From assembly GCA_030704615.1 (NCBI GenBank), contig CM060733.1:71052001-71116000 (forward strand): 64,000 bases of DNA. Direction: 5' to 3'. Both the position numbers and the translations under genes were made by a program. Below the pieces are notes generated by a model, which saw only the letters and a program-made list of their open reading frames with translations, searched no databases and was not told the DNA's origin. The stretch comes from Takakia lepidozioides. Taxonomy: Eukaryota > Plantae > Bryophyta. Positions 1-64,000 of the stretch are shown here, piece after piece (positions within the stretch are counted from its first letter, which is position 1; the number at the start of each line of letters is the position of its first letter).

Positions 1-1041
1 TGTCTGTACTTGTCTGTGCAACCTCATTTGAATGCCATTAGTTGATTCGTAACCAATATTTCTCTTTTCAGCTGGGCCATGTTTTGGCGTGCGATTGGGT
101 GGATCTGAAGAAAAGTATTCCTTGGCTTGTATTCCACTATGTGACCGCGTCGAGCACTGCAATTTTTGTCGGGACCCATCGTTGCACGGTGGCAATCATG
201 TCAGACGGTGAGGGGTGAATAGTTGTAGGATCTATTTGGGCGATCTGTTTCCTACTCGATGGCGTGATTTATTACGATTGCGGTCCACTGAATTTCATCA
301 TCTCCTCGGTGCCCTTCACTGGCAGATGGATTTGTTCTGTAATCTTCTGAAATCATAAGTGAATTGAATGTTTTGCATGATTGTGCCTATCCACTGAATG
401 CATGCTGTGATCGTCTGTCGCTTCGCAGTATGAGCCTTGGTTTCGATGGTGACCGCAATGCCCAAACACTGTAATGCATGGCCACCATTTACACATATCC
501 TCACATACAGAGTGCAGTGCACAATCGCCTCTCTAGCACGTTCGCCGTGTTCAATAGTTCTCCACACAACCCAAACGCCTTAGTAATATGGTTTGTATGC
601 AGCCGTTACATTCACTTCCATCCCCTGCACCACAATTTCGCAAACTTTAACCAATAATATGTACACACGTCATCAGTTGTTCCCTGTCACGGACTCACCC
701 TCTCGTTCATCCATGTGATGATCTGGCAGAATGCATTACAGTGAGAGTCATGAAGTCATATGTCTGTCTATCAATATGCACACGTCATTCCATTGTAGCC
801 ATGACCGTGACTGGCAGTCATATCTGCCATGCCAATATTCATGGTCAAACATGTTTGACATGTGTTGAGCAAAGTCCGGAGTCATGCAGTCGCGTATACG
901 CCTTCCCCATACCAGCTTTACGACTTGAACGACATTTACAACTGCAAACGACATTTCTGCCACTTTCCATTTTATTTTTCCCCCCCATGTGTAAGCCTCT
1001 TCATGCATGTTTTCTTGTATATGAAGAACTAATAAACGAGG

Positions 1042-1647
1042 ATGGATGCCTAGGAGTTTTGGGAGATCCTCATTGCCGAGGAGACTGATGGCGAGAAGAA
1101 GCCGAAGTTTGCTCGGGGTCGTGAGGCAGCCACCCTCCGCCTAGAGAAGGGGGATTCCACGCACAAATTTGGCCCGGGAGGAGCCAAATCGTTTGCCACC
1201 CGCTTTGTAAGATCTTTATTCCCTATCGATTTTGTTTATTTGTTTTTTCTTCAAGTATGTCTTCGCTAATCTTCTCTATCTCTTTCTAATGCGAAATTTT
1301 TATTTGTTTATACTCTTGTGTAGACAAAAAGGTTTGGGAGACAACCCTCCGTTGAGGAGGTGGAGTATACCAAGATCCATGGGTATGCAGGCCTCATTAC
1401 ACGAATGAAGGCATGTAAGATGCTCAAGAACAGGAGGAGGAAGAAGAGGTTGTCCTCTAAGGTTCAGCCATGTACTGAGGGTGACGACGGGGAGAACCAC
1501 GATGATGAGAGTGAGGGTAGTGAGAGTGATGATAGTCATGTGAGTGAGACTGACACCGACTGTGATGGTGATGATGACGGTGTTGACGACAATGATGCAG
1601 CTCGTGAGGGATCTAGCCCTGGGAGTTTGGAGGGTCAGGGTGAGTAG
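1042..1647 (+). pseudogene. TnpA/Transposase_24-like remnant (2 exons, 1042-1206 and 1324-1647)
   Basis: A GT-AG intron joins in frame MDA*EFWEILIAEE...STHKFGPGGAKSFATRF to TKRFGRQPSVEEVEY...(acidic tail). The H-x-x-G...GR-x-PS-x-x-E pattern resembles the En/Spm accessory protein. One premature stop. Confidence 0.4.
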
Positions 1648-1799
1648 TAGGGATGATGTACACCATTTGAGGTCGATTTTCATGTATATATATATATCCA
1701 CATGCGCATGATGTGGGGCTCTTGACAATCCCCAAATTCCCTAAACCTAAACCTAGCCCTAAACTCACAATCCTAATCCAGGCCTCAAACCTTGGTGCT

Positions 1800-2765
1800 T
1801 GGGCATCGCAGATGGGGGCTGCCCTAAAATTCTATTTGAAAAAAAGCATCGTAGGTTTAATGCGACGCCCAGAGCATCGCAGATGGGGGCCACTACAATA
1901 TTATTTTTTAAAAACAAACCATCGCAAGTTTACTGCGATGCAAAGGGCGTCGTAGATGGGGCCCACCCTAAAATTCAGTTTGAAAAAAAACCGTCGCAGA
2001 TTTCCTGCGACGCGTCTGCCGTCGCACATTGGGACACATACTGGGGCCCCTAAAACCATCGCAAGTTTTCTGCGACGCCCAAAGCGTGGGCCACCTTAAA
2101 ATTGGATTTGAAATAAAAACGTCGCAAATTAATTGTGATGCCTCTGCCGTCGCACATTGGGGCCCCCAAAAGTGCCACTGAGGTCGCAAGCGGGGCACCT
2201 AATATATATATATAATAAGCCGAAAGAAAAAACAAAAAACAATTTCATTACCCGAAAGACGTCGCAGTTTTACTGCGACGCCCGGGGCGACGCAGACGTA
2301 GGCACCTTCATAAAAAAAAATATGTATATATATTTTAAAAAAAAAGTGACAAACGTCGCAGTTTTATTGCGACGCACCAGACGTCGCAGAAATGGATTAA
2401 ACAAGAACAATTTATAATTAACAATAATTATTTACAAACTTCAAATAAAAAGCGTCGCACGGAAACGACGACGCCAGGGACGACGCAGCGGGGAAGCGAT
2501 GCACAGGGCGTCGCTCTTGAATGCGACGTTGTGCGCGTCGCCAACCGCTTAGGTCGTCGCAGCAGTTACCGACGCCAGGCGTGTCGCAATATTTGGGTTC
2601 CAGGGTGGCGCAATTTGTGACCCCCCTGGCATCACCTTAAATCCGCAATCTGCGACGCCCCCATAGCGACGCAAATGCGACGCCATAGGCATCGCAGATT
2701 TGCGATTTCCGCCAGGCCGAAAATCCACGATTAGCGTCGCCTGGGGCATCGTTGGGGCGTCGCTA
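1800..2765. repeat. Subterminal repeat field (GTCGCA / TGCGACG motifs, direct and inverted)
   Basis: Dozens of copies of (c)gtcgca(g) and its reverse complement, interspersed with A-tracts. Confidence 0.8.
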
Positions 2766-4049
2766 ACCCCCTCCAAATGGTGTTGTGTTTGTTTGTTGCC
2801 CCCTCTCGAGACCAGCAACACTTGTTGTTCTCAGCCCCCCACATTTTATTTTTATTTTTACTTTTTGGGATCTGGAATGTAGAGGTTGTTTCCTGATGAG
2901 GCCAACTTTTGGGTTTGCATAACAGGTGCCAGGCTTATGGGGAAAGAGAAGAAGTCCCCTGCCCCAAAGAAAGGGGCGGAGAACCGTATACTCTGCCGGC
3001 ACGTGTGACGCGGGCTGGCATCTCACGGTTTACCAGCCCCGTCAACAGCCATAGCTAGAGGGGTTGTCCGCCCCTTGAGGCCGGTCCCCCCCCTCTTGTC
3101 CTTGTCTTGGATGCGCCAGGGGCCGGCTCAGCCAGCTCTCATATTCGGGAGATTATTGCTGAGCCGGATGCTCAGTTGAGCACACCCCCGGCCACCAAGA
3201 CGGGTGAAATGTACCTTGGCAAGCGCATCACCCGTTCGGGAGCCCGGTATGGACAACTTTTGGATGTCACCCCTATAGCGACCCCTTCTTTCGCAGCGAA
3301 GGCTGCACTTGCCAAGGCCCAAGGTCAGGTTCAAGGGCCTTTGGAAGTGGTCGTTCCTAGCCCAATGTTGAGGATGAGGGAGGAGGAGATGAAGAGGGCC
3401 AATGTTGAATTAGTCAAGCTGGGTGAGGGCCTCGATCGTGTGGAGCATTTGGGGGGGGGGGAGCTACGGGCCGGTGGAGAGTCTAGCCGGTCAGCGATGC
3501 CGCCCCCTCACCCTAATTTTGAGTATCTTATCTTGAAAGTGGATGGCTCAATCTATCCACATTTGAGGCAGTGTATGCCTGACAAGTCACAAGCCACCAC
3601 GTCAGGGAAGGCGGGTTGTGGGAGGGCGACGTGGCGGATAGGGAAGCGAGGGTGGCAAGGCGTGGGCGAGGGCCTGGGCGCGGAAGGCTTGGGGGCAGGC
3701 GGGCCCCACACGCCCGCGTGGCGCTGAGGAGCGGGGAGTCCAGGGGGAGGAGCGTGAGGGCTGGGCGCTCACGTGGCGCGGAGGACGTGGCAGGGCGGGC
3801 AGTTTTTGCCCGGGCACCCGCACTATCCCTCAAAAGTGTTTGGGACATAGTGCCGAGGCTGGGCTACATGTTGGTTGTCTATCTCCTCTTCAATCTGAAG
3901 GGTGGGTTGGTCCCAGGCGAACAGTGATGAATCTTGGAGCAGTACACTTCTCCCACATTTCCACGCCCTGTTTTTCAAAAGAAAAAAGAAAAAAAAAGAA
4001 AAGAGGCAGAAACAAAACAATTAATATAAAATATAACCGTATAATTGCA

Positions 4050-4070
4050 AAACCCTAATTCCAACCCTAA
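4050..4070 (+). promoter_or_regulatory. Telo-box elements (AAACCCTAA, AACCCTAA) upstream of ribosomal protein gene
   Basis: AAACCCTAA at 4050-4058 and AACCCTAA at 4063-4070, ~130 bp before the RPS23 ATG. Telo-boxes are typical of plant translation-machinery promoters. Confidence 0.65.
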
Positions 4071-4195
4071 CAGGAGCCTTTTAGGCTCGCTCTCCGGCTT
4101 TCCCTTTCTCTCTGTGCAACCCGCCTTCGAGCCGCCGCTGCCGCTGCGCGATCAATTTTGCGTGCCAAGTTGTTTTGTTCTCGTAATCTGCAACC

Positions 4196-6205
<2,010 letters not shown>

Positions 6206-6903
6206 AAACATACTTTTGCCTCCAAACCTAGAGATTATCAGGGCTGTGCCACAAATGTTCAAGAGCTATGCAGGGTGCTATTAAGGCGAGGATATTGAAC
6301 TAGTGCTTGGTTTAGTCTAGCCTTCCCCGGCAAGATGTTGTCCCCATATAGCCATTGGTATGTGTTGAGCCAGAATTGGAGTAAGATTTTCACAGCCTTA
6401 GTGAGTTGTCATGAGGTCAGTGACTCTGATTGGGAAGTTCTCAGCGTTCCGGTTTGGGTGATGGGAGCGGGAAAATCCTCATATAACAACAGTTTTGATA
6501 TCATGGTGCACTATCAATTTGCCGTCTGTACATAGAATTGCATCTGCTGTACCCTGATGCAACATCCTCCAGGGCATACCCTTCACCCACACAAGCCCCA
6601 GTGATCTTTGCCATTACAACATGACTGAAGGTCTCAATTTTCTTGGTCAGACACCACCCAGATGCAAAGCATGCATGCACACATCAATGGCACAAGAGTC
6701 TCGGATTATATCTTAAACAGTTTTCATTGTGGTTCTATTGATGTTTGAAATCGTGTGTAGATTTAGCAAGCGGCATTCTGCCTTCTCTGATGTTGATTAG
6801 GAACGCTAAGAAAGCATGAGATGTTGCAAGAAATCAACGTCACAATCTACGAATACCATAATTACAGCACCTCGTTCTTGTTTGCACTGTACATGCACAT
6901 TTT

Positions 6904-6910
<7 letters not shown>

Positions 6911-6945
<35 letters not shown>
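6911..6945 (+). repeat. (CT)n microsatellite in 5' region of NFXL2-like gene
   Basis: Perfect CT dinucleotide run. Confidence 0.9.
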
Positions 6946-6948
<3 letters not shown>

Positions 6949-7000
6949 CACACTCAAATCCCTCTCCCAGCTCATGACTTGGTGAAGTGCCGTTGGCAGC

Positions 7001-10000
7001 ATGGAGAGAAGGGGCGGGCAAATCTCAAAGAGTTCCGGTAGAGGTAGGGGGGCCTGGGCGAATCCTCTTCAGGAAATGTCACAGCTTGCAAGGGGGTTGA
7101 TAATCACTTCTCCTCCATCGCTGCCTGGCGAGGGTCGGGGGATCGGGGGGACTGCACGCGGCGCCGAAGGCCTTCCGGGAAAGGTTGCTATCACTTTTTG
7201 TAGCAGTGATGAATCCGACAGTGGCGGGGAGATGGGGGACCCAGGTCTTGATGTTGACAAGCTGGAGTCGTCCATTATGGGCGATTATTCGAGCTCTCAT
7301 GACATGCATGACACAGGTGAATGTTTTTTTTTCCAGCGCAGTACATGTAGAGGGTTTCTAGGCAGGACTACCTTTCTTGGTTCGAGCGATTATGTCGTAA
7401 TTCCTTACCATGTCACAGATGCTACATTGAGGGAGTGACCCGGTGGTTGGGTGGCAAACGTTCCTATGGAATTGATATAGTTCTTTTGCCAACCTCATGC
7501 CCTGTTTTCTAGATTGGGTTCAGTCTAGCTGGTCATGCGATTGATTATTGAGGGAGAGAGAGAGAGAGGTTCACATAGCGTGTCAAAGCTTGACAAGGAA
7601 ACACTCAGCGCAATGTGCTGTGTTTGACTCTTTTTAATGACATCAGACAGCCTAATCTAGGCACCATCAAATTGCCTCTACCCAGATCTGCCTCCATACC
7701 TCCCTTTACGTATCCTTGCTGGAAAACCAGTTTTTAGGTGTACAAAGTGGCAATCAGATGCACACTAGGTAGGCCCTTCTCAGAAACAGATCTGTCTCCT
7801 CACTTCCATATAATAGGAAGCGACAGTAGAAGTAGGAAGAGCACAAGTGTCTGCTTAGTAGTAACTCCTTTCCATGTAGGTACATGCTCATAGATCCATC
7901 AAACCGTTCAGAGCAAAAACAGCAGTAGTATGTCTACATAATCAACACATACAAACAGATTTGAGGTTTGAGAGAGCTCCAAGCCTCACTCCCTTAGTCT
8001 CTTGCCCTCAGTAGCATTTCCTGCAACAAAAGAAGGTGAAGTGGCATCACCTGGATCGAATCACAGCCAACCAACCAACCAACAAACAGATTAGTGATCC
8101 CTATGGAACCCCAGGCTTAAACCACTTCACATTTGTTATCAATGTCATCCCTGCAAGTCATACTAGCAAAGAGAGGAGAGGTAAGGGAGGTCCTTTCAGC
8201 CATTTCAGTCAACGAAGCTATTAACACAGTAGCAGAACCTATTTCAGCCTATGCTCCAGAGGGAGGGGGGGGATGGTCTCATGACAGTAAGCACCAATTC
8301 CCAGTACTAGAGCAAAGTACTCAAGCAAAGGCATAACAGAGGCCCTTGGATTGCTCAAGTATTTGTAGATTCAAAGTAGAGCTAGTCAAGTCCATGTAAG
8401 TTCTTCATAGTGTCCACTCTCCTTGTGTTGCCACACCAAGCAGCCCTTCAAAGAATTAAGGAGTCTGAATGGATACCTGGCTTGAAGTCATAGTTCAGCA
8501 GTAAGGTAGTCAGTGGCCAGGCTTTCTAACCTTATAGGGCTGCTGCTTTAGGTTAAGACCCAATGAAAACCCTAGTGTGTCATCCCATCAATCGTTATTT
8601 GGATCTGGAAAAAAAGAGGGAGAGAGAGGAAAATCCTCAAACCTCTCATTTTCAGGTTTCCTAATTCTGGGACAAGGCATTGGCTACAGTAGACCAGCCA
8701 AGAGAGCAATTCACATTGACCGGATCATGTAGAAGGTGTACACATATACTCTGGTTGGTGAATCAGAAAATGAATATTGTCTTCAGGTTGCCCACACAAC
8801 GGGCATTTGCAATCCCCCTTTCCTCTCTGCTTCTGTTTGCAGCTCAAAGCTAGGCTTCCCGCCCCGAGTTTAAATTTCAGTCTTGTGCCGAGAGTGGGTA
8901 AACCCATATTCAAGGATAGACAGAAAGAGAGAGAGAGAGTATGAAGGATCAGGCACATTTTGAGTGTTGTTACAAAGAACACATTCACATTCGAGGGAGG
9001 GAGAGAGAGAGGAAGTACTCATACAATGTTTTGCTGGAGCCTTGTGGCCATAGAACCCGTGCCCAGTTTGGACGGAACAAGAGGGAACAGACCTACCTTT
9101 GCCAGGGGCTCACTCTAGTAGTGGGACTTACCTTGATATAAACAATTTGTTTGGACTTCCCAGATTTTCTCTAGAAAGCCCTTCCACAAGCATCAATTCC
9201 GTGTGTGATCTGCCCAGAAGTTAGACCGCAACCGGGCCAGGGCTTTAGGCTCAACCTTCAGATTTCCAAAGTTGGTGAACAGAGGTGCAGGGACTATGTT
9301 CTTGATGGTCCTGAAGAGGGTAGCTCTCTGATGAGAATACCCTGGACATTGTATCAGAAAATGGATATTGGTCTTCAGGCCGCCTGCACATTGGGCTTTG
9401 ACAACCTCCCTTTCCTCTCTGCATCTGTTTATTGTTCAAAGGTAGACTCCCTGCCCGAGTTCAAATTTCAGTCTAATGCCAAGGCTGTTCAGGTCATCCT
9501 TGAGGTCCTCACCCATGTCACAGACTGGAAACAGGTTCAACTTCGTTTGTTTGGACATTCTTTGTTCTTCCAACATGACCGTAGACACATCAGCCTCCAA
9601 GTCAGCGTCATCCAGCAGGGTCAGTGCTTCCTGCCTAATATTGAGGTACTTGAAAATCTCCCCTACCCTTTTCCGCCAGGACATAGCCTGTTAACAGGAC
9701 CGTCTTACTTCCAAGAAATAGAGTTGATTATCTGAGGATATCTGGTAGTAGGCATGCGATTCAACTTGCCCCACCATCTGACCTTGAACTCATCACGTTG
9801 AGAGCTCACGCGCGGTATGCCAAACTCGGCCCGAACAGCCACGTTAGCTGTTCTATAGCATGGTGACATGCTTTCTTTGAGCACCAAAACCTGAATGGAT
9901 TCTAAAGTCTTAGCATGGTTGGAGTTGCCCTCCCATATGGCAGATGCATACTCCAAGGTAGGCCTAATACTTCTGCAAAGCCTGGTCCTTTTAACTTCAG

Positions 10001-13000
10001 AATAAATAGCAGTTTGAACCACTTTTTGTATATGATGCATCTGAAGTACAACAGGAGGAGAACTCTCCAGCAATATATGTGTAGGAAGGGAGCTCAGGGA
10101 TCTCTTCAATGGTGGTCCATTGGATATCCCCTCCTCCCTCCCCATGATCATTGAAAGCCACCACGCGCATTTACTAACATTGGCTCCTATCCTCCACTGG
10201 TAGAGAGAATGTACTCATTAAGACGTTTGCCGCAGCCTTGTGGCCATAGGCTCCATGCCCAGTCTGGGTGGAACAAGAGGGAACAGACACTACCTTTGTG
10301 AGGGGCTCCAGTAGTGGGACTTACCATGATATAAACAATTAGTTCGGCTAGAGAGAGAGAGACAGTGTAGAAAACAGCAAAACAAGGTTGATTCCTGCTA
10401 AAGCAAGTGTCAATTATGGTGTCACTTCATCCATAATATAGGCAGACATGCAAAGCAATGCAATTGGCAGTAACTCTTCGGGTTCTGGATTTATGTATTG
10501 GTTGTATTTTGATGCAAAATTATGGAGATTATAAGTATTTGATCCATTAATTGTAAACTTGGAGAACAATTCTGGGTAAGTGAAGGTGGAGACAAGGGCT
10601 GATACTGGTGTAAAGAGTGCAGCAACAACTGATGTGGTTTTGAGTTTGCGATGTTGAAAGAGAGCTAGGAGTGGATTTTCTCTTTCTTTCTCTCAAGGCA
10701 TTCTATGGTGTCTTGTGGGCCTCAGATGCACGTAAGATTTAAATATTTATTTCTACATGCAAGCAAACAGAGTAAATAATTTTGTTTCTTTGTGTACTTA
10801 ATTCTGTCAGTCACATATCAAATTGTTGATCCTGGTTGGAGCAGGCCTTGCAAAGATCCGTGCATTGTTGCTGGCAAGGTGCAGTGGCGCAACAGCATGC
10901 TTGATCTGTCTAGAGAAAGTGAGGGCAACAGATCCTGTGTGGGACTGCAAGATGGGGTGTCATGCAGTTTTCCACCTTATCTGCATACAGGCATGGGCGC
11001 GGCAAGCCTTAGGGGTTACTGCACAGCGCTCCCTTGGTCAACTTTCAGGTCAGCATTTTCCAGTAGCCGTGGCTGAGGCAGCAGAGAGTGCTTGCTGGCA
11101 CTGCCCAAAATGCCGTGCCGAATACTCAAAGTCTGAGCTGCCCCGAGAATATTGCTGCTTCTGCAGAAAGCAAGTGGAACCCAAAAATGACCCCTGGTTA
11201 GCCCCACACACATGTGGACACAGGTGTGGGCGGAGTCTTCCCGGAGACTGTGGGCATGAATGTACACTGCTGTGCCACCCGGGGCCCTGCCCGACATGCC
11301 CCCAATTTCTGGAGTTTAGGTGAGTTACATATTTTTGCATGAGGTTCTGCAATGGTTTTGGCAGTTTTATTGTTTTCACAACATGTTGAGTCATTTGTTT
11401 CTCATGCTCTGCTGGTCGCTGGCTCAGTTGCCCCAGTGTTTCAGGTAGCAAACAGTTTCATCCAAATTTTAAGAATGTGTCATTCAGGGAGCTTGATATG
11501 GGTTAGGTAGCACTGTGGAGTGCTGGAATATGCTGCCATGAGCAGCAGCATGGAAATTGTGTACCAATTCTTCCTTAGCCACTGTCCTTATTTTTGGCTA
11601 ACTCTATCCAGTCCTTCTCTGATACATTGGTGGGCTCTAATCTGTTTCAACAAACTTCAGGTGCTTTTGTGGGGCAGATTCAGAGGTGCGTCGTTGTGGC
11701 CACCGCAAGTTTTCATGTGGGAAGTGCTGTGGGCAGCTTTTAGGCTGTGGTGAGCACACTTGTGAAAGTCCTTGTCATGAGGGAGCATGCCCCCAGTGCA
11801 CCAAGACTGCCTTTCATCAGTGTCGATGTGGCCGAATAAGTCAGATTCGAGGATGTGCAGAGGCAGATCTTCGGTGTGCAGAGCCATGTGGTAAGCAATT
11901 ATCCTGCCAGAGGCACTGGTGTGACAAGGGCTGCCACTCAGGGCCCTGTGGAGATTGTGCTTTGATTGGCAAGCGCAGCTGTCCGTGTGGCAAAGTGGAA
12001 CGTAAGGGAATTGCCTGCGACGTGGCAGTGTCTACATGTGGGTCCACGTGTGAAAAAGTGCTGCGCTGTAACATCCACTGCTGCCAAGAGCGTTGCCATT
12101 TTGGGCCATGTAATGACACATGCCGTGTTGTCCTTACCAAGTCCTGTCGATGTGGAGGCCTGAAGAAAGAGGTCAGTGCTGTGGTGTTTGTCATTTGTAT
12201 TTGAAGCATGTGTAGTTCACTTTGGAACCTCCGCAGCTCGAGAATTTGTCACGGACAACTCTCAAGCACGTTTACAGCCCACAATCTCGTTGGGGAATGA
12301 TTTGCCAGCTTGTCAGCCACTATTTGGCTGTGGCTACCACGTGACAAGTCTTTGCTCATAGCCATTTGAACCACCAACATCAGAACATATTGAAGAAGTG
12401 AAACCAGTGGCATGAAAAGCCATGAGCGTTTCAGGGGACTGATTATGTGGAGAGAAGAAGTGCTTTGTCTCTTTTTGGGTTTCTTCCGGCCATCACATGT
12501 ACAAGTTCCTATTGCAAGTGGCACCTTTATACTGAGGCCTGAGGGGCAATCTTGATTCCCCCAAATTGCAAAGATTGCTGGCGCTCAAGGTGCTGCAATG
12601 AGTCTTATTCAGAAATCTGCTTGTGCCAAATGTGTTCTCTGGGAGTAGGTGGCAGTTTGTTGGAGGCTACTATGTAACTTGGGAACAAAACTAGTTTTTT
12701 GTGTTTTCAGAGTATTTGGCATGCATGTGTTATACAACGTCATTTATCCAAGCACTATGCTGTTTTTTCTGCACAGGTAGATATCCTGCCTTATTACGAT
12801 TGTGATGGATTTCAACTCCCAGAGTAGGATGATCACGTCTTGTTCCCTAAGTTTGTCATGGCTCGCTTGGCTTTGTCAAGGGTTTGGGTAGCTATGTGTG
12901 TTTTGCACGCGGGACCCCTAACCTTGACAGGTTACTCTCAAGGTCTCTAACATGACGGTAACTCTGGGTCCATCCAAATAACATGCATATGTCCAACACA

Positions 13001-16000
13001 AAGTATGAGATCAGGATGGGAAGCCTGACCACAATCACACCACTGCCAGGTGCCATGTCATCTGGAGCTGCAGTGTGAAAGAAAGTGTCAGCAGATGCGT
13101 GAGTGTGGTCGCCATGCTTGCAAACGCCGTTGCTGTGATGGCGATTGCCCACCCTGCTCTGAGGTTTACTGATTTCCTGTTTTGTATTAGTCCACTGTAT
13201 TAGTCCAACAACCTTTGGAGCATCTTTTTATTCATTCATCCTTGAATTTATTATTATTCAATTGGCAATTGTAATTGTGTGTGGTCAGGCTGCAGCAAAG
13301 AGAAGGTACTTTCATACGGAGTTCATGTAGCTATGTGCATTAGGCTTTTCTGGCGTGTTTTATCATCATTGCTGACTTACATTGGTGATCTGATATCAAA
13401 CTCTCAACAGATTAAATGCTGCTGATGAAGTAGAGGGGACCAGGATCTCCCACCAATACTAAAGGTTGTAATCAATGGGAGGGTGCATAGATGTGTGGGA
13501 GGAGGCTGAAATGTGGGAATCACAGATGCCCAGCACCCTGTCACAGGTACTGCAACTGGTGAGCTTTTCTGGTTTTGCTCTCTTGACCTCTGTGTTTTCT
13601 TGTCATGCTCCAAGTTAGTTCTACATTTACAGAGAGGGTTATCTCTACTGGATGCCCCAGTTCGTTTGGTACCCAAAAGAAGGCTATCAACAGTAGGTTA
13701 TGATTAAATTTACATGTTGGTAACTTCCGTTTATTCCCTGTTTGAGTAGTAGAGCCATGAGGAGTCTCCTTTCACACATAGGAAGACCATGTCATTTATA
13801 CAGAGTTTTGAAAACCAGGTGGGAGCGATCTGTTGTCATCTATGAATCATTTGTGGGGGTTGGGGGAGAACTTGTGCACTCTCATTTTAACTCGTTCATT
13901 GTATTTCTTACGTCCGTGTGCATCTGACAGTGTCTGACTAGAAGTATAAGCCAAGTTGTGTCTCGATGACCAGTTTCCACCTGGGGGATGAGCGAGTCTT
14001 TGTATAGCCTTCTGGCTGCAGGATCCTCAGGCTTCACAGCAATCCACTCCTCCACATCTTCGGAGAAACAAAGCACGTGTTGACTAAAACTCCTGTTTGA
14101 CCATTTGAGTGTTGTAAGCTGGCAGTGCCTTTGTAAACATCAAGCCAAAAAAAGTCCATGACTGGAGGTTTGTTTTGTCAGTGGTTGGTGTCCTTAGTCT
14201 GCACACAGTCTTAAACTGTAAACTATTGTGTTGCTGGCAGAGGACTTTGTGCTCCATGTCCTGTGACAGTGCAAATTGCATGTGCCTGCGGAGAAACTGT
14301 TATCCAGGTTTGGCTTGTATCTATTTCGTATTTTTTTTCCTTTATGTGCTCTAGAGTACCTCATGTCAATTGGCCAAGGTTCGTAACACTAGTAAGTACA
14401 GTTTTCTTGAGCCAGTGTGAGCTTAGAAATCAGTTGGCATCACCACTGGACTGATTTTATAGAAAGTTGTGACCTACTATAAGTTGATGATGATATCTAG
14501 CCTGGCAAAGTCCATGTGAGAGAGAGAAGGTTGGGGTGGTCCCACTTTATTTCCATGCTCCAGAGTGCAGAGTTGGTGGATTCCTTTTGGTCTGGTTGTT
14601 ATGTGACCTGTGCTCCAAAGCTAGGCTCACTTATATTCTCTCACTCTTGGAAGCAGATTTTAGTTCCTTTGTGAAATGTTGCCGTCACTGGTCCTAGCCT
14701 GCTGAATGGCCAGTATGTTCAATGGCAGGTACCGTGTGGTACTGAAAGGGAGCAGCGGCCACCACGGTGCTCCAAGCATTGTCTCATCCCTCCTCTCTGT
14801 CTTCACGGTGGCATTTGCAAGGTTTCCAGTGTTCAATTGCATCTATATGTAGGAGATGAAGGAAATTGATGTTGGTTGAACCTCTCAATTATCCACAGGG
14901 TTTGGTACCGAAGACTATGTCTATGCTTGAATAAAGAAGAAAAGAGTTTGGTTACATAACAGGAAAGTGGATAGAAGTATGATGGATGCTGTTGATTAGT
15001 GTGTCTTTCTGATGATCAACATTGTAAGGTGCTTCACTTAAGAAAATACTTTATTTTTGTTTATGTATGTGTTTCTTGATCTTACTTCACAAAGTTTCCA
15101 CAAGGTCTTTCTACAGCTTATAATGATTGCTTAGATATGCTTTTGGGTTTGACTAGCTGACTAGTTACATGTCATTGGTTTTGATTTGATGCAGCCACAC
15201 AGGTGTCATTATGGTGCCTGCCCAGCCTGTCAGTTCATTTGCGGGGCCAAGCTGCCCTGTGGCCACAATTGCCAGGAAAAGTAGGTCCTCTGTTTTCTTT
15301 ATGTCTCTTGACGAATCATGTCCCGATTTCTCCGGTATATAAAACTCTTCGAGTCCAAACAAGGTGTTGAAGCACCACTGAAATTGCAGAGTACTAGTGA
15401 ATGGAAGATATCGTGGCTGAAATTTTTAATTGATCCACTACTTCATGTTGTGCACACATTCAGATCGGTTATTTTGTTCGAGATAACTTGTGGTCGGGCT
15501 GACCAATGAAACAATGTGCAAGGGCATCAGTGACGTTGTATGAGTACTAGTGCATCCGGAAGGTCCTAATTGATCGGTATTAGTGGATGCAAGATATTGT
15601 AACTGAAGGTCTTGATTGATTGGTCACTTCTTGTGCACACATTCAGATTGATGATTTTGTTTGAGATAACTTGTGGTTGACTGACCAATGCAAGCTGCAG
15701 GTGCCATGGACCCCGACCAACCCCCAATCCTGACTACACATTGAAGTCAAAGAAGAAAAAGATTGTACATGACTCAAATTCGCAGAGCACAGGTGTTCCT
15801 TGCCCTCCATGCTCTGAATGCATTATGAGGCAGTGCCTTGGTCAACACCCTGGCAGCGAACGCATGGTGCCTCTCTCTCTCTCTCTCCTCCAATTGTAAT
15901 TGGGATGCACATATCCGGAAAGTTGTTCAAACTGGCAAGGGCAAAGCTCTGGGGCTCACTAAATTTTTCCACTGCAGAGGGGTCAACTCTGAGGTTTAGA

Positions 16001-19000
16001 AAACCATGCTTTGTCGCGTTATTAGACCTGCTTGGAGTACGGATCTGCTATATGGGTTGTAACTCCAACCAGGCTAAGTCTCTAGAATCCATTCAAGTGG
16101 GGGTGCTTAAGGAGTGTATGTCAGCATGCGCCAAAACAGCCAATGTGGCTGTTCGGGGTGAGTTTGGCATTCCGTCCTTAAGCTCCCGACGAGATGAATT
16201 CAAGGTCAGATGGTGGGGTCAGCTGCAACATATGCCCAACACCAGATATCCTAAGTTAATCGACTCTATATCTTGGAAACAGGACCGCCCTGTCAAACAG
16301 GCTAAGTCCTGGCAGAAGAGAGTAGAAGAGATCCTCAAGGACCTGGACCTGGATCCGCAAGTCTTGACCCTGCTGGATAAATCTGACTTAGAGGCTGTAG
16401 TGTCCTCAGCCATGTCTGTTGCCATGAGATTGTCTGATGAAAATGAAGTTAGGCAGAAAACTTCCCTGAACTTGTTTCCAGTCTGTGACATGGGGGAGGA
16501 CATCTTGGATGACCTCAAGGGTCTACCCACTCTCGGCACTAGACTGAAATTTAAACTCAGGGCAGGAAGCCTACCTTTGAACAGCAAACAGAAGCAGAGA
16601 GGAAAGGGAGAGTGCAATTGCCCGTTGTGTGGGCAATCTGAAGACAGTATTCGTTTTCTGATACACTGTCCGGGGTTCTCTCACCAAAGAGACGCTCTCT
16701 TCAAATCTATTAAGGGAATTGTGCCTGTACCCCTGTTTACCAACTTTGAAAGTCTCGAGGCTGAGCCAAAAGCCCAGGCCCTCCTGAGGCCTAGTTTTTG
16801 GGCAAATCACACACAGCAGATTGATGCTTGTGTGAAGGGATTTCTAGAGGATATCTGGAAAACCCGGATTAATTCTTTATATGGAGGTAAGTCTTACTAC
16901 CAACGTCAGCCCCTGACAGAGGTAGGTTCTGTCCCTTTTGTTCCCGCTCAAACTGGGCGCGGGGTCAATGGCCACAAGGCTACGGCAAACAACGTCTTAT
17001 GAGTACAATCTGTGGGTCTGTGTGTCTCTGTCTCTCTTTAGTTCTACTGAAACTGGGCTCGGGGTTTATGGCCACAAGGCTAAGGCAAACATCTTCTGAG
17101 TACATTCTCTCTCCCTCTCTGTCTCTGTCTCGTGTCAACGAAGTTAGGCATAAGACTTCCCTGACCTCGTTTCCAGTTTGTGACATAGGTGAGGAAGTTA
17201 AAGATGATCTGAAAGGCCTACTACCCTCGGCATCAGACTGAAATTCAAACTCAGGGCAGGGATCCTATCTTTGAGCAATAAACAGATGCACAGAGGAAAG
17301 GTAGATTGTTAATGCCCAATGTGTGGGCAGCCTGAAGACAATATCCATTTTCTGATACAATTCTGGATATTATTATCAGAGAGTGACCCTCTTTAGGACC
17401 ATCAAGAACATAGTCCCTGCACAGCTGTTCACCAACTTTCAAAATCTTGAGGCTGAGCCTAAAGCCCTGGCCCTGTTTGGGTCTGAGTGCTGGGCAGCTC
17501 ACACACAGCAGATTGATACTTGTGTGAAGGGCTTTCTAGAGGATATCCGAAAGCCTGAACCAATTGTTTATACCAAGGTAAGTCCCACTACTGGAGTGAG
17601 CCCCTCAAAAATGTAGTGTCTGTTAGGTCTTGTTCTGCCCAGACTGGGCACGGGCTCTATGGCTGTAAGGCTACGCAAAATGTAGTCTTATCAGTACATT
17701 CTCTCTCTGTCTGCACTACTTCGATACTGACTGGCAGTGCAACCAGTAGAACCAGGAAAATTTCAGATCATTTCCAGGTAGAGGGCTTCAGTAGCTGTGC
17801 TGGAGTTAACATCATAATCTCTAGTATGAGGTCAATGCCAGCTCGTACATTAATACATGTGGACAGAAACCCGCAATCTCTTTGGGGATGATTAGTAGTC
17901 CGCAATGGCCTTAAGGGCAGTGTTAGCAAGCCAGGGGGTCAATGAGTCCATCTCCCAGGCTATGCTCATACCCTGATGGGTGAAAACCCGAAGACTTGAG
18001 TATTCAGTGAGTTTCTCTCATTCTCGGATCAAAATATGAGCAATATCAGGTCACCTGATATAGTAATCATTGAATCTCTCAATTTCGGATCATAATTTGA
18101 TCGTATGAATATCAGGTTGGGGTGAAGGAAGTTATTGGTGCTAATGCACCTGAATGAAGCCATGCAGGTCTTGCAAGTTTTGCTAGCATAAGCTACATGA
18201 GCAGCTCCCATTCATTGAGTTGGGAAAGTGACAATCAGTAGTTGTTTAGTGAGATTGAAGTTGTCCAGCTGCACTATTTGCAAGCACTTGAATCTGACTT
18301 GGCTATATGAAACAACTGCGATGTGCAGATGGTGTGCTCGCAGAGTTCAGTGTTCCCATGTGAGAAACTGTGCGGAAATCTTTTGGCTTGTGGAAACCAT
18401 ACCTGTCAAAGGCTGTGCCACTGTGTTACAGTTCCCCGCTATAGTTCTGAAACACAGGTACAGGAGGGACAGGCAAATGGACCTCCCCAGGGGAATTCGC
18501 CTGGGCCTACCAAGAGTGCCCGGGGGAGCTTGGGTAGTTCAACAGCTCATGAGAATGGGTCCATAAGGGAGAAACCTGTTGGGGAGGGCTTGTCTCTGAC
18601 AGCAAGAACCACCATTGCACAATCCGTCGACACCTGTGAGAAGTGCTCCTTACAGTGCCAGAAGGTAAGAATGTTTGTGTTCCCATGACTTTTCTTGTTT
18701 GCATTGAGCAAGAGCCTACATATTCATGTTGAACATTGTTGGATTTCCTGCATAATACTGGCTTGCCATAGCCTTGTGGCTGACGTGAGGCAATCACATG
18801 GAATAGAGAGTACTTATGAACTATCACGCCAATTTGTCTACTAAATTTACGGACCTTTAAGCTGTGATTTTGCACTAGCATGTATGCAAGGTAGGTCTTC
18901 ATTAGAGATTCCTGGTTGTTTCTCCCAATCTGTAGATGATGATAACTGCACAAACAGAAATAACAGAAGAACACTGCAACCAACAGTACTCTAAAAACCC

Positions 19001-21146
19001 AGCAATTCCAAATCCAGGATTTGAAAACCAGCTGATGCCTCTACGACGGGGATTTAAAATAGAGCTCTGGCATATGAAAGCCACTACTTACCTGTAACAT
19101 TAAAATGAAACAGAGGCGGGCGGATTGGTGCACTCATCCGTGCCGACAAGCTTGCCACCAAGGGGAATGCTCACCTTGCAAAACACTGGTCAAGTGTGCA
19201 TGCTATTGTGGGGCGTTGGTTCACACATTTGAATGCACTTCATACAATGCTCAATCTGATGAGATACGGGCCAAAATTCTATCTTGTGGGGGCCCTTGCC
19301 ACAGGTATGCAAGTACAGGCATCCATCCTTCTTTCCTTTGTCACCCTCCATCATATTCTATTTGTCCCTGCTTTGCCTACTGGCAAATTGTCTGAAGTCT
19401 ATGTGGCGGCTGGCAAGTTCTGTGAACTTGTTCGTTTGTCAGCACTTAAGCTGGAACATAAAACATTCACATCCAGCATAGGACCGTGACGACCGACTGG
19501 TCTGTCGAGAGATAATATGATCTGTTCAGTTTAATGGAGAAGACTGAAGTTCTCGAGCCGATGTCATCAACTCCTGGTTCAGTGCTATTGGACTACTACT
19601 TGCTTGCTGCTACATCCTGCTTGGGACATTCGGTCCAGCTAGCCTCGTCTTCATCTTCCTCCTCCTCATCCTCAACATCGTCTCCGCCGTCAACCTCTTC
19701 AGCAACATTGTCATTCTCTAAAAGACTCAAAGCTGTTGGTCTGGTTTTTGTACATTGTGACATCTGCTCATCTTTGAAAGACTTGGTGGGTTCCATTTGA
19801 CAGGAAACTTCCAAGTTGCACACATTTGTGCCCTGATATATGCCACCCAGGCCCTTGTCCAACAGCTAGGAAATGCCATAAGAAGGTAAGCCATTCTGCT
19901 TCATACAACCCACTTAGTGAACTTGGTTCTACAGAATGCTTACTCAGTATTCCATTGTCAGCCTTACACTGAATGCCTGGTGGCCATGGCATTTTCACTT
20001 GCTAAGTTGGTTCTTATTGTCTAATCTAGCATGGTTGTGTCCCTAATTGCAATTACTGTGAGTTGGCAACTTGTTTTTTTCTTCCAGAGTGTCTTGATGT
20101 GCCTGTGCAGGTTACAGTGCGGTGTGCATGCCAGCGGCTCAGGAAAGAAAAGCTATGTTCTGAGGTACAGGTTGCTCCACACAGTGGGAGGGGTATGGCT
20201 AAAAGTCTTCCTAGAGGCGGACTTGGGCTCCTGCCTTGTGACCAGGAGTGCCTGCACTTGGCTGCTGACCGTAAGGCCAAAGAGGAGATCGAGCAGCTCA
20301 ATCAACGGAAGTATAAGGAACCTGAGGTATGGGCTGGTTTGCATTTGGGTACCACAGAGGATTCAGGAAAGGGGAAGTCATTTCAATACGAACAAGGAAA
20401 TCAGAATTTGTGTTGAGCTAAGCTGGACTTGCTGGGACTTCCGAGGAGACTAATTTAAAGGATGTTGTTCAAGGCTGTGCAGTTGTCCAATTGTTGGACT
20501 GTTGCAGAGCCGGCTCCAGATACGGTTTTTAATGGAGAAGACTGAAATATCTCAGGGATTGTATTTCAATGATGAGTCAAGCAGCTACCTCTATCATTTG
20601 TTCAAATATCTGAAGGCGGCCTTCTTAAACTCATGTAATTTGAGATAAGATATACTTCTCTTGTTGTGGGCGAAGGGTATCGGTCCTCATCCCAATTAAT
20701 ATTGTGTCGCAGGCCAAGGGGATGGTAATGAAGACATCAAAGAGGTGCAGACCACATGATTTTACAGATGACAAGGGCAAGGACTGGCGCTTTTGGGTAT
20801 GAGAGCGCTTCACCCTCGTCATTTATTTACTGTGACTGGAAGAACGGTAGCTCTGGAAGTACAAGTCCAATGCAATACCTTAAGGCTAAAATCGTACCGA
20901 TCTGTACTTTCCTCATCGAATGTAGATTGTCCATTACTCTTTTTCATATAACTTTCATACTTTGTTCATCAATTGCAGATTTCAATGTCAAGAGCAGGGA
21001 GCTGGTTGTTGAGGCTGTCCTTGGTCCTCTGTGTTATCCTTTTGATCTTCTACGGCTACAGAGGCCTTCTTACACTCTCATATTGGATGAATGCACGTGA
21101 TGCAGCAAAGCCTCGAAGGCGACTACCCGGAAGTTATGGGCCTTAG
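7001..21146 (+). CDS. NFXL2: NF-X1-type zinc finger protein (NFXL2-like), 15 exons: 7001-7316, 10845-11319, 11661-12171, 13050-13163, 13491-13546, 14241-14307, 14729-14821, 15195-15280, 15701-15866, 18329-18664, 19114-19304, 19804-19885, 20111-20326, 20713-20796, 20979-21146
   Basis: N-terminal RING/PHD-like CLICLEKV...WDCKMGCHAVFHLICIQAWA...WHCPKCR; many NF-X1 repeats (CGHECTLLCHPGPCPTCP etc.); C-terminal hydrophobic helix followed by FYGYRGLLTLSYWMN as in plant NFXL2. GT-AG boundaries are in phase. Confidence 0.9.
8755..10348 (-). mobile_element. Cluster of RTE/RTEX-like LINE fragments in NFXL2 intron 1 (~8755-8910, ~9015-10180, ~10201-10348)
   Basis: RPTLEYASAIW...LESIQ...NVAVRAEFG...RWWGKL and C-terminal CPLCGQPEDNIHFL. 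The shared 3' tip GGCCACAAGGCT...GAGTAC is followed by (CT)n. Confidence 0.8.
15890..17710 (+). mobile_element. RTE/RTEX-like LINE 3' portions in NFXL2 intron 9 (~15890-17010, 3' tip ~17050-17120, ~17135-17710)
   Basis: ORF 15818-17002 encodes the post-RT region plus the CCHC knuckle CPLCGQSEDSIRFLIHCP, with the stop right at the GAGTACA 3' end. The copy starts just after a (CT)n tract and is 5' truncated. Confidence 0.85.
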
Positions 21147-22523
21147 TCAGTTCTGGCACCACATTTACAAGCATAGAGGTTGATAATTCCACGGAAATTA
21201 GTTGCACAAGGCTTGCTTAGACCCCAATAATTTTTAGGCTACAAATATTTGCTTGTCTTTCTGAAGTGTACTTGGTAACCCACTGCATGTTTCAACATTT
21301 GCTGGACATTGTTACCCAAGAGAGTACCAAGCGACATGATTCTTTTGATACGTTGCCTTGATTGCCTCATGAAAATAAATGCCAATCGATAAAGATTATA
21401 TGGCCCCTCCCTTCTTTGTATCACCAGCCATGTTTTCATGTTATTTTCATGTTATTTTCATGTTATTTTCATGCTTCCAAAGTCGTACTGGTTGTGAGTC
21501 TGTCAGGTTTCTTAGGGTTGCAAGATAAGGTTTGTGCCTTGAATGAAGATCAGTTGATGATGTAGAGTCACAAATTTGGATTTCTGCGGCGCCATGTCAT
21601 TTGCTGATAATCCTGATTGTTGATAACAACTCATCTACACGGGGAGTGTGTTATATTACAGCAGCGACTGCAGAGAAAGGCACTAAAGATCTTTGTAGAT
21701 TCTATGGGAATATTTTCACTCTCCAAACAGTGCACGCCAAACTAGAATCTTGGAACTTCCTCAAGTTCTGAATGAATCCACAACAAAGTGGTTCGCCAGA
21801 TTGGTATCAATTCACCAAAAGCTTGAGTCTTCATGAAACCCAACTTATCACACAGGCGGTAAGTTTGCAATCTTAAGAAGTTGCCGCCACAAACTGGGAT
21901 GTTTACGGTATCCAACAGGCCACTCATAGGGCTACACGATATGTTTTTCTTAGGATGTCTGAAGCAACACCTGATGGTTGTCCAATTTCGTCCAGCTGTC
22001 TACCTCCTATCGACCCTCCTACTTCTACGCTAGTGCCTCCTGCGGCCCCACTGATTGGCTCTTCCCACAGTGTCGGGTTGCCTGACCTTCCCAAACTGGC
22101 CAAATGAATTGGGGAACATAGCATAGTTTTCTGCACCGTCCATTTCCGAAAGGTCGGAATGTGGACTTCGCCACGGTTGACAATTTAATTTCGCAGAAAT
22201 GCGGGGAGGAATGATAGAGGTGGACAGCACTACCGGTGTGGTTCGAGCCACAAATTTATCTCGTTACGGGTGTTAGGGAGGATGGTTGTTTCAGCAGAAG
22301 CTTTACAAAGCTACAAATTTCTTTTCGCTGATGGTGGAAAACGAAAGCACTCTGCTGAAGAGACGCAGTCAAGCCTGGTGATGCATCAAACGTCAGTCCT
22401 TGGAAGTGGAAGTTGGCAGGTAGGTTGTGTTTGTTGCAGGGAACAGCGGGTTTTGAGGAGGGAGAGAGATAAGTAAATTGGGTTCGACAGGTGACGGGCA
22501 TTGAACAGTATCCGAAGGCTGAG

Positions 22524-25500
22524 ATGAGGGTTATAGTGCCCCTGAAGGGGCTACTGCAAGGACCCTATGGTATTGCGCTTGGTTCGATCCTCCCATTGAT
22601 GTGCTTCTACTTCATGCAGCTACGCCCCAAGAGAAATGCTCCACCTTCGCTCCCTGATGAAGGTCAACTTGCTGATGAGAGTGAACCTGAGGCATCCATC
22701 GCAGAAAGGGCAGTTTCTTTGATATCCAGAAAGGACATGCCATATGTACTAGGAGAAAAAGAGCTTGCAGACAATCCATATGACGCTCTGCAGAACCCTG
22801 AAGGTTGCATTGAGCTTGGTCTGGCAGAGAATAAGGTACACATGGCATGCATTGTAGTTTGAGAACCTATCAATGCTTCTGGCTTCAATTTTGGATAGCA
22901 TAGCAGATACAGCTTGGAGGATGTGGATGCTGGGACTGAAAACGGGAGGATTACTGGAGACGAATTTTAGGGACGGGGGTTGACTTGAATCATGGCTACT
23001 GCCCATCCAAGAGATGCTGACTGGATTAAGTTTACCTTGGTTGTGGATCAGCGTCGTATGTGACCCTGTTACAGCTCTTGTGGTCGGCTAGGACGTGTTG
23101 TGTATGTGTTTGATGACCGTCTACACTTTGTGATTGCCAGCTGTGTCTTGATCTATTACAAGATTGGCTCTCCTCCTACAAATGTACCTGCACTTGGGAT
23201 GACAAGTTTTTGGGCTTGAAGGAAGTTGCAGGCTATGTGAACCGCCGGGGTCTTGAGAGCTTGAGAACTGTAAGTTCACACTCCTTCTGCAAAGCAGAGG
23301 AGCGCAAACTTCAAAAAACTGAGCTATTGATGTTTGAACAATAGTACACATTTGTTAGCTAACTGCCCTATTGTTGAGACGAAACACCAAGCTGCCTTGA
23401 GAAGTTCAGATGATTTCTCTGCTGTAATGCTTTAGATGGGTTCAAAAACATTGCTTATGGTACATGCCTGCTCCTAGTTCGTGGTTTGTCTGAATGTGTG
23501 ACATTCTGTCTTCCGGAGTAGCAAATACTTTGTGGATCTGTTTGTACTTTCCAAAGCATTCTAGTTGCTTGTAGTTTACCGGATTTTGCATGGAACAGCT
23601 CGCAAGTGCTCATTTGGATCTGAGATTAGGGATGGGAGAAAGGGAGGGTAGGTGCTGGCAAGGTTCATGGGAGTTGCAATGGGTGGTCGAGTGAAGTTTG
23701 AGGGAGCACAAATGGTAGTCACTGCAGGGGCGACATCCACCATTGAGATGATGGCGTTCTGCTTGGCGCAGCCCGGGGATGCTTTCTTGGTTCCAGCCCC
23801 TTATTATGCAGGGTGTGTCTTTTGACTCCTTTTAGGCTAGGAACACTCCCAGACTATGGATATGCAGATTCTTATTTCATTACCAGACATGGTTTTTCTC
23901 AATATTATCTTTTTCCCCCTTCCCTTCCACCAATGGTCCCCCATCTCTCTTTTAATGCCTATTTTGGTGGACTTTACATACCCTTGTGGCGGAAATCTCC
24001 TGATCAAAATCCTGGAGCATCTCTGGGGACTATGCCTTAAACAGTAGGTCATAGCCACCATTTACAGGGAATAGTCATAGAGGACCCTCACTCTCTCTCT
24101 CTCTTCCCCTCCCTTTTGTTCCCGCTCAAACTGGGCGCGGGGTCAATGGCCACAAGGCTACGGCAAACCACGTCTTATGAGTACAATCTCTTCCCCTCTC
24201 TCTACATATGTAACAAAGTTAGGCATAAAACTTCCCTGAACTTGTGTCCAGTTTGTGACCTGGGGGGGACCTTAAGGATGATCTGAAGGGCCTACCTACC
24301 CTTGGCACTAGACTGAAATTTAAACTCAGTTGTGGGGAGTCTACCTTCGAATAGAAAAGCAGATGCAGAGAGGAAAGGGAGATTGTCAATGCCCGATGTG
24401 TGGGCTGCCTGGAGACAATATCCATTTTCTGATACAATCATCACAGAGCGACCCTCTTCAGGACCATCAAGAACATAGTCTGTGCACCTCCGTTCACCAA
24501 CTTCCAAAATCTCGAGGCTAAAGCCCTGGCCCTGTTGGGGTCCAACTGGGCAGCTCACACTCAGCAGATTGATGCTTGTGTGAAGGGCTTTCCAGAGGAA
24601 ATCTGGAAAGCCCAAACTAATTGTTTATATCAAAGTAAGTCCCACTACTGGAGTGAGCCCCTCACAAAGGTAGTGTCCGTTCCCTCTTATTCCGCCCAAA
24701 CTGGGCACGGGGTCTATAGCCTCGAGGCTACAGCAAACGTCGTCTTACAAGGACATTCTCTACACGTGTGTATTCCATTCAGCTGTGTCCAACCCCACAG
24801 CGGATCCATGGCCACAAGGCTTCTCAAAGCACAGGATTAGGCCTTTCCCTCATGCTTTTTGTATTGGAACACCAGGTTGTATTACATATCTTGGTTACTC
24901 TAGAGTCTGGTAGTTTGTTGGTCCGTTCAGAGGGTCTGAGAGTTGAAGTTTAAGAATGTCTTGTTTTATGTGCGTACTTGGTATAACCTTTTGCAAATCT
25001 TTAACGTTTGCTCTAGGTTGCATATCAACTTGGCAGTCTGGTCTGTCGGGTGGCGAATGAACTTGTCACAGGTTTTCTACAGGAAGTTAGCTCCATGGTC
25101 TAGGATGCACCTTAGTACTACATAAGCAACTGGAAGTTTGATTGTATTTACTATGCAACTGGTTCTGCAGGTTTGATAGGGACATAAAGTATCGCAGCCA
25201 AGTGGAGCTTGTACCAGTGCATTGTTATAGCTACAACAATTTTTCGATAACGAGAGGAGCCCTGGAGAGCGCTTTCCTCAGGGTACAACAGAGGGGCACG
25301 AAGGTGCGTGCGGTTCTTCTTACATCCCCATCGAATCCAGTGGGGAATGTACTTGATACAGCCACCTTGAGTTCTGTCTTGAGCTTCGTGAAGGACAAAA
25401 ACATACACCTTGTGGCAGATGAAATTTATGCAGCGTGTGTCTTTACAGAGACAAAATTTGTGAGTGTCGCAGAGGTTATAAGCTCAGAACAGCACGATTC

Positions 25501-26020
25501 AAGTCGCGTTCACATAATCTATGGGCTCTCCAAAGATTTGGGTCTTGCTGGGTTTAGGGTGGGAGTGTTATACTCCTGGAACAAGCAACTCTTGGATGCC
25601 ACCAGCAGACTGGCTCGCTTTTGTGCGGTTTCGAGCCAAACCCAGAAGCTTCTTGTTGCTTTGCTTTCAGATATGCAATTTGTGGACAAATTTCTAGTTG
25701 AAAACCGAAGAAGAATCACTGAAAGACAGCAAGGGGTAGTCACTCAGTTAGAACAAGCTGGTATCAAGTTTGCAAAGAGTATGGGTGGCTTGTATTGTTG
25801 GATCAATCTTAGACATCTCCTGACATCCATCAGTCGGGAAGAGGAATTGAAACTGTGGAGATACTTGCTATATAAAGCAGGTTTACACTTGACTCCTGGC
25901 TCTGATTGTTGGTGCGATGAGCCTGGCTGGTTTCGTCTTTGTTTTGCTGGTGTCGATGACGAGACCATGGCCGTTGCCTTGCAGCGCATCCAGCAACTTG
26001 CCTTGGGAGTTACATATTAG
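22524..26020 (+). CDS. ACC-synthase-like PLP-dependent enzyme (ACS10/ACS12-like); exons 22524-22835, 23141-23269, 23652-23812, 25171-26020
   Basis: N-terminus MRVIVPLKGLLQGPYGIALGSILPLMCFYFMQL resembles ACS10/12. Motifs NPYD...NPEGCIELGLAENK, AGAT...[34 protein letters not shown], PLP-lysine GLSKDLGLAGFRVG and EPGWFRLCFA are present. Canonical 4-exon ACS structure. Confidence 0.9.
24110..24762 (+). mobile_element. RTE/RTEX-like LINE fragments in ACS-like intron 3 (3' tip ~24110-24195 and ~24210-24762)
   Basis: The tip is near-identical to 16930-17010. The longer piece is homologous to 17135-17710. Both are flanked by CT-rich tracts. Confidence 0.8.
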
Positions 26021-27030
26021 GGTTGTCATGAGGTCGTGGGGTTCATCCGTGACTAGGAGACTACTCGCACTTCTCTCTTTTGTTTTGTGTAATTAAGGGT
26101 TGTGTCAAAAGACATATTGTTCAATCAAAATTTGTGGCTCACTGCCTTTGTGTACAAGTTTGCTATTTCAATGTTGGCATATGTTGTAGTAGTTTTTTAC
26201 CGGATTACTAGAAGACCCAACCAGGTAACATGATCGGACCCCTTTCACTAACAAGCACAGCTGCCTACTTGGGTGGCAGACACCCAATTTGCTACATGGA
26301 TTTTACTTGCATGAGATTATGGTTTCACAATGTGCTGCCAATGAATATAGGAGAGGGAGGGTGGCCCATTTTGCTTACCTCTAGCAGCAGAACAGTGCTT
26401 GTGAAACTATAAGGTTCTGTGTAATTAGGCAAGTGAAAGCTTGCTGGAGTGAGGATGTCAGCTCTCTGCGAACATTAAACCAACGTTTATAGAGGATTAT
26501 CACTAGCACATAGCACAAGGATTAAAACAACATTTATATAATATAACCTTAACCCCTAAAGGCCTACAGCTTTTTCAACCCCGGACTGCAAAATCTGCAC
26601 CCCTGGCCACCTTTTTATTCATTACTAAAACTGTGCTAAGATCTATACAGCTTGACAATTCAATCATGTTCTTAACATGTTCCTAACTATATCCCTTACC
26701 TCCACCTCAAATTTCATGATTTTTTTCAGTAAGAATTGGAATCTTATAACCATTTTGGGTATATTTCCTTTGTAGTGATCCGGAGGGGAGTTCACACTTG
26801 CATTTTCAGCCACCTTTATTATTTTAATAAAGAATTGGTTTTGTTGTTAAAAAATTGGAACGGTACTCCCAATGTTCTCAATCAAGTCCAAAAGGTCCTG
26901 GGAGGAGGGGGAGCTGGAGCGATGTGAGCTCCGTGGTCTGCGGGGAGGCGCTCAAAGGTCTCTTCGTCTCTCCCGATCCATCTCCTTCTGATCCTCCACC
27001 GCTCATCAATTTGTATGTTGACTTCTGCTT

Positions 27031-27776
27031 TGTCGTGCGCATACATATCGCTACACAACTACATCGTTGTCCAAACCACACAACAAATATGTACACCACA
27101 TCAACCAACAGGAAATAGAGATTGTGAAATCATACCGGTATCTCTGGGTCTGCTTATCCACTCCCTGGGCAAAATTCCAGTTTGCATCAACTGCCCTGGA
27201 CAGATTGACGAAGGGCAAGGCGGCCTCCATCCGCCTTCAGGCCAAATGCAAACAAATACATGATCTACGCCAACCCCTAACCAAAAAGTGGCTATTTGAC
27301 AGCGTTGTCACCGCTGCCGCCACTTATGGTTGAGTTCTGGGCACCTGGTGTCCCAGTCTCTTAGTGGGAAAAAATTCTGGAAACGGTCTGCCACAATGAT
27401 GCACAAAACCAAACCAACATTTCACTCATAAAATAAGAGTCAAGCCTAAGGCACCCCAAGCCATGGGGACTCCACCTTTACTACGACAAACTCATGCACA
27501 CATGCTGCTGCAAGCTCGCCGCCGTGAGGCTCAACTCGAGAGAGTTGAGCCTCACACGACGAGCGTACGGATAACTACGTGCAGGTGTCAAGTTAACCTT
27601 GGCACCTCCTTTTGTCACTTGGCCAGGTCCAAGTGCAAACTTATTAACTAGATATTATTGAGCTAGTTTCACACTAACAGTTAATTTAACTTGTCGTGCG
27701 CATACATATCGCTACACAACTACATCGTTGTCTAAACCACACAACAAATATGTACACCACACAACGGTCTGCCACA
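27031..27776 (-). repeat. Terminal repeat block of copy 1: B1 (27692-27776), A (27396-27691), B2 (27031-27100 + 27382-27395)
   Basis: The two 85-bp B copies are nearly identical (TGTGGCA...GCACGACA on the minus strand). B2 is interrupted by a LINE fragment. A is homologous to 58410-58661. Confidence 0.85.
27101..27381 (+). mobile_element. Internal LINE (RTE/RTEX-like) RT-distal fragment inserted in repeat B2
   Basis: EIEIVKSYRYLWV...KWLFDSVVTAAATYG resembles the post-RT F-x-YLG...LF-x-x-x-V-x-x-x-x-x-YG region. Removing it restores B2. Confidence 0.65.
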
Positions 27777-28037
27777 ATCGACCCCTTAGCTGGTGTTTAG
27801 GTCCCTCTAACTCCAGGTGGCTATAAGATGTGATAGTAGCCATAACCTCACTCGATCATCTACCACCGTCCCTATTGTACTCAAACTCGATAGATCAAGA
27901 GGTCGGGTGTTGGAGTAGCCCCATCGTTAATCGCCGTCTTGCAATTTGTGAACTTGAGCCAAAAATCTCGTGTATTGGTCTCATAGTAGCTTGGCTTTGC
28001 GTTTCTTGTTAGCCTTCCATGGTTGTATCCACAGCCA

Positions 28038-28190
28038 TTATCCAATGCAACGTGGACATAACCAATCCCCATCAGGAACCATCTCAAGAGGTGGCGTCAA
28101 GCATCCCATGTGCCAACCTCTTGAGCATTGATCACACACCAGCATGGTGGCTGCCCCTCTGGCAAACCCACACAACATGCACCGCAAACC
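28038..28190 (-). other. PHD finger at integrase C-terminus (copy 1)
   Basis: CMLCGFARGAATMLVCDQCSRGWHMGCLTPPLEMVPDGDWLCPRC = Cys4-His-Cys3. Confidence 0.9.
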
Positions 28191-31100
28191 TGCACATACC
28201 ACTGCCAAGTTTGGGTCAATCCTTCCATCAACATTCGGAAGGTAATATGGCGCGCATTTACGCACATGGTCCTTCCAAGTCATGCCAGCCCGACCCTCCA
28301 AGATCAGGACTTCTAAGGGCAACACTTCTCGAGCCCTCAAGATAATACGTCCTACAGTCATATCCAAGGTCGTCGGAGCAGTCTGCTGCAGATAAACATA
28401 GTCACCAGGTGAAATCTCCGAACCCCAGGACGATAGCCCCTACTACGTATGGTAGCATATCTCAATGTATCACGATGTTATGCAATGGCAAGGTTCTCGA
28501 AAGCCATGGGCATGATTTTTTTGATCAACTCCGCACGCTGATTACAGGCACATGCCCACATGTCCGGATCGTCAAGGTTGAGGACTGGAGCAACGTCTCT
28601 ACGAATGGCTGCAGGCAAATCCGGCTCTTGGCCAAAAAGAAGGAAATATGGTGAGAAGGAGGCAAGTGATGTTTGTTTGTTGAACCTGTAGCCCATGACT
28701 AACCAAGGTAGCTGAAGCTCACAATCTCCAAGGTGTCTCTTCTGCAAGCCATACTTGCGCAAACCCCTCTTAACCGTCTGCACAACTTTTTCTACCAAGC
28801 CATCGGCCTCAGGATGGTCCAGAGAAGTGGTACGGTGGTCTATCAAGGCTTTGTCACACAATGCCTGAAACTCCCCCAAGAACTCTCTCTCTTGGTCCGT
28901 GAGTACCTCAGTTGGAGCACCGAATCGGCTAAGCACACGATCCAAGAATGCATACGCAGCCCCATCACTAGCCTTGTCAGACAATAGAACCAACTCAATC
29001 CATTTGGAGAAGTGCTCCACCATCACCAACATGTACTTGTTGTGGCGCATGGTCAGAGACAACGACCCTGCAAAGTCAAGACTTCACCTATAGCCCAATC
29101 CCATGATCGGAAGAGGGTGCAATTGTGGTGTAGGGGCATTGAATGAAGCATGCACCATGTCACACACCATGTACCTAGCCACAAATTGTTGCACCTCTGT
29201 GTGCATACCACGCCACCAGTACTGCCCCCGCAGTAAACTGTGAGTGCGTCGCACCCGAAAATGCCCCAACTCCTCATGGGCATGCCGCACTAACTGTGCC
29301 CGCTGTGTTGGGTGAGGAAAAATTCTCACTTGACCATCCTCCCACACTCGGAGCAGGTGCGTCCCTTCCCATTTGAACCTCTTGGCTCGTTGTAGGATCT
29401 GATCTCTCTCTTTGGCAGTCACAGTGGCTACTGTGTCTCAAATGCGGAGATAGTCCAACACAGCTGAATCCTCATGTATATCTCTGGCGCCACCGTGCTC
29501 ATCGTTGGCAGCCTCAGGGTCCTCAGACACTCGGTCTACAGTCATCCCTGTTGTAGGTCCAACCTGGCCTTCCACTGCCAAGATACACAGAAATGCAGAT
29601 GCGTGTCATCCCCTCGTCCGTCTCACCATGCCACCGAGCTCCAGTGTCATCCTGCTGGCTTGTGCATGGATTGCGACTCAACCCATCTGCATCCTAATTG
29701 ACTAAACTAGGTCGATGTACCACCTGAAAGTCATATTCTTGGAGTATGAGTGCCTACCGTGCAAGCTTCCCCGTAAGTTTGTCTGACTCCATCAACCACT
29801 TCAATGGCTGGTGATCCGTGACAAGGATGAAGAGGTTGTCGTATAGGTAGCACCTGAAGTGTGTCATGGCCCACACTACAACTAAGCACTCTCCCTCGTA
29901 GGAGCTGTGCTTTGCCTCTGCAGCGTTGTTCAAGCGGCTAGCATAAGCCACTACGAACTCTCTTCTCATCATCCACATGTGTGAGCACTGCTCCAAGCCC
30001 TAGCATGCTCTAATCTGTATGCAGCTGAAAAGGACGCCTCCTGATAGGTCGTCTCAAGATGGGTGCTGAGATCAACCTCGCCTTGAGCTCCTGAAAAGCT
30101 CGTTCCTGCTCATCTTCCCATTGCCACTTCTGGTCCACCTTGGTCAGCTTGGTTAGAGCCTTTGCAATAGCACTAGATCCCTTGACAAACCGTCGATATT
30201 AGTTTGCCAACCCCATAAAAGCCCGAACTCGGCTCACATCTGTGGAGTGTGGAATCTGTGCAATGGCCTCTACCTTAGTCTGATGTACCCCCAATTTTCC
30301 ATGATATATCATGTGACCCAGATATTCAATCTGGTTGTGGAAAAACTTGCACTTCTCCGGATATAACTTCAATCCGTGTGCTCTCAAGCGCTCAAATACC
30401 ACTTGAAGGTGTCTCTCATGCTCCTCCACCGTAGCACTGAAGATGATGATGTCATCTATGCAGCACCGAGCAAACTCCACCCCTGCCAAAATCATGTCCA
30501 TCACCCTCTAAGACTCTGCAGGAGTGTTCTTAAGCCCGAATGGTAAGAGTCGCCACCGGTATAGACAATCCTTGCCGTGCTCATTGATCCCCCAGAATGT
30601 CGTCTTCTGCTTGTCCGCCTCCTTGATCAGCAACTAGTGATATCCGGATCGCAAATCCAAAGTGCTAAAGACCTTAGCATGCCCAATGGTATCAAAGATC
30701 TCTTTCGGTGTTGGCATGACATACCTATCGGAGTTGGCCTGACGATTTACAGGTCAGTAATCCCCGCACATACATCTCTACGTCCAATTGTCATAGACAT
30801 CCTTCTTGGCTGGCATCATTGTGGCCGAAGCATACTCTCCACCAGATAGCTCCACTAAATCAACCTCCTAGAGGTCCTCAGTCCTCATCTGGATCAAGGA
30901 CCTCTCCATGTCACTGTATCTATAGGGTCTCCGAAAGGTTGGCATGTCAGTGGCCAGTTCTCAATACGAATTTCCTGACCTGCTTCCAAGTCCTTCAAAC
31001 TGAAGGCAAAGCAGTTTCTGTAAGCCCTCAAGAACCGCCGTATACGTCGTCTCTCTCCTCCGGTGACAATGGGTCCATCGTCAGGCTCCTAGTTGTCCTC

Positions 31101-31469
31101 CGTAACTGAAACCTTAAGTCTAGCAGACTCAGAGGTAGGAGACGCGTCTCGTGGTTGCTATGCTGCAACCTCTTGAGCAGTGACCACTACCTGCTCTATC
31201 AGTGACAAGGCCTCATCCTGCCCCATCATTCATTCCTTGAGGACTTCCTCAACCCGAGAAAAATCCCCAACATCATCCATCACCGCCGCCTTGGCTGCCA
31301 ACTCCTGTTGAACCTCGAGCACCTCCCACGTGTGCCATGGATGCCTGCATCTTGTGGTCCTCACCTAGTCGCCCCTACTCGCTGCTTGTACCGTCTCGAT
31401 AGGTAGAAAGACCATCAAGGGAAGTGTACTCCGCACTCTGCGCTGCTCAGCCATAGCCAAGCTGATAAT

Positions 31470-32431
31470 CCAGGTTAAGCAATTGAGATCCATTGCTTGC
31501 CCCAACACCTGACAACGTGATGCCTCAGAAAAAAGATGGCACCGTCATGGTACCAGTGATAAAACCCATCGCACGCTCACGCTCGTCGGCATTGGGCTCC
31601 ACTAACTGTTGTAACTGAGCATCCCACAGGAGGCCGGGTCCACTATCCCGGAAAGCATGAGATCCAAGAAAGCTAAACAGTGTAGGTAGTGTTGTTCGTG
31701 GTTGACCCATCATGTTGACCACTACCAAAGGCGAACAGTCATCGTGTCGCACTCATTGAGACTGCCTCCATGTGTCCAAGATGTTATCCACTGTCGGGTG
31801 TGCTGCCGTTGCACCCCATCAAATGCATGCTTTGAGCAGTGCGGGTGGGCATCAAGTTGGTCCACCATAGCCGTGGACGATGAGCCCGTGATCCCACTCC
31901 AGCTGCATCCAACAACACTGCTGATTCAAGCCAAGACCGGACTTGATGCACCCTGGCCATCACCTTGGCCCGAGAATCACCCATCAATGGCACATTCTCC
32001 AAGATATATGCCGGAGAGTTTGTCTGCTGAAACTGTAAATAGCGCAGGACCCTCAGCATCTCCCAAAACAGGCGTGACCTCGAGTCTTGTAATCCATTGT
32101 CATGCCCGGCTGATGAATGCCCTTGGCAGGGCCAACCTGCCACTACCAAATGAATAGGGCCAACCCGCTCCAAATCATGCGCCCCCAGCAAAGAGATGTC
32201 TGCTGACAAGGCTTGCTGGTATCCACGAACTGCAGACGCCGGCAACAAATCAGGGTACTGCTGCACCAATTGAGCAACATGGCGCAGTGAGACACATCGT
32301 GCAGTCTCATCCCTCTCCACATACAGGTAACGCCGAACTCGTACACCTACCTGCAGCACCGCAGCCAATCCAGTGCTGATCCCGCCAAACAAGTCCACAA
32401 GACATATGCCTTCATCCAGGCACTGCCACAC
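31470..32431 (-). pseudogene. Retrotransposon-encoded DNMT3-like C5 cytosine methyltransferase domain (copy 1)
   Basis: Motif I VDLFGGISTG, II YVERD, IV AGWPCQGHS, VI YILENV, VIII AHRPRLWWTNL, IX ERERAMGF..GT, X RCQVLGQAMD. Frameshifts occur in the TRD region. Confidence 0.9.
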
Positions 32432-34444
32432 AATAGGTGCACAGTGTCCAATGGCGATAACTGAGGTGGTCCTGGTGCAATCACCACACTCTCCTCCTCT
32501 CCTGACGGTACAAAGGCCTCTACCCAGGCTTGTTGCACCCGTCTATCAGCAGCCTACTACAAATCCTTGCTCGTGCCCCACAAAGGAGTGTGAGCAACCA
32601 TGGCAGGCAATTCCACCGTACCATGCATATCATACTGCTTTGCTGGAGGTGACATATCACCTGCATGAGCATTGCCTTCTAGCAAATCTCCAGGCCAACT
32701 CACTGCACCTGTGAAGGCTGCTAGTGTTGGCATCTTGCCCCGCTGGGCAGCTGCAACACCCCCAATGAATATCACGGGGAGTTGCACACGCTGGCCATCC
32801 CCTGACTGTCATCCAGGCCTATATGAGGCTGATTCCTCCCAAAAATCCAGGGTGAAGCCCATGGGGTACAATACTGTCCCACCAACCAAGACATCGTAAG
32901 AGACCGCGTTTATCACAATGCCTTGGCTCGCATCATTGAGCCATCTGTAGGGTGATCCAGCTGTAGTCTAATGACCAACTCACGCCGTGTCGTGCCCCAA
33001 GCCTGCTCTGATCCTCCCAGAGATGTCTGTATCTAGAAAAGACAAGACTCCATATCCGCTTCCATGAGGCCCAAACCTGCAATAGCAGCTCTGCCTAGCA
33101 TCAGTGGCTGGAGCTCTCGAGTCCAACAAGACCCGCACTGGCCGGTACCTCCTGCCTGTCGGTCCACTCAAAGAGAAAATACCCTCCTGCTTGTCTAACA
33201 AGACAACTCCAGGTATCACCAGCAGACGCGCTCAGTGGCTGGACTAGCTGGCAGCTCCATCAGTCTGGCAGCTGCAACTTGTCATGGCGCAGCCGTGGCA
33301 GTCTGGACCCTCAAATCTGAGGATCCCTCCGCCACTACACCTTCCACTAACTCCGCAGAAGATGAAGTGACCTCCCTTACACTCTCACAGAGTGTAGCTG
33401 CTAGTCTAAACACTGCAGCTGGTCGTACCCCCGGCGTTGCAATCATGGTCGCCGAGAACAATGGAGCCTGACACACAGATGTGGCCCCGCCCCTAGCAGC
33501 ACACTAGCTGCACTAACCTTGGCAGCATCTTGGTTGGTTTAAATCAGCAGTTGAAGGTGTTGGTAGGAAGTTAGTTGGAAGTGTTTGGAGTGCTGGAGTT
33601 AACTGGAAGTCAGCCGGAAGTTTTGGCTGAATGTGAAAGTTAGCAAGGGAGACCTCCTGTGGTAGTTAATTACACTTGTTGGTATGTGCAGGATTTCATG
33701 GTCGGAGCTCAAACCATTCTGGATGTGAAAAGCGACACCACTTGTATTCACCTCCGACCGGACCTAGAATTTCTGGACAAGAGTGTTCATGAGATGGGAG
33801 AAGGGCGAGCTCATTGACCCCAAAGGGAATATCCCCATGAAAGAGCAGCCAGCGCTCAAGAAATCTAGCGTTGCTCTTTAAACAAAGCAGCCCGGCTTTT
33901 TACCATCACGGGTACCCAAGTGGCTGCAGCAAATCGTACATTGCAGCCCCCTTGTTTAATGTTTAACCTAGCAGAGGGTAGGCAAAGTACACTAAGGCCC
34001 AAAAATCAGATGTGTGTCCTACACAAACCATCATAGGCTCGGTTGTTGCAGCAAAACATGGGCCTTCCATTTGCTTGGAAGAAATTGCCCACCATAAATA
34101 GCACCATACTGTTCTTCAAAGATAAAACAAAGAGGTAGGATCAAGAAAAACCATAGAGTAGTTTAGTTTTTCAACATTTTAAGATGAATCCATGGCTAGC
34201 AACCACCTCCATAGTTCTGCAACCCATTTGGCATCTTGCAACACCTAGCATTCAGCATATTAAGTGGAAGCCCTCACCTGTGCCCGTCCCAAAAACAACC
34301 ACAAAGCGTTGTGAGTTAGTGAGGATGCACGAGGTGAATGACAGACTTCCACACTTGCTATCGAGGTCAAATACACATGAAACTAAGTACAGAGAACACC
34401 ATCAATCGCAGGGAATCAACACAAATAGAAAATAGAACATTTTT

Positions 34445-34860
34445 AACTATTTGGGGGATGGTAGCCATTGCTCCACAAACAAAGACATATCAGCCACTTT
34501 TCAGTGGCACCATCCATCAGCCCCTAAGGAAAAAACCAGAATCAGCATTGATTAATAACAAGGGTATTATTAGGTCTACCCTTCACAAAGCCAGAAAGTG
34601 AGAACATAAGCAGGATTCAGATAACCAAATGGTACTTACAGAATGATCCCTTAAGAATCCAAGGTTGCAACAAAGCTAAGTGGAAGACTTTGTTCTGAAA
34701 ATTTCAAAGGTATGGGTGGGATGGTGGGATATCTTAGTAAAAAAAAGACAAATCAGCCACTTTTCAATGGCACCATCCATCAATACCTTAAGAAAAAAAC
34801 CCGAACCAGCTTCAAATATTATCAAGGGTATACACAAGTAAGTCCTTGATAGAAACCATA
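34445..34860. repeat. Imperfect ~150-bp direct duplication in AT-rich spacer between copies 1 and 2
   Basis: ATCAGCCACTTTTCA.TGGCACCATCCATCA...AAAAAACC occurs at ~34488-34540 and ~34752-34805. GGTATGGGTGGGATGGTGGGAT is also duplicated (34709, 34921). Confidence 0.6.
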
Positions 34861-35499
34861 GAGAGTAAATACCAGCAGATACTAGCAGATACAATCAAAT
34901 ACCAGCAGGTACCTTTCCAAGGTATGGGTGGGATGGTGGGATCTCATCCACTTCCTGCTCTCATATTTTTGAAAGGGTATACATAGGCATCAAACAGTTT
35001 AGTAAAGTAACTTTCTACATCACTGTGTTGCAGGTTATCATAACCCCTCGTCTGATCTTAAAAGAGTATTTACCTTAAGGCCTAAGTACTTTGATAAAGC
35101 CAGCATGGTATCATACTGGTATTATGCCTCTGAAAGGTCTAAGCATCAGGTGTTGATGCTTATGTATGCAGATTGGTATAAGTACTATGGGCCATGGTAC
35201 AACTATATCATAGCAGATGCATCTGAAGATCAAACACACAGGTGTATAGTACAATTTTACACCTTATCTTATGTGTTGATGAGATTATCAAAAACACATG
35301 AGCTGCACATCAAAAAAAGAAGGAGCCAAGATACCTCAGAATTACACAATCCATATGCCAGTATCAGTTTAAACTGGTATTAAATGAATCCCTGGAAAAT
35401 TGTAGGCATCAGTCATTGATGCATATTTTTCCAAGTTTGCTAAGTACCTTAAACTCAGGCAGCAGTTAATGGTATTGAAAAGACTATACTGAAAGTTTT

Positions 35500-38400
35500 A
35501 TAAGAGGGCTGAACGCTTGATAAACGTAACCCAAGGGGTTATAGAAGCTCAAGCAGTCCAGTTCTGGTATGGGATCCTGGACAAGGAGCTGAGGAGAAGG
35601 GTGCGGGATGCAACTCTCCTACAAGTGGACCAACCCACCCTAGCAAATGTGTTTTTGCTGGCAGAGCGGATAGAGCTCAATATGGTGGAGGAGCGAGTGG
35701 TTATGGTGGGGTTTGGCAAGGAGACACAACGAAGTGGGGCTCCTAGCCAACAACAACCACTACCCCAACGTGTTCAAGGCAACAAGGGGGCTCAGGTGAA
35801 GCCCAGGGAATGACAGAGAGGATCTCAGATGCAGAGGTCTCTTCCTTCATTCTCAGGCCAACAACAGTCGAGTGTGACTTGTTGGGATGGTGGAGGACCC
35901 CATGTCAAGAAGAATTGCCCGGAGAGAGGCAAAGGGTCGGCACAGGCACAGCCTACACAACTACAGTGTGGGCATTGTGGAAAGTATGGGCATGAGGAGG
36001 CCCATTGTTATGACTTGCATCCTGAGCTACGGCCAGGCCAGTTCCAAGGGAACAATGGTGGCCGATGACGAGGCAATGTAGTCCAGAGGGTGAGGAGGCA
36101 GAGGTCGTGGTGGAGTCGTAACCAAACCAAGGAGCACAGGATCACGGTCAAGGTCATGACCAAGGCATGGTAGATAGGCTTGCCCAGCTAGAGCAACGTC
36201 TTGCTACCATGGCCACTACTCATGTTGCGCCAGCTCCAAGGCCTGAGGTTCAAGCCCCACCTCCACAACCTCTTATGCCTAGGGAAGACCAGATTGGTAT
36301 GGGCTTCATGTGTAGAGCCGCACTTGCAGGACCATGCATGTGGACTCTGCAGCTGCTATCACTCGAGCAGCAACGCGTGCTCCTGAGCCAAGATGAGCGG
36401 AATCCGGATGTGGATTTTGATCCACAAAGAGGGGAAGCAAGTCGGCAGACAAAGCTTCCACAGTCTTTCACATTGGCTAGATAGTGCCAACTATGCCATT
36501 GATAGCACCTGCTCGCCCAAGTGTGTCAGAGGTAGAGCCACGAGTGCCATTGGGAGAGTTGGTATGGCTCGGGAATGCCATGGGTGGTACTGCAAGCAAG
36601 GTGCAGCCAGTACAATTGTCGGGGCGGCTATGGCATTTGCCAGGCTCCATTGTTTTCTGCCACGACAATTGCAATGTTGGGGATGCGGCCAGCTGCAGTG
36701 TTTAGACTAGCAGCTGCACTCTATGAGAGTGGTGATGCATCGACACTATTTGCGGGGATAGCGGATCAGTGGCAGTGCATGGATGCCCTGGATTCAAGGG
36801 TGAAGACAGCCACAGCGCCATGGCAAGTGGCAGCTGCAAGGTTGCAAGAGTTGCCAGCTAGACCAGCCATTGAGCGTAGTATGGTGACTCCTGGGGTAGT
36901 CCTGGTGGACAATCAGGATGGTGTGTTTCATTGGGTGCCCCAGCCAGGGAGGGAGGAGGTATAGGCCACTACGGGTCTTGTTGGACTCGGAGCATAGCCA
37001 TTGATGTTAGGGAAGCAACAATTGCAGGCTTGGGCCTTACAGAGGCAGATGGAGCCTTGCCCTTTCCAAATTCAAACATCTTTGGGCGGTTAAGAGAAGG
37101 CACGAGGGATTACCCGCCATGAGCTCTTCATTCGATTGCAACCAGATCATCCTACAGATGGCTCTGTCATGAGAGCTAAAGCCATTATTACGGACGCGAT
37201 GTCTTATGATGTGCTTGTTGGTGGGGCTGTGTTATACCCGATGGGCTTTGCTTTGGACTTTTGGGAGGAAACGGCATCCTATAGGCCAGAATGGCAGTTA
37301 GGGGATGGTCGACGCGCACTGCTCCCTGTGGTTTATTGGAATGTAGCGGTGGATCATAGGAACATGATGCCCACATTGGCTGCATTCCAGGGTGTGGCTT
37401 GGGGTGGTGAGCTCTTGGAGGGCAATAGCAATGCAGATGATAGGCCACCCCCTAATGAGGACAAACAATTGGCCTACAAGGCTGATTTGCTCCTCATGTG
37501 CCTGTTCATATTCCACTGTGGGTACAGTTGGGAATTTGCATCGAGTCGCAGCGAGTGTGTGCCCCAAGCATGGCAGGAGGCCTATCCATTGGTGAGTGAG
37601 GGGAGTTCAGTGACATCACATGGACCTCCTTAGTTTGCTCCTTTGGATACAATGCCTATTACATGATCAACCACCGGACTCAGGGATTTGTTTGCTAGAC
37701 CTATTTGGAGGCATGAGCACGTGTACTTTGTAGGAGTGTTGCAAGCTGGGATTAAAGTACAAAAGTACTTGTATGTGGAAAGGATGAGATAGCTCGGCGT
37801 ATTTCTATGCACCACGTTGCCTTGCTCACACACCAGTACCCTGAGTTGCTGCCTCTCTCAACAATTCAAGGGTACCAAAAGGCCTTGCCAGCAGACATTA
37901 CCATGCCGGGGCGGATGATTTGGACCAGCATGGTGCCATTGGACTTGGTGATAGCTGGATGGCCTTGCCAAGGACACTCTCCCGCAGGTCATGGGAATGG
38001 CTGTGCATGATGCACATCGCTTTTTTTGGGAGAGGTTGCGAGTGTTGCGGGACTTGCATACGAGGCAAGTGCAACCTCTAGGCTATATCTTGGAGAATGC
38101 TCCTCTTATGGGGGATTCTCAGGCCAGGGTGCATCAGGTGCGGTCTTGGATTGGATCGGCAGTGCTATTGGATGCAGCACATCGGTGGGATCACGCTCGC
38201 ATCGACCTCGATTGTGGTGGACCAATCTTGCACCACTAGAGCTGGCTCAGAGAGCATATGATTCCATTCAACGGCCACCCAATCTCACGGTTGAGGGCAT
38301 TTTGGACCAGGGAGGCAACCACAGAGGGTGCGACATGATGACCGTCCCCCTCTAGAGTGGTCAATCGAGTGGGGTAGCCACGTACAGCCTTGTCCTACGC

Positions 38401-41400
38401 TCATGAGCTTTCCCTCGTCTCATGCTTTTTGAGACAATGGTCCTGGGTTGATTTGGGACAGTGTGCTACAACAATTGGTGGAGCCCAATGCGGATGAGCG
38501 CGAGCGGGCAATGGGATTTGCCACGGGCACTACAGCTGTGCCAGCTCTGTCAGAGGCATCACGACGCCAGGTGTTGGGTTAGGCAATGGATCTCAAATTG
38601 CTTGACATGGGTTCATTGGCTTGTGCATGGCTGAGCACGGAGATTGCAAGCATTGGGGGCTACTTCTGTACTTCCATTGGATATTGCACCATCTCTGCCA
38701 ACCAGGATGGTGAGGCAGTGAGTGGGGGCGAGCACAGGATCCTGGGGTGCAACACCCCTGGCAATTGGGATGAGATGCAGAAAGAGAGAGTCATTGGATC
38801 TCTCAGCAGCAATATGAGGAGTGGGGAGAGCCATACCTGAATATCAGTGAGAGGCCAAGGTGGCCAATGGTTTTTAAAAGAGTTGAGAATGTTTCTTTGT
38901 CTCAAAAGGATGTTCTTCAAGGTGGCTATGGCGGAGCAAGTGGAGGCTATGCCCAATAAATTGGGTGGACAAGGCCCAAGAGGTTGCTATCTAGCACACC
39001 AAAGGATTCATCCCTACCTCCAAGCCTGGTGTACCAGGTTGTAGTCACTGAGGACAATTGGGAACCAGATGTTGGACCGACAGTCACCGGAGGAGAGAGA
39101 CGGAGGATCCACCAGGATTTCTAAGGGCTTATAGAATTGCTTTGCCTTCGGTTTGAGGGATGTGGGGAGTTTGAAGGGTCAGAGATTCGTATTGATTTGG
39201 GCAAGTGACCCGCCAATCTTTCGAAGGCCCTACCGGTATAGTAACATGGAGAGGTCATTGATCCAGTCAGACAGGATTCAAGCGGGTTCAACACACACTT
39301 AATAGCAGAATCGTCAATGAGTAGAGTGTTACTAGTTCTTACCGTTCGTCTGAAGAAGCTCCTGCAGAGTTCAGAGGGTCATGGATAGGATTCTCGCGGG
39401 CTAGACTTTGCCCGGTGCTACTTGATGACATCATCGTCTTTAGTGCTACGGTTGAGGAGCATGAGAGACACGCTTCATTGGTTGTTTGATGCGCTTGAGA
39501 GCGCACGGGTTGAAATTGCACCCTGGAAGTGTCAAGTTCTCACAACCAGATTGAGTATCTGGCACAAGATATACCCTGGAGGATTGGGTGTTCAAAAGAC
39601 GAAGGTGGAGGCAACTGCACGCATTCCACGCCCCATAGATGTTAGCAGAGTTCGTGCTTTTATGGGGTTGACAAACTACTATCGACGGTTTGTCAAGGGA
39701 TTTAGCAGCATTGCAAAGGCTCTTACCAATTTTACCAAGGTGGGTCAGGAGTGGCAGTGGGAGGAGGACAGAAGGAAGACTTGAGGAACTCAAGGCTCGA
39801 TTGACTTCTGCACCTATTCTGAGGCGGCCTATTTGGGGGCGGCCCTTTCCAGCTACATACGGATTGGAGTATGCTGGAATTGGAGCAGTGCTCACACAGG
39901 TGGATGACGAGGGACAAGAGTTCGTAGTGGCATATGCCACAGCCATCTCGAACATGATGCCGAGGCGAAGTATAGCTCATATGAAGGGGAGTGTCTAGCT
40001 GTGGTATGGGCAGTGGCACATTTCAGATGCTACCTCTATGGCAACCTCTTCGCCCTTGTCACGGATCACCAACCATTGAAGTGGTTGATGGAGTCAGACA
40101 AGCTTACAAGGAAGCTTGCACAGTGGGCACTTATGCTTCAAGAGTACGACTTCCAGGTGGTGCATCAAGCCGGTATAGTCAATCGGGATGCAGATGGGTT
40201 GAGTCGTAATCCATACACGAGCGAGCATGATGATACCGGAGCTCGGTGGCATGGTGAGACGGATGAGGAGATGGTGCCAGGATGACACACATCTGCCTTT
40301 TTGTGCATCCTAGCAATGGGAGCTCAAGCTGGTCCATCCCATAGCATTGGTCAAGTAGATGGTGTGCATGACAATCCGGAGATCAGTGAGGAGCTTGGTG
40401 GTGCTAAGGATGTGCATGAAGATGCAGCAGTGTTGGCCTACCTTCGTACAGGAGAGACAGCAGCCAGTGTGATTGCTAAGGAGAGAGATCGGATCCTACA
40501 ACGAGCCAAGAGGTTCAAGTGGGAAGGGACTCACCTACTCCGGGTATGGGAGGATGGACGAGTGAGGATTGTGCCTCATCCAACACAACGAGCGCGATTG
40601 GTATGCCATGCCTATGAGGAGTTGGGACATTTTGGGGTGCGGCGCACTCATAGTTTGCTGCAAGGGCAGTATTGGTGGCGGGGCATGCACATGGATGTGC
40701 AACAGTTAGTGGCAAGGTGCATGGTGTGTGATAGAGTGCGGGCTTTTTTCAACGCCCCTACTCCACAGTTGCATCCTTTACCCAGTTTGGGCTATCGTTG
40801 GAGTCTTGACTTCACAGGCCCATTGCCACTGACGATTCGCCATAACAAGTATGTGCTGGTGATGGTGGAACACTTCTCCAAATGGATTGAACTGGTGGCA
40901 TTGCCTGACAAGGCAAGTGAGGGGGCTGCGTATGCATTCTTAGATCGAGTGCTTAGCCATTTTGGTGCTCCAGCCGAGGTACTCACGGACCAGGGGAGAG
41001 AATTCTTGGGGGAGTTTCAGGCTTTGTGTGAGCAAGCCTTGATAGATCACCGCAATACTTCTCGGGATCATCCCGAGGCTGATGGCTTGGCGGAGAGAGT
41101 TGTTCAGACAGTCAAGAGAGGTTTGCGCAAGTACGGTTTTGCAGAAGGGACACCTAGGAGATTGGGACCTTCAACTGCCTTGGCTAGCTATGGGCTATAG
41201 GTTCAGCAAACAAGCTTCACTTGCCTCCTTCTCACCTTACTTTCTTCTCTTTGGCCGAGAGCCGGATTTGCCTACATCTATTCGTAGGGAGGCTGCAATA
41301 GTTCTCAACCTTGATGATCCGGATGTGTGGATACAAGCATGTGCCCAGCGGGTAGAATTGTTCAAGAGAGTCATGCCTATGGCTTTTGAGAACCTTGCTA

Positions 41401-42199
41401 TTGCCCAACACCGAGACACATTGAGGTATGCCACTGTACGTGGAGGGGGATATCGGCCAGGTGTTCGGCGTTTCCACCGTGGGGACTATGTGTATCTGCA
41501 ACAGACAGCGCCTACGACTTTGGATGTCACAGCAGGGCGTGCGATTCTAAGGGTCCGGGAGGTGTTGCCTTCAGGAGTGTTGATTCTGGAAGGTCGAGAT
41601 GGCATGGTATGGAAGGACCATGTACGCAACTGTGCACCATGTCACCTTCCACATGTGGATGAGAGGATAGATCCCAACCTTGCAGTGGTACCTGCAGGGT
41701 TGCGTTGCATGCTATGTGGGCATGCTGGTGATGCCGCAACCATGTTGGTGTGTGACAAATGCTCAAGGGGGTGGCACATGGGATGCTTGACACCGCCACT
41801 TGAGGAGGTTCCGAGTGGAGAATGGTTGTGTCCACGATGCCTTGGACATAGGTAGTGGGCTTGACAATGGTGGAGTTGCCAAGTGATCAAAGGTCTAGCT
41901 GGTAGGAGCTCAACGCCATGGATAATCAATTGAAGATCATGGATTGCAAGCAGCGATTAACGATGGGGCTCTCGTTGCACCCGGCCTCTTGATCCATATA
42001 CTTTAAAAAAAATTGGGACATGTGCGATTGAAGACCAAACGATGATCTTATTGAGATGGATACTTGTCAGCTATCCGGTGTTAGAGGGACCTATTCACCA
42101 GCTAGGGGGGCGATTGTGGCATAGCTTTCTAGGATTGTGTGCTTAGAATGTATGGTAGACAGCGATGTATATTGTGGCACGATGCTTAGGTGCACGACA
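35500..42199 (+). mobile_element. Ty3/gypsy-type retrotransposon copy 2 (5' truncated within gag): gag-PR-DNMT-RT(partly deleted)-RH-INT-PHD, PPT and 85-bp terminal repeat B
   Basis: gag QFWYGILDKELRRRVRD and knuckles; PR VLLDS; DNMT AGWPCQGHS/YILENA/HRPRLWWTNL (~37660-38620); integrase ORF 40301-41200 (HHCC, SLDF, TDQGREF, DGLAER); PHD 41705-41855; PPT AGCTAGGGGGGCGAT, then B at 42115-42199 (TGTGG...CGACA). Confidence 0.92.
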
Positions 42200-42204
42200 G
42201 AGTA

Positions 42205-42560
42205 CCTGAACGTCCGGAAACTTGAATAACAAGTGCAGATCTGCTGGGGGCCGGACCACAACCCCTTAAGAGATTCCAAAGCTCTGAAGGCCACCAATGT
42301 TGATCACACTAGTTATTAGAAATATGTCAAGCCATAGCACACCACAAATGGAGGAATTGGCAAGAAGATAGGCCCATCAAAGTAGCTGAATGTCTGGAAA
42401 CTTGAACAATAAGTGCAGCTATATTGGGGGCCAGACCACAACCCTTTGAAAATCTTTATGGCTCTGAAGGCTAGCATATCTTCATCACCCTACTTGCTAT
42501 AAATCCACCAAGCCATAGCACACCCAAATTGGAGAAATTGGCATGAAGATAGGGCACAGC
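42205..42560. repeat. Two diverged tandem copies of a ~180-bp unit
   Basis: CTGAA.GTC.GGAAACTTGAA...GGGGGCC.GACCACAACCC...CAAGCCATAGCACACC...GAAGATAGG repeated at ~42206 and ~42386. Confidence 0.7.
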
Positions 42561-42569
42561 TGAAATGAA

Positions 42570-43895
42570 CGTGACTCGGTCTGGCTTCACCCCCTGCTGA
42601 TGTGCATTTGCTCACAGGTTTCCAAAGCCTCTATCCCCCATATCCATGTTGTGCATGTCCTGCAATCATAACACTCCAGAACACCACATCTCTTCTTTTG
42701 CATCCAGAGGCCAAGCCTTCCTTAGGCCTCTCTTAGTCTCCTCAGCGCTTGGCACGCATCCTTTAGCATACATGTTCACTAAAGTATTCTCCAAATTAAT
42801 ATATGACCCAGTTCCAGTTTTGATAATGTCAACATGAACCCTTTTGCCCTTTTCCAGGGCACATGCATTGAGAATGCAAATGAAGGTGACCAAATCAGGG
42901 GTCACCCCTGCCTGTAGCATTTGCTCATAGATCTCAAAAGCTTCCTTACCAAACCCATGCTGAGCATATCCTGCAATCATCGCACTCCAGAACAAATCCC
43001 ATCTTCAAAGTGGTGAAAGCGGTTAGCGTCCCACAAAAATTGCTCGGCCAACAATCTTTGAGATGAATTTGGTGGAGGTGTGGCAGTCACCACACACTCG
43101 AAGATTCTTGATGAGACGGAGAGGCGTCCTAGGGGTCATGCTGATCAGCCCAAAACCATTGGCCAGCTTCTCACTGTGGTGGCAAAGAGAAAACTCCTTT
43201 TCCTCCTCCCCCATTTCGTAATACAAAGCGCGTGTCAGGCACATACCCCGCCTCCTTCATCTACCCAGACAATCTTCTCAGCTCAGCATGAATTTCCTTA
43301 ATTCTGGGATGCAACTTGTCATCTACAATGAAGGTGTGCACCCTGTTGCCAACCTCAATGCAGCAGCGACCTGGCTCCTGGCTCCTTTCTAACCCCTTTG
43401 ACCTTGATCATTCTTCTCACCTTTATAGTATCATCCCACCTGCCAGCTGCGGCATAGATGTTTGATAGCAACACATAAGTCGCGCCATCCTGTTCATCCC
43501 ACTAGAGGATAGATGTTGCCGCACATTCAACCATCTCCACATTGCCGTGGATTCTGCAGGCACCAAGCAAGGCCTTCCACACCACAACATCTGGATTTCA
43601 GTAGGCCAGTGTGGCTGCATGCAGAGAGAACACATATAAAGGTGATACTGTCCGGGTTCAAGCCTTTCTTTTGTATTCCTTCAAATAGTTGCTGGACCTC
43701 CCTATGACAACCATGCTGGGCATATCCTGCGATCATCGCATTCCACGACACCACATTTCATTCAGCCATATTGTCAAATACTCACTTTGCATCCTCACTG
43801 CACCCACATTTCACATACATGTCCACCAGGGCAGCGTCCAAAATGACATTTGGTACAGTTCCAGCTTTGATGATGTCACCATGGCGCACCTCTTT
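42570..43895 (-). pseudogene. PLS-PPR + E + DYW (PG-type) RNA-editing-factor pseudogene, joined to further PPR fragments
   Basis: WNAMIAGYAQHG, VLSACSHTGL, WKALLGACRIHGN, PG box [46 protein letters not shown]. Frameshifted, and the terminal CxDYW is missing. Confidence 0.88.
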
Positions 43896-43934
43896 GTTGG
43901 AACGCCACGGAACGCCATGCATCCATGCCTCCAT

Positions 43935-44460
43935 GTAATATAGCACGATTGTCACCTTCTAGACCCCCAATTTCAACACTCAAAGCCATTCTATCAATAT
44001 ATTCTTGGAAAGTATGGACGCCATGTAATTCAAAAAGGATTTCTGGAGAAAAATGTATTTGAACCATCTCCAATATATCGTTATTTGAGGTTTGATAATT
44101 CTGTAAGAAATAAGGCATGATTTGTTGTCGCAACTCTTTGGATGCATACGCATACTCCAATAAAAATGCAATAGAGTCGAACAAACAATCACCGACGACA
44201 TATGGATAATTTTTTACTCGTTCGAGATTTTTAGAATCCAAGACAAAATCTATATCGGTAGGTTCTGCTCTTGTTTGATCTTTGATGGCCCTTCTAGTTC
44301 GGTGCTGCCACATTTCGCTTGCATTGTCTTTTCTTTGTCTCAAGCTCTCTCTGAGCTTTGTGTGGACATTATAAAGTTTCTCATGCAGCAATCTGCATGA
44401 GTTGTTACATCTTGGTGAGTACTGAGAATCCACGAGTGTTGTAAGATGCTCCACCTTCAG
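43935..44460 (-). pseudogene. OTU-like cysteine protease fragment (possibly Helitron- or TE-derived)
   Basis: VVGDCLFDSIAFLL...KELRQQIMPY...FQEYIDRM...GGLEGD matches the OTU Cys-loop and EY..M..WG pattern. AT-rich and intronless, unlike its flanks. Confidence 0.55.
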
Positions 44461-44496
44461 TCTTGTCCATTCAAGCCAGGCTTGCAAACGCACACA

Positions 44497-44690
44497 AACG
44501 TCTCTACCAATCCACTAGCAAAGTCCTGGTCAATGGCCATCTCTTCACTCCTTTTTCTCTCCACAGGTCAATTAGACAAGGATGCCCGTTGTCTCCCTTA
44601 TTTTTCTTGTTTTTGGCTGACACCCTAGGTTACCTGCTGGACTCTGAAGCTTCGGTGCAAGGCCTCAGAATAAAAAAACCCTAGGACTGG
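44497..44690 (+). mobile_element. L1-clade LINE RT fragment
   Basis: SKVLVNGHLFTPFSLHRSIRQGCPLSPLFFLFLADTL. Confidence 0.85.
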
Positions 44691-44809
44691 ACTCCAAATC
44701 CAAGTAAAAGATTTTTGTTGACGATACATTCTTACTATATACAGTCAGATATATCGCGATCTGTTGTAGTGCTCAGAACTAGGTTAAAGTATCATGGGCT
44801 GCCTGTAAG

Positions 44810-45400
44810 GTGTTGGGGGTGGGAAGAGGCCCATGGTGACATCGTCAAATCTGGAATTGTACCAGATGTCATTCTGAACACTGCCCAACGCGATGCTTGC
44901 AGGGTATGCACAGCAGGGGCGCGGGATGGAGGCTTTGGAGACCTATGAGCAAATATGTGCGAAGGGGTGAAGCCCGACCACATCACATTTGTGTGTGTTT
45001 GCAGTGCGTGTGCAAGCCTGGCAGCTCTGGAATAGGGCAAAGAGGTCCATGGTTGCATCGTCAAAGCTGGAATTGTACCAGATGTCATCCTGAACACTAC
45101 CCTGGTGGACATGTATGCCAAATGTGGGAGCGTTGAGGATGCGAAGGGAGTTTTCCACAGTATGGCTGAACGAGATGTGGTGTCGTGGAACGCCATGCTT
45201 GCAGGTGCAGCGGCGCGGATGGAGGCATTGGAATGATGTGCGAAGGGGTGAAGCCTGACCACATCACGTTTGTGTGCGTTTGCGTGCAAGCCTGGCAAGC
45301 TGGAAGGCAAAATGTGTTGTAATGTGATTCTGAACAACACGACATGTAAATGTGGGAGCATTGAGGATGTGGAGGGAGTGCGCGGGATGGAGGCCTGGGG
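44810..45400 (+). pseudogene. PLS-PPR fragments
   Basis: Repeated HGDIVKSGIVPDVILNT, VDMYAKCGSVEDAKGVF, DVVSWNAM motifs with deletions. Confidence 0.8.
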
Positions 45401-45409
45401 GAAGGGGTT

Positions 45410-46140
45410 TCTCAAAGTCCAGCAACCATAGGGCCAGGCCTGGCTGTTTCTGGAAGCATATGAGAAGGCTTCTTGAGCCAAAAGTATATTGTCAAGAATG
45501 TACCTTCCTTTAATAAAACCAGCCTGTCCTGTCCTGATAAGCTGAGGGAGAAGGGGCTGGATTCGAAGAGCTAGAGCTTTGGCAATTATCTTGTATGCTA
45601 CATTGAGGAGTGTGATTGGCCTGTAGTTGTTGATGCTAGCTCTGTCGCCCTTTTTGAACAAGAGTGAAATGACTCCCTGGGACATTGAAGGAGGCATTTG
45701 GCCCTGGGCTTTAATTGCATTAGCCATAGCAGCGAAGTCAACCGCAATGTGTGACCAAAGGGCTTTGTAGAACTCCACTGGCATGCCATCGATGCCAAGT
45801 GCTTTGCTATTATTCATCTTGTAAAATTGATTGAATAATGTGTACTTCTCTTAAGATTCATTTGCTCCGATCCAATCCCTCTGATGTTCCAAGTGGAGAG
45901 GTTAATCTGCATCGTAGGGAGTATTCAGGCTGAGAGGGGGATTCTCAAATGATGGCCTGTCTTGGTGGAAACTGAATTTGTTCTGTTGTTTGTGGGCGAG
46001 GGGGAGGTGACCCACTTGTGGCCCAATGGGGCTTTTGAGACCGTGTGACAGAGGTGGATTGTCATTACAAGGGTGGAGGGTAGGAGTGGGGGCATGCCTT
46101 GGTAAGGGAGCGGGTGGATTCTGGATGAAGGGATCAGGGA
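45410..46140 (-). mobile_element. L1-clade LINE ORF2 fragment (APE start fused to RT N-terminus)
   Basis: MQINLSTWNIRGIG at ~45912, then KALGIDGMPVEFYK...KKGD...NYRPITLLNVAYKIIAK...QAGFIKGRYILDNILLAQE. Confidence 0.85.
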
Positions 46141-46613
46141 GGTATTCCAACACTATGGCTGAACATTTTGTGGTGTCGTGATGCTTGCAGGGTATGCACA
46201 GCAAGGACATGGTATGGAGGCTTTGGAGACCTATGATCGAATGATGGGGGAAGGGGTGAAGCCCACTGACCACATCACATTTGTGTGCATTTGCAAGCCT
46301 GGCAGCCCTGGAAAAGGGCAAAGAGGTCCATGGTGACATTTTCAGAGCTGGATTGCACCCGATGTCATTCTGAACAATACCCTGGTGGATATGTATGCAA
46401 AATGTGGGTGCATCGAGGATGCAAAGGGAGTGTTCGACAGTATGGCTGAACAAGATATGGTGTCATGTAATGCCATGCTTGCAAGAGATGCACAGCAGGG
46501 GCGCGGGATGGAGGCCTTGGAGACCTATGAGCAAATGATGGGGGAAGGGGTGAAGTGTAACAAGATCACGTTTGTGTGTATTTGCAATGCTTGTGCAAGC
46601 CTGGCAGCCCTGG
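46140..46613 (+). pseudogene. PLS-PPR fragments
   Basis: DMYAKCGCIEDAKGVFDSMAEQDMVSCNAML...ITFVCICNACASLAAL. Confidence 0.8.
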
Positions 46614-46669
46614 TTTCCAGGGCTGCCAGGCTTGCACACACACTGCAAATGCAAACAAACGTGTCTTTA

Positions 46670-49155
46670 GTTGACCATCTACCCATGCAGGTTTCTTGTA
46701 GCTATTGATCCACAGGGAATCATAGGTAATCTGGAGCTTGTCCGGTCCCCTTGGATGAATCTGGACCCACTGAATCCTGCATGAAATGGAGCAAGTCGAA
46801 GGATAAACACATTGAGATGTATCTACAGATACAACACGGTTATTGGGTAATCAAAGCAGAATTTCTGGAAGGACATGTTGTGTAGTGGAAGAAGAGGGTA
46901 CATGAAAGGGTGCATGACTTGCCTGCGGATGCTGCCAATGCAGGTCAATCTTCACTCCTGTTCCAAGAAGAGCTTCTTTTTCCCCACACATATGCAGCCA
47001 TCACAGCCTCCAAACTGTCGGTGGTACCCTTGCCTGCTGTATCCATGAACCTTCTGATTGATTTCTGGACAGTAGAGAAAGTAAACTTAGAACAATGGAG
47101 GCTATAAATTCCATAGTTCCTATGCTCAATTGCGCCTGCTACTCTCTTTAATCTAACAGACATTCATCTTCTTGCCTCGATTGTCCCACCATTGACTGGG
47201 GTCAGAAAAGTATTCATTCCACGGCTTCTCCTCGTCTTTGTTACCTCTTTCGGGATACTTTCTTGTTGTCACATTGGCAGTATCAATCCCACACGCATGC
47301 TGTGCATATCCTGCAATCATAGCACTCCATGATACCACATTTCGTTCAGCCATCCTGACAAACACTCCCTTTGCATCTTCAATGCTTCCGCCTTTGGCAT
47401 ACATATCAATGAGGGGATTGTTCAGAATGACATCTGGTACAATTCCAGCTTTGATGATATCACCATGGACCTCTTTGCCCTTTTCCAGGGCTGCCAGGCT
47501 TGCACACACATTGCAAATGGAAACGAATGTGACCTGGTTTGGGTTCAACCCTTCCTGAATCATTTGCTCAGAGGTCTCCAAAGCCTTCATCCTGCACCCA
47601 CGCTGAGCATATCCAGCGATCATCGCGTTCCACGAGATCACATCTCGTTCAGCCATATCGTTGAACACTCCCTTTGCATCCTCAATGCTCCCACATTTGG
47701 CATACATTTTTATAAGGGCAGTGCTCAGAATGGCATTTGGTACTATTCCAGCTTTGAAGATGTCACCATGGATCTTTTTGCCCTTCTCCAGGGTTGCCAG
47801 GCTCGCATATGCATTGCAAACACAAACAAATGTGATTTGGTTGGGCTTCACCCCTTCCTGCATCATTAGCTCATAGGTCTCCAAGGCATTCTTACCACAA
47901 CCATGCTTGCTAAGTCCTGCCATCATTATATTCCACGTGATCAAACCTTGTTCAGGCATTTTGTTGAACACTCAGTGTGCATCCACAATGCTCCCACACT
48001 TCACATACATGTTAACAAGGGTGTTGCATAGAAAAACGTTGGGCTTGAATCCACTTTGGATAATGTGAGCATGGACCTGTTTTTCGGCTTCTAGGCCTTT
48101 CATCTTGATGCACTTATGCAAGAGACAGACATAAGTACTCTTGGTTCTCCCTCGGAAGCTGTGGTCCTGATTTTATCAAATATGCCGCTGCCGCTGCCGC
48201 TGTTTCCAGTTGACCATCTACCCATGCAGGTTTCCTGTAGCTATCAATCCACAGGGAATCATGGGCACTATTGTGCCTGAAATCTGTCCCTCTTGGATGA
48301 ATCTGGACCCACACTCCATCCCTGCTCTCCTTCAGCTATCCCTTCCTCAGCACCATTAATGCATAGACCTTGCCCTTGCTGCTAGAAGCTGACAATGACA
48401 GCTGAATTTTTTTCTAGCAAAAACCCAAACCCTACTGATCACACACTAGCTCCTACTCTGAATTGGTCCCAAGACCTTAAAAATGTGCTGGGAAGAGAGA
48501 GAGAGAGAGGATGACAATTTCCAAGAAAGCTTTGTGATGCATCTTGTTGTCTACTTCTCTGTAGTTTAACAGGAATTCACCTTTTCGCCTCGATTGTCTG
48601 ACCATTGACTGGGGTCCAAGAAATATTTGTTCCAAAGCTTCTCCTCGTCTCTGTTTTCTGTTTTTGGATATTTGCCTGTTGCCCACCTTGGCAGTAACGT
48701 GTCACCATAGATCCACACAACGAGATAACTTTGCAGATGAAACATTAGGGACGATTCTGATAAGAGGACAAAGCAGGCTGAAATGTGTTGAAGAAGGTGT
48801 CCTCACCACATTGTCCTTGACCTTGTGTCATGAAGGCAGCTAGCTTTTGTTTCACCCAAGGAGGATTCAACCAACCACCAACCCAAAGGACTCTTGTGTG
48901 CGCTGTTTGTGTCTGTAGTTGGGTGATAACTGATTGGTCTCTGAGGACCACCACGGTGCAGCTGAGGAGCAATAGATTGAAGCACCGCCTGCAAAACCGA
49001 GCTGACCCTCCCAAGTACATTGTAAACAACACGGCAAAGAACAAATCATGATACTGACAGGAAGGGCCCACTTTTGCACAACGGACAAACTTCTTCACAT
49101 TGTACACTACGAAAGCTACACTTTGCCTTTACGGTTGTCCCACCATTGTAGAGAT
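46670..49155 (-). pseudogene. OSB-type PDF-motif + PLS-PPR fusion pseudogene
   Basis: WWDNRKGK (~49125-49150); PNYRHK...WVGGWLNPPWV (~48850-48925); EEKLWNKYFLDPSQWSDNRGEK|intron|IHPRGTDFRH..SLWIDSYRKPAWV (48645-48215); PPR array 48110-47290; EEKPWNEYFSDPSQWWDNRGKK|..|IHPRGPD..SLWINSYKKPAWV (47240-46670). Stops and frameshifts are present. Confidence 0.75.
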
Positions 49156-49259
49156 CTTTCAAAACTTCATGGCAGCACTGTAGACGTTTGTGCCCGAAAA
49201 TCGGACACAATCTAAACCGCTACCCATGCAGGTTTCTTGTAGGTAATCATAGGTAATCT

Positions 49260-50570
49260 GGAAAACGGCTCCTGGCAAATCACGCACATCCACAGGTACA
49301 AAGCGGCGTACAAAACCTGCGACGCAGCCTACTATTGTCCCTTCCTCTGTACTCTCCACCTTCCCACTCTTAACACGGCCCTTCCTTCTGCTACCTGTAC
49401 TTTAGGAAAAATGAATAATTAGGGCAATTCACTTTGAAATGCTTGGAGGTGGCTTGCAATGCACTTAAAGCAGGAAGAATCACCACGGCTGTTGTGAAAG
49501 GCAGACAGATGCAGCACTCATATGTAAAATAAGTTGCAAGAATAACCAACAAGTATATGTTAAGGACTCTAAAGGTGTGACAGCTGGATGCTAACTGGAA
49601 TTGAACAAATGAGAGTTTACTAAAATCATGGGAATTGAAGCCCACCAGTGCAGCAGACCATCCAAGTCTTAGTAATAATGTAAGTGCACACACATGTGGC
49701 AAGGGCTCATACTAGATGACTTCAATTGTCAAGCAAGCAGCCATAGGTAGCAATTGGAATATTTACCAGATCCAGGCTTGGGTGTCGAGAGAACATCAAC
49801 ATCGCCTTCCTTAAAGTGAAGCTGTCTCTTGGAGTCAAGTGGCATAAGGACCACATCATACCACCCTGCAATGACACAATTGTTAGCAACTATCTAAAAC
49901 TTACCATCAAAAGTTCAAGGCAAGTAGTTTTGAGATTTCACTGTTTCATTTTTAGACATGTGAAGCCAAAATCAGTATTATAGATCTCAGCCATCATTGC
50001 CACACTGGACAGGATTGCACAGGAGTTACCACAAGGAAACCAGGTAGACACCCTGGTGAGGAGCTACGCACTTTCCCTGTGCAGACCCCGAGGCTATGCA
50101 TCTAAAACAGACGACTTCTTTCAAGTAGGTCATATCCTGGGTAGCAATTATGCTTACAGGAGAACAAATAACTTGCAGCTACAGATAAGCAAATCGCTAC
50201 ACAGTATGCACATTCAAAATGGTTAGATGCATGCAAAATCTAGCATGCAGGAATCTGTGATGGAATGTCTCATGTCTAAGAATTTCCAACATGTAGGACA
50301 TAAAGATTCACTTTCACAGATCCATGGCAAAAGAAAAAGAAACTGCAGGTGCCATGTAGTGAGATTAGATGATAAACTTACCCCGCTCACGCCTGTCCAC
50401 CTTTTTAATAGAAACAGCTGCATGCACATCGGTACTACTTCCTTCCAGAAGCTCCTCCCAGACATTGTGTAAGTGGGCACGGCACTCCTCAAATAACAGT
50501 GGCTCAAAAACATGGACATATTCATCAGCTGATGCAAAGCAACCAGGAACCCCCTGCAGTTCAGAGTCCC
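49260..50570 (-). pseudogene. SEN1/UPF1-like (At4g30100-type) helicase N-terminal gene fragment with introns (exons 50570-50382, 49865-49767, ~49392-49260)
   Basis: ELQGVPGCFASADEYVHVFEPLLFEECRAHLHNVWEE...RRERGWYDVVL...FKEGDVDVLSTPKP...VAGFVRRFVPVDVRD. GT-AG introns are retained. The fragment breaks off mid-exon before the helicase core. Confidence 0.75.
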
Positions 50571-51349
50571 CTGCACATAGAGGGTGATTTGCAAAATAAT
50601 ACTATCAGCACTCATATTTAACACTGGAAAAAGAGGAGATTCAAAGTGGAGCCCCCAATCCACACTACCTCCACACATCCGAGAAAAGGTGTTGGTCTGC
50701 CAGAGGCGATGCCTCACTGATTCATGTGACTGAAGCGGGTTGAAAGCCATCTCTTAAACAATCTTGCTTCGTGATTCGAACTAGATGTCAGCTGTTTGAA
50801 AGGTTGAGGACTGATTCACTCTATCCCAAAAGCTAAAAGCCCAAACAAGGCAGCCAATGCTCTGAGAGTCAGATACCGGAGAAATGGCAGGCAGAGGAGG
50901 CCACAGCTGTCGGTGATGCAGAGACGGAAGCATATATGCTTGCGATCTCCAGTCACAAGGGGCAAAACTGGTTGGGTTTGCTCGGAAACTGCTTCAGAAC
51001 AACAAACTGTCAAGTTTTATCTAGCCGGGAAAGCACCTGGTGCCTTGCTTGCTCCATGAGATATTTTCCTGCTGGAACAGATGCATGCATGCAAGATGCA
51101 TCAATGCATGACAATCAGCCTCTGGCAGACCTATGGCCTAAAATGTCATTGACATTGTCTGATCTTTGACTGCAAATCAGACCATCATCAACTCCTTTCA
51201 AGAACAGTTCAAAAGTCTGCAACCCAAATAGGAAATAGGGCATATTTTAGGACCCAACACTAGAGATGAAATTGGACTACAGGCAGGCGAGGAGACAGGG
51301 ACATGGAACATAAGACAACATGATATCACCATATTACCAGACACCAAAG

Positions 51350-52310
51350 TCACCGTGGTCACTGTGGGCATATCCTGCGATCATCGCATTCCACGACACC
51401 ACATTTCGTTCAGTCACATTATCAAGTACTCCCTTTGCATCCTCAATGCACCGCTTCCCCCATCATTTGCTCATAGGTCTCCAAGTCCTCCATCCCACGC
51501 CCCTGCTGTGCCTATCCTGCAAGCATGGCGTTCCATGACACCAAATCTCGTTCAGCCATATTGTTGAACACTCCCCCGCATCCTCAATGCTCCCACATTT
51601 GGCATACATGTCCACGAGGGTATTGTCTAGAATCACATCTGGTACAATTCCAGCTTTGGCGATGCAACCATGCACCTCTTTGCCCTTTTCCAGGGCTGCC
51701 ACACGCACAGCAAACGCACACAAACGCGATGTGGTCGGGCTTCACCCCTTCCCCCATCATTTGCTCATAGGTCTCCAAAGCCTCCATCCCACGCCCTGCT
51801 GTGCATATCCTGAAATCATTGCACTCCACGACACCACATCTCGTTCAGCCATACTGTCGAACACTCCCTTTGCATCCTCGATGCACTCACATTTGACATA
51901 CCTGTCCAGCAGGGCAGTGTTCAGGATGACATCCGGTACAAATCCAGCTTTGACGATGTCACCATGGACCTCTTTGCACCTTTCCAGGGCTGCCAGGCTT
52001 GCACACGCATTGCAAATGCAAACAAACGTTATGCGGCACATCAATTGCTCATACGTCTCCAAAGCCTCCATCCCGCCCCTTCTTGTGCATATCCTGCAAT
52101 CATCGCACTCCACGACACCACATCTCGTTCAGCCATACTGTCGAAAACTCCCTTTGCATCCTCGATGCACTCATATTTGACATACATGTCCAGCAGGGCA
52201 GTATTCAGGATGACATCTGGTACAAATCCACTTTGACGATGTCACCATGGACCTCTTTGCTCCTTTCCAGGGCTGCCAGGCTGCCAGGCTGCCGCACGCA
52301 TTGCAAATGC
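51350..52310 (-). pseudogene. PLS-PPR fragments (tandem near-identical P-L-S triplets)
   Basis: Repeated DVVSWSAMI, ITFVCICNACASLAALE, PDVILNTAL motifs with frameshifts. Confidence 0.8.
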
Positions 52311-52780
52311 TTGCGCGTCAAGTGTTCTACAAAATGGCGGAACGAGATGTTGTATTATGGAACTCCATGATTACAGGCTACATTGGAGGTGGGTTCTCAA
52401 GGTATGTGCCAGTGTGGCAGCCCTTGAAAAGGGCAAAGAGATCCATGCTGACATTATCAAGCCAGAATTGTGTCAGATAACATTCTAGGTACTGCCTTGG
52501 TAAGCAAGTATGCCAAATACGAGAGCATAAATATTGTATGGCAAGTGTTTGACAATATGGCTGAACGGGATGTAGTCTCATGGAGTGCGATGATCGCAGG
52601 ATATGCCCAGCATGGGTGTGGTACGGAGGCTTTGGAGACCTATAAGCAAATGGTATGAGAAGGGGTGGCACCTGACCAGTCTACGTTTGTTTGCGTTGTC
52701 AATGCCTGCGCAAGCCTGATAGCCCTAGAGAAGGGCAAACAAATCCATGCTGACATAATGAAAGCTGGAATTGTTCGAGA
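52311..52780 (+). pseudogene. PLS-PPR fragments in opposite orientation
   Basis: ARQVFYKMAERDVVLWNSMITGY, VFDNMAERDVVSWSAMIAGYAQHG. Confidence 0.8.
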
Positions 52781-55700
52781 AAATCCTTGCTCGTGCCCCA
52801 CAATGGAGTCTGAGCAACCATAGTAGGCAACTCCGCCATACCATACATGTCATCCTGCTCTCCCGGAGGTGGCACATCCTCTGAATGAGCGTTGCCCTCA
52901 AGCAATTCTCTAGGCCAACTCACTGCCGCTGTGAATGCTGCTAGTGTCGGCATCTTGCCTCGCTGGGCAACCGCAACTCCTCCTATGAACGTCACAGGGA
53001 GCTGCACACGTCGGCCCTCCCCTGACTGCCATGCAGGCCTATAGGAAGCTGACTCCTCCCAAAAATCCAGGGTGAAGCCCATGGGGTACAACACTGCCCG
53101 ACCAACCAGAACATTATATGAGACCGCGTCTATCACAATGGCCTTGGCTCGCATCACTGAGCCATCTGTAGGGTGATCCGGCCGTAGTCTGATAGCCAAC
53201 TCACGCCGTGTCATGCCCCGAGCCTGCTCCGATCCTCCCAGAGACGTCTGTATCTGGAAGGACAAGGCTCCATATCCGCCTCCGTGAGGCCCAAGCCTGC
53301 AATAGCAGCTCTGCCCAGCATCAATGGCTGAGCTCCCGAGTCCAACAAGACCCGCAGTGGCCGGTACCTCTTGTTTGCCGGTCCACTCAAACAGAAAATG
53401 CCATCCTGGTTGTCTAACATGACAACTCCAGGTGTCACCATGGCGCGCTCAATGGCTGGCCTAGCTGGCAGCTCCATCAACCTGGCAGCTGCAGCTTGCC
53501 ATGGCGCCGCCGTGGCAGTCTTGACCCTCAAATCCGAGGATCCCTCCGGCACTACACCTCCTACTATCTCCGCAGAATATGAAGTAACCTCCCCACTCTC
53601 ACGGAGTGTAGCTGCCAGCCTGAACACCTCAGCTGGTCTTACCCCCGGCGTCGCAATCATGGTAGCCGAGAACAATAGAGCCTGACACACAGATGTGGCC
53701 GCTCCTAGCAGCACACTAGCTGCCGTAGCCTTGACAACACTAGGTAGTGGTGCTACCCGTGTAGCTCTCCCCAATGGCATAGTAACCTCCGCCTCGGTAA
53801 CAGTCGGGCGAGAACTAGGTGCCATGGATGGCGTCGACACTATCTCCGCCAATGTGAATGACTGAGGAAGCCTAGCCTGACGGCTTGCCTCTCCACGCTG
53901 TGGATCCAACTCCACCTCTGCACCTCGTGGCTCAGGAACTCGTGCTGCTCTTCGAGTCACGGCTGCAGCAGACTCCACATGCACTAGTGGTAGTGCTGCT
54001 CCACACATGAATCTCATGCCTCCCATATCTCCTCCCTCAGGAGCAAGAGGTGGACCATCCGGCCTTAGAGCCGGTACCACCTGAGCTGTAGCCATGGCAG
54101 CGAGCCTCTGCTCTAGCTGCTGAAGCCGGTTGGCCATGCCTTGGTCAACACCCTGACCTCCGCGTCCTTGGCCATGTTGAGCTTGCCCTTGGCCTGCACC
54201 TCGTGGCTGGTCACCTCGTCCTCTCTGGGCTGCTCCACCTCGCCCCCGGCCACCATTGTTCCCTTGGAACTAGCCTGGGCGCAACTCAGGATGCAAACCA
54301 TAACACTGGGCCTCTCCATGCCCGTGCTTGCCACAATGCCCACACTGCAACTGTGCAGGCTGTGCATGTGCGGCCCTTTGCCTCCCTCTGGGCAATCCTT
54401 TTTGACATGGGGTCCTCCACATGTCCAGCACACCACATCCGCCCGTTGTTGGCTAGCAAATGAAGGGAGAGACCCCTGCATCTGAGGTCCTCTCTGCCCT
54501 TCCCTGAGCTTCACCTAAGCCCCCTTGTTGCCTTGAGCACGTTGAGGTAGTGGTTGGCTAGGAGCACCACTACCCCGTGGTGTCTCCTTAGCAAATCCCA
54601 CCATGACCACTCGTTCCTCCACCATGTTGAGCTCTATCCGCTCTGCCAGCAAAAACACATTTGCTAAGGTGGGTTGGGCCGCTTGTAGAAGAGTTGCATC
54701 CCTCACCCTTCTCCTCAGCTCCTTGTCCAATATCCCATACCAGAATTGGACTGTCTGAGCTTCCGTAACCCCTTGGGTTACATTTATCAAGCGCCTCATG
54801 CGAGTGAAAGCCTCCCTCAAGCTCTCGGTCGGCTTTCGTTGGAACTCTTACAAGCTCCGCAACTTCTCTGTCCTCACCCCTTGGTAGTTCCCTCTCAACT
54901 CTTCGAAGAATTCCACAACAGGGTTGAAGGCAGACACGGGTACTAGTGCTGGTGCGGTAGTGGCTTGGGTGGACGTCGTAGCTACTGTACCACCATTCCC
55001 ACTAGTCCCACTGCTGCTTGCTGAAGCTGCCGGTGCAGCGGCAGTTGTAGCCACTGCCCCGTGGCTCTATGCCCTAGTGATGGAGACATAGTCAGGTGAC
55101 CAGTACATCCTCCACTCCTCGATCTCAACTCATGCCCCGCCTAAACTCATGGTAATCATCCATAGGCGGCCCTCAAGGTGCTGAAACAGCCCTTTTCATG
55201 CCATGAAAGGCGTAAATAGTTGTGGATTGCGCATTTGCTGCAAATCACACCAACTATCAAACTCTTGGATAAAATCATCCAACTCGATGGTGCCCACCGC
55301 CCCAGAGTACCTTCGTTGCCCCTTGGTAGCTCCATACATCTCCTCCATTGTGTCCCACAACAATGACAAGGAAACAACTTGCACCGCCGGTATAAGTCCC
55401 CCTGATTCACAATCCGAATCAGAACCTTCCGTAGACGACACAGGAGGTGAAGGTGGCCTAAACCGCACACCTTGTCTCGTGTACCCACTAGTATCACTAA
55501 TGCTCGAACCGGCACTGTCCCCAGCAACTAGTGGCACCTCCGTGTTGACACTCAACCGGTCATGAACATGTCCCTAACCCCCTCTCCACAAGGTAACCGG
55601 GTAGAGAACCTGTTGCGGCTTATGGTTTGGAATACTAAGTTCATAACATAGCCTACACCTGTACTTGCATGACCATGGAAATATCATGAAGATACTCCTC

Positions 55701-58661
55701 AAACCGCCCTCCACGAGCTTCAAAATTCGGCCTTCAAGACCACATGCCAGTCCTTAGGCAGTCCACCAGTGCCTACATGAGTCAGCACAGGCCGTCCACA
55801 GGTCAACACGGGCCACCACAGACCAGCACAGGCCCACACAGGCCCACACAGCTCACTGGTCACAGCCGTCACAGCCCCACACAGGCGACAGCCTGTCACA
55901 GCCCTACACAGGTCACAGGGTCACAGCCCCACAGGCCGCAGCCTGTCACAGCCCCAAAGGCCACATGTCACAGCCTGTCACAACCCATCACAACCCAAAG
56001 GCCACAAGCACAGCCTGTCACAGCCCTACAAAGGTCACAGGTCACAGCCCCAAAGGCCACAGCCTATCACAGTCCCTCACAGCCCCATAGGCCACAAGGC
56101 ACAGCCCGTCACAACCCCACAGGCCACAGGGCACAGCCTGTCCCAGCCCGTCACAGCCCGTCACAGCCCACACAGGTCACAGGGTCACAGCCCCAAAGGC
56201 ACAGCCCCCACAGCCCGTCACAGCCCCACAGGCCACAAGGCACAGCCTGTCGCAGCCCCTCACAGTCCCACAGGCCACAGGGCACAGCCTGTCACAGCCC
56301 GCCACAGCCTGTCATAGCCCTCACAACCCATCACAGCGTGTCACAGCCCGTCACGCCCCACAGGCCACAGGGCACAGCCCACCACAGCCTGTCACAACCC
56401 ATCACAGCCCCACAGGCCATAGGGCACAGCCTGTCACAGCCGCCACAGCCCATCACAGCCCATCACAGCTCGCCACAAGCCTATCACAAGCCTGTCACAG
56501 CCCCTCACAACCCGTCACAGCCCCACAGGCCACTGGGCACAGCCTGTCACAGCCCGTCACAGCCCCACAGGCCACAGGGCACAGCCTGTCAAGCCCCTCA
56601 CAGCCCGTCACAGCCCCACAGGCCACTGGGCACCCTCACAGCCCGTCACAGCTCGCCATAGCCTGTCACAGCCCGTCACAGCCCCTAGGCCACAGGGCAC
56701 AACCTGTCACAGCCCCTCCACGTACCCTCACAGCCCACAGGCCACTGGGCACAGCCTAACACAGCCCGCCACAGCCTATCATAGTCCGTCACAGCCCCAC
56801 AGGCCACATGGCACAGCCTGTCACAGGCCCCCCTCACAGCCCATCACAACCGTGTCACAACCCGTCACAACCCCACAGGCCACAGGGCACAGCCTGTCAC
56901 AGCCCCACAGGCCACTCATGACAGTTTAGCCATTTCTCCAAGGGGTTTAGCCACGCCAAACTAGGGTTTGTGTCTCTTGGACTCTAGGCTTCTTTGCACC
57001 GAGCTATGGCGGCTGTGAAGAAATCAGCAAGGTATTCTTGCTCTTTCGGCTCCCACACACCACCAATAGTAGCCCTAAGCCATGAGGAAGATGGTTGCCA
57101 CAAACCAAGCCTTCTTTCTCACTTAGACTCCCCAAACACGCTACTAAACTCAATGGCAAACAGCCAAGCCTTGGTGGTTTCCAGCCCTTGTGAGCACTCA
57201 TTCAAGCGTTTCCCTGGCCATAGCATCTGTCTTAGAGCCTACTCCAGCCCCCACACTGCCACTTCAAGAGCCATGCTCTATCTAGGCTTGAGGTTGAAAC
57301 CCCAACTCAGAATACGCTCTACAAGTGTCAGACTGTCACATAAGAGCAGATCAGCCCCTTACCTCTTCTAGTTCTCTAAAGCTTGAAAACAAAAGCCCAA
57401 TGGACTGAAGGCATGCTCCACACATGCCCCACTCTCACCACCAGAAAATCAGCCTTTTTGCTTTCTTTCTTGCACCCACCAACCTGAAAATACACGCTTC
57501 AGCGGGCTGGAAGCATGCTCCACACATGCCCTACAGGGAAACCAGCCCCTTCCTTCCTTCTTGCTTGCCCTCCAAGCTTGAAGATGGAAGCTCAATGAGC
57601 TGAATACATGCTCCACACATGCAACCTCTTCACACAAGAGGTATCAGCCCCCTATCTTGGCTCATTAGCTCCTTGATGCTCTCTAAGACACTAAGCACTC
57701 CACAGCCCTTGCCAAGCTCCTGAAACCCTAAGGCTTACATTTCCAGCCACAAGACACTCCTCTTGTGGTGCAAGAGCTCTTCTTCCAAGCTCTGAAACCC
57801 TAGGTGCACATTCTATGGCCTTGCCGCACCTCTTAGCTCCTGTTCCAACCCTGCTCTTGCCATGACAAGAGCCCTCTCAATGCTGAAGCTCGAGATTGAA
57901 ACCCAATCTCAACATACTCCACAAAGTGCACTGATTTGCCCCAAGCCAAATCAGCCCTTTCGCTTGGTCTTGCAATCCTTCACACAATGAAAGCTCGCAT
58001 TCCCAAGTCCAGTTCTCAGCTTTGTCACCAAAGCCACTATAACCTGCTTTTGACTGGTCCTCTTCCCAATCGTGCTTGCTTATGCATGTACACAATTTGA
58101 AACCATCAAGGTGCTCTGGAATTACCTGCAACATCGTGCTTTCATCTCTGAAGCTGAAGATCGAATGCCAAGGTCTACCACCTCGTAACCCACATCGCCT
58201 CCGCTTCTAACAACCAAGAGCTTCACGGTGCTCCTTGCATAACAACCTGGTTTCTCTCATTCTCAAGCAAAAACCACAAGTGCTACAACTAACTCGTATT
58301 TGGCACTCACAGATACGAACTCATCTTTCTCGAGTGATAAAGAAGAAGAATACAAGCACAAGCTCATGCGAGCTCACAAGGCTGAAGCATAAACTCATGC
58401 ATATATAACCACACCACTCAAATACAAGTCAAGCCAAGTGCACCCCACGCCATGGGGAATCCACACTACGGCGCCATAGCTAGGCGCGGTGAGGCTCAAC
58501 TCGAGAAAGATGAGCCTCCCGCGCTTGCCGTGAAGATAACCACTCCAAGGCCTAAATCTGCCTTGACCCTTGGATTGACACTTGGGCCAATCCCAAATGT
58601 CAATATGTAAAAGCTAGCTATTTCCTAGCTAGTTTCACACTAGTGGTAAAATAACTTGACA
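52781..58661 (-). mobile_element. Ty3/gypsy-type retrotransposon copy 3: 5' terminus (A repeat), long leader with tandem repeat, gag and protease; 3' truncated just before the DNMT domain
   Basis: Begins TGTCAAGTT at 58661, abutting host eIF2-gamma sequence. gag ~55555-54140 (ELDDFIQEFDSWCD, QFWYGILDKELRRRVRD, CWTCGGPHVKKDC, CGHCGKHGH..C); protease LRVLLDSGAQP. 52781-53730 is collinear with copy 1 32561-33520. Confidence 0.9.
55780..56925. repeat. ~1.1-kb low-complexity tandem array (CACAGCC / GTCACAGCC units) in copy-3 5' leader
   Basis: Dense degenerate CACAG(C/G)C units with a higher-order CACAGCCTGTCACAGCCCGTCACAGCCCCACAGGCCACAGGG pattern. Confidence 0.92.
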
Positions 58662-59029
58662 ACGCCAATGCCAAAATCTGCAAATGTGAGGATGAAAAAT
58701 GAGAATGAAATTCCATTGACACTTGCAGCTACAGCAGATTCAACCTTGCATTTCTCCTGGTAACATCACTTCCCTTATGGTTTTGATGGTTTACGTGCAT
58801 AGGGCCACGATATTCTCATGGCCACCATGCTTAATGGAGTAGCCATGATGGATAGAGCATTGCTGTTAATTGCTAGCAATAAAAGCGCCCCCAACCCCAG
58901 ACATCATAGCATCTTGCAGCTGTTGAGATCATGCAGTTGAAACACATGATCATCTTGCAAAACAAGATTGATCTCATTCAAGAAAGTATTGCAATTAACC
59001 AGCACGAAGCCATCCAAAAGTTTATTTAG
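58662..59029 (+). pseudogene. Translation initiation factor eIF2-gamma gene fragment
   Basis: ANAKICKCEDEK, then after an AG acceptor (58803) [26 protein letters not shown]...[39 protein letters not shown]. Frameshift and stops are present. Confidence 0.85.
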
Positions 59030-59586
59030 GTATTGATACACCTCAGGCCACAGTATGATATTTACAATGGTGGGAGAGGTCCACATTCTCAGTAGATTAT
59101 ATTACAAGAAAATTGCGATGTTACTACTAGCACTTACGCCTATATGGCAGTCGTATCTCCAATATATGACTACGTTACTGCATAGTTGCCAAAACCAAGT
59201 TGCATATCCCATATAGTCGTAAGTGCATGATAGTTGCGTAATCCTACACACAACTATACGGCTGTCATCATATAAGGCTAAATATCAGTCTCCTATGGCA
59301 CAACCGTGTCTCCAACGTGACACCAGCGTGTCGCCCGCGTGGCGTTTCCTATAGACATATATACAATTGAGAAACAGGGTTTTACGACTGATTTTCATGA
59401 TTAAAAAAATTTGAAATTCAAATTCAAATTCAAATTTCAAATTTTGACGGTTCAAAATTTTAAAATTCAAAAACTTGAAATGTGCGTTGACTGTTGACCG
59501 TTGACGATTGACCCCACACCATCCCACACATTATTAGACAATATAAGACCTCCGCATTTTAGCATCACTAAATCACTATACATTAA

Positions 59587-60388
59587 CCCTTAAGTTCCCA
59601 AGCGACCTGAATCGGGTCACTTTGAATTTGCAGTTCGAACAAATTTTTGCAGATCTAATCTGATGGGGCCCACTCCTGAAGCTTTAATGACAAGGGATTT
59701 GTCTCGAGTATGATGCAAAAAACAAAATTAAAAAAAAAAATCAAAAGCTACGACCTGCTAAAAATACCTTATATCTCTCATTTACGTTTTGGGGCCTGAA
59801 AAGGGCTTGTTGACCGCTGACGTGGCAGGTAAACAAGCCCAAAACAGATTGCACTCCAAAGGCCATTTTTGGCAGAAAATTAGCAATTTTGGAAAAAGCA
59901 CTTCACCTTGTGGTGTGTGAGCATTACATACACACATCCACCATTGGCTTTTAAAAAAATTGTAGAAAAAAAAGTACTTCATTTGGAGGCACATTTTCTT
60001 CTTGTCAATTTTGAGATTTCAACCCCCATGTAATTGCATGCATAGCAACCATAGGTGAAAAAATCAGTTGGACTTGCAATTTAGTGGGGTCATAGCCACT
60101 CCACTATTGATTTGGAAATGGTGGGTCTTGGGGCAAGCAAAATTGGATAAAGCTAGGTTTTGATTTGATCAAACCAATTTTTTTCTCACTTTTTCTTCGG
60201 GACCTGATATTGTGGTCCGAGCCAACGCTATAATCTCACAATTTCCACAGTGGACTTGGCTCATTTTTTGGTATGTCATGCATAAATGAGCTAGGCCCAT
60301 TGCTATAAGGCTGGAATCTCTGGATGATTTTTGATAGGTTTCTAGGGGCAATGGTAAAAAGTAAAAAAAAAGCTTGGGAATTTAAGGG
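59587..60388. mobile_element. Non-autonomous piggyBac-like element (MITE) with TTAA target-site duplication
   Basis: TTAA(59583-59586)|CCCTTAAGTTCCCAAGC ... GCTTGGGAATTTAAGGG|TTAA(60389-60392). The 17-bp TIRs match at 16/17 and have CCC...GGG termini. No coding capacity. Confidence 0.75.
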
Positions 60389-61169
60389 TTAACCAACACA
60401 CCTATTACATATATGTACACCATATAAACGGTTTGATTGTATATAACCATAACAAATCTTGAAATATAAAGCTTTTGACACGTCTAATCGCTAATCAAGC
60501 TGAACGATCATCCCATCCAACTGTCTGAATCATATCAGATAACAAAGCAGAAATTATATGCCCCTTCATTCTCCTCTATGTATAAAATTTCGAATACATT
60601 TCAAATTAAACTGTTTATATGTTAATATATTTGTATAACTTACATCTTGTACATACGAATGATAATTTGAAAAATGATAATATTTATTTTTAATTTTATG
60701 TTAGTTTATGGACAAATAAATTTTACATTTATAGATATTGGAAAAACTGTTCTTTTCTCTTAACCCGGTCATTTGCCATCTTCAAATGTTCCAAGGATTG
60801 CCCTTCTCATGTTTTACCAGTCTCTCCCCTCTCTTTCTGCAGGAGCACTTGAGGCACACATCGTGTAAGAAGGAAGTTGAGAACTTGAGGGCGATAAGAA
60901 AGAATCAGACTGTTGTCATCTGATCTATTGCTCTTGTTTTCTTACACTTTTACTGTGGGAAGAAAACAAATAAGAGAGCTAGCAAGCAGTATAGGATTTG
61001 ATATGGGCATCTTGAGATTTTGTCAAATTTCTACCATGTTAAAATCTCCAGCCATAATTCAATGATCTATTTGAGGTGACCACATTACAAGTACTGTTTA
61101 CCTGTCAAATCTTACCTGCTGCGAGACGTCTCTGGCAAAACAAGAGATGGAGAATCACATATCATCACT

Positions 61170-64000
61170 GCCACCTGGTTTCATCACCTTCCTGGTCTTC
61201 TTCTTCATCATTTGGTGCGAGGATGGAATCACAATCACACACATAAATTCACACACATTGTAACTACACAAGTAATCTAGCAACATGATTTGCAAACCTT
61301 CAGCCACACCTATCCTGCATGGGCTGATGGAAGGACTAAATTGTAACCACTACCAGTATGACCGTGCTCAAACTGCAGCTCAAAACACAACATGAACTTA
61401 CCAAGCTTGTCAATGGAGTGCATCCTACCTCAAAAAAACCGGTTCTACTGTTATCTGATCTTGGGCGGAGCTCACAGGCATCCTTCAGTGACATTCGCTT
61501 ATGTACATTACTGCCATGATGAGAGATAATCAAATAAAGAATTTAACAGAATTCCAGTGAACCAGAGCACCAAGAAATTGCTCTCTGAGCTCTCCAAGTT
61601 GGATCCCTACAAATCCACAAATTGCTCCAAATAAACCCAGGCTGCATATCTGAAGCAGTAAGTGAGACTGCTTACTGGGACTGCACTTGAGTCTTGGTCA
61701 CACTTCATACTCTGACAACTAGGTACCCGCAGGGTGATCTCACGCCTCTTATACTTCACATTTACATTCCACATATAACCTCCTACCCACATCTACAACT
61801 TGAATAACCTCCCCACCCTGTACTTGTGTCTGGCTTGCAGGAGACTAACCCTCCCAGAGTCGAATGCAGGCTTTCCACCAGAATTGCGAAATCTCTGTCC
61901 AGAAGCACACAGCCAACAACATCCCTCTTGCTGCTTGCTGGAATGCAAGTATACATTTACAGGGCTTGTTATACGAACCTATGGATCTGCCATGGTCACT
62001 TAGATAGCCTGTTCCTCACTTCTCTCAGACAGACGCCTGTCAAATGCTCCATGGGTTGTGTTATGGAGCCTGTCAAATGCCTCTACAGGAATTTGGATGG
62101 GCAAGAAGGCATAATCTCAAGCTGGGGGGGGGGAGAACCAGCTGAGAAAGCTGTAAAACTATGCAGGTGAAACTATGCAGGAAAACTTTCCAAAAATTTC
62201 AACAGTCACCAGAATCTGAATGGGTAACAGTATAAGAAGCTGCTGGCAACTACAAGGGACACCCAAAACACACAAAGAATTCCTTGTTCTACTGCAGATT
62301 CATGTTGAAGATATGTCATATCCAGTTGTACCTGATAGGATGTCTGACAGTCATCCTCCCCCAATCCCTCAAAGCCAACTTTCACAAGGCATAAAGAGAA
62401 AAATACTCACAGGGGGTGTGCAGTCTCAGCTAACTACCTTTCATGGTAGCACTTGTAACTTACTCAGCTTATGTGGTTGTTAGCCTGCTCCAACATTCGT
62501 TCTCAAAGCAAGCTGTCAATGCAGACTGCAGCTAGGCCGAGAGTATGTGTTTGTTAGCTTTTGAAAATATGAAATACTCTACTAAACTACCATCAAGGTT
62601 CAAAGGATTGGTCAATAAGACTCCAGTTTAATGGTACTGGAAAGCCCTGCCAACTTCCACCCAAAGTAACAAACAGATTAGTACTGGCCATATGCAGAAC
62701 AAAATGGCAATGATGCACTCTGGAAGCAAATGTTATATGGTGCTTACTACAGGCACGTCCTTTTACCTATACATGAAGCTTAAGTAAAGCTCTTCTCCAT
62801 GTTGAACACGGTTATCAAATATGTGCACTCTAGAGCACTACGCTAGAAAAAGATGTGATAAAAAGGCATCAAAACTGTTACAAATGAAATATACTAAGCA
62901 TGCGGCATAACATAATGAAGGTTGCAATTACAAGAAAAATAACCCCCCCCCCCCCCCCCCCCTCACCCCACACCAAAAAGAAAGGAAAAAACAAACGAAC
63001 AGAGGAAGTCATCAACCACCCAAAATGTGTGGATGCTGCTGCACTACAAGGAACACTGCCTGATGCAAGTCTGCAGAGAGCACGCAAACTACACTCACAC
63101 ACTGCCTATAGTCTTACACCCTCAACACTCTTTGCTTAAATGCCAAAGTCTGCCCGGATGCTTTCAATAACTTAGCAAGCAAGGATGCATCCATCGTGCA
63201 TGAGCTCATGCTTGTGATGTGACATACAAATGCCGAATGCCGTCTTCAAAGTATGCCATGCTTCTGCCTGAAGGAGTGCCCCTTTCTCTCTCTCATCTCT
63301 CTGAATGATGCCGATGCATATACCTTCAAGGTGGGCTCCTCACCAACCTTTGCCTCCATGCTTGAATCCCCTCCCAAGAATGCGTATGATGAGTTGATTT
63401 GCACGATTAATGCATGATATGTGGGAAAATTCATGAGATAGGAATGCTGATGCTGCTGATGGTGTGGATGCAGTCTTATGATGCCGATGATGCCATGCTT
63501 CCCTGCTTCTAGTAAGAGCTTTAAAGATGGAAAAATACATCACTTTTCTTATCTGCGACCAAACAACTCCTTCCAAGCGGCAGAGACCCCCTTCACGCAG
63601 CTTGCTGGTTACCAAGAGCAGAGGGAGCTGGAGGCAATCCATGATCTGAACCTCCATTCACATCCAGATCCGAAACAGCCACTCCTGTGGCATGATGCCC
63701 AGATCCTGTTCCTTCTCTCTTCCGTCCATATGGATTTTTGGAATACTTGCTCACAGGTTAAGGCAAAATTGAATAAAATGGATTCCTTAAGATACATGAC
63801 ATTAGTGAAAGATGAAAAAGAAATGAAGCTAAACAAACCTTCAATTTCAAAAGGCTTGTGTGTGAGGATATTGTATTCTCATTCCACCCCTGTCTGAAGT
63901 CGTAAGAACAGCCCCTTGCAAATTTGAGTGAACTGCCATAGCACTGTTTACATCCTGCATATATACATTTCCCCTTCTCTTACTTCCAAGTTACTACCAC
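61170..64000 (-). other. Probable 3' part of an unidentified spliced gene or pseudogene
   Basis: AG...GT-bounded exon-like blocks (e.g. 61792-61676 MWVGGYMWNVNVKYKRREITLRVPSCQSMKC; ~61510-61428 NVHKRMSLKDACELRPRSDNSRTGFFE). I could not recognise a family or close a full frame. Confidence 0.3.

Follow-up and report, generated by a model that had tools for sequence, protein, structure and literature searches.

Organization of the element copies

The window, by which we mean the whole 64-kb stretch of DNA analyzed here, contains two decayed copies of a Ty3/gypsy-type element and part of a third. In copies 1 and 2, a DNMT3-like C5 methyltransferase (DNMT) is located between the protease (PR) and the reverse transcriptase (RT), and a PHD finger lies C-terminal to the integrase (INT).

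27031..33527, minus strand: copy 1, 5′-truncated, PR-DNMT-stop-RT-RNase H (RH)-INT-PHD, terminating at its 3′ side in the long form B1-A2-B2; interrupted by several frameshifts and stops
32800..33230 (limits approximate), minus strand: copy 1 aspartic protease region, frameshifted, VLLDS motif at 33132-33118
29610..30960, minus strand: copy 1 RT and RNase H
28410..29311 (limits approximate), minus strand: copy 1 integrase, H2C2 finger and DDE core
28047..28181, minus strand: copy 1 C-terminal PHD finger (PF00628, E=2.9e-11)
35499..42199, plus strand: copy 2, from mid-gag, PR, DNMT, stop, RT-RH-INT-PHD, short-form 3′ end at B1
41706..41840, plus strand: copy 2 PHD finger
52781..58661, minus strand: copy 3, comprising the 5′ end, a long leader, gag, and a protease whose DSG lies at 53351-53337

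Copy 1 begins near 33527, without gag, and the gag of copy 2 retains a CCHC knuckle at 35967. The PHD finger (PF00628), rve, H2C2 and RNase H profiles matched both copies, and RVT_1 was scanned and matched in copy 1 only. Gag and protease, which had no Pfam match in the window, were identified from their CCHC and DSG motifs and from homology (the protease homolog P0029 matches PF13650). The order RT-RH-INT, the Ty3-type RT and the H2C2/DDE integrase are those of Ty3/gypsy elements, and the best PDB match of the relative P0177 is Ty3 Gag-Pol (E=4e-101).

The original prediction of two copies with a DNMT between protease and RT is borne out, with motifs I-X located in both, and all copies in the window are degenerate, as it had stated: frameshifts, stops and truncations leave none complete, so that a target duplication is not readable in the window. 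The proposed arrangement gag-PR-DNMT-RT-RH-INT-PHD is correct as a domain order but not as a full-length structure, since copy 1 has no gag and copy 2 starts within it. The position of the DNMT in that order is likewise as proposed, but the single polyprotein is not, since an in-frame TAG separates the DNMT from RT.

Copy 3, with gag and protease, had not been described before; it is broken off just upstream of the position of the DNMT.

The methyltransferase domain

The positions of the domain and its motifs are given below.

31488..32395, minus strand: copy 1 DNMT3-like C5 methyltransferase, motifs I-X linear, open through motif VIII, then frameshifted
32395-32381, minus strand: copy 1 motif I, DLFGG
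32137-32120, minus strand: copy 1 motif IV, GWPCQG
32008-31994, minus strand: copy 1 motif VI, YILEN
31882-31853, minus strand: copy 1 motif VIII, HRPRLWWTNL
31584-31561, minus strand: copy 1 motif IX, ERERAMGF
31511-31488, minus strand: copy 1 motif X, QVLGQAMD
37698..38591, plus strand: DNMT3-like domain of copy 2, frameshifted several times, motif X interrupted by a stop
37698, 37957, 38084, 38200, 38496 and 38568, plus strand: copy 2 motifs I, IV, VI, VIII, IX and X

Motifs I, IV, VI, VIII, IX and X follow one another linearly in copy 1, as had been predicted, and the catalytic motifs are retained in both copies: PCQ, EN and HRPRLWWTNL were confirmed in each, motif VI of copy 2 reading ENA. 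The unpermuted motifs I-X with the catalytic Cys, EN and RxR are those of a DNMT3-type enzyme. The proposed PF00145 check gave a match over the curated cut-off in copy 1 (E=4.2e-11) and one under it for the copy 2 fragment (E=0.01). In a PDB sequence search the best matches were DNMT3A/B/C (E=1.8e-11), followed by HaeIII/HhaI (1e-4) and DRM2 (0.045). The predicted fold of a natural relative, P0002 (pLDDT 85), was closest to DNMT3A/B (6kda, Z 27.2, rmsd 2.6 Å, 271 residues); HhaI gave Z 22.5. By sequence and by this predicted fold of a relative, the domain resembles DNMT3 more than it does DRM, DNMT1/2 or the bacterial enzymes, in agreement with its original description as DNMT3-like, unpermuted and distinct from DRM.

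The domain might instead be retained for a function that is non-catalytic or not directed at DNA, such as nucleic-acid binding in the particle, folding of the self-priming RNA or RNA methylation, which we regard as unlikely. Such a function would be consistent with the position of the domain in the Gag frame, with the WECQ that replaces WPCQ in motif IV of many distant members (42 of the 104 proteins of the chlorophyte layout), and with the CG content: observed/expected values of 0.46-0.53 in the three copies are not below those of host regions (0.34-0.55), so that extra CG loss, the footprint of self-methylation, is absent there. It would also fit the report that the enzyme of the related Klebsormidium nitens element KnitGypsy-Dnmt3 gave no methylation in yeast, a result its authors called inconclusive (PMC5890265). 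Against it, no stretches are better preserved across deep splits than the catalytic Cys, EN and HRxR together with motifs I and X, the SAM-binding ones, and the predicted fold fits DNMT3 over the whole domain.

Conservation and selection

The DNMT is colinear in most of 80 related loci, a set that was retrieved using DNMT motifs, which hides DNMT-less members, and that includes many near-duplicates. The protease lies no more than 700 nt upstream of the DNMT in 66 of the 69 loci with room for it, and RT lies downstream in 55/62. Among proteins found by integrase rather than by DNMT, the catalytic Cys is kept in 15/18, EN in 15/18 and HRxR in 18/18. The dN/dS check that had been proposed gave values between copies 1 and 2 (247 codons) of about 0.11 for DNMT, 0.20 for RT and 0.13 for INT; these deep estimates are rough and near saturation. 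The DNMT has evolved under purifying selection. Between close metagenome loci, dN/dS was 0.56-0.83 for DNMT versus 0.26-0.37 for RT, a difference that may reflect a recent easing of constraint on the DNMT.

A captured passenger without a role would be compatible with the broken state of every copy in the window and with the retrieval of the 80 loci by DNMT motifs. This explanation is largely refuted, and we consider it very improbable, in view of the fixed position and spacing, the frame shared with Gag-PR in Marchantia, the dN/dS near 0.1, the 487 clusters at E<=1e-30 (the best 150 being mostly retroelement polyproteins or fragments) and the contigs of all four runs analyzed, which cover the DNMT bins. 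Its variant, a nested DNMT insertion, is contradicted by the fixed protease and RT neighbours and by the Marchantia protein P0004, in which Gag-PR-DNMT forms one open frame. The DNMT is almost certainly a selected part of the element.

The stop codon between DNMT and RT

In both copies the linker between DNMT and RT contains a stop codon at the same place.

31152..31160 (TAG 31160-31158), minus strand: copy 1 in-frame TAG immediately before CAA CCA, at the ORF1/Pol boundary, likely readthrough signal
38992..38994, plus strand: copy 2 TAG

TAG-CAA-CCN is conserved family-wide and in frame, with Gag-PR-DNMT on one side and RT-RH-INT-PHD on the other. In 46 of 57 sequences, the first stop encountered on going upstream from RT is one followed by CAA-C; in a further 9, the printed translation has a stop at the corresponding position (total 55/57). 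At positions 31151-31163, no alternative letter at 3% or more is listed among the 372 contig records of run X1. Marchantia and Calypogeia gene models terminate after the DNMT, and some Marchantia models retain an open Gag-PR-DNMT frame. Because the conserved in-frame TAG-CAA-CCN splits ORF1 from Pol, Pol (RT-RH-INT-PHD) is quite probably made by readthrough of the TAG. Readthrough would cause the DNMT to outnumber RT and integrase; the DNMT is thus likely made at capsid level, and the placement of the stop predicts an enzyme packaged in bulk. In some distant members, including Closterium, DNMT and RT share one open frame. Chlorophyte members carry the same DNMT within Pol, between RH and INT, and Gag-level amounts are therefore not required throughout the lineage.

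The ends of the element

The ends are split repeats, arranged A..B-A-B (long form) or A..B (short form).

58335..58661, minus strand: copy 3 repeat A1, 327 nt, TG...CA, promoter-side LTR part
58320..58334, minus strand: copy 3 putative primer-binding site (PBS) directly past A1, 15-nt exact complement of 58514-58500 in A1, likely self-priming
27778..27813, minus strand: copy 1 conserved purine-rich PPT-like motif adjoining repeat B1
27692..27777, minus strand: copy 1 repeat B1, TTGTGG to CACGACA
27397..27691, minus strand: copy 1 repeat A2, 67% identity over 266 nt to copy 3 A1 (E=6e-25)
27031..27396, minus strand: copy 1 repeat B2, 97% identical to B1 over 76 nt, interrupted by a foreign insertion (about 27101-27381)
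42078..42199, plus strand: copy 2 PPT-like motif, then repeat B1 (42114-42199) with CACGACA as its end, no A2-B2 beyond

These split-repeat ends were not part of the original prediction. B1 recurs almost unchanged as B2, in direct orientation and some 340 nt away, and the B|A junction is palindromic (CAYGACA-GC-TGTCRTG). The copies do not have two complete outer LTRs with a PPT directly before the 3′ LTR. Among 9 distinct insertions of relatives, the target duplication is 4 bp and exact in 6, matches at 3/4 positions in two and at 2/4 in one, and the relatives have the TG...CA ends and 4-6 bp duplication of gypsy elements. The element works like a gypsy element with permuted LTRs. The split repeats and the 4-bp duplications suggest that integration takes place at an internal junction, probably the palindrome, a route unexpected for a DDE integrase. 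The A|B junctions are blunt joins in L041/L060 and L067, and PBS-like sequence is retained in L016/L018; we take these forms to resemble two-LTR circle junctions.

The PBS complement of copy 3 spans 15 nt, compared with a maximum of 9 in 246 control windows, and its self-priming stem folds at z=-4.98 and is Tf1-like. The metagenome family retains the pairing with a different sequence, and pairing of at least 12/14 is found in just 9 of 24 decayed A1 repeats. A TATA box in relatives, 26-28 nt upstream of the putative transcript start, would place that start within A. As in Tf1/Tcn1, the PBS is complementary in sequence to the predicted 5′ end of the element's own RNA, and RNA self-priming of reverse transcription is very probable.

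A plainer account of the termini, which would leave the role of the DNMT unaffected, has the short A..B form arise by B1/B2 recombination after insertion and Pol by re-initiation or splicing. The near-identical, closely placed B1 and B2 would allow the former. An ATG two codons past the stop in most metagenome loci makes re-initiation possible in those loci, an option that copy 1 and L003 do not offer, and gene models, as we read the sequences, link DNMT to RT through predicted introns. We hold this account to be possible but doubtful: recombination leaves the A-start, B-end and 4-bp duplications of the long form unexplained, and CAA-CCN is retained where the ATG is not.

Relatives and known systems

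Relatives with the DNMT before RT were found in Marchantia, Calypogeia, Sphagnum and Closterium, and Riccia is close by integrase; Marchantia gene models make up 21 of 49 matches in the homolog search. The lineage is old and its members occur in land plants, in line with the original suggestion of a possibly ancient streptophyte lineage, but it is not limited to streptophytes, since chlorophytes carry the same DNMT. The closest known system is KnitGypsy-Dnmt3 of K. nitens (de Mendoza et al. 2018, PMC5890265), which according to the available text shares the gypsy domains, a DIRS-like repeat arrangement and an intronless, unpermuted Dnmt3-type domain under purifying selection. The window family has all of these, its dN/dS being a rough estimate. 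KnitGypsy-Dnmt3 differs in that its DNMT is reported in the Pol ORF, whereas that of the window family ends ORF1 before the stop; the available account does not mention a PHD finger, Marchantia, a target site or the place of the DNMT in Pol (PMC5890265). Among our homolog matches, no named K. nitens DNMT was recognised; the window integrase shares 54% identity with P0224, an INT-PHD protein of K. nitens that falls on an unresolved backbone. The relatives extend DNMT-bearing gypsy elements from one alga to mosses, liverworts and other green algae.

SymbioDIRS-Dnmt3 of Symbiodinium, for which cDNA methylation was proposed and CG activity shown in yeast, also has a Dnmt3-type domain in a cDNA-making retroelement (PMC5890265); unlike the window family, with its DDE integrase and 4-bp duplications in relatives, it is a DIRS element with a tyrosine recombinase and the DNMT in Pol. 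Split-direct-repeat elements of the PAT/Ngaro/VIPER type likewise begin (5′) with A1 and finish (3′) with B1-A2-B2, but are described as encoding a tyrosine recombinase in place of the H2C2 and rve integrase found here (PMC6681497). No tyrosine recombinase family was detected among 19 scanned segments, rve and H2C2 were present in both copies, and relatives have target duplications; DIRS, PAT or Ngaro membership was therefore rejected.

The EpiLTRs of Cymbomonas and Euglena are LTR elements that also combine a cytosine methyltransferase with a chromatin reader, but their DNMT is sister to DNMT4 and they carry a DAM domain and a chromodomain; the same preprint, in the part available, treats streptophyte Gypsy-DNMT3 as a separate acquisition (bioRxiv 10.64898/2026.05.21.726589). 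Tf1/Sushi and the plant Tcn1 chromoviruses, the latter found in mosses and club-mosses, share Ty3/gypsy membership and tRNA-free self-priming but have ordinary LTRs and a chromodomain (REXdb, PMC6317226). In the window family the PHD finger occupies the place of the chromodomain after the integrase. The REXdb main text, as available, mentions neither PHD nor methyltransferase (PMC6317226).

Proposed mechanism

We propose, with a probability of about 0.55, that the copies are decayed members of an old Ty3/gypsy lineage of green plants, akin to KnitGypsy-Dnmt3, with a DNMT that is likely made at capsid level and packaged and would methylate new cDNA. The yeast result for the Klebsormidium enzyme and the lack of a CG footprint in the window copies speak against this role. 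Transcription would start inside repeat A, the RNA's own 5′ end would prime reverse transcription as in Tf1, and readthrough of TAG-CAA-CCN would yield Pol, while the DNMT is likely packed into the particle. With a PPT-like motif preceding B, linear cDNA would take the form B-A..B-A, and the integrase would cut at the CAYGACA-GC-TGTCRTG palindrome between B and A instead of at the linear ends. A..B insertions would then arise from linear cDNA or a one-repeat circle, and A..B-A-B from a two-repeat circle; only in the long form would a 3′ A remain to serve the next strand transfer. It is likely that the PHD finger recognizes an unmodified H3 tail and steers insertion away from active promoters, and pre-methylated cDNA would enter chromatin already resembling host heterochromatin. 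That cDNA is the main substrate of the DNMT is an even chance.

The DNMT could instead act in the nucleus on chromatin (the insertion site, existing copies or competing elements), guided by the PHD finger, silencing the element itself or reshaping host methylation with no mark on cDNA. DNMT and PHD finger would form a writer-plus-reader pair comparable to DNMT3 with its ADD domain. For the copy 2 finger, the nearest solved relatives are those of CHD4, KMT2C/D and KDM5, with the UHRF1 finger also among the closest matches; the DNMT adjoins the integrase in chlorophyte members, and K. nitens copies are reported to carry CHH and CHG methylation (PMC5890265). This role has a lesser chance than cDNA methylation: in land plants the DNMT precedes the stop and the PHD finger is encoded at the far end of Pol, an arrangement that would leave most DNMT molecules without a reader.

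A bolder extension of the cDNA-methylation mechanism, which we think improbable, combines capsid-level DNMT, self-priming and palindrome cutting green-plant-wide, with the element's own methylation of CG/CHG sites in the palindrome picking the cut junction. If true, the element would write an epigenetic copy-number switch between replication-competent long and dead-end short insertions.

A 2019 opinion paper, in the text available, considered such enzymes lost in land plants (PMC6338049), and the methyltransferases of Marchantia polymorpha were counted as five in 2018 (PMC5784723). DNMT-bearing gypsy elements, in print for Klebsormidium, are also found in M. polymorpha, a model plant, so that what a transposon gains by encoding a methyltransferase could be tested in a genetic model. 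They are common in the moss-like genome as well.

Copies of the element and their domain content

Six-frame reading together with a motif search recovered both of the C5-MTase domains claimed by the original prediction, and each lies within one of three decayed Ty3/gypsy-type copies in the window:

27031-33527, minus strand: copy 1, truncated at its 5' end
32395 to 31488, minus strand: DNMT motifs I to X of copy 1
35499-42199, plus strand: copy 2, truncated at its 5' end
37698-38591, plus strand: DNMT of copy 2
52781-58661, minus strand: copy 3, comprising the 5' end, gag and protease and ending just short of the DNMT

The open stretch of 252 aa in copy 1 matched PF00145 in Pfam with E=4.2e-11, and RNase H, H2C2, rve and the expected PHD were matched by Pfam in both copy 1 and copy 2. 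Gag and protease were called from CCHC and DSG motifs and from homology; they gave no Pfam match in the window segments scanned, nor in the related protein P0004. Copies 1 and 2 can be aligned without a break over two stretches, one of 2079 nt (68%) reaching from the protease region across the DNMT and one of 2892 nt (77%) covering RT and everything to the 3' end, and this continuity indicates that each was inserted separately and that both belong to one family. The possibility that copies 1 and 3 are two halves of one element was rejected, because they share 968 nt of overlapping sequence at 87% and no duplication is seen in their outer flanks. The leader of copy 3 is ~3 kb long, compared with near 1.2 kb in metagenome relatives, and contains a satellite-like array of ~10-nt CACAGCC-type units with higher-order periods (55781-56905).

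The domain is closest to DNMT3

When the window DNMT was compared with PDB sequences, the top matches were DNMT3A, B and C (E=1.8e-11), followed by HaeIII and HhaI, with DRM2 at E 0.045. The open DNMT fragment of copy 1 gave a mediocre predicted fold (pLDDT 71), for which the best Foldseek matches were again DNMT3 (E about 4e-6). For the fold of the whole domain we therefore used P0002, a natural relative 73% identical to copy 1. Its prediction (pLDDT 85) matched DNMT3B and DNMT3A with Z 27 and an rmsd of 2.6-2.7 Å over ~271 residues, and HhaI lay below these at Z 22.5. Sequence and predicted fold thus agree with the earlier reading of the domain as DNMT3-like rather than DRM-like.

The DNMT as a part of the element

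A protein search with the DNMT returned 49 matches among 2586 candidates, the named models being 21 from Marchantia, 2 from Calypogeia and 2 from Sphagnum. In P0004 and in a second related protein, P0006, both from Marchantia, Gag, protease and DNMT share a single frame; Calypogeia P0005 is a further relative with an open frame. From metagenome contigs, 263 pattern hits yielded 146 confirmed ones, of which the best 80 were kept as loci, many of them near-duplicates. Since these loci were picked by DNMT motifs IV and VI, members of the family that lack the DNMT are invisible in this set. The protease lies just upstream of the DNMT in 66 of the 69 loci with room for it, RT lies downstream in 55/62, and linker wording is common to locus L010 and the Sphagnum fallax model P0039. 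Contigs of all four runs mapped covered copy 1 in 30/30 bins, run X1 alone contributing 39,212 records; these contig depths are not copy numbers, and the domains were not ranked on them. No joint skipping the DNMT alone was found among the 15 joints listed, beside which there are 102 more, and a query with the related protein P0177 had no match in viral contigs.

Between copies 1 and 2, dN/dS was about 0.11 over 247 codons of the DNMT, 0.20 in RT, 0.17 in RH and 0.13 in INT, values that are rough because synonymous sites are near saturation. These figures argue against neutral evolution of the domain; however, three close locus pairs provide counter-evidence, with 0.56-0.83 for the DNMT versus 0.26-0.37 for RT.

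A conserved stop separates the DNMT from RT

The element had been described as encoding one polyprotein, gag-PR-DNMT-RT-RH-INT-PHD. This description does not hold, as an in-frame TAG separates the DNMT from RT in both copies. In copy 1 it lies at 31160-31158, between motif X and RT, and is followed by CAA CCA; copy 2 has a TAG at the same place. The 372 contig records from run X1 show no alternative letter at 3% or more across 31151-31163. In 46 of the 57 sequences with both anchors, the first stop going upstream from RT is one followed by CAA-C; a further 9 show a stop at that place in the printed translation, and the other 2 have no call. Both sides of the stop are in one frame in 43/57. Such a family-wide in-frame stop implies that ORF1 is Gag-PR-DNMT, and Pol is, judging by sequence, likely produced by readthrough of the TAG, whose TAG CAA CCA context we take to be akin to the leaky UAG-CARYYA signal. 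An ATG stands two codons past the stop in most metagenome loci and is absent from copy 1 and locus L003. In some distant members, Closterium included, the frame is open through the stop position.

Split terminal repeats, target duplications and probable self-priming

In relatives the 5' end bears A1 and the 3' end bears B1-A2-B2, an arrangement complete in loci L041/L060, L052 and L067, and other relatives terminate at B1. In the window, copy 1 ends in B1-A2-B2, copy 2 ends in B1 alone, and copy 3 is headed by an A1 that is 67% identical to the A2 of copy 1. This layout rules out an ordinary LTR pair as the element ends. Ten loci have both ends and two of them are one site, which leaves nine insertions; six of these have all four flanking bases identical, two have 3 of 4 and one has 2 of 4, alike for the long (A..B-A-B) and short (A..B) forms.

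In L010 and L067 the junction between B and A (B|A) reads as the palindrome CAYGACA-GC-TGTCRTG, and L041, L052 and L060 come close to it; in run X5, a loose end belonging to the window's family has GC followed by the start of A at the end of B. The non-coding stretch best conserved between window and loci is a purine-rich motif before B. In copy 3, the 15 bases that immediately follow A1 are an exact complement to a segment within A1, against a maximum of 9 in 246 control windows, and the fold has z=-4.98. In the metagenome loci the pairing involves a different sequence, at a site lying 26-28 nt downstream of a TATA box; 16/24 loci have their best pairing at this TATA-spaced site, and 12 of 14 or better pair in 9/24.

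At L016:5531-5819 and L018:13147-13435, away from the coding region, a partial A repeat is joined to B via a PBS-like sequence, and by analogy these joins may be likened to the remnant of a circle junction. Repeat B2 in the window holds a foreign insertion (27101-27381), the plus-strand frame of which reads like the end of a LINE RT and has no Pfam match.

Proposed mechanism and role of the DNMT

From the anatomy of the element we infer a cycle in which the RNA would begin in A and prime its own reverse transcription. Plus-strand synthesis from the motif before B would then give a cDNA of the form B-A..B-A, and integrase would cleave the B|A palindrome to leave CA ends with a two-base overhang. 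Cleavage of a two-repeat circle would yield A..B-A-B, and cleavage of the linear molecule or of a circle with one repeat would yield A..B, a product that has no 3' A and would replicate no further. The DNMT, produced with Gag, would be present in the particle during cDNA synthesis, and methylation of the cDNA appears the most likely job of the putative enzyme, with a probability of roughly one half. CG depletion, looked for in the CG content as a footprint of self-methylation, was not seen; CG content gives self-methylation no support, and according to the accessible text of PMC5890265 the Klebsormidium enzyme was without activity in yeast.

The nearest relatives of the PHD are the fingers of CHD4, KMT2C/D and KDM5, several of which bind unmodified H3 tails. 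A DNMT that methylates nuclear chromatin is the second explanation, and we judge it rather unlikely. The catalytic motifs predicted for both copies are intact in both, except that copy 2 reads ENA at motif VI and has a stop in motif X. A non-catalytic role of the domain seems to us distinctly improbable.

Range and history of the lineage

An integrase search found 91 proteins among 4465 candidates, with identities of 75-79% in Riccia and Calypogeia, 54% in Klebsormidium and 45-50% in Tetrabaena, Volvox and Chlamydomonas eustigma; none of the 91 came from a named fern, lycophyte or seed plant. A profile search gave 487 clusters at E<=1e-30. Relatives show two layouts, with the DNMT before RT or between RH and INT. 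In the chlorophyte proteins P0230, P0233, P0247 and P0221 (Tetrabaena, Chlamydomonas eustigma, Volvox) and in relatives of these, the same DNMT lies between RNase H and integrase, and motif IV reads WECQ in 42/104 proteins of this layout.

The DNMT tree is unrooted and has 62 rows, leaving aside nine Marchantia near-copies and host enzymes and keeping ~1/3 of the second layout. A branch with support of 99 sets the 24 before-RT rows and the window on one side, where all named members are streptophytes (Marchantia, Calypogeia, Closterium); the named members on the other side are chlorophytes. The sequences would fit a single move of the DNMT domain, in either direction, within an old lineage. 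The suggested ancient streptophyte lineage agrees with the named members of the before-RT side but is too narrow for the whole, as chlorophytes carry the same DNMT between RH and INT. The backbone of the integrase tree was unresolved. No Klebsormidium DNMT was found in the 20 of ~150 cluster representatives and relatives looked up, where Closterium and Marchantia were named.

Comparison with published elements

According to the accessible text of PMC5890265, gypsy domains, a Dnmt3 and DIRS-like repeats were already together in KnitGypsy-Dnmt3 of Klebsormidium nitens. The window element works like KnitGypsy-Dnmt3 and is probably its kin. In contrast to the window element, the same text places the KnitGypsy-Dnmt3 DNMT in Pol. 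A literature search short on subscription papers, Repbase reports, theses and figures found Gypsy-DNMT3 named only in PMC5890265 and in a 2026 preprint (bioRxiv 10.64898/2026.05.21.726589). Within that search we found no published account of the stop, of self-priming or of target duplication for Gypsy-DNMT3, and no published report of it from a land plant or chlorophyte, although figures such as PMC5890265 Fig. 4c may reveal domain order or a broader range. The element in the window is genuine and has a richer architecture than the original account gave it, yet it is a variant of a published kind.

Neighboring features

The remainder of the window contains the following:

1801-2490: 43-nt repeats scattered close to the start of the window
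8746-10350, 15818-17711 and 24109-24761, both strands: related LINE-like 3' remnants, 74-99% alike, called by wording only
10780-20450, plus strand: NF-X1-type zinc finger gene of several exons (PF01422 on 11641-12201), its introns containing LINE-like remnants
22473-26017, plus strand: ACC-synthase-like aminotransferase gene
42175-42553: 199-nt tandem duplication immediately past the end of copy 2
42560-52780, both strands: scrambled PPR-repeat fragments, among which lies a LINE-like piece of RT (44795-45850)

In a clade of 14 rows (100/99), the last exon of the ACC-synthase-like gene joins Physcomitrium as an early branch. On this single gene, in a set without a named hornwort or lycophyte, the host is probably a moss; a fern host, which the PPR pieces had suggested, found no support in the tree. 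Copy 3 breaks off where the cluster of PPR fragments starts.
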